A stretch of DNA of 64,000 nucleotides from an uncultured Candidatus Binatia bacterium (lineage in GTDB: Bacteria; Desulfobacterota; Binatia; Binatales; Binataceae), in assembly GCA_964429575.1 (NCBI GenBank), contig CAYSCX010000006.1:60440-124439 (forward strand), in the 5' to 3' direction. Below are positions 1-64,000 of this stretch, in pieces. The notes under the pieces are model-generated. The model had not been told where the DNA came from. It ran no database searches and saw nothing but the letters and a program-made list of their open reading frames with translations. The stretch's first letter is position 1, and each line of letters begins with the position of its first letter. Position numbers and translations under genes: made by a program.

Positions 1-1
1 C

Positions 2-400
2 GCGCTCGCGCTTCACCAGGACTCCCGCTCGTCCGCGCAAGCGTTGTTGGCCGCGTTGGGCGGATTCGAAATCGCCGCGATGGCGGGAGTCTGCATCTGC
101 GGCGCGGCGCTGCACGTGCCGGTGGTCGTCGATGGATTCATCGCGACTGCGGCGGCGGGCGTCGCCTCTGAATTTCATCCGAGCGTTGCGAAGTACCTGT
201 TCTTCAGCCATCGCTCAGCCGAGGGCGGCCACGCACTCGCGCTCGAGCACATGGACGCCCGCCCGATTCTCGACCTGGAAATGCGGCTAGGGGAGGGAAC
301 CGGAGCCGCGATTGCGATGAGCGTGATCGAATCCGCACTCGCGCTTTACCGCGACATGGCGACCTTTGCGCAGGCGGGGGTCTCCGGGAAGCTCCGATGA
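2..400 (+). CDS. cobT: Nicotinate-nucleotide--dimethylbenzimidazole phosphoribosyltransferase, 5' part outside window
   Basis: GGFEIAAMAG, VVVDGFI, SHRSAE and LxMRLGEGTGA motifs; overlaps the cobS start. Confidence 0.95.
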   Translation, partial: ALALHQDSRSSAQALLAALGGFEIAAMAGVCICGAALHVPVVVDGFIATAAAGVASEFHPSVAKYLFFSHRSAEGGHALALEHMDARPILDLEMRLGEGTGAAIAMSVIESALALYRDMATFAQAGVSGKLR

Positions 401-1182
401 GCGGGCCGCCGCGCGGCGCCGACCGTGTGGACGAGCAACCGAGCGCAGGTTTTCTCACCGAAGTCAGGCTCGCGCTTGGCTTCCTCACGATTCTTCCAGT
501 GCTGCCCGCCGGTCGCGCGCCTGACGCGACCGTCGCCCGGTCGTTCACGTGGTTTCCGTTGGTGGGATTCGCCATCGGCACGCTGCTTTGCCTCGAGGAC
601 CTCGCGCTGCAGGCGATCTTCGGCGCGACGCTCCGGTCGATGATCGTGATTCTCTCGCTGACGGTGCTAACGGGTGCAGTACATCTTGACGCGCTCGCGG
701 ACACTGCCGACGCGCTTGGCGCGGGCGGTGATCGCACGCGCGCGCTCGAAATCATGCGCGACAGCCGGATCGGAAGCTACGGCGCGATGGCGCTGATTTT
801 TGCGCTTTTATTCAAAGTGGCCGCACTTGCTTCGCTGTCCGGATCGATTCGACATATCGGGCTGTTCATCGCACCAGGACTCGCGAGATGGGCGATGGTC
901 GCGGTGAGCGAGCGGCTCAACTACCTGCGCGACGACGGCGCCGGCGCGACGCTGCTCTCGCGCGATGCGAACCGCGGTATCGCCGCCGCTACGCTGGTGA
1001 CGGGCGCGGCGCTGCTTCCGTTTCTTGCGGCGCGGACACTGTGCGCTGCTGCGCTCGCAGTCGTACTTGTGCTTGCGCTGCGTTGGTTCTATCGGCGCTG
1101 GCTCGGCGGCGTGACCGGCGATGTTATTGGCGCGTGTGGAGAGTTGGTGGAAGTCGCCGTGCTGGTGGCGTTCGCGGCGTAA
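397..1182 (+). CDS. cobS: Adenosylcobinamide-GDP ribazoletransferase (cobalamin synthase)
   Basis: TGAVHLDALADTAD, IMRDSRIGSYG and GGVTGDVIGA motifs; multi-pass hydrophobic. Confidence 0.95.
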   Translation: MSGPPRGADRVDEQPSAGFLTEVRLALGFLTILPVLPAGRAPDATVARSFTWFPLVGFAIGTLLCLEDLALQAIFGATLRSMIVILSLTVLTGAVHLDALADTADALGAGGDRTRALEIMRDSRIGSYGAMALIFALLFKVAALASLSGSIRHIGLFIAPGLARWAMVAVSERLNYLRDDGAGATLLSRDANRGIAAATLVTGAALLPFLAARTLCAAALAVVLVLALRWFYRRWLGGVTGDVIGACGELVEVAVLVAFAA

Positions 1183-1183
1183 A

Positions 1184-1705
1184 TCATTTCAGTTTCATCG
1201 CGATTCCCGCGACCATCACGACCACATCGCCGGCCGCGGCCGCGACGCGTTGATTCGTCCAGCCAAGAAGGTCGCGAAAGCGGCGCGCGGCCGGATTGTC
1301 CGGGACGATTCCCCCGCCGACTTCATCGGTTACGACCAACGTGTCGAACGATGCGAGTGAAAGTGCGGCGATCAGCTCCTGCCCCGCACGCAGGACCGCA
1401 TCATCATTCGCGCCCGCTTCCATCAAGTTGGCGACCCACAGAGTCAGGCAATCAACGATCACCACGTCCGCGCGGCCATCGAGCGTGTTCAGCGCACGCA
1501 CGAGTTCATGCGGCTCCTCGACGGTTGCAAAGTCCGGCGGACGCGCTGCGCGGTGGTGTGAGATGCGCGAGCGCATTTCATCGTCGCGCGCTTCGGCGGT
1601 TGCGATGAATGCGCAGCGCGCTCCTGGGTGATCTGCGGCCAGTTTTAGCGCGTGGCTGCTCTTACCGCTGCGAGCGCCGCCGGTGATTAGTGTGACTCGC
1701 CCCAT
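1184..1705 (-). CDS. cobU: Adenosylcobinamide kinase / adenosylcobinamide-phosphate guanylyltransferase
   Basis: TGGARSGKS P-loop, DCLTLW, DEVGGGIVP, FRDLLG; ATG at 1705. Confidence 0.95.
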   Translation of the reverse strand: MGRVTLITGGARSGKSSHALKLAADHPGARCAFIATAEARDDEMRSRISHHRAARPPDFATVEEPHELVRALNTLDGRADVVIVDCLTLWVANLMEAGANDDAVLRAGQELIAALSLASFDTLVVTDEVGGGIVPDNPAARRFRDLLGWTNQRVAAAAGDVVVMVAGIAMKLK

Positions 1706-1798
1706 CGAGGACAAATCGTACGTGATCGCGCTACGTCAATCTCGTGCCACCGAAGCGCCGCGCCTTGACTACATCGCCAGCGCGGCGTAGTTATCTTG

Positions 1799-1939
1799 CC
1801 GACCCGATGTACGGGAAGTCCGGTTAAAGACCGGCGCTGCCCCGCAACTGTACGGGGGGACGAAGGTCCACAAGGCCACCGCATCGGCGGGAAGGCGGAC
1901 CCTAGGATGATCCCCAAGCCAGGAGACCGGCCGGGTCGG
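1799..1939 (+). ncRNA. Cobalamin (AdoCbl) riboswitch
   Basis: GGGAAgtcCGGTtaaagaCCGG, GCCCCGCAACTGT, GCCAC..GGGAAGG and B12 box AAGCCAGGAGACCGGCC; P1 ccgacccg/cgggtcgg; lies upstream of btuB. Confidence 0.93.
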
Positions 1940-1990
1940 AAGCGACGTCTGCCTTCCGCGGGGAGGGCGGCCTCAAGTTAGTTTCTGCTT

Positions 1991-2027
1991 GAGTCCGATC
2001 CTGCTTGGCGAAGGATCGGGCTTTTTC
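1991..2027 (+). terminator. Intrinsic terminator, the riboswitch expression platform
   Basis: gagtccgatcct/aggatcgggctt hairpin followed by a T run, between riboswitch and btuB. Confidence 0.75.
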
Positions 2028-2086
2028 GTTTCTGATAGCCCGGCCTTCGTCCTCCCTCATAAAGCGGACCGCAAAAGGAGCGCCTT

Positions 2087-4132
2087 ATGAGGGGAGCGAG
2101 GGCATTTCTCCCGGGCATTGTCATCGTGCTGCTAATCGGAGCAGCGCAGTCGGGCGCAGCCGAGACGGCTCCAGAAGCCGCTATACCGGCCGCGACGCCG
2201 ACGCCATCGATTGCCGCACCAGTCACCGCGCGACCGCACGCGTCAGCGAGTCCGTCACCACAGGCGACGCCGTCGCCGTCCGCCGCGCGCAAGCTTTCGC
2301 CCATCGTCGTCACGGCGACTCGAATGGACGAGCCGCTTGCGGAGGTCGGGACGACGGTGACAGTGGTCGAAGACAAACAGATCGAGTCGCAGAAGATCCG
2401 CCAGGTCGGCACGGTCCTGCAGCAGGTACCCGGCGTCGCAGTCGCGCAGACCGGATCGCCGGGAACGGTGACGAACGTTTCGATTCGCGGAGCGTCGTCG
2501 TCGCAGACGCTGATTCTGATCGACGGCGTTGCAACCAATGCGGGCGCGACCGGCGCTTTCGACATCGCGAATCTCACCACCGACGATCTCGACCGCATCG
2601 AGGTCGTGCGAGGCGCGGGCGGTTCGATCTACGGCTCGCAGGCGATCGGCGGAGTGATCAATCTGCTCACGCGCGAGGGTGAGGGTCCGCCGAAATTTTC
2701 CCTGCTGTCCGAAGGAGGAAACGGCGCGAGCCAGCGCCAGCGCGCGACCGCAAGCGGCTCGTACGGGAATCTCGGTTATTCAGGCGCGATCTCGTATTTT
2801 TCCACCGACGGATTCCGTCCCGTCAACGACGGCTCGGACAATCTCTCGGGGGCGCTCAGGCTCGACTATCATCCGTGCGACGACACGACCATCCGTGGCT
2901 TCGCGCGCTACTCGCGCTCCAAGGTCGAACTCGCAAACTTTTCGATTTTTTCGGGCATTGCGCTTGACCCGAACGCGCATCAACGCGGCGAGTTCATGCT
3001 TTTCAAGGGCGAGATCGAACATTGGTTCTCGACGCGCCTGCTCGGCCGTGCAAGCGCGTTCTTCGTTCGTCAGGAAATACGGATCAATCAGACGCCATTC
3101 GTGGGCAGTTCGACCATCGAGACCGATCGCGTTCCTGACGAAACGCGCGGCGGCAACCTCGAGGCGCTCTATACTTGGGCGTCGGGTATCCGCACTCTGA
3201 TCGGTTTCGACTTCAAGGATCGCTGGGTACGATCGCTGAGCGAGTTTTCAATTCCGCCGTTCTTCTCTTCGGTGTCGCTGTTTCGTGCGCGGCGCCAGGA
3301 GTACGCAGGGTACGTTGAACAGCAGGCGAGCTTCCTGGACGGATTGGTCCTTGCAACCGCCGGCTTTCGCATCGACGGCAACAGCCAGTTCGGCACCGAG
3401 GTCAGCCCCGCGTGGGCGGTCGCAATTCCTATCGACGATTGGGGAGTGACGTTGCGCGGCAATTACAGCGAAGGATTCCGCGCTCCCAGCTTCAACGACC
3501 TGTTTTTCCCGTTCTTCGGAAATCCGAATCTCGCTCCTGAAATTTCAAGCGAGTGGGACGGCGGCTTCACAAAGGTTTTCGATGAGTGGGGATCATTCAC
3601 CGCGACGTACTTCTCACGCCGCGTCCACAATTTGATCGTCGCGGTGCCGTGTCCAACCTGTCTGTTCGGTTCTCAGGCGGGCAACGCGGGGCGCGTCGAT
3701 ACGCAGGGAATCGAGCTTGTGCCGAGTGTGACACCGCTGCCGGGGCTAAGCATCAGCGGGTACTTCACGTATCTCGACCAGATTTCGCCGGGCAGGAATC
3801 CGTTGCGCGTTCCCAAGTACTCGGCGTCGGGTCTCGCGCAGTACGTCCACGAGGGGCTGGTGAATCCGCGCGACCGAGCGACGCTGAGTTTCAATTACAC
3901 CTTTGTTGGCGACCGCATGGACATCACGCCGACTTCGGGCATCGGAAACAATCCGGCGTACCATCGATTCGACGCAGTGATGTCGTATGCAGCGGGCCTG
4001 AGAATCAATCGCGTGCGCGACGAGGAGGTGTTCGTCAGGATCAACAATCTGACCGACCGAAATTACCACGAGGCGCTCGGTTTCCGCGCGCCGCCAATCA
4101 ATTTCATGGCGGGCGTGAAGGTGGATTTCTAG
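2087..4132 (+). CDS. btuB: TonB-dependent cobalamin receptor
   Basis: Signal peptide, TonB box IVVTATR, plug motifs LILIDG and RIEVVRG, C-terminal Phe; riboswitch upstream. Confidence 0.9.
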   Translation: MRGARAFLPGIVIVLLIGAAQSGAAETAPEAAIPAATPTPSIAAPVTARPHASASPSPQATPSPSAARKLSPIVVTATRMDEPLAEVGTTVTVVEDKQIESQKIRQVGTVLQQVPGVAVAQTGSPGTVTNVSIRGASSSQTLILIDGVATNAGATGAFDIANLTTDDLDRIEVVRGAGGSIYGSQAIGGVINLLTREGEGPPKFSLLSEGGNGASQRQRATASGSYGNLGYSGAISYFSTDGFRPVNDGSDNLSGALRLDYHPCDDTTIRGFARYSRSKVELANFSIFSGIALDPNAHQRGEFMLFKGEIEHWFSTRLLGRASAFFVRQEIRINQTPFVGSSTIETDRVPDETRGGNLEALYTWASGIRTLIGFDFKDRWVRSLSEFSIPPFFSSVSLFRARRQEYAGYVEQQASFLDGLVLATAGFRIDGNSQFGTEVSPAWAVAIPIDDWGVTLRGNYSEGFRAPSFNDLFFPFFGNPNLAPEISSEWDGGFTKVFDEWGSFTATYFSRRVHNLIVAVPCPTCLFGSQAGNAGRVDTQGIELVPSVTPLPGLSISGYFTYLDQISPGRNPLRVPKYSASGLAQYVHEGLVNPRDRATLSFNYTFVGDRMDITPTSGIGNNPAYHRFDAVMSYAAGLRINRVRDEEVFVRINNLTDRNYHEALGFRAPPINFMAGVKVDF

Positions 4133-4151
4133 CCGGGCGGCGGGCGAATGC

Positions 4152-7130
4152 TCAGAGGCCGCGACGCGACTCCGTCGCGAAAGTGCGGTCGAACAGCGCA
4201 CGGATTCGCGCGCGTCGCGTCTTCAGTTCATCGAGCAGCCGATGCGCGCTGTCCGCACCGTCGAATCCCATCCGGCGCGCGAGCGGGGTGAGGCTCGCCG
4301 GGTCGGTCGGCACCGCCCATGCGGGCTGGTCGCTCTCGATGCGCAGGCGGTTTTCGAGCCGGACAAGAAAGCGATAGTCAGACTCGAGTGTCTCGGCGGC
4401 ATCGCGGTCCAACACGCCTGTCTCGCCCAGCGCGCGGATGAGGTGCCTGGTCGCCCGCTGGCGGAGGGCCTCGAAGTCTTTGCCGTAGCGCAGCGCGAGC
4501 ATCTGCGTCAGGAATTCGACGTCAACCAACCCACCGCGCCCCTGCTTGAGATTGAGCTGGGATTGGTTCTCGGCGCCGATCTCCTGCTGCATGCGCGCGC
4601 GCATCGCCGCGATTTCCGCCACCTCGGCATCGCGCAGTCCGCGGCCATAGACGAACCCGGTGCGGGCCGCTTCGACCTTTTCGCCAAGCGTCTGGTCGCC
4701 CGCGATCACGCGCGCGCGAATCAGCGCCTGGCGTTCCCACACCGCAGAACTTTGGCGATGGTATTGAAGGAACCCATCAAGTGACGCGACGAGCGGTCCT
4801 TGATTGCCTGACGGCCTCAGCCGCAGGTCGAGCTTGTACGCGTAGCCCTCGCGCGTTCGCGATTCCAAAATTGCAATAAGTTTCTGCACGATGCGCGAGG
4901 CCGCCTCACGTCCTCCCGAAGCGGCGCCGCGCGGGTCGTCAAACACGAAAATCAGGTCGAGATCGGAGTTGTACGACATCTCCGCCGCTCCCAGCCGTCC
5001 CATCGCGATCGCACACAGAGCAAGTATCGCGGGAACCGAATGGCGCATCGAAACCTCCGCGCGCGCAAGGTCGAGCGCCGCGTGCAACACCGTCTCCGCA
5101 AGCGCAGTCAGCTCCTGCTCGACGGCTGGTAAATCGAGTTCGCCGCTCAAGTCGGCAATCGCGACCCGCAGGAATTCCTGGTGGCGAAATGCGCGTAACG
5201 CATCGAGTTGGCTTTCGAAGTCGGGACACGCCGCGAGAATCTCACCAATCTGGCGATGCAATTCGACGGCGCTGCGTCGCACCTGCGCAAGGTCCGAACG
5301 AACCAGCGTATCGAGCATGTCGGGATGACGGATGAAAAGCGTCGACAGGTGGCGGCTCGATGCGAACAAGCGAAGCAGCACGCGGCGAGTTGCGGAGTGC
5401 TCTTCGAGCAGCGCAAGAAACGAAGTGCGTGCGCCAACCGCGCCGATGAATGACGCCAGATTCATCAGCGCAAGGTCCGGGTCAGGGAGCTTCGTTATCT
5501 CGTCGAGCAGCACCGGTCCCAGACGATCGAGCAGCTCGCGGCGGCGCGGACTGGCGGGCGCGTGCGCGGGCCCGCGAGCCAGAAACTCCAGGTGCGCAAC
5601 GCTCTCGGCGGGATCAGCGTAACCGAGCGCCTCGAGATAGATAACTGCGGATTCAGGGTCGCGGGCTGAGCGCCAAGCCGCTTCGGCTGCCGGCGCGACG
5701 CGCGGCCGCTGTGCATCGTCGCCGCCGGCCAGCGTGTCGCGAAAGTGCGATGCGACCAGGTCACGATGTTTCTTCAGGGTCGCGAACAGACGCGCGGCCG
5801 CGTTGTCGTCCTTGCCAAATCCCATCCGAGCCGCCAGCGCACGAACCGATCTTTCTTCGGCCGGCAGTGTATGCGTCTGCAAGCCGGCGACCACCTGAAG
5901 CTTGTGCTCGACGTCACGCAGAAGCAGGTAGGCCTGCGCGAGCGCCTGTGCGCGTTCCACCGGGAGGTAGCCGTTCGCTCCCAGGCGCTGGAGCGCATCA
6001 ACGGTCTTTTCGGTTCGAATCCTCGGATCGCGCCCGCCGTATATCAGCTCGAGTGCCTGGACGATGAATTCCAGTTCCCGGATCCCGCCGCGGCCGAGCT
6101 TGAGGTTTCGCTCAATGAGCACCGGCGAGCGGAGTTGCGCCTCGATTTGGCGCTTCATCACGCGGAGCTGGCGCAGCGTGTCGAAATCCAGGTAGCGGCG
6201 AAAAACGAACCGCGAAAGCTCATCGATGAGCCGATGGCCAAGCTCGACCGCGCCCGCCACGGGACGCGCGCGCAGCAGCGCCGCGCGCTCCCAAGTCTGT
6301 CCATAGTTCTGGTAGAAGCTCAGCGCGCCGTCGAGCGATGTAACCAGCGTCGCGTTGCGTCCGCCGGGCCGCAACCGCAGATCGACCCTGAAGCAACCCG
6401 CCGACAGCAACTCCGTCAGCAGTTCGCCGAGGCGCGCGGCCGCGACCGGGCCGTGCTTACCGTCGCGCGAGTCGTAGAGATAGATCAGATCGATATCTGA
6501 ACTGAGATTGAGTTCGCGGGCGCCGAGCTTTCCCATCCCGAGCACGCAGAAATCCCCAGCCGGGCCGGCACGCGGTCCCATGATCTTGCGCGCAGCCTCG
6601 AGCGCGTGCTCGAGACACACGTCCGCCAGCAGCGACATGAGGCGCGCGGTGTCGCTGACTTCGATACGGTCGAGAAGGTCGGCGATCGAGATGTGTACGA
6701 AGACGCGCCGCTTGAACGCCGCGAGCGTTTCGGCCGCGGTCCGCCGATCCGCGGGCACGTCGAAAGCTGCGCCGATTTCCTTTTCGAGTGACGCGATGCC
6801 GGCGGAGCGCGCGCGCTGGAATTCACCAAGCCATCGATCGCCTTTGATGCAGAAAAAGTCGCCGATTGCTTCGGACGAACCCAAGCAGAAGAGCAGATCG
6901 GTGGCCGACTCAGCGTCGCCAAGCGCCGTCACGACCGCGGGCGCGCCAATCTCTGCGAGACGGGTTAGAAAAGCGAGCGCCAGCCGCTCGTCGGGCGCGC
7001 GAGCCGCGGCAAGCTCGCCGGCACGAGCCGCGAGGCGCGCGTCGCCGAGAGCGCGGCCGAGACTTTCGATGAGTCCGGCGAAGTCGTGTGCAGGCGCGGT
7101 CTCTTCCGCCATCAATGACAACGATACCAA
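4152..7130 (-). CDS. glnE: Glutamine synthetase adenylyltransferase/deadenylase
   Basis: Two nucleotidyltransferase domains: MGKLGARELNLSSDIDL and MGRLGAAEMSYNSDLDL, each with DLRLRP and WER motifs. Confidence 0.95.
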   Translation of the reverse strand: MVSLSLMAEETAPAHDFAGLIESLGRALGDARLAARAGELAAARAPDERLALAFLTRLAEIGAPAVVTALGDAESATDLLFCLGSSEAIGDFFCIKGDRWLGEFQRARSAGIASLEKEIGAAFDVPADRRTAAETLAAFKRRVFVHISIADLLDRIEVSDTARLMSLLADVCLEHALEAARKIMGPRAGPAGDFCVLGMGKLGARELNLSSDIDLIYLYDSRDGKHGPVAAARLGELLTELLSAGCFRVDLRLRPGGRNATLVTSLDGALSFYQNYGQTWERAALLRARPVAGAVELGHRLIDELSRFVFRRYLDFDTLRQLRVMKRQIEAQLRSPVLIERNLKLGRGGIRELEFIVQALELIYGGRDPRIRTEKTVDALQRLGANGYLPVERAQALAQAYLLLRDVEHKLQVVAGLQTHTLPAEERSVRALAARMGFGKDDNAAARLFATLKKHRDLVASHFRDTLAGGDDAQRPRVAPAAEAAWRSARDPESAVIYLEALGYADPAESVAHLEFLARGPAHAPASPRRRELLDRLGPVLLDEITKLPDPDLALMNLASFIGAVGARTSFLALLEEHSATRRVLLRLFASSRHLSTLFIRHPDMLDTLVRSDLAQVRRSAVELHRQIGEILAACPDFESQLDALRAFRHQEFLRVAIADLSGELDLPAVEQELTALAETVLHAALDLARAEVSMRHSVPAILALCAIAMGRLGAAEMSYNSDLDLIFVFDDPRGAASGGREAASRIVQKLIAILESRTREGYAYKLDLRLRPSGNQGPLVASLDGFLQYHRQSSAVWERQALIRARVIAGDQTLGEKVEAARTGFVYGRGLRDAEVAEIAAMRARMQQEIGAENQSQLNLKQGRGGLVDVEFLTQMLALRYGKDFEALRQRATRHLIRALGETGVLDRDAAETLESDYRFLVRLENRLRIESDQPAWAVPTDPASLTPLARRMGFDGADSAHRLLDELKTRRARIRALFDRTFATESRRGL

Positions 7131-7228
7131 AGCCCACGCCGCGACGCGCTAAACCAGCGCGCACGATGGCCGATCGAACGCGCGCGATGCTAGGCTCGCC
7201 GATGAATCCAGGATGAGGGCTCACGGCG

Positions 7229-7903
7229 ATGATTGTGCTCTACACCACCGAACGCGACTACCCGTGGGGGACCCTGCGCTCGACGCATGCGAGCAAGACC
7301 AAAGTCGTGCTCGAGGAGAAGAACGTCCCGTATCGCATCGAAAACCTGTCGCCGGGACTGCTCTGGAAGAAGCCGCCCGAGATGCTCGCGCACCATCCGC
7401 TTGGGAAAGTACCGTACATCGAAGACAGCGACGTCTGGCTGTTCGATTCGACCGTGATCAACGAGTACCTGGAAGATCGCTATCCGTCGCCGGCGCTACT
7501 GCCCAACGACGCGGTCGGGCGCGCAAGAGTGCGCGAACTCGAACAATTCGCCGACGAAGCGCTGCTCGGCGGTAACCTACCGCCGATCTGGATGCCGTAC
7601 TGGAGTGAGCCCGCCAAGCGCGACACCGCCAGAATGGAAGCCGCGCGCGAGGGTCTGCGCTCGCGCGACCTTCCCTACCTCGAACGGGTGCTGTCCACGC
7701 CGCGCGGCGGCGACTACATATGCGGCGGCTTCACGCTCGCCGACATCTCAATGATGGTTCTCGCGATGGTGCTCGAGGTAGACGCGATGAATCTCGACGC
7801 GTTCCCGCGGGTCGGCGCCTATCTGAAGCTATTGCGAGAGCGGCCAAGCTATCGCGCGATCAGTCCGCGCACCAAGGTCGCAGAGGCAAGCACGAGCGCC
7901 TAG
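7229..7903 (+). CDS. Glutathione S-transferase family protein
   Basis: HPLGKVP, DSTVINEYLED, FTLADI. Confidence 0.9.
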   Translation: MIVLYTTERDYPWGTLRSTHASKTKVVLEEKNVPYRIENLSPGLLWKKPPEMLAHHPLGKVPYIEDSDVWLFDSTVINEYLEDRYPSPALLPNDAVGRARVRELEQFADEALLGGNLPPIWMPYWSEPAKRDTARMEAAREGLRSRDLPYLERVLSTPRGGDYICGGFTLADISMMVLAMVLEVDAMNLDAFPRVGAYLKLLRERPSYRAISPRTKVAEASTSA

Positions 7904-9009
7904 CTTTCGACTGGAATTGTCAGTGTCGAGCCGGTGCGCAGCGCCTTCGCGTTCTTGATTCCGTTTTCCCGCATCAGGCGCTGCACACTGACGCCGTGTT
8001 CGCGCGCGATCTTTGCGAAGGTGTCGCCGCGCTTGACTGCGTACTCGCTGCCGGCCGGAAGGCTGGCAGGCGAGATGTACCTTAGATCGGGGAAGTACGC
8101 GTCCTCGTAGCGGTGTACCTGCAGCGCGGCGAGGAACTCGGCGTAATAGTTGCGCACCGCGAATCCAAAGCGCGGACCTTCGTAGCTCTCAACGACTTTG
8201 GCGTAGTCGTAATCGTATGCCGAAGCAGCGCGTGCCATTCCGCCTACACCGTAATTGTACGCGGTGATTGCCAGCGGCCAACTGCCGAGCCGCTCGTAGT
8301 TGTCGCGCAGATGCGCCGCTGCCGCCTTGGTCGCGCGCGCCGGATTCAGCCGATCGTCGCGGCCGCGGCTGATTTTCAGGTAGCGCCGTCCGGTGCCCTT
8401 GGTGAACTGCCAGATGCCGACCGCGCCCGCATGCGACCTTGCGCGGGGATGGAACCCCGATTCAATCTGCGCGAGAACCACCAGCTCGGGCGGAAGGCCC
8501 GCCGAGCGGAAGATCCGCTCCATGGTCGGACGGTACTGCCTGCTGCGAACCAGACCTTCGCGGAAACGCTCGCGAAGCCCCTGCTGAACCCGCAGGTTGT
8601 CGACTGCGTCGCGCAGCTCCGCGCGCGCGCCGCCCTTGAACATCTCCGCGACGAGGCGCTCCTCGTCCGTCGCGGGTTCGCGTCCCGACGCGGCCTTCTC
8701 GAGCATATGCGTCCATTTGCTCTTGAGATAACTGTTGGCCCACTCGACTTCGCGCCTGGAAGGCTCGCCGCTGCCAGCTATGCTGTGCACCTGGTACACG
8801 CGGGAGACGTCGCGCCGATCGATAAGAATGAAGTCGCGGCGCGAGTACGCCGTGAAGACGTCAACCCAGAATTGTACGTTTGGCTCGATTACCGCGGGTC
8901 GGGGAAATGCCACCTGCGTCTCGGCGTGCGCCGTCGCGATACTCGCCAACGCCGCCGCCACCACGGCCGCCAATCCGAGCACTACCGCTGCTGATCCACT
9001 CCGCCTCAT
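7900..9009 (-). CDS. Lytic murein transglycosylase (SLT domain) with LysM, MltD-like
   Basis: IESGF, AVGIWQF, AITAYNYG, C-terminal LysM YAVKRGDT; signal peptide from ATG 9009. Confidence 0.9.
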   Translation of the reverse strand: MRRSGSAAVVLGLAAVVAAALASIATAHAETQVAFPRPAVIEPNVQFWVDVFTAYSRRDFILIDRRDVSRVYQVHSIAGSGEPSRREVEWANSYLKSKWTHMLEKAASGREPATDEERLVAEMFKGGARAELRDAVDNLRVQQGLRERFREGLVRSRQYRPTMERIFRSAGLPPELVVLAQIESGFHPRARSHAGAVGIWQFTKGTGRRYLKISRGRDDRLNPARATKAAAAHLRDNYERLGSWPLAITAYNYGVGGMARAASAYDYDYAKVVESYEGPRFGFAVRNYYAEFLAALQVHRYEDAYFPDLRYISPASLPAGSEYAVKRGDTFAKIAREHGVSVQRLMRENGIKNAKALRTGSTLTIPVES

Positions 9010-9138
9010 CCGTCCACCACCCACAGCTGTTGCCTCCCGACTCCGAACCCCCGGGGCGGCGCAGAACGCGCCGCTCAAGTTGCGTGGAATAGATATCGAA
9101 TACGCGCCCAAGCTCTGATAGTCAACAAATCCGACAGA

Positions 9139-10182
9139 ATGGACATGATGAAATCGCCAGATAGCAGGGCCCGATCCGGGTGGCCTGCGCAAGTATTGAC
9201 GGTCGTGGCGGCGGTCGTCCTGCTTGCGCTCCTGCTGATCGCGTGCCGCGGTGGGACATCGCAACCCGCAGATTCGCATCGATTTCGAGTAGCGCTGCTG
9301 ACGCCGGGACCGGTCAGCGACGCGGGCTGGAATGCGGCGGCGTTCGACGGTCTTGAGTTGATAAAGGACAAGCTCGGCGCTGAAACCGCGCTGGTGCAGA
9401 CCACGTCGCCGGCGGATTTTGAGGACGCATTTCGGGACTTCGCATCGCGTGATTTCAACCTGATATTCGCGCACGGATTCGAGTACACCGACACCGCCCT
9501 CAAAGTCGCGAAGCTCTTCCCGGCGACGATGTTCGTCGTAACGTCGGGAGCAGCGTCGTCCGCCAACGTCGCGTCGATGACATTCAAAATCGAGGAAGCC
9601 GCATACGTCGAGGGGGTGCTCTCAGGCGCGCTTTCGAAGTCGGGCGTGGTCGGCGCGATTGGCGGAATCGAGCTGCCGTCGATCAGGCTCACATTCGACG
9701 GCTACCGCCGCGGCTTCCAATCGGTACAGCCGGCCGGGAAGTTGCTGGTGATTTTCACCGGCAGCTTCGAGGACGTCGGCGCGGCCAAAGAAGCCGCTCT
9801 CGCCGAAGTGCGGCAGGGCGCGGACTTGCTGATTCACAACGCCGACGCGGCTGGTCTCGGCGTGTTTCAGGCCGCGCAGCAGTCGGGCATCTATGCCTTC
9901 GGCGCCAACCGGAACCAAAACGACGTCGCGCCCGATGCGGTGCTCGCGAGCGCCGTAACCGATATTCCGGGCGCTTTCCTGCGCGTCGCGACCGACGTGG
10001 AGCAGCACCGTTTCAAGCCCGCGATGATCGAGTACGGAATGCGCGACGGCATGGTGAAGGTGGTTTACAACCCGCGCCTCGTTGCGCGAATCCCCAAGGA
10101 CGCGCTCGCCAAGGCCGAGGAAGCGCAACGCGAGATCGTCGCGGGGAATATCGCGCTGCCAACGCTTTCCTCAGCCAAGTAG
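9139..10182 (+). CDS. BMP family ABC substrate-binding lipoprotein
   Basis: Lipobox LIAC; GPVSDAGWN, AHGF and GADLL motifs. Confidence 0.88.
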   Translation: MDMMKSPDSRARSGWPAQVLTVVAAVVLLALLLIACRGGTSQPADSHRFRVALLTPGPVSDAGWNAAAFDGLELIKDKLGAETALVQTTSPADFEDAFRDFASRDFNLIFAHGFEYTDTALKVAKLFPATMFVVTSGAASSANVASMTFKIEEAAYVEGVLSGALSKSGVVGAIGGIELPSIRLTFDGYRRGFQSVQPAGKLLVIFTGSFEDVGAAKEAALAEVRQGADLLIHNADAAGLGVFQAAQQSGIYAFGANRNQNDVAPDAVLASAVTDIPGAFLRVATDVEQHRFKPAMIEYGMRDGMVKVVYNPRLVARIPKDALAKAEEAQREIVAGNIALPTLSSAK

Positions 10183-10239
10183 CAGCGCCGAGTTCGTGGC
10201 GAATCGGCCCGCTTGACATGAGCGGGGGTCGCAATTAGA

Positions 10240-10256
10240 TTGAGAATCACTCTCAA
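10240..10256. promoter_or_regulatory. Fur-box-like palindrome
   Basis: TTGAGAatcacTCTCAA, ~45 nt upstream of bfd-bfr. Confidence 0.75.
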
Positions 10257-10300
10257 ATTCAAATGCGCCACCCCTTCAACACGCATCGACCGGCCAACCC

Positions 10301-10591
10301 ATGATCCTTTGCCAGTGCTCCGGCGTTTCTGACGCCACCGTCGCCCGGCTCATCAAGGAAGGGGCCGGAACGGTCGGCGCCATCGCGCGTCGTTGCGGCG
10401 CGGGACGCTACTGCTCGCCCTGCCGCGCGGCGATCACCTCGATGCTTGGTCGCGTTTCGAGCCCGTCAAGGTATGATGACCGGCGCGGCGCCTCTTCGTG
10501 CGCGCAGTCGTGCCTCGATGGCAGCCTCTCAATCGCGCCGCCAAGGAGCATCGATGGTGAAGGGCAACTCGAAGCTCATCGACTCCCTTAA
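10301..10591 (+). CDS. bfd: Bacterioferritin-associated [2Fe-2S] ferredoxin
   Basis: N-terminal CxC and later CxxC; directly upstream of bfr, with a tail overlapping the bfr start. Confidence 0.85.
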   Translation: MILCQCSGVSDATVARLIKEGAGTVGAIARRCGAGRYCSPCRAAITSMLGRVSSPSRYDDRRGASSCAQSCLDGSLSIAPPRSIDGEGQLEAHRLP

Positions 10592-11036
10592 CGAGATCCT
10601 TACCCAGGAACTCACCGGCATTAACCAGTACTTCGTGCATTCCATGATGTGCGAGAACTGGGGCTACCAACGGCTCGCCTCCAAGATTCGCAAGGAATCG
10701 ATGGGCGAGATGAAGCACGCTGAGGAGTTGGTCGAGCGCATCCTGCACCTGGGCGGCGTCCCCAACCTTCAACGTCTGGACAAGATCAAAGTCGGTGAGA
10801 AGGTGCCGGAGCAACTCAAGCTCGACATGGACCTCGAAGCCGCCGCGGTCGCGCGCCTCAACAAGGCGGTCGCGCTCGCGGTCGAGCACGGCGACAACGT
10901 CACCCGCGAGATGCTCGAGGGGATGCTCAAGTCAGAGGACGATCACCTGCACTGGCTCGAAACGCAACTCGAGCTTCTCAAGCAGGTTGGCGAGCACAAC
11001 TACCTCGCCCAGCAGATTCGCGAAGAAGAGGACTGA
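10554..11036 (+). CDS. bfr: Bacterioferritin
   Basis: ELTGINQYFVH, EMKHA (heme-ligating Met), EDDH; AAGGAG RBS before ATG 10554. Confidence 0.97.
   Translation: MVKGNSKLIDSLNEILTQELTGINQYFVHSMMCENWGYQRLASKIRKESMGEMKHAEELVERILHLGGVPNLQRLDKIKVGEKVPEQLKLDMDLEAAAVARLNKAVALAVEHGDNVTREMLEGMLKSEDDHLHWLETQLELLKQVGEHNYLAQQIREEED
10866..11030 (+). repeat. 165-bp exact direct repeat, copy 1 (bfr 3' end)
   Basis: Identical base by base to 13910-14074. Confidence 0.97.
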
Positions 11037-11069
11037 CGGCGGGACTTGATTCGCAACGCGCCGCGGCGG

Positions 11070-11483
11070 TCAGCGCATCGCGCTCGACGTTCGGTGCTTC
11101 GCGATGCTGGTGCCCGGCCATCGCGAGCGGGCCGCGTCGCCGCTGCCGGCGGAGCGTCCCCGTCCAGAGCCCGTGCTGCGGGCCGACGCGCTGCTCCTTG
11201 AATCAGACCGCTCGCGCGACGCTTTAGCGCCTTTCAAATTTGCGTGTTTCGGCCTTTAGCGGCTCCACGCTTCGCCACCTGAGCCGAAATCGCCGGGCAC
11301 CATCTGCTCCGCAGTCTTGCCGATCTTTCGGGCGCCTGCTGCGGTGCCCTTCGAAGCGGCACCCACTGCCGTGCCGTACTCGACTATCGCCTGCGCGTCA
11401 GCGTCGCGCACCGAAAGCATCGCGAGAAAAATGACCGCCGATGCGGTGACGAACAGAAAGGATGCGGAAGCGGCCGATCGTAT
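11070..11483 (-). pseudogene. Degraded paralog of the secreted protein at 14388-14744
   Basis: Manual translation: hydrophobic leader, ADAQAIVEYGT..ARKIGKTA, internal TAA at 11256-11258, then RWPGTSIAKH; no ATG at the expected start. Confidence 0.75.
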
Positions 11484-11656
11484 TGCGTGCCTTCGTCAGC
11501 GCCCACCCGAGATCACTTCAACGCCATCTGCTAGGGTTATTGCGTAGCTCCCAGCGTTTGCGCGACCTCCATTCCAGGCTGCTGCGAGTCGCATCGTTTG
11601 ATCCTCTGTGCGCTCGGGCCGGCAAGTCGGAATCGGGCGCACCAAGCGGAAGGTCG

Positions 11657-12679
11657 ATGTTCAAGCATCTGAGAGGGTCCGAACTCCGCAGGCTCGTTGC
11701 GCTGATGCGGTTTCCCGACGATCGTGTCCGTCGGGAGGAATTTGAGCACCGCAAGGCACACCTGCACTTTCGCAGCGCATTGTGGCTGAAACAGCATCCT
11801 GCCGACGCCAATCCTGACCGCATGACAGCTGCCGAGGTCGTCGAGCTTCTGCGAGCGGATAGACGGGCGGGTGCTCTTGTCCGCCTGAAGAAGATGGAGG
11901 AGCACTATGCTGACGTGGCTCGCCTGGACGCTACCGAAGTAGAGCGCAGATTATCAGCGGCTGCGCCACGCGATCCGGGTGTATCCCCCTACAAGCGCGC
12001 TCTTGTCCGCGGTGAGGATCCGCGACGACGGACCGCGCTGGAGATTCTCCGGCAAATTCCAATCGCGCGACGACGTCTCGAACAAGGGCAGGAGTCGTGG
12101 GAACTAGCCCAGATTGAGCGCCTGAATGCGCTCGCAAATGGCCTGTTGACGGCTCCCCACACGCGAAGGGGTCTCAACGTAGAGGCCGACAAGGTCCTAT
12201 GGGTGGAAGGCCCCAACGACGTGCCTGTGTTCGGAGCCTGGCTTTCTAAGTGTCCTGAGCGCGGCAATCAGGTTCTGGCTATTCTGCCGTTAGCTGGGCA
12301 CCAGTCGGCTAGCCACAATTTCGATCTTAAGCAGCTACTCAGTGTCAATTCCTGTTGTTTGATAATCTTGGACAGCGAGAGAACCAAACGGAGTGGAAGG
12401 CCGGAACTCGCAAGGTTGAAGGCAGCGCGTAAGATGAAGGCACACGACATTCCTCATCTCTTGACGGAACGACGCGCGACCGAAAATTACTACCCCAGCA
12501 AGGCGCTCGCGGTCGTTTGCAAAGGCGTGCCTACTAAGCTTGATCACTTTGCGGAGTTAAGTAAGCAGGTCCCGGAATTCTCGAAGAGAAGACATGGCGC
12601 CCTGGTCGCTCAGGCGATGGATTGGAGCGACATCGCGGACACGGACATCGGACGAGCGCTTTCAGATTTCCTGAAATGA
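11657..12679 (+). CDS. OLD-family-like TOPRIM domain protein with an unknown helical N-terminus
   Basis: VLWVEGPND, IILDSE and RATENYY motifs; no Walker A/B. Confidence 0.65.
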   Translation: MFKHLRGSELRRLVALMRFPDDRVRREEFEHRKAHLHFRSALWLKQHPADANPDRMTAAEVVELLRADRRAGALVRLKKMEEHYADVARLDATEVERRLSAAAPRDPGVSPYKRALVRGEDPRRRTALEILRQIPIARRRLEQGQESWELAQIERLNALANGLLTAPHTRRGLNVEADKVLWVEGPNDVPVFGAWLSKCPERGNQVLAILPLAGHQSASHNFDLKQLLSVNSCCLIILDSERTKRSGRPELARLKAARKMKAHDIPHLLTERRATENYYPSKALAVVCKGVPTKLDHFAELSKQVPEFSKRRHGALVAQAMDWSDIADTDIGRALSDFLK

Positions 12680-12969
12680 ATAAGCGCCAGCGCTCGTACA
12701 CTGGGACTCTTCTGGAGGTCCGGGGCTTCCATTTCTTCTTGGAGTTGGTGGAGGAGTTCCCGACGCGGCCTTCAACGTACCGCCCAGGTCTTGCTACGTC
12801 ACGTCGGATCGACTGATGTAGTGAACATCATGAGATTTGCGCCCCGACCGTTACGTCGGATCATGCGATAGGAGCTGGAAGTGGCCGCTAGGTTGGCACT
12901 GGATCGGTGCCAAAAACGTGCCGTTTGAACAGGGTGGGTGTTGCCGCAATCGTACGCAACCGCGTGTCG

Positions 12970-13794
12970 TCAGACTGCATCGATCTTCTCGGCCAGCGGA
13001 TGGCTCTTCAAGGCCTCAAGAGCTGCATCAGTATCCGGGAAAAGATTGTAATTGGGAACGTTGCAAGCAACCTTACCAATCTCTCCCTCGTAGAACTCTC
13101 GCTCGCAAACAAAGCTGAGAAAATGAATGCGTTCTTGGATCAGTCGCGCCGCGGCGCGTCGGTTGTCAGGCTCAAATAGTCCTTGGACTAGGCGACCCGA
13201 AATCCGATGGAGCAGCGGTAACTGGTGTGGCCGAAAGAGCTGCGGCCCATAGGCAATTTCACAGTAGTCGCCGGAGTCACCGCCGTGGAGGAGGAAACCA
13301 CGCATGTCGATCAATATCATGTGAATGGAATCGCCTACCGGTGGAAACTTCGTCGGCGCGCTTCCAGCCAGAACCTTCTCGCTGATTTTCCCCTGGGCTC
13401 TAATAATCTCCCCCGCTTCGCTGCGGTCTGGATCATCAGGCGTTGGCACCAGAAGCGCTTCGGAGAGCGGCCCTACTTTTCTGGTAGCTCGTCGTGTAGC
13501 TGCGCTTGTCCTAACGCTCACGAGTTCGATCAGCCAAGCGGGCGATGTATCAGTGCGAAAATCAACGCTAGAGTCTCCGATCCCTGTCCCATATTCGTAG
13601 GTAGCCGAGCTTCCTGCCAGGAACAGTTCATGCGTGTAGCGCACCTCGAACATAAGGGGCATATTTTCCTCTCGGATTCCGCCCGCATGCTCCAGGCGTG
13701 ACAAAAGTGGTCTTGTCCAAGAGACGGCCGCGAGAGCTTCAAGCGCGCGCTTGGTGCGGTCAAACTCCCTGAGAGTGATTCGGTCCAGCAACAT
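12970..13794 (-). CDS. Hypothetical protein, possible PD-(D/E)xK nuclease fold
   Basis: Long ORF in an AT-richer islet; SVDF...WLIELVS pattern. Confidence 0.55.
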   Translation of the reverse strand: MLLDRITLREFDRTKRALEALAAVSWTRPLLSRLEHAGGIREENMPLMFEVRYTHELFLAGSSATYEYGTGIGDSSVDFRTDTSPAWLIELVSVRTSAATRRATRKVGPLSEALLVPTPDDPDRSEAGEIIRAQGKISEKVLAGSAPTKFPPVGDSIHMILIDMRGFLLHGGDSGDYCEIAYGPQLFRPHQLPLLHRISGRLVQGLFEPDNRRAAARLIQERIHFLSFVCEREFYEGEIGKVACNVPNYNLFPDTDAALEALKSHPLAEKIDAV

Positions 13795-13909
13795 GAACAC
13801 GACTGTAGCATCAGCGGGTGGCCTCGACACTCCGATTGGCCCGAAGCAACCAACCGGCAGCAGGTACCAACTGACGCCTAATCGATATACGAATGCGTGG
13901 TAGCTCGCC

Positions 13910-14077
13910 GCGGTCGCGCTCGCGGTCGAGCACGGCGACAACGTCACCCGCGAGATGCTCGAGGGGATGCTCAAGTCAGAGGACGATCACCTGCACTGGC
14001 TCGAAACGCAACTCGAGCTTCTCAAGCAGGTTGGCGAGCACAACTACCTCGCCCAGCAGATTCGCGAAGAAGAGTAG
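13910..14077 (+). repeat. 165-bp exact direct repeat, copy 2 (orphan bfr 3' fragment ending EEE-stop)
   Basis: Matches 10866-11030, then TAG instead of GAC TGA. Confidence 0.97.
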
Positions 14078-14154
14078 CGTGCGGCGGCGGCGCGAAGTTC
14101 GCGAGTCGCGCTAGCGCAGCGCATGCGGCGCGCGCAGGTTGGAGCGTTCGAGTC

Positions 14155-14391
14155 CTAGCAGGCCGTTGAAAAAGTCATTTTCAACAGCCTGCTCCCTCTC
14201 TCTCGCGCGTCTCCCCCAGAGGGGAGCTTTGCATAACCGACGACCTAACCCCTGGCCCCTTCCCTAAAGGGAAGGGGAACCGGGAAAGGGAAGGGGGAGA
14301 AGATTAGGAAGGCAGCCGACTTTCACGCAGGGTGTTGAGGGCCAAGTCGATGCCGGCTTGGAACTCGAGGCTTTTCTCAACACCCTGCTAG
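14155..14391. mobile_element. MITE-like element copy 1, CTAG-flanked, with a nested REP-like hairpin
   Basis: ctagCAGGCCGTTGAAAA...TTTTCTCAACACCCTGctag; similar to 16456-16642 and 59097-59257; extra cctaacccc..ccccttccc/gggaagggg hairpin. Confidence 0.75.
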
Positions 14392-14744
14392 TACTTCGAG
14401 AGGCTGGTCCCGGGCCATCGCGCCGCACCCGAAGCGCTCGGGTTTGCGGAGCGCGCGTTGCCGGATCGGCGCGGGCGAGACGATCTTTGCGCTGATCTCT
14501 TGTTGCGGCCGGAGCCTTTGCTGGGCTCGGCGCGCCGGTACCCGCCCGCGGCCGCTTCGCCGCTACGCTTCATCGAATCCGCAGTTGCCTGGCCGATACT
14601 CTTTGCGCCCTGCGCCGCTGAGCTTGCGCCGCCGGTGGTCGTGCCGTACTCGACCGCGGCCTGCGCATGGGCGCGCGGCGTAAATCCGCAGATCACTATG
14701 GCCGAAACTGCCAGCACCACCAGGCCCATCACGACTGATTTCAT
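14388..14744 (-). CDS. Small secreted protein with a basic low-complexity tail
   Basis: GGAG RBS, signal peptide ending AHA, conserved with the pseudogene paralog. Confidence 0.75.
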   Translation of the reverse strand: MKSVVMGLVVLAVSAIVICGFTPRAHAQAAVEYGTTTGGASSAAQGAKSIGQATADSMKRSGEAAAGGYRRAEPSKGSGRNKRSAQRSSRPRRSGNARSANPSASGAARWPGTSLSKY

Positions 14745-14975
14745 TCTCCGCTCCGCACAAAGCGCGACGACTTGATATAGAAGCCTAGACGCGGTTTGCC
14801 GGTGCATTCAAGTGGCACCATCGCGAAGTGACAAAACCGCGCGCAATGCGGGGGATTAATCGCAACTCCGCCCCGGCAAATTAAGTGCCGATTCTGCGCG
14901 CACCTGCTTGAGCGCGCTTCGCCGCGGCGGATAGTCTCAGGCATCGCAACCCACGACGAAATCGTCATCGCGCCG

Positions 14976-16223
14976 GTGCGCCGTTCGCTCGACGCGACGG
15001 TCGAAGTCCCCGGCTCCAAGAGCATCACCAATCGTGCGTTGTTGCTCGCCGCGCTCGCATCGGGACGCTCGATCATCGAGCGCGCGCTGATGAGCGACGA
15101 CACTCGCCACATGAGTGAGGTGCTGAGCGCGCTCGGATTTAACATCGAGACCGACCAGTCCGCGCAACGCATCACGGTTGACGGCCTCGGTGGCCGCATT
15201 CCGTCGTCGGGCGCTGAGTTGTACGTCGGAGGCGCCGGCACCGCAATGAGATTCATCGCGGGAGTGCTCACGCTCTCGCGCGGTCGTTTTCGGATGGACG
15301 GGAACGAGCAGATGCGCCGGCGTCCGGTCGGACCGCTGCTCGACGCACTTCAGCGCCTCGGCGCGAGCATCTACAGCGAACGCGAGAACGGCTGCCCGCC
15401 GGTGATCGTTGACACCACCCGCGGCGTGTTCGAGGGCGGCGAGACGACGATCGATGCGCGGGTATCGTCGCAATTCGTCTCCGCGCTACTGATGCCCGCG
15501 CCGCTATGGCCGCGCGGCGTCACGCTGCACGTCCATGGCGACACCGCGCGTCCGTTCATCGACATGACGCTGAAGCTGATGTCGGTGTGGGGCGTCACGA
15601 GCAGAACCGAGGAGCATTCGATCATCGTGCGCGGCGGGCAAAGTTACCGCGCGCAGTGCTACGTGGTGGAACCCGACGCATCCAGCGCTAACTATTTCGC
15701 CGCCGCGGCGGCGCTGATCGGCGGCCGCGTACGCATCAAAGGTATCGCGCCCGACTCGGTACAGGGCGACATCGGTTTCCTTTCGCTGCTCGCGCGGATG
15801 GGCGCCGCGGTGGTTTGGCGCGACGGCGGCGTTGAAGTGACCGGCACCGGCAAGCTCGCCGGCATCGACGTTGAGATGACCGCGATGCCCGACATGGTCG
15901 CGACGCTCGCCGCGCTCGCTCCGTTCGCACTTTCGATGACCAGGATCCGCGGCGTCGGTTTCATCCGCCATCACGAAAGCGACCGCATCAAGGCAATCGC
16001 GACCGAACTCAAACGCCTCGGCGCGACGGTGCGTCAAACCGACGATGGCCTTGAGATCGAACCGTCGAAGCTCACGTCCGCGGCAATCGAAACGTACGAC
16101 GACCATCGCATCGCGATGTCGTTCGCATTGACGGGTCTCAAGTTGGCGGGGGTCCGAATCAAGAACCCCGGTTGCGTGGCTAAGACTTTTCCGAAGTTCT
16201 TCGAGAAACTCGCGTCGCTATAG
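14976..16223 (+). CDS. aroA: 3-phosphoshikimate 1-carboxyvinyltransferase
   Basis: PGSKSITNRA, AGTAMRF, SSQFVSALL, HESDRI, DDHRIAM, KTFP. Confidence 0.97.
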   Translation: MRRSLDATVEVPGSKSITNRALLLAALASGRSIIERALMSDDTRHMSEVLSALGFNIETDQSAQRITVDGLGGRIPSSGAELYVGGAGTAMRFIAGVLTLSRGRFRMDGNEQMRRRPVGPLLDALQRLGASIYSERENGCPPVIVDTTRGVFEGGETTIDARVSSQFVSALLMPAPLWPRGVTLHVHGDTARPFIDMTLKLMSVWGVTSRTEEHSIIVRGGQSYRAQCYVVEPDASSANYFAAAAALIGGRVRIKGIAPDSVQGDIGFLSLLARMGAAVVWRDGGVEVTGTGKLAGIDVEMTAMPDMVATLAALAPFALSMTRIRGVGFIRHHESDRIKAIATELKRLGATVRQTDDGLEIEPSKLTSAAIETYDDHRIAMSFALTGLKLAGVRIKNPGCVAKTFPKFFEKLASL

Positions 16224-16455
16224 GCCGCGCGCCATGCCTCGCCGCCGCGCGGTCCGCGCCTCTCCCGTTACTTCACGGGGGAGAGGGCGCCGGCTGCCGA
16301 GCTGCGAGTACGATGCGAATGATAACTACACTCGGCCAACGGGAACGATGCACCACGCCGGCGCGGTACTCATCGCACCGCCGGCATGGAATGCCGCGAG
16401 GTCACCGGCGGGCGAGGGTGCCGCTCTGCGCGAGGCGACCAAGAACCATGCTGAT

Positions 16456-16642
16456 CTAGCAGGCTGCGGGGAAAGGCTTCGCAGCCTGCTCCCTCTCTCT
16501 TATCTCCCCCTGGTCAGGGGGAGAAGATTGAGGAAGGAAGCCCGATCCTTCGCCCATGGCTCAGGACAAGGTTTTCATGCAGGGTGCTAGCGTGGTTGCT
16601 GACCGCATCGCACCTTGGATCGCTTTTTCCGCACCCTGCTAG
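16456..16642. mobile_element. MITE-like element copy 2
   Basis: ctagCAGGCTGCGG...TTTTTCCGCACCCTGctag; internal gcctgctccctctctc and ggggagaagatt shared with other copies. Confidence 0.7.
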
Positions 16643-17061
16643 TGCTGCGCGACGCGGAGCGATGCTGCCTGCTTGCGTGCACGTGCGAGCTGTAGCGCGT
16701 GCTCGGCGGCGGGATATTCCGCATCGTAAAAGCTGGTCGATCCGAACTTCGATTCCGCCCCTTGAACATCCGCATCGACTGCCGCGCGATCCAGCCCCTC
16801 GGGAGACTCGGCGCCGTCCGCGAGCATCGTCATCGCGCCGTCCTTGACCTCAGCGAGCCCGCCGGTGACTACGTAGTTTTCCAGCGCGCCGTCGCCGCGG
16901 CGAATCACGACCACACCGGGTACCAATGACGTGATGAAGTCGGTGTGCTGTGGCAGCACGCCGAACTCGCCGAGCGGTCCGTACGCCGTCACCTGTTCGA
17001 CCGAGCCGTTGAATACTGCGCCGGTGGGCGTGACGAGCTGGAACTGGAACGTCAATGCCAT
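16639..17061 (-). CDS. atpC: ATP synthase F1 epsilon subunit
   Basis: LVTP, GEFGVLPQH, GGLAEV; operon position. Confidence 0.95.
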   Translation of the reverse strand: MALTFQFQLVTPTGAVFNGSVEQVTAYGPLGEFGVLPQHTDFITSLVPGVVVIRRGDGALENYVVTGGLAEVKDGAMTMLADGAESPEGLDRAAVDADVQGAESKFGSTSFYDAEYPAAEHALQLARARKQAASLRVAQH

Positions 17062-17076
17062 CGCGCCGCGCCGCCG

Positions 17077-18525
<1,449 letters not shown>

Positions 18526-18544
18526 TCATTTCAATTGCTACGCG

Positions 18545-19399
18545 CTAGCCGCGCAACGCCTCGGAACCGCCCACGATATCCATCAACTCGCGGGTGATTT
18601 GAGCCTGCCGCGCGCGGTTCATTTCGAGCGTCAGCGACTGAATCATTTTTTGCGCGTTGGTGGTCGCGTTGTCCATCGCGGTCATGCGCGCGCCCTGTTC
18701 CGACGCCTCGGCCTCCAGCAGCGCGTGATAAACCGCCATTTCTGTGTAGGTGCGCAAAACTACCGGCACCAGATCGTCACGGTTGGGTTCGAACAGGTAG
18801 TTCGCCGGCTGCTTGTCAGCGGCGTCCGCGGCTTCGATCGGCAAGAGCTTCTCGTAGGTCGGATGCTGCGTGAGCGCCGAGACGAAGCGACTGTAAACGA
18901 TACCGATCTCGCTGGCCTCGCCGCTTCGGAAGTCGGAGAGAAGCCGCTGCGCAATATCGCGCGCGAGTCCGATGGACGCGAGCTTGGGGCGGAAATCCAT
19001 GCGCTGGCCCGCCAGCGCGATTTGATACCGGCGGTAGTGATCGACCGCCTTCTTTCCGACCGCGAACAGGCGCGGCTCAATCCCTTGCTCGCGCACGCGC
19101 TGGGACACCGCCTGTGCATTGTTCAGAACGTTCGTGTTGTAGCTGCCGCATTGGCCGCGATCCGCCGCGACCACCACGATCAACGCGGCACGCCGCGCGC
19201 CCTCGGGCGCAGCGATTTGCTGCGATGCGAGTACGGAGTCGGCCACCCGCGTGAGCGCCTCGCCGTACGGCCGCGCATTCATCAGCGCGTCCTGCGCGCG
19301 GCGCAGCCTGGCCGCCGCGACCAGCTTCATCGCGCGCGTAATTTGCTGCGTCGATTTGGTGGACGCGATCCTGCGCCGGATCGCCTTGAGACTCGCCAT
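18545..19399 (-). CDS. atpG: ATP synthase F1 gamma subunit
   Basis: ITRAMKLVAA, ARMTAMDNAT, NRARQAQIT. Confidence 0.99.
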   Translation of the reverse strand: MASLKAIRRRIASTKSTQQITRAMKLVAAARLRRAQDALMNARPYGEALTRVADSVLASQQIAAPEGARRAALIVVVAADRGQCGSYNTNVLNNAQAVSQRVREQGIEPRLFAVGKKAVDHYRRYQIALAGQRMDFRPKLASIGLARDIAQRLLSDFRSGEASEIGIVYSRFVSALTQHPTYEKLLPIEAADAADKQPANYLFEPNRDDLVPVVLRTYTEMAVYHALLEAEASEQGARMTAMDNATTNAQKMIQSLTLEMNRARQAQITRELMDIVGGSEALRG

Positions 19400-19431
19400 G
19401 GTTCAGTCGAATGCTGGTGCCGCGACCACTG

Positions 19432-20976
19432 CTATGCGGCGCGCGCACCGTCCTGCTTGCGGTGTTCCGCGAGGAACTCCTCGAGATACCTGTCGAGCGC
19501 GGCGGTTATCTTGTTGCGTAGTTCATCCGTCAACTCGCGCTTGGTGCGCACCTCGTCGAGCAGGTCCGCGTGGCGCACATCCAGATAGTCGTAGAGGCCG
19601 CGCTCGAACGGCCTGATCTGCTCGACCGAGAGCTTGTCGAAATAGCCCTGGTTGCCGGCGAAGATGATCATCACCTGCTTCTCAATCGGAATTGGTGAGT
19701 ATTGCTCCTGCTTGAGCATTTCCGTGAGCCGTGCGCCGCGGCTGAGCAGCCGCTGGCTCGACGCGTCCAAGTCCGACGCGAATTGCGCGAATGCCGCCAT
19801 CTCGCGGTATTGCGCAAGGTCGAGTTTCAGCGTGCCTCCCACTTGGCGCATCGCACGAATTGACGCCGAGAATCCCACCCGCGACACCGAAAGTCCGACG
19901 TTGACGGCGGGGCGTACGTTCGAGTTGAACAGGTCGGTGTCGAGCATGATCTGACCGTCGGTGATCGACCAGACGTTGGTTGGGATGTATGACGCAACGT
20001 CGCCTGCCTGCGTCTCGATGATCGGAAGCGCCGTCAGCGAACCGCCACCCATTTCCTGGTTGAGCTTCGCCGCGCGCTCCAGAAGCCGCGAGTGAAGATA
20101 GAAGACGTCGCCCGGGTACGCCTCGCGTCCCGGCGGGCGGCGAAGCAGCAGCGAGAGTTGCCGGTACGACTGCGCATGCTTGGTGAGATCATCGTAGATG
20201 ACCAGCGCGTGACGACTAGAGTCGCGGAAGTACTCCGCCATCGTGCATCCGCTGTACGGCGCGATGAATTGCAGCGGAGCGGATTCCGACGCGGTCGCCG
20301 CGATGACGGTGGTGTAGTCCATCGCACCGTAGCGCCGCAGCCTCTCGACCAGCTGCGCGACCGTGGAGCGTTTCTGCCCGACCGCGATGTAAAAGCACTG
20401 CACATTCTGACCGCGCTGATTGATGATCGTGTCGATCGCAATCGCGGTCTTCCCGGTCTGCCGGTCTCCGATGATCAGTTCGCGCTGGCCGCGCCCTATC
20501 TGCGTGGTTGAGTCGATAACCTTGATACCGGTTTGAAGCGGCTCCTTGACGGGCTGGCGGCGAATGATACCGGGCGCCTTTATCTCAATTCGGCGCGTCT
20601 GGGTCGATTTGATCGGTCCCTTCTCGTCGATCGGCTGTCCGAGCGCGTTGACCACGCGGCCCAACAGCGCCTCGCCGACCGGCACCTCGGCGATTCTGCC
20701 GGTGCGCTTAACCTCGTCACCCTCGCCAATCGCCTGCGGATCGCCGAACAACACCGCGCCGACGTTGTCCTCTTCGAGGTTCAGCACCATCCCGAAGACT
20801 TGATGGGGAAATTCGAGCAACTCGCCCTGCGCCGCATTCTGCAATCCGTAGATGCGCGCGATGCCGTCGCCGCATGAAAGCACGCGTCCGGTTTCGCGCA
20901 CCGATATGCTGCCCTCGAATCCCTTGATCTCGTTCTTCAGGATTTCGCTGATTTCGGACGGTCTGATTTCCGCCAT
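19432..20976 (-). CDS. atpA: ATP synthase F1 alpha subunit
   Basis: [32 protein letters not shown]. Confidence 0.99.
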
Positions 20977-20994
20977 AACCTCGAACTCCGCCGG

Positions 20995-21528
20995 CTAACC
21001 CGCAAGCCTGCGCTGCGCCTGTGCGAGTCTGTGCGCGAGACTTCCGTCGTAGGTCTTTCCTTCCAGCTCCGCGACCACCCCGCCAATCAACGACGTATCG
21101 ACGTTGACGGTGGGAATAATCTGTTTGCGCGCGATCGACGCCAGTCCCGCGACGACGCGCTGTATCTGCGCATCGGAGGGCGGCGCCGCGAACGTCAGCG
21201 ATGCGCGCGCACGCCCCAGCAACTGATCGACCAGGTCCTGGTACGCGTCCGAAATCGCCGCCATTTCCGAGATGCGTCCGTGACGCGCGACCACTACCGC
21301 CAGCGATCGCAATGGGAAGCTCAGTTCAAGCCGCTCCGCGATCTTCGCCATCGCCTGCTGGCGCGACTCCAGCGAAAGTTGCGGTGACGCGAGCCGTTCG
21401 CGCAACTCCGGCGACTCGACCATCGCAGCGAATTTCTTCAATTCTTCGCCCCACTGCTCGGCTTGCGACCGCCCGGCAAGCTCGAGCAACGCGCGTGCGT
21501 AGCGCCTTGCTACCCGCGTCCCCCTCAT
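20995..21528 (-). CDS. atpH: ATP synthase F1 delta subunit
   Basis: ARRYARAL, LIGG..YDGS; operon position. Confidence 0.95.
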   Translation of the reverse strand: MRGTRVARRYARALLELAGRSQAEQWGEELKKFAAMVESPELRERLASPQLSLESRQQAMAKIAERLELSFPLRSLAVVVARHGRISEMAAISDAYQDLVDQLLGRARASLTFAAPPSDAQIQRVVAGLASIARKQIIPTVNVDTSLIGGVVAELEGKTYDGSLAHRLAQAQRRLAG

Positions 21529-22103
21529 TGACTGCTCTCCTGTCCGAGGCGATCGACAAACCCGTCGATGAGCCGCACCTGATCGTATGGCTGGAAGCTT
21601 CGTGCGATCAGTTCACGCGCCAGCGCGGCGGAAGTCGCCGCGAGCTGCTCGCGAAGCCGCCGCTGCGCCGCCTCCGCGAGTGCTGCCGCGGCTTGCTCCG
21701 CGTCGGTGCGGATTCGTGCTGCACCTGAGCGCGCACCGTCCGCAATCTGGCGAACCTGGTGGACGGTTTCAGCATCGAGATCCGCGACGAGCCGTCTCAG
21801 TTCCGCATCGAGCGATGCGACGCGCTCACGCGCTTGGGCAGACAGCCGTTCGGCCTCCGAAAAGGCGCTCTGCGCGCGCCCGATCGTATCGCGAATCGCA
21901 CCGGCCTGATCGCGAATGAAGCTCGCGACCAGCGGCCGCGCGAAATAGATCACTAAGCCTACGAAGATGGTGAAATTGATCGCGAAGAACGCCAGGCTCG
22001 ACCAATCGACGCCGTGATGCTCGCCGTCGGCGCCCGACGCCCACGCGTTCGCGCACCAAAGCGCGACGACCGCCGCCGCCGTTATGACCGACCGTAGTCT
22101 CAC
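21525..22103 (-). CDS. atpF: ATP synthase F0 subunit b
   Basis: INF transmembrane segment followed by coiled coil; upstream of atpH. Confidence 0.85.
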   Translation of the reverse strand: MRLRSVITAAAVVALWCANAWASGADGEHHGVDWSSLAFFAINFTIFVGLVIYFARPLVASFIRDQAGAIRDTIGRAQSAFSEAERLSAQARERVASLDAELRRLVADLDAETVHQVRQIADGARSGAARIRTDAEQAAAALAEAAQRRLREQLAATSAALARELIARSFQPYDQVRLIDGFVDRLGQESSQ

Positions 22104-22115
22104 CTGTCAGATGCT

Positions 22116-22568
22116 TCAGCTCGAACCGCGGCCCACATCGAGCCGGCGCCCGAGCACGCGCTCAGCCAGTTCAGCGGCAAGCGAACGGCCCGTGCGTTCC
22201 AGTTCGCCCTGTGCCGCCCTAAGCTCATCTTCTACTGTGGCCCTCGCCCGTTCGAGCAACTCGTGCGCCTCCGCCTTGGCCTTCTCCACGATTTCGGCGG
22301 CTTCGCCCTCGACGCGCCGGCGCTCTGCATCGCGCTTTGCGAGCGCCTCCCGGCGCACCTGCGCGAGCCTGCGCTCGCGCTCCTCGTCGGCCGCCCTGGC
22401 CTCCTTCAGTAGTTGCTCGGTGCGGGCACCCAGATCCTTGAGCCTGCGTTCGCGCTCGGAAAGCAGGTTGAGGAATGGGCGGAAAAACAGTCGGCTGAAT
22501 ATAAACCAGAAAATGAGAAACGAAACAATCAGCGCAAAGAAGGTTCCCCAGTTGGGCGGAATGTGCAT
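22116..22568 (-). CDS. atpF: ATP synthase F0 subunit b'
   Basis: N-terminal TM, FRP..ERE, coiled coil. Confidence 0.85.
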   Translation of the reverse strand: MHIPPNWGTFFALIVSFLIFWFIFSRLFFRPFLNLLSERERRLKDLGARTEQLLKEARAADEERERRLAQVRREALAKRDAERRRVEGEAAEIVEKAKAEAHELLERARATVEDELRAAQGELERTGRSLAAELAERVLGRRLDVGRGSS

Positions 22569-22653
22569 TTTACGGCCTCTCCCCCAAGGGGTTTAACACA
22601 AGCCGAAGCGTCGTGGGAGATGCGGACGAACGTGCTCTGCGCGCGCTAAACCA

Positions 22654-23190
22654 TCAGGCTTGCTTATGCACCGCCGCCTGCGCGAGCCGCTCCTCCTTGG
22701 GGAAAACCGTTATCTTGCTGTCGTGCGCGCTCTCGGGCTGCATCGAGCAGTGACCCTCGAACAGCGCGCCCTCGTGAATCACCAGCACCGGTGCGGCGAG
22801 GTTGCCGAGCACCCGCGCCGCCGGACGAATCTCGATGCGTTGCGATGCGGAGATGTCGCCGCTCACCTTGCCAGCGACGGTCACCGATGCCGCCTTGATC
22901 TGCGCGGTCACCACCGCGGTCTCACCGATCGTGAGGTTGTCCTTCGCGTTGATTTCGCCGTCGACCTGTCCGTCGATGCGAGCGGGGCCGTCGAACGAAA
23001 TCTTTCCGTTGATCTTCGAGCCCTTGTCGAGATAGGCGCGCCCCTCGGGGCTCGCGGCGGGCGCCAGCGGCCGCGTCACCGGCGCTCGTTCGTTGTTGCC
23101 CATCTCAACCGGGCCACCGGGACGGGTCGGCGCGCCGATCACTTGTTCAGGCTTGTTCACCTTCTCCGTTTCCTTGCCGAAAAGCGCCAT
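22654..23190 (-). CDS. Bactofilin (polymer-forming cytoskeletal protein)
   Basis: Beta-helix repeats RIDGQVDGEI, VAGKVSGDI, IHEGALFEGHC. Confidence 0.92.
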   Translation of the reverse strand: MALFGKETEKVNKPEQVIGAPTRPGGPVEMGNNERAPVTRPLAPAASPEGRAYLDKGSKINGKISFDGPARIDGQVDGEINAKDNLTIGETAVVTAQIKAASVTVAGKVSGDISASQRIEIRPAARVLGNLAAPVLVIHEGALFEGHCSMQPESAHDSKITVFPKEERLAQAAVHKQA

Positions 23191-23536
23191 GCCGATTCCT
23201 CCCTGCGAACTCCACGGAACCTGCGAATCGAGTCTCGTTCGAGTTTAGGTCTCGCTTCCAGTCAATGCAATTGCGAGTGTCAAATTAGAGCCGCGTGGTG
23301 TCGATTACCGCTTCCCAGCTTGGACGATCATCGCATCGCGAAATTCACTGAAACATCGCGAACGCGCGTAGCATCGCTCCCTGTCGCACACTTCGCTTCG
23401 ATTCGGCTTTAACGAGTTGGCATGCGAGGTGTGCGTTTGTAGCATGAAGCAGGACACCGCCGGTTAGGCAGCGCGTAACCGCTGCGGCGCCTTGGTCAGT
23501 TTTTGCACGCGCCAATCGCAGAAGGAGAAAACCGCT

Positions 23537-23938
23537 ATGGCGTCGATTCCGGACAAGTTTCAGGATCTGTTCGCCCCCGACAAGAAGTCGTTCGCGTTCA
23601 TCGCGACCGTGATGCCCGACGGGTCGCCGCAGGTGACGCCGGTTTGGTTCGACTACGTTGGCGGGAAGATTCGCGTCAACACTGCACGCGGCCGCGTCAA
23701 GGCGAAAAACATGGCTGAGGGCAAGCGCGTCGCGTTGGCGATCCTGGATCCGGAAAATCCCTATCGGTACATCCAGGTTCGCGGGCCTGTCGTGCGGGTC
23801 ACCGAAAAAGACGCGGACGCGCACATCGACTCGCTAGCGAAGAAATACATGGGCCGCGATCGCTACCCGTTTCATCAGCCCGGCGTGGTGCGCGTGATCT
23901 ACGAAATTGAACCGGCATCCGTGCAGGTAATGGGCTAG
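23537..23938 (+). CDS. PPOX-class F420-dependent oxidoreductase
   Basis: ATVMPDGSPQVTPVWF, RVKAKN, NPYRYIQVRG; AAGGAG RBS. Confidence 0.9.
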   Translation: MASIPDKFQDLFAPDKKSFAFIATVMPDGSPQVTPVWFDYVGGKIRVNTARGRVKAKNMAEGKRVALAILDPENPYRYIQVRGPVVRVTEKDADAHIDSLAKKYMGRDRYPFHQPGVVRVIYEIEPASVQVMG

Positions 23939-23966
23939 CGTCGAACCGCGCGGGAGTGCGCGCGTT

Positions 23967-25328
23967 GTGCCGCAGTTGCACGATGACCTAAGATCATTCG
24001 CCGCACCGATGAATGCCGAGAACGCAAGCGCGCCCAAGGTCTATCTCGAGACCTACGGCTGCCAGATGAATATCGCAGACAGTGAAACCGTGCGCGCGAT
24101 CCTGCGCCGCGCCGGGTATGCGGCGGCCGAACGGCCCGAAGACGCCGACGCGATCCTCATCAACACGTGCGCGATTCGTGAGCGCGCCGAGGAGCGCGTG
24201 CTCGGGCGGCTCGGCGATCTCGCACGCCTGAAGCATCGGCGTCCCGAAGTGAAGCTGGGATTGCTCGGATGCATGGCGCAGCACAATCGCGCCGCACTGA
24301 TCGAGCAGGCTCCCTACCTCGACATTGTCGCCGGCCCCGACTCATATCGGCGGTTGCCGGAAATGCTCGGCCGCGCGGGCTTCGACCCCGCAGTGGACGT
24401 CCGCCTGGACCGCGACGAAACCTACGCTGACATCGCGCCCGACCACTCGGGCAGCGTGCGCGCGTACGTTACCGTGATGCGCGGATGCGACAAGTTCTGC
24501 GCTTTCTGCGTCGTGCCGTACGTGCGCGGACGCGAGCGATCACTCGCGCCCACCGATATCATTGCGCAAGTGCGCGAGCTGGCCGGTCGCGGCGTCAAGG
24601 AAGTCGTCCTGCTCGGCCAGACCGTCAACGCCTACCGCTTCGGCGGGATAGGCTTCGGCGCGCTGCTTCAATCGGTTGGGCGCATCGACGGCATCGAGCG
24701 CATCCGTTTCACCTCGCCGCATCCCGCCGACATGACGCAGGATGTGATCGATGCGGTGGCATCAGAGCCCAAGGTGCAGCCGTACCTGCATCTACCCGTG
24801 CAATCAGGCTCCGACCGCGTGCTCCATGCGATGGATCGCGGTTACACCGTCGCCGAATATCTCGATCTCGTCGCGAGGGTTCGGCGTGCGATCCCCTGTC
24901 TCGCGCTATCGACCGACATCATCGTCGGATTTCACGGCGAGGGCGAAAGCGATTTCGAGGCGACGCTCGAATTGATGCGCACGGTCGGCTACGACTCGGC
25001 GTTCACGTTCAAATACTCGCTTCGCGAGCACACCCGCGCCTTCAAGCTCGGCGATACGGTGGACGACGATGCGAAGGCGCGGCGCTTGGCGGCGGTGATT
25101 GCGCTTCAGGAGCGCATGTCACTCGAGTGCAACCGCGCGCTGATCGGGCAGCGTTTCCCGGTGCTCGTCGAGGGCTCCGCGCGGCGCGGCGAGCGAATGC
25201 TCGCGGGCAAGACGCCGCAGTTCAAGACCGCGGTGTTCCCTGCTGCACCCGGAATCATCGTCGGCGACACTGCCCTGGTGCGCGTGGAATCCGCGACCGC
25301 CCACTCGCTCAGCTGCTCACTCACCTGA
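23967..25328 (+). CDS. miaB: tRNA-2-methylthio-N6-dimethylallyladenosine synthase
   Basis: TYGCQMN, NTCAIRE, GCMAQ, CDKFCAFC, C-terminal TRAM domain. Confidence 0.95.
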   Translation: MPQLHDDLRSFAAPMNAENASAPKVYLETYGCQMNIADSETVRAILRRAGYAAAERPEDADAILINTCAIRERAEERVLGRLGDLARLKHRRPEVKLGLLGCMAQHNRAALIEQAPYLDIVAGPDSYRRLPEMLGRAGFDPAVDVRLDRDETYADIAPDHSGSVRAYVTVMRGCDKFCAFCVVPYVRGRERSLAPTDIIAQVRELAGRGVKEVVLLGQTVNAYRFGGIGFGALLQSVGRIDGIERIRFTSPHPADMTQDVIDAVASEPKVQPYLHLPVQSGSDRVLHAMDRGYTVAEYLDLVARVRRAIPCLALSTDIIVGFHGEGESDFEATLELMRTVGYDSAFTFKYSLREHTRAFKLGDTVDDDAKARRLAAVIALQERMSLECNRALIGQRFPVLVEGSARRGERMLAGKTPQFKTAVFPAAPGIIVGDTALVRVESATAHSLSCSLT

Positions 25329-26439
25329 CGTACACAGGGTTCGAATATATCCACGGCAGCCCCGACCGGTACGCCTCGACGCGATAGGCTCCGGGAACGC
25401 TCGGCGCGAATTCTATCTGAGTCGCATTTTCCACCGACGCTACCTCGACGCCATTGGCGAGCATTACGATTCGTTCTGCCGCATCATGCAATTCGGCGCG
25501 CAGCGCAACGCCCGGAGCAAGGTCCACTTCCTCACCCATCATCGCGCGCTCTTGTGCGCGCTGCGCATAGAAACCGAAGTTGGGCACGTAGCCCAGGATG
25601 TCGAAGCTGACATATGAATGTCCGCGCTTGAGAGCTTCGACCACCGGGCCGATTTGCCGCTCGCGCGCCAGAACATGAGTCGTGAATACAAGCATTCGCT
25701 GAGCCGGAGTGCCGACTTTCGCGCCAAGCACGCTCATCTCGCGCGCGGCGCCCATTCCCGCAAGCAGCGTCACGTGAGCGCCGGCAGCCATGCGATCGTA
25801 CGCGGAAATGTCGGGGACCGGCCGCACGTCAAATCTCTTGAAGAATCGGTCGGCGCCAAGGAACAGCGCGCTCACGTATCGCGACGATTCGCTTCGTTCG
25901 CTCCACTGCGCACCGAGGTTGTAGACCTCCATCGCGTCGGCGAGCGCGTAGTCGGCCGCCGACTCGAATCGCGATGCGCCCGCAACCCCCGCTATACCGC
26001 CCTGGTCGCGAATCGCAGCGATTAGGTCCGTAGTGCCGAGCTTCGGAGCGATCGGCGCGGTGAGGTTGAACCCCAACACTTCGCCACCGCCCGAGCCCGC
26101 CGCGAAGGAGGCACCTGCGATGAACAGGATTTGGTTGGTGAACCCGCTTGCGCCATAGTCCGCGTTGGAGTCGGCCCGGTCGGCGACAAACATGAAATCG
26201 ATCTGCGACTTGAGCGCCAGATCCGCTGCCTCGACCTCGCTGATTCCGCTCGCGCGCAGGCGGAAATCCACGACACCGCGATAATCGCGCAGACCCGGAA
26301 TTCCGCGCGCCGGCATGATGAATCGCGCAGGTGGAAGTTGTGTGCTCGGCAGCGGCGCGGCGCACCCGGCCACAAGGGCAGCAGCGGCAATCGCCAGCGC
26401 CAGCACCCATCGCGTCGTGCGCACCGCAGCAAGCGTCAT
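25321..26439 (-). CDS. Lipoprotein with a PHP-like (CehA/McbA-type) fold
   Basis: Lipobox LVAGC; EVYN, ALKRGHSYVS, YRVE..WIYSNPVYV C-terminus. Confidence 0.65.
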   Translation of the reverse strand: MTLAAVRTTRWVLALAIAAAALVAGCAAPLPSTQLPPARFIMPARGIPGLRDYRGVVDFRLRASGISEVEAADLALKSQIDFMFVADRADSNADYGASGFTNQILFIAGASFAAGSGGGEVLGFNLTAPIAPKLGTTDLIAAIRDQGGIAGVAGASRFESAADYALADAMEVYNLGAQWSERSESSRYVSALFLGADRFFKRFDVRPVPDISAYDRMAAGAHVTLLAGMGAAREMSVLGAKVGTPAQRMLVFTTHVLARERQIGPVVEALKRGHSYVSFDILGYVPNFGFYAQRAQERAMMGEEVDLAPGVALRAELHDAAERIVMLANGVEVASVENATQIEFAPSVPGAYRVEAYRSGLPWIYSNPVYVR

Positions 26440-27224
26440 TAGATGAGCGAGCGTCCCTGGGCGCCATCAACCGGGATGCAAGCGCCGGTGATCCAGCTCG
26501 CGCGCGGCGATGCGAGCATCACCGCCGCGTACGCGACCTCCTCGGGACGACCCAGACGTCCGGCGGGGAGCTCGTGACTGACGAAGTCGCGCTCGAACGC
26601 GGGATTCTCCTTGAAACGGCGTTCCCAACTGCCGCCCGGATATAGGATCGAGCCCGGCGCGATCGAATTGACCCGGATGTTCTTCGGTGCAAGCTCGCGC
26701 GCGAGCATCTTGGTCGCCGAGATCATCGCGGCCTTCGACGCGTTGTACGTCAGCAGGCCGCCCGCCTCGCGTCCCCAAATCGAGGCAATATTGATGATCG
26801 ATCCGCCGCCGCGCTTTTCCATGTGCGGTGCGCACAGCCGCGCCAAGCGCACTGCTGCGAAGGTGTTCAGTTCGAACATCGCGCGCCATTCGTCGTCACT
26901 GGTCTCCGCGAGTCCGCCCGGCTTCGCCGCACCGGCATTGTTGACAAGGATGTCGATGCCGCCGTGCTCATGCACGACTGCGTCGACGAATCGATCCATG
27001 TCCGATGGGTTCGTTACGTCACCGACGAATCCTCCGCCTCCTCTCGCGCCGTGGCTGGTGGTGATGCCGTGAGTTACTCCGCCAACCGCCATCACCGCCT
27101 GCGCCGTTCTCGCGCAGATCATCACCGTCGCCCCTTCCTCGGCGAGCGCTTCGGCCATCGCGCGGCCGAGCCCGCGGCTTGCGCCGGTCACCAACGCGAC
27201 TTTCCCTTTTAGTCCGAGATCCAT
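26439..27224 (-). CDS. Short-chain dehydrogenase/reductase
   Basis: TGASRGLG, NNAG, YNASK. Confidence 0.95.
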   Translation of the reverse strand: MDLGLKGKVALVTGASRGLGRAMAEALAEEGATVMICARTAQAVMAVGGVTHGITTSHGARGGGGFVGDVTNPSDMDRFVDAVVHEHGGIDILVNNAGAAKPGGLAETSDDEWRAMFELNTFAAVRLARLCAPHMEKRGGGSIINIASIWGREAGGLLTYNASKAAMISATKMLARELAPKNIRVNSIAPGSILYPGGSWERRFKENPAFERDFVSHELPAGRLGRPEEVAYAAVMLASPRASWITGACIPVDGAQGRSLI

Positions 27225-27416
27225 TTGCAGCTCCTGGACTCGTTCGCCGAGTCAATGATCGGTCGTGCGGCCAGATCGCAGACTTATCATTATCAGAGCG
27301 CGATTCGACGCTTGAAGAAGAGACCGCGCACGCGCGCTCGTTGAAGACCGCGTAGTTGACTCTGTCGGAATGCGGCCCTAAGCTCACTGAGCCGAAGGGT
27401 GGACTGACACAAAACG

Positions 27417-27614
27417 ATGGAAATCAGGGTCGAAGGCTCCTTGGATCAGGCGATGCGCGTGCTCAAGCGCAAGCTCGCCAAAGAAGGCGTGTTCAAGGAG
27501 ATGAAGAAGCGGGCGTATTACGAAAAGCCCAGTGTCCGCCGCAAGCGCAAACGCTCCGAGGCACAGCGCCGCCGCCGCAAAGAGCAGCGCCGCCGCAGAG
27601 CGTCGTCGCTCTAG
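27417..27614 (+). CDS. rpsU: 30S ribosomal protein S21
   Basis: LKRK..EG..YEKPS motif; highly basic. Confidence 0.95.
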   Translation: MEIRVEGSLDQAMRVLKRKLAKEGVFKEMKKRAYYEKPSVRRKRKRSEAQRRRRKEQRRRRASSL

Positions 27615-27726
27615 CTCCTGCTCGAAATAGGCCTTTGAATCTCGCCCGACCCGCGGCAGTGCGGGCGTGGTTGCAGAACCGCACTTTGCAGCCGCGAGTG
27701 AGCTTGCAAGATCTCGCGAGTCTCTG

Positions 27727-28494
27727 TCAGCGCCCCGGAGGGGGTAGCGGCCGCCAGCTGAACACCACCTGCTGGTTCGCGACGTAGCAATCCAGCTCGA
27801 AGTGGTCGAGTTGCGCCGCAGCGCGTTCGCGCCTGAAACGCTCGACCGCGCGATGCAGCGTGTCGGCGAGCGGGTCTCGCGAGCCGTCATGACGCGACGC
27901 CTCGACCTCCGCGCCCAGATGGACCGCCAGGCAATTGCGGCCGCAGTGCTGCTCGAGCGGACCCGCGTCGACGCAAGCACAGCGCAGGCACAACACCACG
28001 GGCCCGCGGATTTCCGATTCAAGGTTGAAGAACTCGCGCTCGAGACGCTCGAGCGAAATCGCGCACTCCGACCACGCCTCGCGCGCCCGCACCGCGGAAA
28101 AGCGCCGTATCGCGCGCGCCAACTCGCGCATCACCGTCTCGGTCGAGCGATCGCCGAGCGCGACGATCGCATCCTCCTCGACGCGCACCTGCGGACCGAG
28201 TTGTCGCGAGAGAAAACTCCGGAGATTGAGCGGAAGCTTGCTGCCGAGATGAAGCCGCACCGGCCCGCCGTGCGCCGGCTCCGGCGCGAACCAGCGCTGG
28301 CGAGGCGGTCCTACTCGCGACGCGATCAGCGGCGACAGCGACGCGAGCCGCTCCAACGGCGACGACACAGAATATGTGAGACGTGAGACGTGAGCGCTTC
28401 TACGGACCAGGCGACCGTTTCGCACTGGCTCAACCTCCGCATCTGCAGGGATTTGGAGTTGCTCTCGAAGCCGGCGCCACGGCATCGCGGTCAC
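27727..28494 (-). CDS. Hypothetical protein
   Basis: 255-aa ORF filling the intergenic gap; no recognised motif. Confidence 0.45.
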   Translation of the reverse strand: MTAMPWRRLREQLQIPADAEVEPVRNGRLVRRSAHVSRLTYSVSSPLERLASLSPLIASRVGPPRQRWFAPEPAHGGPVRLHLGSKLPLNLRSFLSRQLGPQVRVEEDAIVALGDRSTETVMRELARAIRRFSAVRAREAWSECAISLERLEREFFNLESEIRGPVVLCLRCACVDAGPLEQHCGRNCLAVHLGAEVEASRHDGSRDPLADTLHRAVERFRRERAAAQLDHFELDCYVANQQVVFSWRPLPPPGR

Positions 28495-28969
28495 CCCGCG
28501 CGAGCGCCAACCGTGAATCGGAACTTCCGAATGATGCGCGGGAGAAATTGCGCGCGGTGCGAGGCGGCCTGGCGGTCGTCTCAGGGCTCGATATTCGGCT
28601 CGCGCCGAAACCTGTCTGGGCCATGCGCAGAGGCTCTCTTCACTGGCCCACCAGCCCGCTCAGTCGAGACCCCTCAGCGCACCCGCTCCCCGCAACTACC
28701 AAGCAGCGGCTCGATGGAAAAGCGCACGCTTCCAGCCCGCCCGGTCCCACGCCTGCGGTTCTATGAAGTCGTGCGGCGTTAACCCAGCCTGCGGCACTCA
28801 GTCCGCGTCAGACCGCATCTTAATTAGCGCGAGAGCCGGGGTGGAGCAACACACCGATCAAAGGAACGATCGATTAGTTGCGGCGTTGAGGCTTGACAAT
28901 CGATGGATCGCGTGTTCCAAGATTCGGCGGCGCACTCGGTCCCAGGCGGACGAGCGCGAGGTGAGCGTC

Positions 28970-29998
28970 ATGCAATTCAGCCCGATCTTTCACACTCAAA
29001 TCTGCGAACGGCTCGGAATCCGATACCCGGTCTTTCAAGCGGGCATGGGCTTCGTCGCGCATGCGGAGCTCGCCGCGGCGGTCTCCAACGCGGGCGGGCT
29101 CGGATGCATCGGCTCGGGCTCGATGTCCCCGCGCACCCTGCGCGAACAAATCCACGTCTGCCGCTCGCTGACCGACCGGCCGTTCGGCGTGGACATCCTG
29201 TTCGCCGAGATCAAGGCCGACAAGAACGATGCGCACGTGGTACGCTACTCGTCCACCGTACAGAAGCTCATCGACATCACCTTCGAAGAAGACATTCGCG
29301 TCATCGTGTCGGGACTTGGCAATCCCGCCGGCATTGTCAAGGACGCTCACCACAAGGGCGTGGTGGTGATGTCGCTTTGCGGCAACGTCAAACAGGCGCG
29401 CCGTCTGGAAGCGTCGGGCGTGGACGTTATCATCGCGCAAGGGCACGAGGCGGGCGGACACACCGGCCGCATCGGCACCATGACACTGGTGCCGCAGATC
29501 ATCGATGCGGTTCGCACACCGGTGCTCGCCGCTGGTGGACTCGCCGATGGGCGCGGCCTGCTCGCCGCGCTTGCGCTTGGCGCCGAGGGCGTCTGGATGG
29601 GCAGCCGCTTCGTCGCATCGGTCGAGGCGTTCGCGCACGTGAACTACAAGAACAAGATCATCGAGATCGACGAGGAAGGCACCACCATCACGCGCTGCCA
29701 CTCCGGCAAGCCGTGCCGGCTCATCCGCAACAAGTTCACCGATTCGTGGATCGGCCGCGAGAAGGAAATCGAGCCGTTCCCGCTGCAGTCGATGAAGGTC
29801 GGGTTCCCGCTCGCGGAGGTAGCGCGCTACGAAGGCAAGATCGACGATGGCGGCCTCGCCTGCGGGCAAAGCGCGGGACTAATCACTTCGATCAAGCCCG
29901 CAGCGCAAATCGTGCACGACGTGATGGCGGAGGCACAGTCGGCGCTGGAGCAACGGATGCTCGGCCGCGCCGCTGCGACGCGCGCCTCAGCAGCGTAA
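28970..29998 (+). CDS. Nitronate monooxygenase / FabK-like flavoprotein
   Basis: QAGMG, VSNAGGLG, QGHEAGGHTG, AAGGLADGRG. Confidence 0.9.
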   Translation: MQFSPIFHTQICERLGIRYPVFQAGMGFVAHAELAAAVSNAGGLGCIGSGSMSPRTLREQIHVCRSLTDRPFGVDILFAEIKADKNDAHVVRYSSTVQKLIDITFEEDIRVIVSGLGNPAGIVKDAHHKGVVVMSLCGNVKQARRLEASGVDVIIAQGHEAGGHTGRIGTMTLVPQIIDAVRTPVLAAGGLADGRGLLAALALGAEGVWMGSRFVASVEAFAHVNYKNKIIEIDEEGTTITRCHSGKPCRLIRNKFTDSWIGREKEIEPFPLQSMKVGFPLAEVARYEGKIDDGGLACGQSAGLITSIKPAAQIVHDVMAEAQSALEQRMLGRAAATRASAA

Positions 29999-30007
29999 GT
30001 TACCGCC

Positions 30008-31594
30008 TCACTCTCCGTGGGCGGGTAAATTGCGGCGGTCGCGTTGCAAGAAAAAGACCGTCGGCACCATGATGATCATCAGCAGCGCCAGCAACCGGTA
30101 AATGTCGTTGAACGAGAGCATCATCGCCTGGCGCTGAACCATCCCGTACAACATCTGCATTCCCTGCATCTCGCCTATCGCGACTTGGTCCGCGATGCTC
30201 CCTCCTCCCATGGACGGCAGATGCAAATTGCCGAGGTCGAATATCGAGACGTGCTGCACCAGGTAGTTCTGATGCACCTGGCCGCGGCGGACCAGCAGCG
30301 TCGTCAGGTACGAGGTTCCAATCGCCGCGCCGAGGTTGCGCGTGACCGAGAAGAGGCTCGCGGCGCGTTGCATCTTCTCGCGCGGCATCCACGATAGCGC
30401 CGCCGCAGAAAGTCCCGGGAACACCAGACCCGTCCCAATTCCCTGCAGCACCGTCGGCCACACGATCCGGAACGTGTCCGTCTGAAGTGTTAGTCCGGAC
30501 AGCGACCACATCGCGCCCGCGACCAGTACGAATCCGACCCCGACCAGAAAGCGCGTGTCGAAGCCCCGGCGTGCGAGCACGCCAAGCATGATCATCGAGA
30601 GCATAGTGCCGACTCCGCGGGGCGCCATCACCAAGCCCGCCTTCCCGGCCGTGTAACCGAGAAACTCCTGCATGAAGATCGGATTTAGGATCGCAGTGCC
30701 ATAGAGCGTGAAGGTGAGAAAGATGATGAGCGTGATGGGCAGCGTGAAGTTGCGATGGCCCAGGATGCTTAAGTCGATGACCGGACTCTCGGTGCGCCGC
30801 TCGTGCCATACCAGCACGATCAGCGCCGTCGCCGCCGCGATAGTCGCGTATACGATCCAGGGACTTGCGAACCAGTCAGCGCGTTCGCCGCGCTCGAGCA
30901 CGATCTCTCCGAGGCCCAGCGCGACGAACAGGCAGCCGATGCCGAGATAGTCGATGCGCGCCTTGCGCAGCTTTGTGAGGTACGGGGGATCTTCGACGAA
31001 CCGCGCCACCATGAATGCGCCCAACATCCCGATCGGCACGTTGATGTAGAAGTTCCACCGCCAACTGAGCGCGTCGGTGATCCATCCGCCGATGGTCGGT
31101 CCCATGATCGGCGCGACCATCATCCCGACGCCCCACACCGCCATCGCCATCATCTGCTCGCGCGGCGGAAACGTCTCCATGAGGATCGCCTGCGAGAGCG
31201 GCATCATCGCCGCGCCCGCAGCTCCTTGCAGCAGCCGAAAGAAAACCATCTCATCGAGCGAGCGCGCGACACCACACAGCGCCGACGCGACAACGAACAT
31301 CGTGATCGAGATGATGAAATAGCGTTTGCGCCCGAAACGCTCCGCAATCCAGCCGGTCAGCGGGATCGTCACTCCCGCCGCGACAAGGTAGCTCGTAACG
31401 ACCCATGCAATCTCATCGACACTCGCCGAAAAACTTCCCTGCATGTGCGGGAGCGAGACGTTCACGATCGAGCTGTCGAGTACCTCGAGCACGGTGCCCA
31501 GCATCACCGAGAACGCGATGATCCACTTGCGGGCAGGGGAGAACTCGGGGAAATCCAGCGGCTGGATCGGGGCGGGAGCGGTTGCTTCTGCCAT
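30008..31594 (-). CDS. DHA2-family (EmrB/QacA) MFS efflux permease
   Basis: LDSSIVNVSLP, WVVTSYL, GPTIGGWI, WRWNFYINVP. Confidence 0.93.
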   Translation of the reverse strand: MAEATAPAPIQPLDFPEFSPARKWIIAFSVMLGTVLEVLDSSIVNVSLPHMQGSFSASVDEIAWVVTSYLVAAGVTIPLTGWIAERFGRKRYFIISITMFVVASALCGVARSLDEMVFFRLLQGAAGAAMMPLSQAILMETFPPREQMMAMAVWGVGMMVAPIMGPTIGGWITDALSWRWNFYINVPIGMLGAFMVARFVEDPPYLTKLRKARIDYLGIGCLFVALGLGEIVLERGERADWFASPWIVYATIAAATALIVLVWHERRTESPVIDLSILGHRNFTLPITLIIFLTFTLYGTAILNPIFMQEFLGYTAGKAGLVMAPRGVGTMLSMIMLGVLARRGFDTRFLVGVGFVLVAGAMWSLSGLTLQTDTFRIVWPTVLQGIGTGLVFPGLSAAALSWMPREKMQRAASLFSVTRNLGAAIGTSYLTTLLVRRGQVHQNYLVQHVSIFDLGNLHLPSMGGGSIADQVAIGEMQGMQMLYGMVQRQAMMLSFNDIYRLLALLMIIMVPTVFFLQRDRRNLPAHGE

Positions 31595-31740
31595 TGGAGA
31601 TTTGGCGCCTACCCTACCGTCCGAGCGAGCGGCTAGTAAAGCGAGCCGACGCCGGATGCGCGGGTTGCTTCATCGCGCCAAGCTTCCTAACATATGTTAG
31701 GTGATGGATCGGCCGCCCGCGCTCCCGGGAGATTTGCCTA

Positions 31741-32826
31741 ATGCCGAATGAATCGCGCCTTGAGTTCTCGACTGACGAACTGCTCGCCAACCTCGCCACG
31801 CGCGACCCGCTCATCGTAAAGGGCGTGCGCTGCCACGGCGGGTTCGACGCTGACGGTCTCTATCGATCGCCTCGTACATTGTGGCGGGTGCCCGCCGTCG
31901 CGGCATGGCAAGAAAAACACACCGCGACATCGCCGTGTCCGCTCTACGACATACCGCGCGAGATCATTCCGCCGCATCTCCCGAGCGTCGAGCAAGCGAA
32001 GTTCATGCTGCGTGAAGGCGTGCGCGAGCCGCTGGTTCGAATGCTCACCGAAATCGCAATCATCGAAGGCTTCGGCGCGATGATCCGCGACCTGCCGGTG
32101 CCGCCGCTCGCGTCGTTCATTCGCGAAGACACCCGCGGCACTGCACTCGCGCATCTATCGGGCGGACTCTTCGAAGCGCACGCGCGCGACGAAGCAGGAT
32201 GGAGCGAGGAGGGCGGCCATCGCCAGATGTGGGATGCAGCCCGCGACGCTGCGCTGTCAAATCCCGCAATCTCACCGGAGATCTACACGAACATCATCGC
32301 GCGACGCCCGGGCGCTCCGCCCACGCCGATGTTCCCCGAGCTCGGCGAACCGGTGGAGCGGCTCATCCGCTTCATGGTCAACGTGTGCGCGATAGAAGTC
32401 TTCGCGATGTCCACTTTCGAGTGGGCGGAAGCGGTTCTGTCAGATGCGTCGGTCTCCGACGCGCCCGACGACGCCGCGAATCTGGTGCGCTACATCCGCT
32501 CCGACGAATCGCCTCACGTCGAGTACCTGCGCACCGGCCTCTCGGAACTTTCTGCGCGCACGCTCATCACAACTGACGGCAAGGAGATCGCCGGCAAGCA
32601 CGTCGTGGACAGATTGACCGAGCGCACACTGCGCATGATGGTGCGTCAGCGCGTCAACGATCGCCCCGCGATGGTGCGCGAATTGGTGCGCCGATTCGCC
32701 GACAAGCCGGACGTCGAGCATTTCCTCGCAAAGTACGACTCGCTCGCGACGCCGTGGATGCCGCCCGAGCCGTACCGGGATCTCATGGCGGCTGGCGGCA
32801 CCGGCACGACGCCCAGCTACTCGTAG
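31741..32826 (+). CDS. Ferritin-like di-iron protein of unknown function
   Basis: IIE...EEGGH...AIE...DESPH ligand pattern. Confidence 0.7.
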   Translation: MPNESRLEFSTDELLANLATRDPLIVKGVRCHGGFDADGLYRSPRTLWRVPAVAAWQEKHTATSPCPLYDIPREIIPPHLPSVEQAKFMLREGVREPLVRMLTEIAIIEGFGAMIRDLPVPPLASFIREDTRGTALAHLSGGLFEAHARDEAGWSEEGGHRQMWDAARDAALSNPAISPEIYTNIIARRPGAPPTPMFPELGEPVERLIRFMVNVCAIEVFAMSTFEWAEAVLSDASVSDAPDDAANLVRYIRSDESPHVEYLRTGLSELSARTLITTDGKEIAGKHVVDRLTERTLRMMVRQRVNDRPAMVRELVRRFADKPDVEHFLAKYDSLATPWMPPEPYRDLMAAGGTGTTPSYS

Positions 32827-32834
32827 AGCCGCCG

Positions 32835-33221
32835 CTACTTCGAGCGCTTCTTCGCAGGCTGAAACAGGTCAAGCCCGTTGCCGCTCGGGTCGGCGAGGTT
32901 CGCCAACGCGCCCATCGGGCTTCGCCTCAACTTGCCTTCGAGCTTGCCGCCTGCGGCGACTGCGCGCTTCACGGCCCTTCGGATGTCGGGGACGACAAAG
33001 TCGAGATGCACGGGCGTCCAGTGGCGGCGGTAGTCGCGCCGGATCTTCCCGTCGCGTCCGGACTTGATCTTCATGATCCAAAACGTCTGGCCGCCGACTT
33101 TGATCTGCGCCCACTCGGGTTCGTGCCGCGCGACCTTTAGCCCAAGCCCCTCACCGTAGAACTTGACCGCGCGATCGACATCGTCCACGTCGATGCAGAC
33201 ATTGAACTTCGTCATGACCAC
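32835..33221 (-). CDS. VOC/glyoxalase family protein
   Basis: DVDDVDRAVKFY, HLDFVV, DPSGNG. Confidence 0.88.
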   Translation of the reverse strand: MVMTKFNVCIDVDDVDRAVKFYGEGLGLKVARHEPEWAQIKVGGQTFWIMKIKSGRDGKIRRDYRRHWTPVHLDFVVPDIRRAVKRAVAAGGKLEGKLRRSPMGALANLADPSGNGLDLFQPAKKRSK

Positions 33222-33234
33222 CCCCTGTTGAGCC

Positions 33235-34542
33235 TCACGGTTCCAACCGTTCCATCATCCGCGGAAACGGGATGCACTCGCGGATGTGATGTATCCCGCA
33301 GAGCCAGCCGACCATCCGCTCGATACCCATCCCAAATCCCGCGTGCGGCACCGAACCGTAGCGCCGCAAGTCGAGGTACCAGTTGAACGGCTCGATCGGC
33401 AATCCATGCTCGACGATCTTGCGATGCAACGTCTCGTAGTCGTCCTCGCGCTGCCCGCCGCCGACGATCTCACCGTGCCCCTCTGGCGCGATCATGTCCA
33501 CGCACAGCGCTACTTCCGGCCGCTCCGGATCCTGTTTCATGTAGAATGCCTTGCATTGCGTCGGGTAACGATGAATCATCACCGGCGTTTCGAACTCGCT
33601 CGATAGCGCAGTCTCTTCATCGCCGCCAAAATCGCCGCCCCACTTGATCTCCATCCCCTTCGCGCGGAGCCGCTCGAGGGCTTCGTCGTACGAGATGCGC
33701 GGGTATGGAGTCGCCGCCGCGCGTTGCAGCGGCGCGAGGTCGCGTTCGAGTGTCTTGAGTTCGGTGGCACGCCGCTCGAGCACGCGCCGCACCAGGAACG
33801 ACACCAGATCCTCGGCGAGCTGCATGTCTTCGTCGAGCGTGAAGAATGCGACCTCCGGCTCGACCATCCAGAATTCCGTCAGATGGCGCCGAGTCTTGGA
33901 CTTCTCCGCGCGAAACGTCGGGCCGAACGTGTAGACTTTGCCGAATGCGAGCGCGCCCGCCTCGGCGTAAAGCTGCCCGCTTTGCGTCAGATACGCTTTG
34001 CGCTCTCCGAAGTAGTCGAGCTCGAAAAGACTGGTGGTGCCCTCGCACGAGGTCGGTGTGAGGATCGGCGCATCGAACAGCACGAAACCACGCTCGTTGA
34101 AAAAATCCCGGCATGCCGTCTCGACTTCGCTTCGTATCCGCAAAATCGCGTGTTGCCGCGCCGACCGGATCCACAGATGACGCTGGTCGAGCAGAAACGC
34201 GACGCCGTGATCCTTTGGCGTGATCGGATAGTCGTGTGCCGCGGCAACTTGGTGAATCGTCTTCACGGAAAGCTCGAACCCGCCCGGTGCGCGCTTGTCC
34301 GCGCGGACGGTGCCCGTCACCTCGAGCGACGTCTCCTGTCCGAGGTGATCCGCCGCGGCAAACGCATCTGCGCCAACGTCCGCCAATGACGCGACGCACT
34401 GGCATACACCGGTGCCGTCACGCACCAGGAGAAAATGCACCTTGCCGCTCGAACGACGGTTGTAGAGCCATCCGCGCAGCGTCACTTCCTCGCCGACGTG
34501 ACGAGGCAGGTCCTCGATGTAAACCCATGTCATGTGTCCCAT
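33235..34542 (-). CDS. asnS: Asparagine--tRNA ligase
   Basis: OB fold, [41 protein letters not shown]. Confidence 0.97.
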
Positions 34543-34624
34543 TTAAGCACACCGCCGCCACTGGCAAACGCCGCAACCAGCGTCGCGCCCGCGCGATGCG
34601 TCAGGTACTGTGAGGCGAGGCCGG

Positions 34625-35233
34625 ATGAACGCGTTCGACTATCTTGTCATCACGGTCACGGCGCTCGGGGCGATTTACGGACTCACGCGCGGAGTCCTGC
34701 GCATGGCGACGTCGCTGATCTCGCTGCTCGCCGCGCTTTACTTCGCGTCGATATACTATCCGTTGGCCGGCAACTTCTCGGAGCAGCAGTTCGGCCTCGA
34801 TCCGACCATCGGATCGATCATCGGGTACGTCGCCGTTTTCGCGATCGTATTCATCGCGATCGAAATTCTTGGGCGCGCCATTATCCGCGTCACCCGTGTC
34901 GTGCACATGGGGTGGGTGGATCGGCTTGCGGGAAGCGTTCTCGGCGCGGCGGTGGTCGCGGTGGCGGGTGGGGTGTTGGTCACAATGCTGACGGTTGTGC
35001 TCCCGGTCGATGCGCCGTTCCTGCGCGATTCACAACTCGCGCCTCAACTACTCACCTACAATGAAAGTTTGATGAGCTACGTGCCCGCCGGACTGAAAGA
35101 CACCTATCGCGAAAAGCGTGACATGCTGGTGACGTACTGGATCACTCATCAGCCGACGAACGGAGGCTCGTCCGCCGACGAGCCCGCGCCACCGATGACA
35201 CCTTCGCCGGAACCATCACCGGCTGAACACTGA
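34625..35233 (+). CDS. cvpA: CvpA family membrane protein
   Basis: MNxFD start, GLTRG, DRLAGSVLG, SQLAP. Confidence 0.85.
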   Translation: MNAFDYLVITVTALGAIYGLTRGVLRMATSLISLLAALYFASIYYPLAGNFSEQQFGLDPTIGSIIGYVAVFAIVFIAIEILGRAIIRVTRVVHMGWVDRLAGSVLGAAVVAVAGGVLVTMLTVVLPVDAPFLRDSQLAPQLLTYNESLMSYVPAGLKDTYREKRDMLVTYWITHQPTNGGSSADEPAPPMTPSPEPSPAEH

Positions 35234-35322
35234 ATCAGAAAATTGCGCGTTCAAACGCGCGCGCCGCGCCAGTTCGGCGCGGCGCTGATGCAAATCCACC
35301 TGTGCGAAGAGAAAGCGTGCGC

Positions 35323-35658
35323 TCAAGCTACCAAGGCGGCGTCGAGCGCCTTGACCAGATGTCCGCGCGGGACTGCGCCGACGATCTGATCCTTCACTTG
35401 GCCGTCCTTGATTATGAGCAGATTCGGAATGCCGCGCACGCCGAATTTCGCGGCGGTGTCGGGATTGTCATCGACGTTGAGCTTCACGACCTTGAGCTTG
35501 CCTGAGTACTCATTGGCGAGGTCATCGAGAATCGGCGCGATCGCTTTGCACGGCCCGCACCAAGGCGCCCAGAAATCGACCAGAACCAGTGTGCTCGACT
35601 TCAGCACTTCCTGCTCGAAGTTGGTGTCGGTAACGTGGACGACTTTATCGCTGGACAT
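35323..35658 (-). CDS. trxA: Thioredoxin
   Basis: DFWAPWCGPCK, cis-Pro GIP. Confidence 0.97.
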   Translation of the reverse strand: MSSDKVVHVTDTNFEQEVLKSSTLVLVDFWAPWCGPCKAIAPILDDLANEYSGKLKVVKLNVDDNPDTAAKFGVRGIPNLLIIKDGQVKDQIVGAVPRGHLVKALDAALVA

Positions 35659-35764
35659 TTCGCTTTTCTCCTCGATTCTCGGTCGCAACCATTAACGTAG
35701 GTACCCGATCTCAGGCAGTCAAGGCGGCATTTCATCCTGTGCGGATATCGCGCAACCCCGGTGA

Positions 35765-36769
35765 CTAACGCATCGACGCCGCCGCCGAATGGCGTTCCTT
35801 CGCGCCGCCGCTCGCCAGCGCACCGGCGCGTGTGAGCGCCGCCTCCGTCTCGCGCAGTAGATCCGCGAAGACCTCTGCTGCCGGTTTGATCTCCTTGATC
35901 ATCCCCGCACCCTGCCCACATGGCATGAAAGTGCGATCCGGGTCCGCGTCGGTGTCGCCCGCTCCCGTGTAATCCATCACGCCGTTCTGACGCGAAATCA
36001 TCGCCTGCTGTGGGAACGGTTTGATCTTCGACGGGTCGCGCTCCCACTCGATCGCGTATGAAGTCCTGATCACGCGGCACGGTTTGCCCGAGTAGCAGCG
36101 TGTCCGCATCGTGGAATCTTCCTTCGCCTTGACGATCGCTTCGCGATAGCCGTTCGCCGCGTGCGCCTCGGGCGTCGCGATGAACCTCGTGCCGACCACC
36201 ACGCCCTGCGCGCCGAGCGTCAACGCCGCCGCGATTTGCCGCCCATCGGCGATCCCGCCCGCGGCGAGCACCGGCAGTTTCACCGTGTCGATCATTTGCG
36301 GCACCAGCGAGAGCATTCCAATTTCACCCGTGTGACCGCCCGCCTCGGTGCCCTGCGCGACCACCACGTCGGCTCCGGCCGCCTGCGACTTTTCGCCGTG
36401 ATGCACCTTCCCGCACATCACCACCACCTTCATCCCGTGCTCGTGCATGGTCTGGATGAACTCGGACGGCACCGCGAGACCGGCGACGAAGATGCGAATC
36501 TTCTCTTCGATCAATACCGGCATGAATGGGCGAATCATTTCCGGGAGCGGCGCGAGGAGATCGACCGCGAATGGCTTGTCGGTGAGTTCGCGGGTCTTGC
36601 GGATTTCAGCGCGCATCTCGTCGGGATTCAGCGATGCTGCACCGATGACCCCGAGCCCGCCCGCGTTCGACACTGCCGCAACCAGCTTGTGCATTGCGAC
36701 GCCGCCCATGCCTGCAAGCAGGATGGGGTACTTGATTCCAAAGTAGTCGCAGATGGGAGTGTGAAGCAT
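35765..36769 (-). CDS. Nitronate monooxygenase / FabK-like flavoprotein, second paralog
   Basis: AGMGG, QGTEAGGHTG, AAGGIADGR. Confidence 0.9.
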   Translation of the reverse strand: MLHTPICDYFGIKYPILLAGMGGVAMHKLVAAVSNAGGLGVIGAASLNPDEMRAEIRKTRELTDKPFAVDLLAPLPEMIRPFMPVLIEEKIRIFVAGLAVPSEFIQTMHEHGMKVVVMCGKVHHGEKSQAAGADVVVAQGTEAGGHTGEIGMLSLVPQMIDTVKLPVLAAGGIADGRQIAAALTLGAQGVVVGTRFIATPEAHAANGYREAIVKAKEDSTMRTRCYSGKPCRVIRTSYAIEWERDPSKIKPFPQQAMISRQNGVMDYTGAGDTDADPDRTFMPCGQGAGMIKEIKPAAEVFADLLRETEAALTRAGALASGGAKERHSAAASMR

Positions 36770-36936
36770 CGCTGACCTCCTCGGGTAAGCCGCGACCGCG
36801 CTGGCTCCCCACGCGACCTATACTTTGCCGAGCGAGAGCCAGGCAAGGCCGCGGTGCGCGCCGGGTTTCGCCGGTCGCGAAGCGCGGGTGAAACGCGCTC
36901 GGCGCTCGGCTAAGTTATTCGTCCCTGACGAAACGC

Positions 36937-37025
36937 GGAGAGGTGGCCGAGCCCGGTTTAAGGCGCACGCCTGGAGAGCGTGTAGACTCGGAAGGGTCTC
37001 GGGGGTTCAAATCCCCCCCTCTCCG
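36937..37025 (+). tRNA. tRNA-Ser: tRNA-Ser(GGA), CCA not encoded
   Basis: GGAGAGG/CCTCTCC acceptor stem, anticodon arm cacgc-ctGGAga-gcgtg, long variable arm, GTTCAAATC T loop. Confidence 0.95.
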
Positions 37026-37222
37026 CCCCCGAGTCTCCGACATTCAGCGCTCTCCGCAATGACTGGCAATATTCGCTCGTTTGCGCGCGAGTTCCGCGAT
37101 CACCTGGCACCGGAAAACGCGAACATGCGCACGTGTTGCGACGGTCGCAAAGATTTCTCTCTGTTGCGGGATCGTCCGGTGCCACGCGACCACGCAGTCA
37201 ATCGCAAATGATGGGCGAACTC
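37021..37222 (+). repeat. ~200-bp tRNA-adjacent repeat, copy A
   Basis: Shares tccgcc.ccgagtctccg, caccgga, gatttctctctgttgcg, cggtgccacg, atcgc.aat and ggcgaa in the same order with copies B and C. Confidence 0.85.
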
Positions 37223-37428
37223 GCTCTACCGACGATCGATCAAACGGGGCGACGGCTCCAAGCCTGCAGCGGCGGTGATGTGTCTCGCGGTCGCGGTGCG
37301 CACAACCCCGCGGGCGAGCGTGTGCTTTTACCGACGGCTAGCGTCGATCCCTAGGCGATCCAGCTTGGAGACGAAAATGGCGATTGCAGGCGATCCAGCA
37401 TCGCAGTAGCTTCACCGTCGGGTGCTCT

Positions 37429-38034
37429 ATGCGCGTCGCGGCCGCGATTGCAATATGGGCCATCTTGGCTGCAACCCTCTCACATGCGGGCGTGTTTAGA
37501 TCAACTCCAGGCGAGTTGACGCTCGCGTTTCCTGCAGCGGTGCTCGCGCCGCTTGCAATCTTCCTCGTTCTGTATCGCGCAGCGCCTCGATTCAGGGACT
37601 TTGTGCTCACGCTGGACGTACGGCTCCTTGCGGTCATGCAGTCGTGGCGCGTCTTGGGACTCATGTTTCTGCAGCTCTGCTGGCTGGGTTTGCTGCCAAG
37701 ATTCTTCGCGTACCCCGCCGGCCTTGGAGACGCTGCAATTGGGATGAGTGCACCGTTTGTCGCGTCGGCTATAGTCCGCGACCCGACTCGAGCGGCTACG
37801 CGAGCCTTTGTCTTTTGGAACCTGCTCGGAATCCTTGACTTCATCGTCGCGCTTACGGCGGGGACCTTGATGTCGGGCACGTGGCCCCGATTCGTGGGTG
37901 ATGGTCCGACGACTCGACTCATGCGCGAATTTCCGCTGGCGATGATTCCCACGTTTGCTGTGCCACTCTTTACGATGCTGCACCTGACCGCAATCTTTCA
38001 GGCGCGCACGGCTCATCGCGCTCAAGGAGTTTGA
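37429..38034 (+). CDS. Integral membrane protein, start uncertain
   Basis: Multiple TM segments; QSWR, AGLGD, WNLLGILD, PLAMIPTFAVP. Confidence 0.7.
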   Translation: MRVAAAIAIWAILAATLSHAGVFRSTPGELTLAFPAAVLAPLAIFLVLYRAAPRFRDFVLTLDVRLLAVMQSWRVLGLMFLQLCWLGLLPRFFAYPAGLGDAAIGMSAPFVASAIVRDPTRAATRAFVFWNLLGILDFIVALTAGTLMSGTWPRFVGDGPTTRLMREFPLAMIPTFAVPLFTMLHLTAIFQARTAHRAQGV

Positions 38035-38214
38035 TGACCACCAGCGTCTGAAGGGTCCGAGGCCCATTTTAGGTTGAGGGAGGAAGATTCGCGATCGAGA
38101 TAGCCGCATTTCCGCGGCTTTTCGGGGTGCGCGCCGAGCCCGTTAGTCCGACCCATCCAATGTCGAAACGAATTCCAATGGAAAACAAAAACGCTCTGCG
38201 AGGAGGATACTAGA

Positions 38215-38724
38215 ATGGCGAACAGGGGTTTTTCTCACATCGGGCTATCGACGCTTGATCTCGACAAAACGAAAGACTTCTACGAAAACGTCCTCGGCTT
38301 CAAAACGGTCAGGTTCGATGAGATCGAGATCAAGGAAGGCGGTCGAATTCGCCACGCCATTATGGATGCCGGGCATGATCAGCTTATCGCCTTCATGGAG
38401 GCGCGCGACGTGCCGGGAATCCCCAAGGAGTACGACGCTGGGATCAACCGCGGGTTGGGTCTGCCGAGTGCCTTCTATCATTTCGCGTTCGAGGCCGGTA
38501 ACGAGGGCGCGCTGGAACAAAAGCGTCTGGAGCTTATCGCCAAGGGCGTCAAAGTGACTGACGTGTATGATCACGATTGGGCCAAGTCCATCTACTTCAA
38601 AGATCCCAACGGCATCCAGCTGGAATTTTGCTGCTATACGCGTGACCTTCTAAAGGAAGATGGCGAGTTGAAAACGCGAATCAAGGCCTCGGTCGCGCAG
38701 CTGGGACTCGATCCAGCCAAATAG
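38215..38724 (+). CDS. VOC/glyoxalase family protein
   Basis: SHIGL, YHFAF, SIYFKDPNGIQLE; GAGGAGG RBS. Confidence 0.9.
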   Translation: MANRGFSHIGLSTLDLDKTKDFYENVLGFKTVRFDEIEIKEGGRIRHAIMDAGHDQLIAFMEARDVPGIPKEYDAGINRGLGLPSAFYHFAFEAGNEGALEQKRLELIAKGVKVTDVYDHDWAKSIYFKDPNGIQLEFCCYTRDLLKEDGELKTRIKASVAQLGLDPAK

Positions 38725-38813
38725 TTCAAGCACCCGTTCTGGTGCCTTTAGCCGAAGTGTCGCGATTCCATGGCCGCGGAGATTTGTGCTTCGCGAGCGG
38801 CGGAGGGTTCAAA

Positions 38814-39431
38814 ATGGGTAACCGTGTAAAGGAAGTAGGTCTCGCGGAAGCTACACCCGAGACCCGGGCAATCTACCAGCGGATATTCGGCGATCGCGAT
38901 CCCGTCGCGCAGCCAGGCACCGCGACGGGATCGCGAGGAGATTACTGGACCACGCTCGCGCTGGTGCCTGACATCTTCAAGCTGTCGACCGAGATTGTCT
39001 GGGGGCTTCTCGCGCCCGGTCGAAAGCTTGCTCCGGCGCTGCGGGAACTGGCGATCTTACGCACCGCGATAGTGGGTGACTGCAAATTCGAGTACTCGCA
39101 ACATCTCAAGGTTTCCCGAATGCCTGAGATGGTCGCGATCCCTGAAGAAAAGCTCGCAGCGATCAAGAGCTGGACGACCTCCAACAAGTACACAGCAGCG
39201 GAACGCGCGCTCATGGCAGCCACCGACGAGCTCATCGGACGCAACATGGTCGAGGACGCGACCTTTGCCGAATTGAAGCGCCACCTGAGCGACGAACAAA
39301 TCGTGGAGTTGTTCTACGTGATCACAACGTACCGAATGCACGGCATGATGCTACGCGCGCTACATCTCGAGTTCGACAACGACACCACCTTGCGAATGCG
39401 GGAAGTCCCGGCTCCTGCCGCGAAGGGTTAA
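38814..39431 (+). CDS. Carboxymuconolactone decarboxylase/AhpD-like protein
   Basis: LRELAILR..CKFEYSQH, ERALMAATDE, IVEL. Confidence 0.85.
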   Translation: MGNRVKEVGLAEATPETRAIYQRIFGDRDPVAQPGTATGSRGDYWTTLALVPDIFKLSTEIVWGLLAPGRKLAPALRELAILRTAIVGDCKFEYSQHLKVSRMPEMVAIPEEKLAAIKSWTTSNKYTAAERALMAATDELIGRNMVEDATFAELKRHLSDEQIVELFYVITTYRMHGMMLRALHLEFDNDTTLRMREVPAPAAKG

Positions 39432-39487
39432 GCGAGTTTTTCGGACTGCGTGCCCGGCAGCGAGGCATTCAAACCAATGTGAGCGGT

Positions 39488-39894
39488 TGTGGTTCCTCAA
39501 AACCTGATCCGCGCGAACGGAGACGCAAAGGGTGGCCCGGACGGCTCGCCGTGGCGCCGTAGGGCGATCTCGGATCCCCATCGCACGAATGCGGCGGGTG
39601 TAGGCTGGACCGAATGCACCGTCGCGGTCGCGCAGCAGATACCGGGGCGCCGTGTCCAGTGGCTCCGCAAAACCTGATCGAAGCGCACGGAGACGCAAAT
39701 GGGTCGCTCGTACGGCGCGCGGCCGCAGAAATGGCGACGCTCAACGCACGCAAACAAAGCTGACTGCGGCTACGCTACCGACAAGCAAGCAAGGACGAGA
39801 ACGCATATCGAAACGCGAGCATGCCGCGAAGGCCGCGGCGGCGAATCGCAAAACTCTAGTCTTTTCGCGACGTTCGGAGTTCTCAGTAGGCACA
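39488..39894 (-). mobile_element. Internally deleted relic of the integrase-core IS family at 52910-53977
   Basis: APRYLLRDRDGAFG fragment; left end 39855-39894 matches 53938-53977; two right-end-like tgg.tcc.caaaacc repeats. Confidence 0.75.
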
Positions 39895-40036
39895 ACCTCC
39901 GCAATCATGGCGAGAGGTGTTTCCCATGACGAGCGTGTTTGATCAATCCGGTCGGAACTGATCGCTTCACCGCCTCTCGCGTTCTCGATCTCCTTCAAAA
40001 CCTACAAATTAGCGTGAGAAGGCGTGGTTTGACGTA

Positions 40037-41620
40037 ATGTTGAACAATGTTGTACCCACAGGCCTGCTCGATCGAGTTTTTCGCCTCGTGACTGCGGTAC
40101 CTCATCAGAGCGTCGTGATTATCGGCGCCGGTCCCGCCGGCCTCAGCGCCGGCTACGAACTCGTCCGCGGCGGCCACAAGGTCGTCGTCCTGGAGCAGGA
40201 CCCGCGCTACGTCGGCGGTCTCGCGCGCACGGTCGAATACCGCGGTTTTCGCTTCGACATCGGCGGCCATCGGTTCTTCTCCAAGAACCCGGAGATCGAG
40301 GCGATGTGGACCGAGCTCATGGGCGAGCGGATGCGTGTGCGGGCGCGCCTTTCGCGCATCCATTACCGCGGACGCTTCTTCAAGTACCCGCTCGAACCTT
40401 TTGACGCGCTCCGCAATCTCGGCCCGCTCGAAGCGTTTTCGTGCCTGTCGAGCTATCTGGGCGCTCCCCGCAAATTCGACAAGCCCGCGCGCAGTTTCGA
40501 GGATTGGGTGGTGCGCTCGTTCGGACGCCGCCTCTACGAAATCTTCTTCCGCAGCTACACGGAGAAGGTCTGGGGCATCCCGTGCGGCGACATCAGCGCC
40601 GAATGGGCCGCGCAGCGCATCCGCGGCCTCTCGCTCGGATCGATCATCCGCCGCCTGATGCCGCTGCCGATTCGCGGCGCGGGCGTAATCAAGACCCTGG
40701 TCGATCGTTTCCGCTATCCACCGCACGGCCCGGGCGAGGTTTGGGAGCGCGTCGCTTCGATCGTCCGCGACGGCGGCGGCGAAATCAGGATGGGCGAGCG
40801 GGTGGTCGGCGTCGAACGACGGGCCGGGCGCGTCACTTCGGTCGCCACCGAAAGCAAAGCCGCCCGAAGCTCGTGGCGCGGCGATCATTTCATTTCCACC
40901 ATGTCGCTCGCCGACCTGGTGGCCGCACTCGATCCGCCGGCGCCGCGCGAAATCGTCGCAAGTGCCCGTGCGCTGCGCTTCCGCGATTTCATCACGGTCG
41001 CATTGATCCTCGAACGGCCGGCCGTCTTTCCCGACAACTGGATTTACGTCCACGAGCCGGGCGTGCGCGTCGCGCGCATCCAGAATTTCAAGAACTGGAG
41101 TCCGGACATGGTCCCGGATGCGCGCTTCACCATGCTCGGGATGGAGTACTTCTGCTCGCAAGACGATTCGATGTGGTCAAGCTCGGACCAGGAACTGATC
41201 TCGATTGCGGCAGGCGAGCTGGCCGCGCTGGGACTCGCACCGCGCGATTCGGTGGTCGACGGCACCGTGGTCCGCCAACCCAAGGCCTACCCGGTTTACG
41301 ATCACGGCTATCGCGCGAACGTCGCGCGCGTGCGATCGTTCATCGAAGATGCGGCGCCCAATCTGCAAGTGGCCGGCCGCAACGGGATGCACAAGTACGA
41401 CAATCAGGACCACGCGATGCTGACCGGCATGATGGCGGCGCGCAATATCATGGGCGAATCGTTGGACCTCTGGCGCGTCAATTCCGACGCCGAATACCTC
41501 GAAGAAGAACCCGACGCCGCCGCCGAGGGCGGCAGAAGTCAGCCCGCCCCGATCCGTCCCATGCGTGATGCGATCGAGCTCGAGCAGCTCGACCTCGCCT
41601 CTGTTCCGAGTGACAACTGA
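40037..41620 (+). CDS. FAD-dependent oxidoreductase, UDP-galactopyranose mutase/HemY-like
   Basis: GAGPAG, DIGGHRFFSK, YTEKVWG, GRNGMHKYDNQDHAM. Confidence 0.85.
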   Translation: MLNNVVPTGLLDRVFRLVTAVPHQSVVIIGAGPAGLSAGYELVRGGHKVVVLEQDPRYVGGLARTVEYRGFRFDIGGHRFFSKNPEIEAMWTELMGERMRVRARLSRIHYRGRFFKYPLEPFDALRNLGPLEAFSCLSSYLGAPRKFDKPARSFEDWVVRSFGRRLYEIFFRSYTEKVWGIPCGDISAEWAAQRIRGLSLGSIIRRLMPLPIRGAGVIKTLVDRFRYPPHGPGEVWERVASIVRDGGGEIRMGERVVGVERRAGRVTSVATESKAARSSWRGDHFISTMSLADLVAALDPPAPREIVASARALRFRDFITVALILERPAVFPDNWIYVHEPGVRVARIQNFKNWSPDMVPDARFTMLGMEYFCSQDDSMWSSSDQELISIAAGELAALGLAPRDSVVDGTVVRQPKAYPVYDHGYRANVARVRSFIEDAAPNLQVAGRNGMHKYDNQDHAMLTGMMAARNIMGESLDLWRVNSDAEYLEEEPDAAAEGGRSQPAPIRPMRDAIELEQLDLASVPSDN

Positions 41621-41631
41621 GAATCCCCGCA

Positions 41632-42678
41632 ATGCCGCCAGTCGAACAAGATTCCACGGCGCCCGCTCTGACGGCGGTCGTCCCCGCGCGCAATGCCGCT
41701 GCGACGCTCCCGCGATGCCTCGACGCGCTCATCGCTCAGGCTTCCGCAGCGCCGTTCTCTGTCGAGATCGTCGTCGTCGATGACTTCTCCGAGGACGAAA
41801 CCGCTGCGATCGCGGGGCGCTACCCGGTTCGTCTGATCCAACTTAGACGCCACCTCGGCGCGGCCGCCGCGCGCAACCGCGGTGCCGAGGTCGCCCGCGC
41901 GCCGCTTCTGTTTTTCCTCGACGCCGATGTCGTCCTCGTTTCCGGCGCACTCGATCGCGCTTTTTCGGCGATCGCCAATCCGGCCGTCGGCGCGGTAATC
42001 GGTTCCTACGACGACGATCCCGCCGAGCCTTCGAACGTCAGCCGCTTTAAAAATCTTGTCCATCACTATTTCCACCAGCGCTCGGGCCCCCGTGCCACGA
42101 CCTTCTGGAGCGGATGCGGCCTAGTGCGGCGAGAAGTCTTCGTGAACGCCGGCGGTTTCGACGAAGATCGGTTCACGCTGGAGGATGTCGAGTTGGGCTA
42201 CCGGATGGCCGCGCAGGGCGTTCGAATCGACCTCGACCCTGGGCTGCAGGTCAAGCACCTCAAGCGCTGGACGTTTCGATCGCTGCTCGCTACCGATGTG
42301 CTGCTTCGTGGGATCCCATGGACGCTGATGTGGCTGGAAGGCCGCCGCCTCCCATCCGGCCTGAACTTCTCCGCCGACCAACGAATCGCCGCGGTGGTCG
42401 CGCTCGCGCTTGCACTCGCGGTTTTCGCGGCGCTGTTCAATCCCGCCGCTTGGCCGCTCTTGCCCGCGCTGGTCGTGCTCGGCATCTGGATCAATCGCGG
42501 CTTGTACCGTTTGTTCTTACGCAAGGGCGGAATCTGGTTCGCCGTAGAGGGCTTCGTCCTTCAGCAATTCTACTACTTATATTCCCTGTTCAGTTTGGCT
42601 GCGGGCGTTTCGATCTTCGCCTGGCGCACTTTTACTCGCCGTTTCGTAGCGATGGTGAGGCGCGCGGACGCGCACTAG
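41632..42678 (+). CDS. Glycosyltransferase family 2 with C-terminal TM segments
   Basis: VVPARN, VVDDFS, ARNRG, FLDAD, EDVELGYR. Confidence 0.92.
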   Translation: MPPVEQDSTAPALTAVVPARNAAATLPRCLDALIAQASAAPFSVEIVVVDDFSEDETAAIAGRYPVRLIQLRRHLGAAAARNRGAEVARAPLLFFLDADVVLVSGALDRAFSAIANPAVGAVIGSYDDDPAEPSNVSRFKNLVHHYFHQRSGPRATTFWSGCGLVRREVFVNAGGFDEDRFTLEDVELGYRMAAQGVRIDLDPGLQVKHLKRWTFRSLLATDVLLRGIPWTLMWLEGRRLPSGLNFSADQRIAAVVALALALAVFAALFNPAAWPLLPALVVLGIWINRGLYRLFLRKGGIWFAVEGFVLQQFYYLYSLFSLAAGVSIFAWRTFTRRFVAMVRRADAH

Positions 42679-42685
42679 GGACGCG

Positions 42686-43738
42686 GTGATGGCCAAGCTG
42701 GGAATAGCGGGTTTCGGCCGGCTCGTACGGGACTACTACGTTCCCGCGATTTCTACATTACCAGAAATCGAGGTCGTCGCGGTCGCCGATCCACTCGCGG
42801 CCTCCCGCGCCGCTGCATCGAGTCGTTTCCCGGGCGCACGCATCCATTCGGATTCACAAGCGCTGTTCGAGCAGGTGCGCGTCGACGCGCTTCTCATAGC
42901 TTCGCCGCCTTCCACCCATCTGGCCTTGTGGAACGAGGCCGCACGTCGCCAGATTCCGGTGCTGATGGAGAAGCCGTTCGTGTTGCACGGCGAAATCGCC
43001 CGCGCCGCAAGCTCCCCCGAAGCTCGCCCATTGCTGATGCCCAATTTCAATCGGCGCTGGTGGCCCGCTTACCGCGCGATGCGCGAGTTGTGCGCCGATG
43101 GACGCATCGGAGAAATCGAGAGCGCCCGGTTCACTCTGCGCATCAACTTAGCCCCGTGGTGCACCGTCACAAGTCATCGCCTGGCTCCTGCGGAAGGCGG
43201 TCCACTCTATGATCTCGGCAGTTCCCAGCTCGACCTGATCGAGTTTGTGCTCGGCGGAGCGATCGAGAGCGTAGGCGCGCGCGCGGGCGATCCCGCAAAG
43301 CGCGAGGTCTTTCTCGAAGTCATGCTGACCGGCGGAGTTCGCGTGGAGTGCGAGCTTGCATACGCCACGCGCAATCACGAGAGCATTTCGATTGTCGGCA
43401 GCGAAGCCAGCTTGCGCCTGGACAATCCCAACTTCGCGCTCCATCTGGCTGCGCGCGGCAAGCGCAAGTTACCGCTCCTGCGATGGTTGCAGGATGTTGC
43501 CGCTTTCGGTCTGCGCGCCGCTCAGAGAAGCCGCTCGATGCTGCGATACACGATTCGCGCGGCGCTCGCTGAATTCATCGATGCGCTCACGCTCGGCCGG
43601 CCGTTCTCGCCGGGCTTTGACGATGCCGCCCACAACTCGGCGTGCCTTGAAGCCGCGATGAGGTCGGCTGCGGATTGCAACCCTGTCTTGCTCGAAACGA
43701 TTGGGCGTGGCACTCGTGTCCTCGAAGCCCAAGCCTAG
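42686..43738 (+). CDS. Gfo/Idh/MocA oxidoreductase
   Basis: GFGR, ASPPSTH, EKP, FNRR, GGPLYDLGS. Confidence 0.9.
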   Translation: MMAKLGIAGFGRLVRDYYVPAISTLPEIEVVAVADPLAASRAAASSRFPGARIHSDSQALFEQVRVDALLIASPPSTHLALWNEAARRQIPVLMEKPFVLHGEIARAASSPEARPLLMPNFNRRWWPAYRAMRELCADGRIGEIESARFTLRINLAPWCTVTSHRLAPAEGGPLYDLGSSQLDLIEFVLGGAIESVGARAGDPAKREVFLEVMLTGGVRVECELAYATRNHESISIVGSEASLRLDNPNFALHLAARGKRKLPLLRWLQDVAAFGLRAAQRSRSMLRYTIRAALAEFIDALTLGRPFSPGFDDAAHNSACLEAAMRSAADCNPVLLETIGRGTRVLEAQA

Positions 43739-45194
43739 AATCGCGATGCTCGGCTTCGATGCGGCCGAGTTCAGCTACATCGCGGCGCATCTGCCCTCGC
43801 TACCCAATTTTCGACGCGCCCTCTCGGCTGGCGTCTTTCGCCGCCTCGACTCCCCCGCGCAATGGATGCCCGGATCGGTCTGGCCCTCGTTCTATACGTC
43901 CAGTCCGCCCGGCGAGCACGGGTTTCACCACATCATTCAATGGGACCGCGAAGCGATGCGTCTGCGGCGCGTCACGGCCGATTGGCTCTATACCGAGCCG
44001 TTTTGGCGCGGCCTCGACCATCGCGGCCTGAGGACGATCGCCATCGACGTCCCGATGACTTTTCCGGCCAGCCGAGGCGCGGGCATCGAGATTAGCGGTT
44101 GGGGCGCGCACGATCAGATCGGCGCTTTTGCCGCATGGCCGCGCGAGCTCAAAGTCGAAATCAAACGACGCTTCGGCAAGCATCCGATGGGAATCGAGAT
44201 TCCAGTCGACAAATCGCTGGGCGAACGGATGCGCGCGCGATCCAAGCTGGTCGCCGGCGTCCGACTCAAGGCCGAGTTGGTCCGCTGGCTGCTTACCACG
44301 CGCGATTGGGATTTCTTTATCACCGTGTTCGGCGAGTCCCATCGCGGTGGCCACATACTGTGGCCCGACGGCGACGAGGGCGATTCGACCATCCCGCCAT
44401 CCGCCCTGCTCGACGTTTACCTCGCCCTCGACGGCGCGCTCGGCAACATGCTTGCCGCGATCGATCTGAATCGGACCACGGTCGTGCTGTTCGCCCTCCA
44501 CGGCATGGGCTCCAATCTTTCGCAGGAGCATTTCGTCGCTCCGCTGATGGATCGGATAAACGTCCGCTTCAGCGACCTGGAGCCCTCGCTCTTCGCGCAG
44601 GCCGGCGCGCCGCGCCAGCGCAGCGCGATGCGGTTCCTGCGCAAGCATCTCCCGCCGCGGTTACAGACGATTGTCGCCAACCTCGTTCCTCAGCACGTTC
44701 GCGATGCCGTCGTCGATCGCTCATTTACCTCCGGCTACGACTGGTCTCGTACACCGGGATTGCCTCTCAGGGCCGACCACAACGGATACATCCGCTTCAA
44801 CGTCGCCGGGCGGGAGAAGCTCGGGATGCTCGAAGCCGGGGGCGCCGCGCTCTCCCGCTACTCGGACCTGGTCCACGATTCGTTCTTGAGCTTGCGCAAT
44901 GCCGCCGGCGAACCGCTGGTGGACGAAGTCTTCACCGCCGCCGAGCGCTTTCCCGGCGCGCGCGCCGATCGCCTGCCCGATCTGATTGTCACCTGGAAGG
45001 GCCTTGACCCCGCTTCGCACGTTTCGTCATCGCTTGGGGCGCTCGACGCCCGCCTCGACACTGGCCGCGGCGGCAATCACCGCGCGGCGGGATTTCAGAT
45101 CCTGCTCCAGCCGGGCGTCGAGCAAGCTTGCCAAGCGCCGCCGCTCGACGTGACCGACTTCGCTCCGTCAATCGTACGATTGTTCGATTCGTAA
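43701..45194 (+). CDS. Alkaline phosphatase superfamily / nucleotide pyrophosphatase-like protein
   Basis: GFDAAE, WPSFYT..PGEHG, HRGGH, HGM. Confidence 0.8.
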   Translation: MGVALVSSKPKPRIAMLGFDAAEFSYIAAHLPSLPNFRRALSAGVFRRLDSPAQWMPGSVWPSFYTSSPPGEHGFHHIIQWDREAMRLRRVTADWLYTEPFWRGLDHRGLRTIAIDVPMTFPASRGAGIEISGWGAHDQIGAFAAWPRELKVEIKRRFGKHPMGIEIPVDKSLGERMRARSKLVAGVRLKAELVRWLLTTRDWDFFITVFGESHRGGHILWPDGDEGDSTIPPSALLDVYLALDGALGNMLAAIDLNRTTVVLFALHGMGSNLSQEHFVAPLMDRINVRFSDLEPSLFAQAGAPRQRSAMRFLRKHLPPRLQTIVANLVPQHVRDAVVDRSFTSGYDWSRTPGLPLRADHNGYIRFNVAGREKLGMLEAGGAALSRYSDLVHDSFLSLRNAAGEPLVDEVFTAAERFPGARADRLPDLIVTWKGLDPASHVSSSLGALDARLDTGRGGNHRAAGFQILLQPGVEQACQAPPLDVTDFAPSIVRLFDS

Positions 45195-45219
45195 CCCCGG
45201 CGTGCGCCCGTTCGCACGA

Positions 45220-46914
45220 TCAATCGCGAATCCTCCGCGCGGTTGCGCGTGCTGCGCGCAGCTCCCCGCAAATCCTGGCTTGCGCTTGGGCCGAGTATCT
45301 ATAGACAGTCACCTCATCGCGTTTGAACACGACCTCCCCGCGCCCCGGCTTCCACGTCAATTCGTTCAGGTCGAATCCGGCAAATCGATAGTCCTGCGCC
45401 AACTTGACCATGACCTCTTTCGACGCCTCCACTACGTCGTCGGTGTACACCGCGCTCGCTTCGCAAAAGCAGCGGCGAAACGAATTGACCAGCGCCCGAT
45501 TGTTCTCTGCGACTGTCGCCTCCAGTTGCCCCGTGCGCCCACGCGACAGCTCCTGGTTCAAGGAGCATGCAGCTCCGGGCCACCCGAATATCGGCGGTCC
45601 CCACCCGCTCGTCAGCCAACACGCTGACGCTCCGGCGCCCTGGTATATGGGTGCGAGGTCGCGCGCGAGCCGCCGATCGGCCGCCGTTTCATTCGCCAGA
45701 TTCGCCAGGTTGATCGCTCCGACAATCGCGCCTGCGCCGAACACCGCCGCGGTCGGCGCGCGCGCCGCGACTATCGCGACAACCGCCGGAACCAGGACGA
45801 AGAATTTCAGGTACGTATAGCTGAACGAGCGCACGAGTGGCAGGATCGATATCCCCGCGGCCGCCACCAGCGTACGCCATTCGCGCCGCCTCATTGTCAA
45901 TACTGTCCCGGCGGCTATCAGAGCCAGCGCGAACAATTGACTGCCCAGCGTGAAAGCGACTCTGAAAGAAGTCGTCCGCGCCTTGAGCATCCTCGCGCTT
46001 TCCGCGATGCCGGGTCCCCCGCGCGGCATCGTCACGATACTTCTCGCGGGGCCGATCGTGACAGCCGCAGCGTACGGCATCCACTTCGGCCACGCGGCAA
46101 CCTTCCGCCACATCCGCTGCCTCGCCAATGCGTTTAGCTCGCCGGTCGTCATCCGATGAACGGACTCGCGCGCAGGGCTGCTCCCGGTTGCAACCATCGC
46201 CGCAAACATCAACGCCGGCGCCGTCGCGAGAATGGCGCAGAAAATCGCAACTGCCGCAAATCGCGGCCTGCGCGCTTTTTCAGCCGCGCACGGGACCAGC
46301 GCGGCCGCAAGAATCAATCCCTGGTAGAGCAGCGTCGCCGCGGCGATCGACGCCCCCGCCACCACCAGCCCCCGCGTTTCCTCGTCCTCGCGCCGCGTCG
46401 CCAGGTAAACGATTCCGCCCAGCGCGATCGTCGCCGGCACGAGCGCCTCGATCGTGTCGGTCGCAAACCGGATCATCGGCACCGTCATTCCGGCGAGCAG
46501 CAGCGCCGCCGCGCGATGCATCGAATCGGCAGATCTCGCAATCAGCCACCGCCGGAGGAGCAGCAGGTATGCCACGCCGGCGGCGAAGTCGATCGCAACG
46601 AATACCCGCACCGCATCTTGCGACGAGGTCACCAATCCCGCGAGTTGCAGCGGTTTGATCGCGCCGAACAAGAACGTCGGAAATAGCAGCCATCGCGGCT
46701 CACCCAGCGCAGGCCACGAGTTCGCCAGGATCGGCGCGATATGCCGGATTCCGTCGCCCGCGTAGCTCGCGCGCAGACACGCCAGGCTTCCCGCAATCGC
46801 CGCCCAAGCCGCGATCACCATCACGTCGGGATTTTCACGACACGCCGATATCGCCCGCCGCGCCGCTCGCCCCCAGTCCTCGTCAGCCGCCATCGCGATC
46901 GTGAGCCGTCCCAC
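45220..46914 (-). CDS. Polytopic membrane protein, possibly a GT-C type transferase
   Basis: Many TM segments plus a soluble Cys-containing C-terminal domain; next to glycosylation genes. Confidence 0.6.
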   Translation of the reverse strand: MGRLTIAMAADEDWGRAARRAISACRENPDVMVIAAWAAIAGSLACLRASYAGDGIRHIAPILANSWPALGEPRWLLFPTFLFGAIKPLQLAGLVTSSQDAVRVFVAIDFAAGVAYLLLLRRWLIARSADSMHRAAALLLAGMTVPMIRFATDTIEALVPATIALGGIVYLATRREDEETRGLVVAGASIAAATLLYQGLILAAALVPCAAEKARRPRFAAVAIFCAILATAPALMFAAMVATGSSPARESVHRMTTGELNALARQRMWRKVAAWPKWMPYAAAVTIGPARSIVTMPRGGPGIAESARMLKARTTSFRVAFTLGSQLFALALIAAGTVLTMRRREWRTLVAAAGISILPLVRSFSYTYLKFFVLVPAVVAIVAARAPTAAVFGAGAIVGAINLANLANETAADRRLARDLAPIYQGAGASACWLTSGWGPPIFGWPGAACSLNQELSRGRTGQLEATVAENNRALVNSFRRCFCEASAVYTDDVVEASKEVMVKLAQDYRFAGFDLNELTWKPGRGEVVFKRDEVTVYRYSAQAQARICGELRAARATARRIRD

Positions 46915-47810
46915 TGCTCACGCTTACTCGACAGGCCCGTCTGCGAGTCGCGCGCGAATCACTGCCGCGACCTCTTCGACGCGGATCTGGGGCCCAATTT
47001 GCGCGGCGAGTGGACCGGAGAATCTCATCAATCGCGGTTTTGCGGCGGAACTGGCCGCCTTCTCTCCATTGCCGAAATGATTCGGTGCCCTTTGCCGCAC
47101 TCACATTCCGTCGGGCTCGATGGTAACTGGTGAGTTCGAGCTCAAGAAAAGTCTGGTTTGTATCCCTCTCCAAATTCCCGTCTTCGCGAAAGTGTGAGCA
47201 GCGTCGAGAATCAGACGAGCCGATTCGCCGCGAATCGCGACGGCTGCCCCGGAAAATGCCATGGGGCGAGGCACATCGCAATCGCGCGTGGCGCGTCCAA
47301 TGTGATGAGAAGGCGATCACCTGGTGGACGAAATCGATCGCGCCAGCATATTCAAAAGCTTGGCTTCTTTGCTGTTTCGAGACACGAGACGGCCGTCGGA
47401 ACGATCAACTCGAGTACGCGAATCCAAGGATGCGGTGCTGCGATTCCCAGGAGAGCGGAAGTTGAGTGCGATCGTTCAAGACCTTGGAAGACTTCCTGAC
47501 GATCACCACTTCCGTTGACGGAATCATAACAGAGCGCGATGTTCATTCGGGCTGTGCCTACTCAAAACCTAATCCGTGCGGATCTATTGGCGGTCTCGAT
47601 CGACTAAAGATCGTGGCCTGCCATCATGGCGATGCGCAGAAGATGAGCACTGCGGTTTCTGGACAGATTGTCCGTACGGAAACTCGGACGGATCCAAAGG
47701 TTGTGGGGGAGGGAATAGAAGAGGCGCTAGCGAACTCGTCATCTACGTAGCGTGAATGGCTCCCGGAGGTGATCGCCCCGGCCGGCCTATCGAATGAACC
47801 TGAAAGTGGT

Positions 47811-48025
47811 TTCCCTGTCGTTCGAGGGAATTTCCCTGTTCCGGCGCAATAATTCCCTGTTCCGCTGAGTAGGGAATTCCGACACAAACCCTAAAGAAGA
47901 CTAGGCTTTTTCGGCCCGAAGTCGGGCCCGGGACGGCCTATTTCGCGGAAATTCCCTGTATTTTCCCTGTAGATCAGGGAATGCGGTCGCAGAGAGCAGT
48001 TCGCATCGGCCTGCGTCATCCGCCA
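47811..48025. repeat. TTCCCTG repeat array ending in a tRNA-like 3' end, candidate island right arm
   Basis: Five direct TTCCCTG (47811, 47832, 47853, 47952, 47963), three inverted AGGGAA, then gttcgcatc...tccgcca. Confidence 0.7.
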
Positions 48026-48228
48026 CCGAGTCTCCGACATTCGACGTTCTCCGCATTCACTCGTAAATTCCCCTCTTTGCACGCGGTTGCGGGGCAGTTG
48101 GGATGACGCCTGGCACCGGAGATTGTCGACACGCGCGCGTGCGGCGGCGACTTCCCGGATTTCTCTCTGTTGCGCAGTTGCGCGGTGCCACGAGATGATC
48201 TACCCAATCGCGAATCATGGGCGAACTC
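48019..48228 (+). repeat. ~200-bp tRNA-adjacent repeat, copy B
   Basis: gagtctccgacattc identical to copy A; shared 17-mer at 48158-48174. Confidence 0.85.
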
Positions 48229-48583
48229 ATACCCTAGGTCAGCTGTCAGCGTGCCGAGCGGATGCCGTGATTCTGCGCTCGTGGCGCTGGCAGGTGCTGG
48301 GGCGGGGAGAGGTGCGGAAGGCGCGGGCCGGCGACGCCGGGTTCCCTGAACTCGCCCGCTTTCTCCCGCGCGAGCGGAAGCCGTGGATGAGCGAGGACGA
48401 GCGGATGAGGATTTTCGACGCGGCGGCGCTGGCCTGGCTTGCTGCCCAACGGTACCGGCGCCAAGCGCCGACTATGGGCGCGTGAAAAAAAGCGGTCCGA
48501 AGAATTACGGGAAAGCGCGACGCACTGTTCGGATCTCGGCTCGCGGCCCAGTCAGTATCGGTACATAGCCCGATCGGCGGCGA

Positions 48584-49018
48584 TTAGTCTGGCAGGGCCG
48601 CCGCCTGCCGGATAGAGTTGAGAACGAAAAGAAAGTGACTCGAACAGTTGACGTCCTCAAGCATGCTGATCTGCTTCAGCACTTTGAGCTCCCTGCGTGT
48701 GATCCGGTGGCGTTTGTGGAGCATGCGATTCGATGCAAAACGTCGCCACACGCCGTGCGGTTTCTTGTCACGCGGTTCGCCAGGCTCGCCAAGCAGGCTT
48801 TTGGCCTCAGGGTGCGATAGCAGGAGCAGCTCCCGGGGGTTGAGCCCGAGCACGTCGGCAATCCGCCCGATCAGCGAGAGCGACGGCCTCCGGCGATTCG
48901 CCTCGATGTAGGCGATATGGCTCGCCTTGACACCGACTCGCAGAGCGAATTCCCGCTGAGTCATGCCGAGTTCGTGGCGTGCGTGCTTCACCGCGCTACC
49001 GGCTGTCTTTTTGGTCAT
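48584..49018 (-). CDS. XRE-family HTH transcriptional regulator
   Basis: MTQREFALRVGVKASHIAYIEANRRRPS; ATGA overlap with the upstream peptidase. Confidence 0.9.
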   Translation of the reverse strand: MTKKTAGSAVKHARHELGMTQREFALRVGVKASHIAYIEANRRRPSLSLIGRIADVLGLNPRELLLLSHPEAKSLLGEPGEPRDKKPHGVWRRFASNRMLHKRHRITRRELKVLKQISMLEDVNCSSHFLFVLNSIRQAAALPD

Positions 49019-49794
49019 ATCCCGTACTCGCGCAGCAGAGCGAGCCGCAGCTTCGCGACGTGAATCATACCCGCCAACGTATACAGATTCGCTCGTGCCG
49101 AAGCCCCGGCTGAGAAATCGAAGCCGGTGGCGGAGCGGACATAGGTTCGCGCTTTGGATGCCAACCGGTCGAAATCGGAGTCCGGTTGCTTTCGCGCCGT
49201 CCGGTCGAACACGGTCTCGGCCGCTCGCCTCGGATAGCATCCCAAAACCATTACCAAGTCGGCGGCGATTTCCTCCGGTCGTTCCAGATGTTCTAGGTAG
49301 TTGGTCGTGAAGGAGAGGCCCACCTTCGACTGCCGACCGTCAAATACTTCATGTGTCAGATGATGGCCCATCTCGTGCCAAAAGGCCGCAGCTACGCCCA
49401 CCGGGTGATTCGCCGCGTTGAGCCAAATGAGGGGAGCCTTCAGGATCGTTCTGTCGTTCACATAGAAGCCCCGCAGCGTCCGACCCTTAGGGCCGGCGAT
49501 GTACCGCGTCTGCAAGGCCACTCCGAAGTTTGCGGCTATCTTCGATAAGCGGCCGAGATCGGTCTCCCTGAAAACCTGCTGATTGAGCCCCGGTAGGAAA
49601 CGACCGAGTTCGGACACAAGGCTCCGAAGCTCCTGTCCGTCGAAACATCTTCTGAGCGCAACCGCGTAGTCTCGTCGTGTGACGGAAGAGAAATAGTTCG
49701 TTGCGTCGCGGAGGGAAACGTTCGTGAATTTGGACGAAGTTACGACTTCGCGAACAAGGCCCTGAAACGGCCCCGGCTCTGTGCGCTGCGGCAT
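49015..49794 (-). CDS. ImmA/IrrE-family Zn metallopeptidase
   Basis: LRGFY, LIWLN, HEMGH, downstream EEIAAD; AAGGGGG RBS. Confidence 0.8.
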   Translation of the reverse strand: MPQRTEPGPFQGLVREVVTSSKFTNVSLRDATNYFSSVTRRDYAVALRRCFDGQELRSLVSELGRFLPGLNQQVFRETDLGRLSKIAANFGVALQTRYIAGPKGRTLRGFYVNDRTILKAPLIWLNAANHPVGVAAAFWHEMGHHLTHEVFDGRQSKVGLSFTTNYLEHLERPEEIAADLVMVLGCYPRRAAETVFDRTARKQPDSDFDRLASKARTYVRSATGFDFSAGASARANLYTLAGMIHVAKLRLALLREYGI

Positions 49795-50345
49795 GAGCGA
49801 CGCCCCCTTCTTGGAGCGGCATGTTATCGTTGTAAACCGCCGGTGAGCAAGCCCTGAATCGTTGGGTGTGTCCGTGCTGCTCCTAAACCCTCGCTCAGCG
49901 GTCGCAGACCGAGACCGCCGCACCGGGAAACCGCCTGGGTCTCGAAGCATGCTTCATTCAGTTGGACCGAGTCTGGGGGGGCCTGAAGTCATTCTGGTAG
50001 CTGCTCAGGATTTCAGGACGCCGGCGATTCCACGGCTCGACGTTCCCCTCCTGGCAGCCGCTTGGCCGGCAGTCTCGTGCTATTGACAGCGTGTGGAACT
50101 GCCGCGTTCTGAGGGCATCTTCTTCACTCGAAACTGCGCTGGATGCGCAACCAGTCGCATCACGGGAGCTCCCCAAGTCGGCAATTCGCCGCCTGAGAGC
50201 CGTATTCGCCCGCATCGGATATCGCGCCGGACAATAGCGCTCTCTTGTAAGCGGTCCGCCCGTGCCCCTCCCAGCTCTCTCGAGGGCAACGGATGGTCGT
50301 TTGGACACAGGAGTCGAACAGATTTCGGAACAAAGGAGAAATGCA

Positions 50346-51074
50346 ATGGAACTTCGCAAATTGACGTCGGACTACGAGCGGCAAGTCTTCGGTGAGTGTC
50401 TCACCAAGGCTCGGGCCACGAGAGGTGTGGGTTTCAGGGAAACGCAGCGGTCGCTTCTGGGAGGAAGCCATCTGAGGTTCGGCAGTGTTTACGCAATCTT
50501 TGAGAACGAGCGAGATCCGCTGCAGCGGATGCTGGGAGGCTTTATCATGCATAGTCTCGCCACCCTCCCGCAGAGTTTCGCGAAACCTGATCTGAGCCAC
50601 CTCCCTCCGCAATCGATTCTCGAAGGCAGCGATCTCTGGTCGCTGTCCAAAGGTGCCGGCCATGTCGCGGCGAGGGCTGCCGCCGCTGTCGCAGGTTTTC
50701 TGCAGGCGAAGGCGATTATCGTCTACCCCATCGTGAGGCCGGTAGATCTGACCTCGTTCTATGCCCGATTCAGCTTCGCAACCGCCTGCGAGCCAATCCG
50801 GAACCCTTTTGGAGAGACGCTCGACGGAGGAGAAATCTGGGTCCAGCCCCTCACTCTGGAGGGCGACAAGCTGGAAGCGTACATCCGCTGGGGCTTCGAG
50901 CTCCTCTTCCAAGCGAATGGGGGTGCACAGGTGTTGCGGTTTGATGCATCCCTCGCGACGCGACCACCAAACCTGGAAGTTTCGAGGGCGCCCCGGGAAG
51001 AGGATCCGAAGCGTTCGTTGATTCCGACGACCGGGCATCCGCAAGAGCCCAACGGAACAACACCCGAGGAGTGA
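50346..51074 (+). CDS. Hypothetical protein, probable GNAT/acyl-synthase (FeeM/LuxI-like) fold
   Basis: AAGGAG RBS; ILEGSDLWS..KGAG and FYARFSF...EP patterns. Confidence 0.55.
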   Translation: MELRKLTSDYERQVFGECLTKARATRGVGFRETQRSLLGGSHLRFGSVYAIFENERDPLQRMLGGFIMHSLATLPQSFAKPDLSHLPPQSILEGSDLWSLSKGAGHVAARAAAAVAGFLQAKAIIVYPIVRPVDLTSFYARFSFATACEPIRNPFGETLDGGEIWVQPLTLEGDKLEAYIRWGFELLFQANGGAQVLRFDASLATRPPNLEVSRAPREEDPKRSLIPTTGHPQEPNGTTPEE

Positions 51075-51201
51075 ATTATAGCCACGGGATGCTGGAGCCG
51101 AAAGCAACAACTCAGAGCGGGTCTTCCCTGATGACTAGGTCTAGCGGGCTAAAGGAACCCGCTCCCAACCGTTCCGCGAGGAACGAACGAAAGGATTGAC
51201 T

Positions 51202-52179
51202 ATGGACATCAATGGACACTACTCAGACGAAGTGCGAGACAACAGCTCTCGCCTCGAGGCTCTATACAGTACAATCCCATTTTGGCAGGACCTACTCGCG
51301 GCGGTCAGAGCCGGTCATACCGAATTCATCGGCATGCTGGCAAAAGCAGGACTGCTTTCGCAGTTCGGTCCGGCAACTAGTACGGTTCACTCGTACCAGG
51401 ACATTGAGGTTCACGCCTTCATCCTGGGAATAGTGTCTGCCGGCCGTTGGGATGAGGTTCAGACGAAGTCGTACTTGACCTACGCCTCACACTGGATTGA
51501 CGACTTCTTTGATAGTCCGGCGAACAACAATCTTGCCCAATTGCTGGCGGACCGACGCGACATTCGACGGGCGCTCGCGAACATGGGCCGGGTCGGTACA
51601 GTCGGATTCGCGATGGCGAACCGCGTCCGTCACTCGGAGGCAGTGTATAAGGCGCTGCACCGGATGCTCTATGGTGGCTTGGTGCAGCGAAGCAGCCAGC
51701 GGTCCGACAGACAGCGCCTGGTCGACGAGTATCCGGCCGTCGCGACCCAATTCGTGGATCCAGCTCTCGCCCGCGAAATCCGGCAGTTACAGCCTGAGGC
51801 CTATTGGACAACCAACAAAACGGTTCTGGAGCTACTGAACGCCGCCGAGAAGGACCTCGACTTCAATACCGCGGAACTATGGAGCCTGGTGTATGCCCCG
51901 GCCATCTATTACCAGGACCTCGACGAGGAGCGGGAGCGTGGCGAGCTAAGCTTCGAGGGAGAAGAATGCCCGAGACTAGACGAAATGCTGAAGATGATAC
52001 GGCTCGGAGCGCGCTACCTCGCTGCAATGTACGGGAGAAACAGTCTCCAGTATCAGCAGCTTGAGTTTGCTGCACTGGCGCTTCCTAATCTTCCCGAGCA
52101 GGTCGTGAGCGAGTACCGATTGCTACGCGAGGGGCGTCGCGAAAGGGTCCCCGACCAACAACTCATGGATCGGCCGTAA
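51202..52179 (+). CDS. Class I isoprenoid synthase/prenyltransferase-fold protein
   Basis: Apparently all-helical; WIDDFFD (DDxxD), YWTTNKT, QDLDEERERGE. Confidence 0.6.
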   Translation: MDINGHYSDEVRDNSSRLEALYSTIPFWQDLLAAVRAGHTEFIGMLAKAGLLSQFGPATSTVHSYQDIEVHAFILGIVSAGRWDEVQTKSYLTYASHWIDDFFDSPANNNLAQLLADRRDIRRALANMGRVGTVGFAMANRVRHSEAVYKALHRMLYGGLVQRSSQRSDRQRLVDEYPAVATQFVDPALAREIRQLQPEAYWTTNKTVLELLNAAEKDLDFNTAELWSLVYAPAIYYQDLDEERERGELSFEGEECPRLDEMLKMIRLGARYLAAMYGRNSLQYQQLEFAALALPNLPEQVVSEYRLLREGRRERVPDQQLMDRP

Positions 52180-52404
52180 TGGAGTCGCCGCGACCAGAGA
52201 CCGCTTGACGGAAGCAAATTGTCGGCGCGGTTCGTCGGGCGCCTCCCCCGACGCCACCGCGCCGGCGCGATGGAAAAGCCGTACTCGCAGACAGCTGACG
52301 CCCAGTTGTGCGGACTTGATTCTAAGCGCGATCAAAGGTCGTCAATGCGTTCTAGAAACTGAACTGACAGATGTCGTCAAGTTGTTCCAGAACTGTCACC
52401 GACA

Positions 52405-52629
52405 GTTCAAATCCAATTCGCTCCGCCCCCGAGTCTCCGGTTTTGGAGATTCTCCGGTAACTCGATCGAAATTCGTGCGTTTGTGCGCGATTGCGGTCGC
52501 CTTCGGACAACGCAAGTCACCGGAGAACGCGAGCACACGACCGCGATTCGGCAATCTGCGAGATTTCTCTCTGTTGCGGATCCGCGCGGTGCCACGGGAC
52601 GATCAGTCGCATCGCGAATCAGCGGCGAA
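52405..52629 (+). repeat. tRNA 3'-end remnant plus ~200-bp repeat, copy C
   Basis: GTTCAAATCC-N6-CTCCGCCCCCGAGTCTCCG with the same spacing as 37005-37039. Confidence 0.88.
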
Positions 52630-52909
52630 ACAAACGATCTGTCCATCTTGATCTCCCTCGTTCGGCTGCGATCATCATGCGATGCAACGCAAACTCGCCC
52701 TGTCCCTGCTAGAAATCTCATCGGAGCCGAATTTTGAGCGGCTGCGAGGAATTGCTATCGAATCGATGCGCATGAGTGAATCGGACTGCAATCTAAACGT
52801 CAAAACGGTCGGTCCCTAATCGAGACCCGAACCCTTCGATACAGAGATCCTCAGCCGACGGGCGTCCGGGCCGCCGCGCAACCATTGGTGAGCAGGAATC
52901 TGGTACGCA

Positions 52910-53977
52910 TCACGCAGCGAGAGGTTGGTAGCGATGATGCAGGCCACCGACCCTGCGAGGCTGGATCGGGCGTGAGACCGGGCAATCCTTGTCGAGCGAC
53001 AGATGGGTGCGGGTGCGTCGGTAATAGTCGACGTACGAGAACAGGACGCGGCGCAGATGGCGCTCATTGAAGATCACGATGTGATCCGAACACTCGCGGC
53101 GAATCGAACCGATCACGCGCTCGACATAAGCGTTCTGCCAAGGCGAGCGCGGCGCAGTAACGACCTCCGTGATCCCCATCGCTTCGACTCGCTTGCAGAA
53201 GCACGAGCCATACGATGCGTCACGGTCGCGCACCAGATACCGGGGCGCCGTGTCCCACGGGAATGCTTCGGTTACCTGGCGCGAGAGCCAGGCTGCGGTC
53301 GGATGCTCGGTGACGGCTGTGCGCATGATCTTCCTGCGATCGTGGCCGAGGATGATCATCACGTAAAACAGCTGAAACGATGCGGAGGCCACAACGAACA
53401 GGTCGATGGCGGCGATGCCTTCGGCGTGATTGCGCAGGAAAGTCCGCGACTTCTGAGAAGGTGTTCCTCGCCTTCGCACCATGTACTTCGCGACGGTCGC
53501 TTGGCTGACCTCGATGCCGAGCTTGAGCAGCTCGCCATGGATTCTCGGTGCTCCCCATAACGGGTTGGCTGCGTTCATCTGCCGAATCAGATCGCGAATC
53601 TCGCGATCCACTGACGGCCGTCCGGATCTGGAGCGCCAACGCCAAAACAGGCGGAAGCCCTGGCGATGCCATTGGACGATGGTGGCGGGCTTGACCAACA
53701 CCATCGCGTTCAGACAGCGCGGCCACAATCTGTAGAGACAGACCCAGAGCAAGCGGTCGATCGCGAACAGCCGGGGCCGACCCGGCCGCTGGCGGCGAAG
53801 AACCTGCAGCTGGTGACGGAGCGCGAGGTTCTCTAGTTCCAAAACCGCCCGACGACGGAATCGGCGGGCAACCGCCGAGAGGACGGGTAGCTCGAGCTTA
53901 AGCATGCCGGCGACGCTACGGCGGCCCATCCCAACATTCTAGACTGTTCGCCGCGTTCGGAGTTTTTAGTAGGCACA
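52910..53977 (-). mobile_element. Insertion sequence with an integrase-core (DDE, rve) transposase, CDS ~53905 to 52910
   Basis: ENLALRHQL, NPLWGAPRIHGELLKLG, AIDLF, RDRD, PWQNAYVER, GGLHHRY; left end TGTGCCTACTAAAAAC at 53977. Confidence 0.9.
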
Positions 53978-53978
53978 G

Positions 53979-54434
53979 GTGGCTGATTACCGTCAGCGTG
54001 ACCACCAACCCGACCGCCGACTGGATTGCAGGACAAGTAACTGAAGCCTTCCCGTGGGAGGGAGCGCCTGGTCACTTGATCCGCGACCGCGACCGGTCAT
54101 TCGGCCACATATACACCCGGCGGGTTCGCGCGATGGGGATCCGCGATCATCCGACGGCACCACGCTGACCGTGGCAGAATGGCCACGTTGAGCGGCTCAT
54201 CGGATCGATTGGTCGGGAATGCCTCGACCACGTGATCGTGTTCGGCGAGGCGCATTTGCGCCGGGTCCTCAAGAGCTACGCTTCGTATTACAACGAAGTC
54301 CGGACCCCATCTCTGATTGGAGAAGGACGCGCCGAACTTCCGGCGCGCGCAGCCGGTCGGCAACATCGTAGCGCTGCCAGTGCTGGGCGGGCTGCATCAT
54401 CAATATGTACGGGTTTGAGTTTTCGGCAGCCACA
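53979..54434 (+). pseudogene. Truncated transposase of the same IS family
   Basis: EAFPWE..LIRDRD, in-frame TGA in R*PWQNGHVER, GGLHHQY, right end ttttcggcagccaca. Confidence 0.85.
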
Positions 54435-55147
54435 GCGCCGCCACTCGGCACACCGCGCTCGGATATCCATGGGAACTAGTTCGTGGTGTCTCCTCATTCT
54501 TTCTCGCCGTTGCGCAACTCGATGAAGTCGAGGATCAGCTGCTCAAATTCGTCGAGGCATCGCGTGAGACTCTCGAGTCCCGGCACTTTGGCGGAAGCAT
54601 CATTGATGATTCGACGAAGCCGCCGGACTGTCTTTGCGTTCAAGTGTCCTAAGGGCGGTTTCAATTTGACGCCGTGCGGCAAAAAGAGGCCGGTGTTGGA
54701 GCCGTGATTCGAAAGATTGGGGTGGACCGCCCTAGCTCTGGCGATTCGTCTCAATCGGGTTATCTCCGGTAGGTTCTGGTGAAACTATCCAGAAAATTGC
54801 GAGCAGCTTACAAGCGGAGCCGAAGCATGGGAGCGCTGACTTTCGGGCGCGGTCCTTGCAGCCCGGAAATGCGTTCGCGGCGCGAATTGACTGACGCGAT
54901 TGCCCCTTCGCTCTCCGTGGTGAGCGATAAACCCATCACGACTGTACAAGTAAGCGGAGAGCTTCGAGTGGCGATCGGTTTCTTGCAGCTCCGCGTAACC
55001 TGAAAGCCGGAGAAGCGACGGTTACGGCCAGTATGCTCCTGACCGGATCGTTGAGTGGCGCCGAGGCCACAAGACGTGACTCCCAAGTTTACGATTGTGG
55101 AGACGGCAAACGCCTCGAGCTGCGACCGTATCTCTGCAGGGGCATAG

Positions 55148-56647
55148 ATGCCAAGGCCGCACCCGGTGATACTGCCGCGCTCATGGCGGGCGGAAATCCT
55201 GACGCCGGTCGAATCACTCCAGCACGAACTGAAACATTTGCACGCCCTGGCCGAGCAGATCCTCAGCCACCGCCACGAGATTGTAGCCCAATGGCGCGAT
55301 TTGTACTGCGTTGGCGGCCTGGTCGGCACCCTAAAGAAAGATGATTTCTTCCATTTTCTCGCTGACGCGATTGCCCGCAATAAAGATGATCTGATCAGGA
55401 GCGATCTCCACAGTTATGTCGCAGACGTGCGCAGGCTGGGAAAGCTTCTGTTCAATAAAAAGGTATCGATGGCCGAAGCCGCCACCTTGAATCATCTCTT
55501 TCAAGGAAGCGTGTTGCGGGTCCTTCCAGGCGCTCTAACGCGGGGCGACGGTTGCCGCGCTTTTGAAACTCTGGGTCTGGTTCGTGGCAGCCTGATTTCT
55601 GAGAGCTATTCTTCCTGGCAGTTGGGCGACTTTGTCGACCCGGCGGAGCAGGATGAAGCAAAGCGCGCAACCGAACGGTTGGCAGATCCACGGGTCCCAA
55701 GGCTGGTCGGAAAAGGTCCGGCAATGCGCCGGCTCACTGATCAGATTTTGATGGTGGCCGCCCGCGGGGCCACGGTGCTGGTGGAAGGTGAAACGGGAAC
55801 CGGCAAAGAGTTGGCGGCCCGAGCGATCCACGAGTGCGGCCCGCACGCGGGAGGTCCGTTCGTCGCGGTAAATTGCGCGGCGATTTCCAGAGATCTCATC
55901 GAGAGCGAGCTGTTCGGCCATCGCAAAGGCGCGTTTAGCGGCGCCGACAACGATTACCCGGGACTGTTTCGCGCCGCCAGCGGGGGGACCCTGTTTTTGG
56001 ACGAGATCAGCGAGATGGCGCCGGAGTTTCAGAGCAAGCTGCTCAGGGCCATCCAGGAGCGGGCGGTCCGGCCGGTAGGGTCGCCGCACGAGCTGCAAGT
56101 CACGGCGCGTATCATTGCTTCTACCAACCGCGAGCCTGAAGAGGCGATCCGGGCCGGGCAACTCCGCCGGGATCTCTACTACAGATTGCAGGCCAGCGTC
56201 GTACGGGTTCCGCCGTTGCGTGTACATCCCGAAGATATACCGCTGCTGGTGGAGCATTTCATCGCGTTGACGAAGAGGACGGTCAGCCCGGCGGCTCGCG
56301 AAATTGGCCTTGAACCCGACGCTTTGGGAGCGTTGATGCGCTATGCATGGCCGGGAAACATCCGCGAGCTTGCCAACGCGATCGAAGGCGCCTGTACTTT
56401 CGGCCGCAGCCCGGCAATCTGCCGCAAGGATCTGCCGGCTGCGATTGCGACTCGGAATTCGGCAGAGAACGAAGATTTAACCCTGGCAGTTCCGGGAGTT
56501 ACCAGTCTCCATGGTGGCGAGGAACATCTGATTCGACTGGCCTTGATGGCGACGCACGGTAACAAAGCCCGCGCGGCTATACGGCTGCAGATTTCGCGCA
56601 AGACACTGTACGCAAAGATCACCAGGTACGGCCTGCGCGATTTCTGA
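55148..56647 (+). CDS. Sigma54-dependent Fis-family activator with an RsbRD-N-like helical input domain
   Basis: GETGTGKE, ESELFGH, GAFSGA, LFLDEI, RRDLYYRL, WPGNIREL, C-terminal HTH; no receiver domain. Confidence 0.92.
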   Translation: MPRPHPVILPRSWRAEILTPVESLQHELKHLHALAEQILSHRHEIVAQWRDLYCVGGLVGTLKKDDFFHFLADAIARNKDDLIRSDLHSYVADVRRLGKLLFNKKVSMAEAATLNHLFQGSVLRVLPGALTRGDGCRAFETLGLVRGSLISESYSSWQLGDFVDPAEQDEAKRATERLADPRVPRLVGKGPAMRRLTDQILMVAARGATVLVEGETGTGKELAARAIHECGPHAGGPFVAVNCAAISRDLIESELFGHRKGAFSGADNDYPGLFRAASGGTLFLDEISEMAPEFQSKLLRAIQERAVRPVGSPHELQVTARIIASTNREPEEAIRAGQLRRDLYYRLQASVVRVPPLRVHPEDIPLLVEHFIALTKRTVSPAAREIGLEPDALGALMRYAWPGNIRELANAIEGACTFGRSPAICRKDLPAAIATRNSAENEDLTLAVPGVTSLHGGEEHLIRLALMATHGNKARAAIRLQISRKTLYAKITRYGLRDF

Positions 56648-56790
56648 AGCAAACTGTGCGCGCCGCTCGGGTCACCCCAACTACAAGCGGCGGCCTGCAC
56701 AGCAATCGTTCAAGCGTCATTTGTCAATCCATCAGGGGTCGCGGTCGTCGGGCTCTTCTGAGCGCGCAGCGATCCGGTCTCGGACGATGA

Positions 56791-56850
56791 GTGTGGTTTG
56801 GTAACGCTTCGGCCAGCAGCCTGCAGAAAACCTGTTACGAAACTCCACAC
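56791..56850. promoter_or_regulatory. Candidate upstream activator sequence (inverted repeat)
   Basis: gtgtggtttggtaac ... gttacgaaactccacac, ~155-210 nt upstream of the -24 element. Confidence 0.5.
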
Positions 56851-57001
56851 CCTCTGCGCGATATCACGTCACGTTAAGCAAGACACTGGCGCCATGAGTG
56901 ACAGGTCATTGGGGCGGGTCTGCCGCGGCGCTGTCCGAGCGAACTGAACAGGGAGATTCGATCATCAAAGCACGGCTACGCGAAATCGGCGTGCGCAGCA
57001 C

Positions 57002-57018
57002 TCGGCATGTAACCTGCT
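57002..57018 (+). promoter_or_regulatory. Sigma54 -24/-12 promoter of the gvp operon
   Basis: tcGGcatgtaacctGCt: GG-N10-GC, 76 nt before the gvpA ATG. Confidence 0.7.
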
Positions 57019-57093
57019 TTAGGCTCATCTTGACTGAATGCTTCTGCGCTCGCGGCGTCGATTCGCGCGAGGTCAGAGAAAGGAGAAACCGGA

Positions 57094-57312
57094 ATGGCAA
57101 GAGTTCAGAAATCGACGGATTCGTCCAGCCTCGCTGAGGTTGTGGACCGGATCCTCGACAAAGGCATCGTGATCGATGCGTGGGTGAAGGTGTCGCTCGT
57201 CGGCATTGAGCTGCTGTCGATCGAGGCTCGGGTGGTGATCGCGTCGGTCGAGACCTATCTGAAGTACGCCGAGGCGGTCGGATTGACGGCTACCGCGGCA
57301 AGCCCGGCCTAA
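57094..57312 (+). CDS. gvpA: Major gas vesicle structural protein
   Basis: [46 protein letters not shown]. Confidence 0.98.
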
Positions 57313-57334
57313 CGGCCAGTGCAACCGAAGATAT

Positions 57335-57362
57335 GCCGGAGGGGCCGGAACGCCTCTCCGGC
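57335..57362 (+). other. Stem-loop after gvpA, probably mRNA-stabilising or attenuating
   Basis: gccggagggg/cctctccggc hairpin without a T run. Confidence 0.55.
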
Positions 57363-57407
57363 AACATCTTCGCGCCGGACCATAGGCGAATTGAAAGGAG
57401 ACCAGTG

Positions 57408-57698
57408 ATGTCCTTTGCAGAAGATATGCTCAACCTACGGCATGAAATAGACAGCTTGCATTCTGCGCGCATGGGGATGGTGCATCGACTCAGGCGGTTC
57501 CGCACGGATCTCAGGAAGAGCATGGCGCGAAACATGGCCGATATGCACAAGGCGTTTAACAGGGAGTGCGCACGAGCCAGGGCCGCGCGCAACACCTTCA
57601 CCTCCGGCAACCGCGAGATGGTTGAAGAGATGGTGGGTGCCTTTAACGCGGAGCGCGCCGCCGCACATCGCCACTTCTTCCGCGGTAAGCGCGCATGA
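57408..57698 (+). CDS. gvpC: GvpC-like helical protein
   Basis: Amphipathic helical ORF with AAAGGAG RBS, between gvpA and gvpN. Confidence 0.6.
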   Translation: MSFAEDMLNLRHEIDSLHSARMGMVHRLRRFRTDLRKSMARNMADMHKAFNRECARARAARNTFTSGNREMVEEMVGAFNAERAAAHRHFFRGKRA

Positions 57699-58768
57699 AG
57701 GCTTCGCACGGGCTCAACGGATCCAGATCGGTTACGCCGATGCAGCCGCGCTCCGCCGAGAACGCCGGCCTGTACGACGAAGGCATTGCAGGACTCGAGG
57801 AAGTGAGCAGCGCGGTTGACGGCGTGAGCGGGCCGGCGGCCTTTGTGCCGGAGGCGAGCGCTGGGTTCGTTTCGAGCCCATACCTCGAGCGCCTCACGCA
57901 GCGCGCATTGACCTACTTGCAGATCGGCTACCCGGTTCATCTGGCTGGGTTCGCGGGCACCGGCAAGACCACCATGGCCTTCCACATTGCGGCCCAGATC
58001 GGCCGTCCGGTCATCCTCATCCATGGTGACGACGAGTTCGCCGGTTCGGATCTGATCGGCAGGGACGTCGGCTACCGCAAGTCGAAGTTCATCGACAACT
58101 ACATCCACTCGGTGCTCCGGGCTGAAGAGAACATGCGCGTGCTGTGGATGGAAAACCGGCTTACCACCGCCTGCCGCGACGGCTACACGCTCATCTACGA
58201 CGAGTTCAACCGCTCGCGGCCCGAGGCGAATAACGTGCTGTTGAGCGTGCTGGAGGAGAAGATGCTGAGCGTGCCGGCGCTGGGCAAAGTGCAGGGCGGC
58301 TATCTGGAGGTCCATCCAGAGTTCCGGGCGATCTTTACCTCCAACCCTGAAGAGTACGCTGGAGCCCACAGCACGCCCGATGCGCTGCTGGATCGGCTGA
58401 TCACCATGGACCTCGGGCACTATGACCGTGAGACCGAGATCAGGATCGCGATGGCGCGGTCGGGAATTACGCAGCGCGACTCGGAGATCGTCGTCGACGT
58501 GGTGCGAGAGCTGCGCGAGGTCGGCGTGAACAACCATCGGCCCACGGTCCGCGCGTGCATCGCCATCGCCAGCATTCTCGCCCATCGCGGCGCTCACGCG
58601 CGCCTCGACGATGAAGCTTTCCAATGGGCCTGCCGCGACGTGCTCAACGTTGAGACCGCCAAGGTGAAACGGGGCGGCCAGTCCCTGATGCCGCACAAGA
58701 TCGACGAGGCAATGCGCCGGGTGTGCGGGGGAAGCCGCAAGCGCGGGAAAAAACCGGCAACGAGGTAA
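57695..58768 (+). CDS. gvpN: Gas vesicle AAA+ ATPase
   Basis: GFAGTGKT, YDEFNRSRPEANN, FTSNPEEYAG, DALLDR. Confidence 0.97.
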   Translation: MKASHGLNGSRSVTPMQPRSAENAGLYDEGIAGLEEVSSAVDGVSGPAAFVPEASAGFVSSPYLERLTQRALTYLQIGYPVHLAGFAGTGKTTMAFHIAAQIGRPVILIHGDDEFAGSDLIGRDVGYRKSKFIDNYIHSVLRAEENMRVLWMENRLTTACRDGYTLIYDEFNRSRPEANNVLLSVLEEKMLSVPALGKVQGGYLEVHPEFRAIFTSNPEEYAGAHSTPDALLDRLITMDLGHYDRETEIRIAMARSGITQRDSEIVVDVVRELREVGVNNHRPTVRACIAIASILAHRGAHARLDDEAFQWACRDVLNVETAKVKRGGQSLMPHKIDEAMRRVCGGSRKRGKKPATR

Positions 58769-58773
58769 CGGCA

Positions 58774-59100
58774 ATGCATACACGAAACGGGCATTTGCGA
58801 GGCCTCGCCGATGTGCGGACGCTGTCCGGGCTCAACGCCCAGGAGGTCGTCCCGCACACCGCCTACATGAAGATCTCCTCGCTCGAGCTCGAGAAATTGC
58901 GTCTGGGCCGGGTCAGAAAGAGCGCGCTGGCACACATCGCCGGGATCGACGCGCGCTACAAGGACATCAACGCGGAAAAGGCCAAGCTGTTGGGGGCGAT
59001 GGCCGCTGCGCCGGCGGCCGCGCCGCAACCTTCGCATCCGGCTCGGCGCGCCCGGGGTTTCACGACGCACCGAAGCAGTGGACTTTCGCTGAGGTACTAG
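58774..59100 (+). CDS. GvpV-like accessory protein
   Basis: RGLADVRT, YMKISSLELEKLR coiled coil; directly after gvpN. Confidence 0.6.
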   Translation: MHTRNGHLRGLADVRTLSGLNAQEVVPHTAYMKISSLELEKLRLGRVRKSALAHIAGIDARYKDINAEKAKLLGAMAAAPAAAPQPSHPARRARGFTTHRSSGLSLRY

Positions 59101-59257
59101 CAGGGTGTTGAGAAACCCAGAACATGGCGCGACGGATGCGCAGGCGCGCTCAACACCCTGCGTGAAAGCCGGCTGCCGTCCGAATCTTCTCCCCCTCTGG
59201 GGGAGACGCGAGAGAGGGAGCAGGCGGTTGAAAATGACGTTTTCAACAGCCTGCTAG
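59097..59257. mobile_element. MITE-like element copy 3, inside the gvp operon
   Basis: ctagCAGGGTGTTGAGAAA...TTTTCAACAGCCTGctag; reverse-complement similarity to copy 1. Confidence 0.78.
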
Positions 59258-59264
59258 GAGTCAA

Positions 59265-59504
59265 ATGAAAATCAATTGCCTATCGTGCGGCCATAACATC
59301 GACCTCGACGACGCATACGCGGATCACTACGAGGGCGAGATCAAGTGTTACGGCTGCGACGCCACGGTCGAGATTCGCACCGAACAGAGCGCTATACGAT
59401 TCGTGCGCCTGCTGGATCGATCCGCGGGCCGGGTGCGGGTCGATCCGCTGTTGTATAGCGGGGATGTGGGGCATGAGGCACCAGCCAGTAACCGGGCCAA
59501 GTGA
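59265..59504 (+). CDS. Small zinc-ribbon protein
   Basis: CLSC...CYGC; AGGAG RBS. Confidence 0.7.
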   Translation: MKINCLSCGHNIDLDDAYADHYEGEIKCYGCDATVEIRTEQSAIRFVRLLDRSAGRVRVDPLLYSGDVGHEAPASNRAK

Positions 59505-60264
59505 GGCGAGAGCGGCCGCCCCCAACGCCGGTAAGTACATCTATGCGATCGTTGGCGCGCGGGGCGGGCAGAACTTCGACTTTGTCGGCATAAATGGCCG
59601 GCCGGTCGAGACCATCGGGCGCAACGGCGTCGCGTCGGTCGTCAGCGACCTGGCGGTCGAGCGGATTCGGCCCGAGCGGCGCCATCTCGCCGCGCATCGC
59701 GCGGTTCTGAGCAGGCTGATCGAGCGGGAGGACGGGGTGCTGCCGATGCGCTTCGGAGCGATCGCTTCGGGGCCGGCGGAAATCACCCGGCTGCTGGCGC
59801 GCAACCGCGAACTGTTCGCCCGCCAGCTCCGCCGCGTGGCCGGCAAAATGGAGATGGGACTGCGCGTGGTGTGGGACGTGCCCAACATTTTTCAATACTT
59901 CTTGAGTATTCATCCCGAGCTGCGCGAGATCCGCGACAGACTGTTCGGGGGCTCCGCCGGGCCATCGCAGGGAGAGCGCATCGAGCTGGGCCGCACGATC
60001 GAGCGGCTGCTCAATGAAGAGCGCCTGGCTCATACCGGGGCGGTCGAAAAGGTGCTGGCTCCGTGTTGTGCCGAAATCAGGCGCAACCCCGCGCGCCACG
60101 AAAAGGACATCATGAACCTCGCGTGCCTGGTCGTGAAGGAGCGGCGCGGGGACTTCGAAAATGGAGTACTCGAGGCGGCCCAGGGCTTCGATAACAACTT
60201 CACCTTCGATTACAACGGGCCGTGGGCGCCGCATGCGTTCGCGGAGATCAATCTCAAGGAGTGA
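59473..60264 (+). CDS. gvpF: GvpL/GvpF family protein
   Basis: YIYAI, HLAAHRAVL, VLPMRFG, NLACLV, GPWAPHAF. Confidence 0.9.
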   Translation: MRHQPVTGPSEARAAAPNAGKYIYAIVGARGGQNFDFVGINGRPVETIGRNGVASVVSDLAVERIRPERRHLAAHRAVLSRLIEREDGVLPMRFGAIASGPAEITRLLARNRELFARQLRRVAGKMEMGLRVVWDVPNIFQYFLSIHPELREIRDRLFGGSAGPSQGERIELGRTIERLLNEERLAHTGAVEKVLAPCCAEIRRNPARHEKDIMNLACLVVKERRGDFENGVLEAAQGFDNNFTFDYNGPWAPHAFAEINLKE

Positions 60265-60270
60265 GCCACG

Positions 60271-60540
60271 ATGCTGCTGATCGACGATTTGCTCCTCGCG
60301 CCCGGCACCTTTTTAATCTGGATCCTGCGCCAGGTGCACGAGGCCGCGGAGCAGGAAATGGACCAGGAGGCCGAGCGAATCACCGCCGAGCTCGGAGAGC
60401 TGCATGGGCGCCTGGAGTCGGGCGCGATCAGCGAGCAGGAGTTCGAGGCCCGCGAGGGCGAACTGCTCGATCGGCTCGACGAACTCAATGCGCGCGGCGA
60501 GTCCGACGGCGAGTCGGACCCGGATGATAACGCTACCTGA
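60271..60540 (+). CDS. gvpG: Gas vesicle protein G
   Basis: MLLIDDLLLAP, LESGAISEQEFEAREGELLDRL. Confidence 0.92.
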   Translation: MLLIDDLLLAPGTFLIWILRQVHEAAEQEMDQEAERITAELGELHGRLESGAISEQEFEAREGELLDRLDELNARGESDGESDPDDNAT

Positions 60541-60558
60541 GCGAAGCGGGGAGGGGCG

Positions 60559-60753
60559 ATGGAAAGCATTTCGATGCGTGACGGCGAGCGCGTTTCGCTA
60601 TGTGAGACGCTGGATCGGGTGCTCAACAAAGGCGCGGTGGTCGCCGGCGAAGTGACTATTTCAGTCGCCGACGTCGACCTCATCTACCTCGGGCTGCAAC
60701 TGATGATTAGCTCAGTCGAGACCGTTCGCCTCAGTCGAGACCGCTCGCAATGA
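60559..60753 (+). CDS. gvpS: GvpA-family minor protein, GvpS-like
   Basis: SLCETLDRVLNKGAVVAGEVTISVADVDL. Confidence 0.75.
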   Translation: MESISMRDGERVSLCETLDRVLNKGAVVAGEVTISVADVDLIYLGLQLMISSVETVRLSRDRSQ

Positions 60754-61127
60754 GTAGTCAGTTCCGCGCCGCGGCGCAGCCCCGATCGCCCGAGCCGGAA
60801 CCATGGCCCGCGTCCTGGCTGGAGGCGCCCGATCCCCGGCAGGCCGATCCGAGCGGTCGGCAGGAGCGGCGGATCAATATCAACAGCGAAGACCTCAAGA
60901 ACGGGCTCGCGCAACTCGTCCTGACGATCGTCAAGCTGCTGCATGAACTCCTGGAGAAGCAGGCGATCCGGCGAATCGAGTCGGGCCGGCTGCGCGCGGC
61001 CGATTGCGAGCGGATTGGGTTTACCTTGATGAAACAGACCGAACAGATCGAAAAGCTCCGGGAGGCCTTCGGGCTGTCGGAGGAGGATCTCAACCTGGAT
61101 CTGGGGCCGCTGGGGAAGCTGCTCTAG
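60750..61127 (+). CDS. gvpK: Gas vesicle protein K
   Basis: GLAQLVLTIVKLLHELLEKQAIRR, DLNLDLGPLGKL. Confidence 0.95.
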   Translation: MSSQFRAAAQPRSPEPEPWPASWLEAPDPRQADPSGRQERRININSEDLKNGLAQLVLTIVKLLHELLEKQAIRRIESGRLRAADCERIGFTLMKQTEQIEKLREAFGLSEEDLNLDLGPLGKLL

Positions 61128-61139
61128 CTGTTGGGCGCC

Positions 61140-61451
61140 ATGGCATCCCCAACCATACAGCATGCGGTCGCCTCGACCACGCTGGCCGATCTTCTCGAGC
61201 GCATACTCGACAAGGGAATCGTCATCGCCGGCGACATCAAGATCAAGCTCGTGGAAGTCGAACTGCTCAGCATCCAGATCCGGCTGGTGGTGTGTTCGGT
61301 GGAGAAGGCCAAGGAGATCGGCCTCGATTGGTGGAACCACAAGGCGCTGGGTTGGCTCGAGGACGACCGCCGTCTCCTGGGGGCGCCGCTGGAGGGCTTC
61401 GAGGAGCGGCTGGCGAAGCTGGAAAGCGAGTTGGCGCAGCGGCGTCCGTAA
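61140..61451 (+). CDS. gvpJ: GvpA-family minor protein, GvpJ-like
   Basis: [32 protein letters not shown]. Confidence 0.85.
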   Translation: MASPTIQHAVASTTLADLLERILDKGIVIAGDIKIKLVEVELLSIQIRLVVCSVEKAKEIGLDWWNHKALGWLEDDRRLLGAPLEGFEERLAKLESELAQRRP

Positions 61452-61483
61452 GCGCCAGGAAACGGCCATAGGGGGCTACAGCG

Positions 61484-62005
61484 ATGGGCGAGAAGGAAAG
61501 AAGGCGAAGTACCGACCGGCACGATCCCGCACCCGGCGCCGGCTTCATCAAGGGACTGACCGACCTGGTCGAAAAACTGGGCGAGCTCGCGGAAACCGGC
61601 CGCGAGCTGCGCAAGAGCGGGGAACTCAGCAGTTCCGACGACAAGATGAAGGCGGTCTACGGATTGCGGGTCAAGCTGGGCCTGGGCGGCGACGCGGTCG
61701 AGGTTGAGCCCTTTGGCGATCTCAAATTCGACAAGCGATCGAAGCATCCGGTAGTTCAAGAGGTTCGTGAACCGCTGGTGGACGTGATTGAGGAGCCCAA
61801 TCGGATCCTCGTCATCGCCGAAATGCCGGGCGTCACGGCAGAGGATGTCTCACTGGCGATCGACGACGACGTTATGACTATCGAAGCGCAGGGCAAGGGA
61901 AAGAAGTATCGCAAGGAAGTATTGTTGCCCAAGCCGGTCTCGAAGCAGAACAGCTCGATTTCCTGCAACAACGGCATCGTCCAGATCGAGTGCCGACTCA
62001 AGTGA
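61484..62005 (+). CDS. gvpH: Hsp20/alpha-crystallin protein, GvpH-like
   Basis: REPLVDV, AEMPGV, YRKEVLLP, NNGIVQI. Confidence 0.8.
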   Translation: MGEKERRRSTDRHDPAPGAGFIKGLTDLVEKLGELAETGRELRKSGELSSSDDKMKAVYGLRVKLGLGGDAVEVEPFGDLKFDKRSKHPVVQEVREPLVDVIEEPNRILVIAEMPGVTAEDVSLAIDDDVMTIEAQGKGKKYRKEVLLPKPVSKQNSSISCNNGIVQIECRLK

Positions 62006-64000
62006 AGGGCAGCGCCGCGCCAGCCAAGGCCGGAGAAGATTCCCTCTCTGCGAACACGCTCCGGCTGAAGGTCGCGGAAGCGATGAGCAAGGATGCGGGC
62101 CGCGCGTACGCCCGCATCAGCCCCGACGATATCGAGCAGCTCGGCGTCTCGATCGGCGACACCGTCGAGATCGCCGGCAAACGCCGCACCGTGTGCAAGG
62201 TCATGCCCGCGCACACGGAGTTCCGCGGCAAGTCGTGTGTCCAGATGGACGGGGTTAGCCGCGAGAACGCCGGCGCTGGGCTGGATGAGTTCGCCGTGCT
62301 GCGCAAGGTCGCATGCCGCATCGCGGATCATGTGATCCTGGCGCCGGTGAACGCGGCGCCTTCCGCGCGCGACCTCGACTATATCGGCGGCCTGCTCGAC
62401 GGTTTGCCGGTTGTCGAGGGCGACCGGGTGAGGGCGACCCTGTTCGGCAGCCGCTGGGCCGATTTCAAGGTGCAGGGCGTGAGCCCCAAAGGGCCGGTGC
62501 TGATCGGCACCAACACGCGATTGACCATCGGCGAGGCCAGCAGCGACAAGGTCGCCCGGTCGGCGGTTTCCTACGAAGACGTGGGCGGGCTCAAGCCGCA
62601 ATTGCGGCGGATTCGCGAACTGATCGAACTGCCGCTGCGCCATCCCGAGATCTTCGAACGGCTCGGAATCGACGCGCCCAAGGGTGTGCTGCTCTACGGC
62701 CCGCCGGGATGCGGCAAGACGCTGATCGCGCGCGCGATCGCCCACGAGACTGAGGCCAGCTTCCTGTCGGTCAGCGGCCCTGAGGTGGTGCACAAATTCT
62801 ACGGCGAGAGCGAGGCCCATCTGCGGAAGATCTTCGAGGAGGCGGCCCGCAAGGCGCCGAGCATCGTGTTCATCGACGAGATCGACGCGATCGCGCCGCA
62901 GCGCGAGCGGGTGGTGGGCGAAGTCGAGAAGCGAATCGTGGCGCAGTTGCTCGCGCTGATGGACGGCCTCAACCGCCGCGAGAACGTCATCGTGATCGCC
63001 GCCACCAATATTCCCAACGCGCTCGATCCCGCCTTGCGGCGCCCCGGCCGCTTCGATCGCGAGGTGGCAATTCCCATTCCGGACCGTCGCGGGCGGCTCG
63101 AGATGCTTGAGATCCACAGCCGCGGGATGCCGCTCGCGCAGGACGTGGAGCTCGAACGCCTGGCCGACATCACCCACGGCTTCGTCGGTGCGGATCTGGA
63201 GGCGCTGTGCCGGGAGGCGGCGATGCTGACCCTGCGCCGCATCATGCCCGACGTCGACCTGGCCGCGGAGCATTTTTCCTACGAGTTGCTTGCCGACCTC
63301 GAAGTCAGAATGGCGGATTTCCTGGAGGCGCTCCGCGAGGTGGAGCCCTCCGCGATTCGCGAAGTCTTCATCGAGGTGCCCAACGTTGCATGGGACGACG
63401 TCGGCGGGCTCGCCGCGTTCAAGCAACGTCTGCGGGAATGCGTCGAATGGCCGCTGAAGTACGGCGAGTTGTTCGCACAAGCCCGGATCGCTGCGCCCAA
63501 GGGCATTTTGCTCGTGGGCCCTCCGGGATGCGGAAAGACTTTGCTGGCCAAGGCGCTCGCCACCGAGAGCGGCGTCAATTTCATTTCGGTCAAAGGTCCC
63601 GAGTTGATGTCGAAATACGTGGGAGAATCGGAGCGGGCGCTACGAGACGTCTTTCGCACGGCCCGTCAGGCAGCGCCCACCATCATGTTCTTCGACGAAA
63701 TCGACGCGCTGGCGCCGGCGCGCGGCAGCGGACTGACCAGCGAAGGGGTTGCGGAAAGAATGCTCAGTCAGTTCCTGACCGAGTTCGATGGAATCGAGGA
63801 GCTGAAGGGCGTACTGGTGCTCGGCGCGACCAATCGGTTGGATCGGCTCGATCCAGCGGTGCTCAGGCCCGGGCGCTTCGAAGAGATCCTCGAAATTCCC
63901 CCGCTCGACGAATCCGATCGCCGGGAGATTCTGGCGGTTCATCTCCGCGACAGCCCGCTTAATCCGCAAATTGACATCGCGGAATTGGCGGCCCGGTGCG
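62002..64000 (+). CDS. CDC48/p97-family AAA+ ATPase, 3' end outside window and absent from the ORF track
   Basis: Manual translation from GTG 62002: LKVAEA..DAGR N-domain, YEDVGG, GPPGCGKT twice, FIDEID/FFDEID, ALRRPGRFD. Confidence 0.93.
   Translation, partial: MKGSAAPAKAGEDSLSANTLRLKVAEAMSKDAGRAYARISPDDIEQLGVSIGDTVEIAGKRRTVCKVMPAHTEFRGKSCVQMDGVSRENAGAGLDEFAVLRKVACRIADHVILAPVNAAPSARDLDYIGGLLDGLPVVEGDRVRATLFGSRWADFKVQGVSPKGPVLIGTNTRLTIGEASSDKVARSAVSYEDVGGLKPQLRRIRELIELPLRHPEIFERLGIDAPKGVLLYGPPGCGKTLIARAIAHETEASFLSVSGPEVVHKFYGESEAHLRKIFEEAARKAPSIVFIDEIDAIAPQRERVVGEVEKRIVAQLLALMDGLNRRENVIVIAATNIPNALDPALRRPGRFDREVAIPIPDRRGRLEMLEIHSRGMPLAQDVELERLADITHGFVGADLEALCREAAMLTLRRIMPDVDLAAEHFSYELLADLEVRMADFLEALREVEPSAIREVFIEVPNVAWDDVGGLAAFKQRLRECVEWPLKYGELFAQARIAAPKGILLVGPPGCGKTLLAKALATESGVNFISVKGPELMSKYVGESERALRDVFRTARQAAPTIMFFDEIDALAPARGSGLTSEGVAERMLSQFLTEFDGIEELKGVLVLGATNRLDRLDPAVLRPGRFEEILEIPPLDESDRREILAVHLRDSPLNPQIDIAELAARC

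Follow-up and report, generated by a model that had tools for sequence, protein, structure and literature searches.

A four-gene unit of 3.6 kb, in which a metallopeptidase-like gene and an XRE-family repressor gene are translationally coupled and lie divergent from two enzyme-like genes, G3 and G4, recurs in the same arrangement in genomes of the Binataceae, an uncultured family that is abundant in soils and sediments. The copy described here lies in the window, i.e. the whole 64,000-nucleotide stretch of DNA that was analysed. The best explanation that we can propose, to which we give an even chance of being right as a whole, is that the four genes form a self-contained accessory module that moves horizontally and, in this analysis, occurs in no family but Binataceae, and that in it a cleavable-repressor switch like those of CapH/CapP or ImmR/ImmA controls a two-enzyme operon for acyl/prenyl small-molecule chemistry. 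In this explanation G3 would be a FeeM/LuxI-like GNAT N-acyltransferase, and G4 a non-canonical class-I enzyme of the terpene-synthase/prenyltransferase fold with a predicted DDxxD metal site.

Anatomy, distribution and surroundings of the four-gene unit

The repressor gene (48584-49018, minus strand, 144 aa) and the peptidase gene (49015-49794, minus strand, 259 aa) share an ATGA overlap, with the start codon of the former at 49018-49016 and the stop codon of the latter at 49017-49015. The translational coupling claimed in an earlier note on this DNA is thus confirmed, and the junction is kept in all 35 testable locus records, made up of 20 of 20 from a non-redundant set of 31 loci and 15 duplicates of those loci. 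A longer open reading frame (49015-49950, 311 aa) was rejected as the peptidase gene, as all homologues begin at an internal methionine at 49794. With the start placed there, the divergent gap, previously given as about 550 bp, is 551 bp (49795-50345). Beyond it on the plus strand are G3 (50346-51074, 242 aa, with the GNAT fold in residues 1-190) and G4 (51202-52179, 325 aa, with the class-I isoprenoid-synthase alpha-fold of terpene synthases and prenyltransferases). Both have the ribosome-binding sites that had been ascribed to them, AGGAG for G3 and AAGGA for G4, each 7 nt before the ATG (at 50346 and 51202, respectively).

All 18 loci fetched from Binataceae agree in the order and orientation of the four genes. 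A species-wide scan made with G4 alone found 31 related loci, all from Binataceae, of which 28 keep the four genes in synteny; in two of the remaining three the contig begins at G3 or no more than ~1 kb upstream of it, and the third is a lone G4 fragment. Since the loci were retrieved by G4 alone, the grouping is beyond chance. Co-occurrence of the regulatory pair with the two enzyme-like genes, which had been put forward as a check on the earlier proposal, is therefore borne out. The tree of the peptidase and HTH proteins and the tree of G3 and G4 (window plus 21 loci) contain the same four major clades.

Flanking genes vary from genus to genus, and the neighbourhoods are of at least eight kinds. 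Of 101 Binataceae genomes, 21 carry G4, representing 9 of 30 genera, and it is found in none of 400 other genomes of a sample of the phylum, only three of which are Binataceae. One genome has two module copies, with 65-67% identity. GC3 is 0.65-0.68 in the module as against 0.75-0.84 in nearby core genes, an IS element adjoins the module in the window, and several copies show decay. The peptidase is broken and the repressor intact in three loci (L028, L030 and L035), and breakage of the repressor alone is seen in no locus. In two other genomes (L026 and L030) a tRNA gene is found no more than 1 kb away from the module. The neighbours in the window that were scanned include no known defence genes. 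Genes for acyl carriers, ligases, prenyl-diphosphate synthases or exporters do not travel with the module among the loci compared, so that the substrates of G3 and G4 would have to come from primary metabolism.

Direct repeats lie on either side of the four genes in the window, as found by blastn self-comparison and alignments: copy B (~48000-48240, plus strand), consisting of a degenerate 3' part of tRNA-Ser and ~200 nt, is the left cassette boundary, and copy C (~52410-52640, plus strand) is the right. A further copy, A (~37005-37240), begins in the T-arm/3' end of tRNA-Ser(GGA) (36936-37028), the tRNA gene and the repeat together occupying 36936-37240 of the plus strand (ARAGORN, Rfam and alignment). 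The mean column identity of the three copies is 76% over ~240 nt; they were not called by a default repeat finder. The description of the four genes as a repeat-bounded cassette of their own holds for the flanking copies B and C at this locus and fails beyond it, as the repeat family is dispersed, with members on four further contigs of this genome, one of them adjoining tRNA-Ser(CGA), and the repeats do not flank the module in the loci of other genomes. Neither between B and C nor between A and B are there integrase, excisionase or phage genes, and in the contigs of two studies the site is always filled, none of them joining across it.

The regulatory pair and its control region

The HExxH of the peptidase, noticed earlier, is present as HEMGH (H140-E141-M-G-H144) and is accompanied by E175 and P188. 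All 15 homologues share the HExxH residues, E175, A178, D179 and P188, and the invariance of HExxH, E175 and P188 argues for a working metal site. When the 15 homologues were aligned by hhalign with 13 PF06114 proteins of Binataceae (probability 94.8%, E 5.2e-8, 111 columns), the HExxH, the downstream Glu (~31 residues on) and the Pro were all aligned, and E175-I-A-A-D179...P188 lined up with the E..AN.FA..LLMP block of the 13 proteins. The peptidase thus has the arrangement by which we recognised M78 proteins, that is a third ligand Glu ~25-35 residues past HExxH followed by an (A)N/D..A....L.P stretch.

Otherwise the support for membership of this family is indirect. The window peptidase has no Pfam or NCBIfam match at E<=1, and hence none to PF06114; six of its 15 homologues touch PF06114 weakly (best 4.8e-4) and 11 touch Peptidase_M50B via the HExxH alone. 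Peptidase_M78 is the best Pfam match of nine of ten remote relatives, one of which passes the curated PF06114 cut-off of 22 with 23.6 bits. The peptidase also matches a PHROG metallo-protease (E 0.0011). A PF06114 search of its own genome gave nothing above the cut-off, no M78 structure was retrieved by the peptidase profile from PDB sequences, and among 5027 PADLOC models at E<=1 there is no match for the peptidase, G3 or G4, and no CapP match. The hhalign comparison supports the assignment of a divergent M78 (ImmA/IrrE-type) domain to this zinc metallopeptidase-like protein. This domain takes up residues ~89-216 of 259, with 88 residues before it and 43 after it; given these lengths, the GAF sensor of IrrE and CapP is absent, and with no room for it the ssDNA trigger of those proteins is not directly transferable.

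The helix-turn-helix assigned to the downstream partner is clear from its Pfam HTH_3 match (PF01381, residues 11-64; E 2.5e-13 and 50.3 bits, the cut-off being 23), and the HTH part also matches the PADLOC models HTH_VI (2.5e-13) and capH (1e-9). The repressor has an N-terminal HTH (~7-66), a variable linker (~75-88) and a C-terminal domain (~89-140), and the alignment of 17 homologues has 35 invariant columns, including a C-terminal W..F.SNR...R...E..L...V..F.F.LN..RQA block. It is thus confirmed as an XRE protein whose C-terminal domain is conserved, and the position of this domain behind a variable linker is as in DdrO and CapH, to the extent described in the available text of bioRxiv 10.1101/2022.04.27.489752 and PMC12828697.

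The 551-bp intergenic region is presumed to carry the operator or operators and the site of the G3-G4 promoter. On the minus strand it contains a promoter-like element of the peptidase-repressor operon (49821-49850), consisting of TTGCTC (49850-49845), 18 nt and TAACAT (49826-49821). Each of 19 intergenic regions has an element of the form TTGnnn-17/18 nt-TAnnnT 41-66 nt ahead of the peptidase start, as against 3.9% of 2000 shuffled 90-mers; a stricter consensus promoter scan made no call in the region, this element included. Across the 19 loci the region ranges from 304 to 643 nt, and its sequence, with the exception of the promoter-like element, is kept only within genera. Comparison across loci revealed no common small ORF and no universal inverted repeat, an operator common to all loci was not definable from it, and against Rfam the region gave nothing at E<=1.

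The two enzyme-like proteins

The nearest structures to G3 are N-acyl amino acid synthases and acyl-homoserine-lactone (AHL) synthases, and the protein has the GNAT alpha/beta fold; protein and tRNA acetyltransferases listed among its structural matches rank lower than these small-molecule N-acyl synthases. Identity to FeeM, RpaI, TofI, MesI and LasI is ~9%, the likeness being one of fold and not of sequence. There is no Pfam or NCBIfam match at E<=1, and thus no curated acetyltransferase model, nor is there a sequence-level match to PDB chains. The designation "GNAT-like" is therefore upheld for the fold, with the nearest structures named above, and finds no counterpart in the Pfam and NCBIfam families. 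A loop of 20 residues (70-90) is conserved as PQSxxKPDxSHLPP, and the C-terminal tail is disordered and carries a conserved (E)xxNG motif.

All of the best 50 structural matches listed for G4 are isoprenoid synthases. The DDxxD reported for this protein is the DDFFD of residues 100-104, with which helix 83-104 ends C-terminally, and its three Asp residues (D100, D101 and D104) do not vary in any of the 27 aligned homologues. A second acidic cluster with invariant D239, E243, G247 and E248 is found on helix 221-245, and the two occupy the positions expected for both metal-binding motifs of class I enzymes. The G4 sequence has no (N/D)Dxx(S/T)xxxE and no second DDxxD, i.e. no canonical NSE/DTE. 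Class IB terpene synthases (BalTS) are defined by DYLDNLxD and DY(F,L,W)IDxxED (PMC5939612), both of which are absent from the 325 residues of G4; SHWIDDFFD of G4 partially resembles the second of these motifs, but stands at the position of the first. Compared with trans-prenyl diphosphate synthases and with the non-canonical terpene synthases of class I (class IB BalTS and classes ID-IF), G4 keeps a canonical-looking DDxxD, is without a canonical NSE/DTE, and belongs to a family that was found in Binataceae only. The earlier proposal depended on the fold calls for the two proteins, and neither failed: G3 has a GNAT fold, and G4 a class-I isoprenoid-synthase fold with DDxxD.

Proposed mechanism, alternatives and known systems

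By analogy with known cleavable-repressor pairs, we infer that the repressor would bind the intergenic region and keep G3-G4, and probably its own promoter as well, switched off. A stress signal, for which DNA damage or infection is suggested by the same analogy, would activate the peptidase, the cut in the repressor would fall within its C-terminal domain or ahead of it, and expression would go up. The small molecule that G3 and G4 would next synthesise, acylated and/or prenylated, could be a signal, surfactant or chemical defence, and would probably be lipid-like, again by analogy. We consider it possible, but doubtful, that in this lineage-specific, mobile module a minimal ImmA-like peptidase/XRE switch without GAF responds to a new trigger, and that the FeeM/LuxI-like and non-canonical DDxxD enzymes driven by it jointly produce a prenylated or acylated compound as an alarm signal or an anti-phage or anti-competitor chemical defence. 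In that case it would be the first switch of the cleavable-repressor type known to control the synthesis of small molecules, and G4 would represent a new sequence class of terpene-synthase-fold enzymes.

Some of the same features would also be expected of an anti-phage or abortive defence module, where the switch senses infection and G3 and G4 act on macromolecules with no diffusible metabolite; G3 could, for example, be an acyltransferase for nucleotides, tRNA or protein, with G4 as a partner or as a lipid-modifying effector. CapH/CapP-like pairs are described as lying mostly beside known or putative defence systems in the portions available of bioRxiv 10.1101/2022.04.27.489752 and PMC13228613, the repressor matches the capH and HTH_VI models, and patchiness, varied neighbourhoods, low GC3, frequent decay and an adjoining IS are typical of defence genes in populations. 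We nevertheless find this unlikely, given that the other three proteins match no PADLOC model, that small-molecule N-acyl synthases outrank the listed protein and tRNA acetyltransferases for G3, that the invariant DDxxD of G4 is typical of diphosphate-ionising enzymes, and that the neighbours scanned in the window hold no known defence genes. Distinctly less probable is a COG2856-Xre toxin-antitoxin-like addiction pair that stabilises a small mobile island, with G3-G4 as unrelated, separately regulated cargo. Such pairs are predicted to be type II TA-like modules (PMC2701414 and PMC10538038, in the parts available), and the coupling in every testable locus would suit them, as would the loci with a broken peptidase and an intact repressor; the latter pattern, however, fits the silencing of a costly inducible operon equally well. 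A free-standing pair would be expected to shuffle its cargoes, whereas this one is tied to G3-G4 by synteny and shared clades, and a divergent layout with a long common control region is the arrangement of a regulator and its target.

The tRNA-Ser 3' part with which repeats A, B and C begin, the live tRNA gene to which copy A belongs, the repeat abutting tRNA-Ser(CGA) and the tRNA genes near the module in two other genomes recall an ImmR/ImmA-type immunity region left by an integrative element or prophage inserted at tRNA-Ser, with G3-G4 as morons where the induced genes would stand and the repeats as old attachment sites. The ImmR/ImmA layout belongs to the immunity of mobile elements, as partly indicated by the available text of bioRxiv 10.1101/2022.04.27.489752. 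The missing integrase, excisionase and phage genes, the recurrence of the unit without them in its various neighbourhoods, the lack of the repeats at other genomes' loci and the exclusively filled site make this remnant improbable, a little more so than the addiction pair. The lowest probability goes to a conventional pair of metabolic genes under a standard XRE autoregulator, in which case the HExxH protein would be inactive or have another substrate such as the G3 tail, whose conserved (E)xxNG could be a processing or docking site. The weak family match of the peptidase agrees with this, but its invariant metal-site residues do not, and strict coupling to the repressor is a hallmark of cleavable-repressor pairs.

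If the switch-and-synthase explanation is correct, cleavable-repressor switches (ImmR/ImmA, DdrO/IrrE and CapH/CapP) would govern on-demand small-molecule chemistry in addition to mobile elements, repair and protein-based immunity. G3 and G4 would be two new enzyme families from Binataceae, both missed by sequence-based genome mining. The small peptidase without GAF raises the question of how such switches are activated, and the whole unit is small enough for direct heterologous expression.

In ImmR/ImmA, an anti-repressor M78 peptidase of single-domain size is co-transcribed with an XRE repressor and divergent from the induced genes, on mobile DNA near tRNA genes; the repressor gene comes first in the immR-immA order. 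The module resembles ImmR/ImmA of ICEBs1 and phage-like elements in having a small M78 peptidase coupled to an XRE repressor with divergent target genes. It differs in the reversed order of peptidase and repressor genes, in the lack of integrase, excisionase or transfer genes, and in that the genes presumed to be induced encode two enzyme-like proteins. The literature searched holds no description of this combination of switch and cargo, in agreement with the earlier note. Its term "new system" is overstated, since many different operons are already described with a CapH/CapP-like pair upstream in the opposite orientation (bioRxiv 10.1101/2022.04.27.489752, in the text available): the regulatory logic is known, and it is the cargo and its pairing with the switch that are absent from the literature searched. 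Like CapH/CapP and IrrE/DdrO, as set out in the available part of the same preprint, the module combines an XRE-type HTH repressor and an M78 HExxH peptidase upstream of and opposite to an operon. It is distinguished from both by the peptidase gene preceding the repressor gene and by a cargo that is not a known immune system. In CapP and IrrE the peptidase domain is followed by HTH-like and GAF domains with an ssDNA-sensing groove (same source, in part), for which the 259-aa peptidase is too small; it has instead its own 88-residue N-terminal region, and matches neither PADLOC nor PF06114 at E<=1. Cleavable repressors (DdrO, CapH and ImmR) have a C-terminal domain for oligomerisation in which the peptidase cuts, and once cut they come off the DNA. 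CapH and DdrO are cut by their peptidases at the C-terminal domain behind the linker, according to the available text of bioRxiv 10.1101/2022.04.27.489752, and the repressor described here has just such a layout.

Gene anatomy, distribution and history of the module

The four genes of the region are all intact and form two divergent halves. On the reverse strand, an XRE-family HTH protein, the putative repressor, is encoded at 48584-49018(-) (144 aa; Pfam HTH_3 at 50.3 bits, cut-off 23) and a peptidase with the motif HEMGH at 49015-49794(-). The repressor ATG (49018-49016) overlaps the peptidase TGA (49017-49015), so that the translational overlap read from the sequence in an earlier note is present. 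The forward strand encodes the GNAT-fold protein G3 at 50346-51074(+) (242 aa) and the DDxxD protein G4 at 51202-52179(+) (325 aa), and the strong ribosome-binding sites claimed for these two genes are found as an AGGAG-type site and an AAGGA site, respectively, each 7 nt before the start. The peptidase reading frame is open as far back as 49950. Since homologues in other genomes all start at Met 49794, the protein is taken to be 259 aa, which leaves 551 bp to G3, in agreement with the earlier estimate of about 550 bp. Peptidase, G3 and G4 have no credible Pfam or NCBIfam match, the sole rows at E<=1 among the three being two for G4 at chance level (E 0.03 and 0.18).

At E<=0.001 there are 225 homologues for G4 and 95 for G3; identity is 62% or more in the 120 listed for G4. 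All are unnamed or "hypothetical", and the named ones belong to Candidatus Binataceae MAGs, often with adjacent locus tags. G4 is found in 21 of 101 sampled Binataceae genomes (9 of 30 genera), and in a phylum-wide sample its profile matched none of 400 other genomes, only three of which are Binataceae. tblastn with the four window proteins against 18 loci, fetched with some 8 kb of flanking sequence to either side, recovered the complete order, with HTH and peptidase divergent from G3 and G4, in every one (no count rests on G043, the one among these loci whose genome is marked as unpublished). When one genome per prokaryotic species was scanned for the pattern, 31 distinct loci were obtained. 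They include these 18 and come without exception from Binataceae or "uncultured delta proteobacterium" MAGs, and 28 of them carry the full arrangement. Of the other three, two (L082, L083) lie on contigs that begin within G3 or roughly 1 kb before it, and one (L095) is a lone G4 fragment whose genome has a full copy as well. The neighbourhood conservation that the earlier note had proposed as a check thus extends to all four genes. The flanking genes are common only within genera, with at least eight different neighbourhoods counted.

All 20 distinct loci in which it can be tested keep the ATGA junction (with duplicates, 35 of 35 records). Trees of peptidase plus repressor and of G3 plus G4, built by a quick method with SH-aLRT support only, cover the window together with 21 loci whose matches are complete and free of stops; 10 of the 31 loci were left out (stops or <75% coverage). 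Both trees recover the identical four major clades, and the two halves therefore share a broad history; at the level of these clades the trees speak against a regulatory pair that moves from one cargo to another. The kept junction and the concordance in major clades are signs that the four genes are a single evolving unit.

There are also signs that this unit is accessory and mobile: it occurs patchily across Binataceae, two copies of about 65% identity are present in one genome, GC3 is 0.65-0.68 compared with 0.75-0.84 in nearby core genes, and some copies are decayed. In three loci (L028, L030 and L035) the peptidase alone carries an in-frame stop or frameshift, the repressor, G3 and G4 being still open; another has a frameshift in G4 (L042), and in L043, L089 and L094 all genes are affected.

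Repeats and genomic setting

Three direct repeats lie in the region: copy A (36990-37260), which begins in the T-arm of tRNA-Ser(GGA) (36936-37028), and copies B (47990-48270) and C (52400-52670), on either side of the module. They align over about 240 nt, in B from about 48000 to 48240 and in C from about 52410 to 52640, with a mean column identity of 76%; a built-in repeat finder (seed 12, minimum 30) missed all three, whereas blastn detected them. Further copies lie on other contigs of the same genome (C15:14020-14248, C15:16804-17022, C15:58721-58805, C18:23647-24202, C7:3097-3249 and C3:78137-78172). Every copy opens with the 3' part of tRNA-Ser (T-arm and acceptor strand), and blocks such as GATTTCTCTCTGTTGCG and CGGTGCCACG are identical between copies. 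In two cases the copy is the genuine sequence downstream of a tRNA gene, tRNA-Ser(GGA) in one and tRNA-Ser(CGA) in the other, and the remaining copies adjoin low-GC3 accessory genes. The family may go back to small islands, as their old attachment sites, or be a mobile repeat derived from a tRNA.

In this genome nothing but the four genes lies between B and C, and in that respect the description of the module as its own repeat-bounded cassette holds. Four DNA runs, from two studies, yielded contigs with the cassette, and in the probable source run one of these covers 47953-53125. None from the four runs joins across the cassette, the breaks falling at the repeats and the insertion sequence; an empty-site form is accordingly not among them, an absence that carries no evidential weight. 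The setting looks like an accretion of small islands beside tRNA-Ser. Against this, there is no integrase, the metagenome contigs of the two studies show the filled arrangement only, and the repeats, a dispersed family, do not flank the module in other genomes, so that the cassette description does not carry over to these.

The 11 kb interval between A and B encodes, at 38215-46914, glyoxalase, CMD-family, flavin amine oxidase, family-2 glycosyltransferase, GFO/IDH/MocA oxidoreductase and type I phosphodiesterase proteins, together with, on the opposite strand, a 564-aa protein lacking a Pfam match; this run of genes may be a second small island at tRNA-Ser. Directly after repeat C is an IS transposase (52910-53929(-), 339 aa, rve_3 core with HTH_32/HTH_21); a second copy of a similar transposase, inverted and fragmentary, follows at 53998-54525(+). 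Downstream of these lie genes for a sigma-54-dependent activator (Sigma54_activat, HTH_8; 55148-56647(+)) and a MoxR-like AAA_5 ATPase (57695-58768(+)). A cobalamin riboswitch (Rfam RF00174, 94.4 bits) is located at 1788-1949(+).

The four proteins and the control region

RGFY, PL..N, FWHE.GHHL, E175..AD179 and YP188 are invariant in 15 peptidase homologues. In single-sequence Pfam scans Peptidase_M78 matches 6 of the 15 weakly (best 4.8e-4), and Peptidase_M50B matches 11 via HExxH alone. A profile search of 1.84 billion representatives gave 224 family members, and among distant full-length members Peptidase_M78 is the best Pfam match in nine of ten, one of them above threshold. When the peptidase profile was aligned by hhalign with 13 Binataceae proteins above the PF06114 cut-off, the probability was 94.8% (E 5.2e-8, 111 columns), with HExxH, a Glu 31 residues downstream and a subsequent Pro in register. 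Because of this match with its aligned motifs, and of the preference for M78 in distant members, we accept on sequence grounds that residues ~89-216 are a divergent M78 (ImmA/IrrE-type) domain. Protein Atlas leads for the peptidase, all below 0.9 among named clusters, are "ImmA/IrrE family" (0.86) and PF06114 (0.85); for G4 it returned nothing useful. With the alignments of peptidase, G3 and G4 as queries, profile searches against PDB sequences yielded spurious rows or none. The repressor has an HTH at residues 1-68 and, at 89-140, a C-terminal domain of strong conservation, with a variable linker (75-88) between them. Its predicted complex with the peptidase has a median score of 0.25 against a mark of 0.32, a result that favours neither binding nor its absence.

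The AlphaFold2 model of G3 is confident at residues 1-190 and has a GNAT fold (249 PDB matches at E<=0.001), in keeping with the GNAT-like assignment made from sequence. The closest structural relatives are makers of N-acyl amino acids and acyl-homoserine lactones. A GNAT toxin of the TacT/AtaT toxin-antitoxin type would be a less likely reading: no such chain is among the 50 structural matches listed, and an RHH-type partner is absent. From about residue 191 to 242 (50916-51074) the protein has a tail of some 50 residues that is disordered, rich in Pro, Ala and Glu, and variable in length and sequence. In an alignment of 31 homologues the motif (E)xxNG(S/T/A) almost always lies near its end, 5-8 residues before the C-terminus; this could be a docking or processing motif.

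G4 is all-helical in a confident model (pLDDT 86, pTM 0.86). Foldseek gave no match at E<=0.001, and terpene/prenyl enzymes make up 33 of 45 among the matches listed. The DDxxD noted earlier is D100-D101-x-x-D104, located at the C-terminus of helix 83-104; it is invariant in 27 homologues, as is an acidic cluster (D239/E243/E248) on helix 221-245. The available text of two papers places the two metal-binding motifs of class I enzymes at these same helix positions (PMC5939612, PMC11234867). G4 has neither the canonical NSE/DTE motif nor the class IB motifs. Judged by its model, it would be a further sequence-unrecognisable member of the class I fold, like classes IB-IF, which on the same partial sources likewise share the fold and are missed by sequence (PMC5939612, PMC11234867); G4 keeps the first metal motif.

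The intergenic DNA between the halves is conserved within genera only, with the exception of a promoter-like element, TTGCTC-18 nt-TAACAT (49850-49821(-)), 41-66 nt upstream of the peptidase start. The form TTGnnn-17/18-TAnnnT is found in 19 of 19 loci compared with 3.9% of shuffled controls, and falls below the threshold of a consensus promoter/terminator scan of 48400-52500, which gave no promoter-like sites. Enumeration of inverted repeats in the 19 intergenic regions gave no half-site common to more than three loci and no definable operator common to all. The palindromes seen are limited to single genera: L031, L036 and L037 have a near-perfect one, TGTGGA-N7-TCCACA, roughly 265 nt before the peptidase start. 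It is a candidate operator specific to one genus, with no recognisable equivalent in the window. The intergenic regions have no shared small ORF, tblastx and blastn matching within genera only, and 47800-52800, repeats B and C included, contains no Rfam match at E<=1.

Proposed working and comparison with known systems

By its anatomy the module most likely matches cleavable-repressor switches. The XRE protein would repress the divergent G3-G4 operon, and probably also its own; an activated M78 peptidase would remove or split the repressor C-terminal domain, and G3 and G4 would then be expressed. The nearest structural relatives of G3 are N-acyl amino acid and AHL synthases, and the G4 model has the fold, with the first metal motif, of enzymes that ionise or condense prenyl diphosphates; plausibly the two jointly make an acylated and/or prenylated small molecule. 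All steps past anatomy, homology and fold are ones that we infer.

Tentatively, the module may be an inducible pathway whose small molecule serves as an alarm or a defence; its trigger, and the class of the terpene-synthase fold to which G4 belongs, would then both be new. A defence system whose enzymes act on macromolecules has a smaller chance of being correct. It is unlikely that peptidase and repressor are a COG2856-Xre addiction pair with unrelated cargo: the three loci with peptidase broken and repressor intact fit a toxin-like peptidase, and no locus was seen with the repressor as the sole broken gene, but the same pattern also fits a costly inducible operon, and we take it as a weak hint that suits both alike. 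That the module is a leftover of a mobile-element immunity region is very unlikely, and least probable is an ordinary regulator beside a peptidase that acts on another substrate. If the small-molecule pathway is real, it would place an alarm or defence under a switch with a new trigger and add a new terpene-synthase-fold class.

Of the earlier interpretation, the unit, the folds and the switch-like anatomy stand; its principle of regulation is already published, such switches having been described upstream of and opposite to diverse operons in the available part of bioRxiv 10.1101/2022.04.27.489752. The earlier note knew of no description of the combination, and neither it nor this cargo appears in the papers searched; similar operons could be listed in the tables that supplement the CapH/CapP work. 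The two enzyme families are found here only in Binataceae, match no curated family model and are absent from the literature searched. DdrO and CapH, as far as the accessible text describes them, have the same layout of HTH, linker and C-terminal domain as the window repressor, and it is their C-terminal dimerisation domains that are cut (bioRxiv 10.1101/2022.04.27.489752; PMC12828697). In CapP and IrrE, HTH-like and GAF domains lie behind the peptidase domain, and excerpts on CapP describe ssDNA bound in the groove between domains (bioRxiv 10.1101/2022.04.27.489752; PMC13228613). In contrast, only 43 residues follow the M78 domain of the window peptidase, which therefore has no room for such domains. 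The regulatory principle is thus a known one, while the architecture of the peptidase is unusual.
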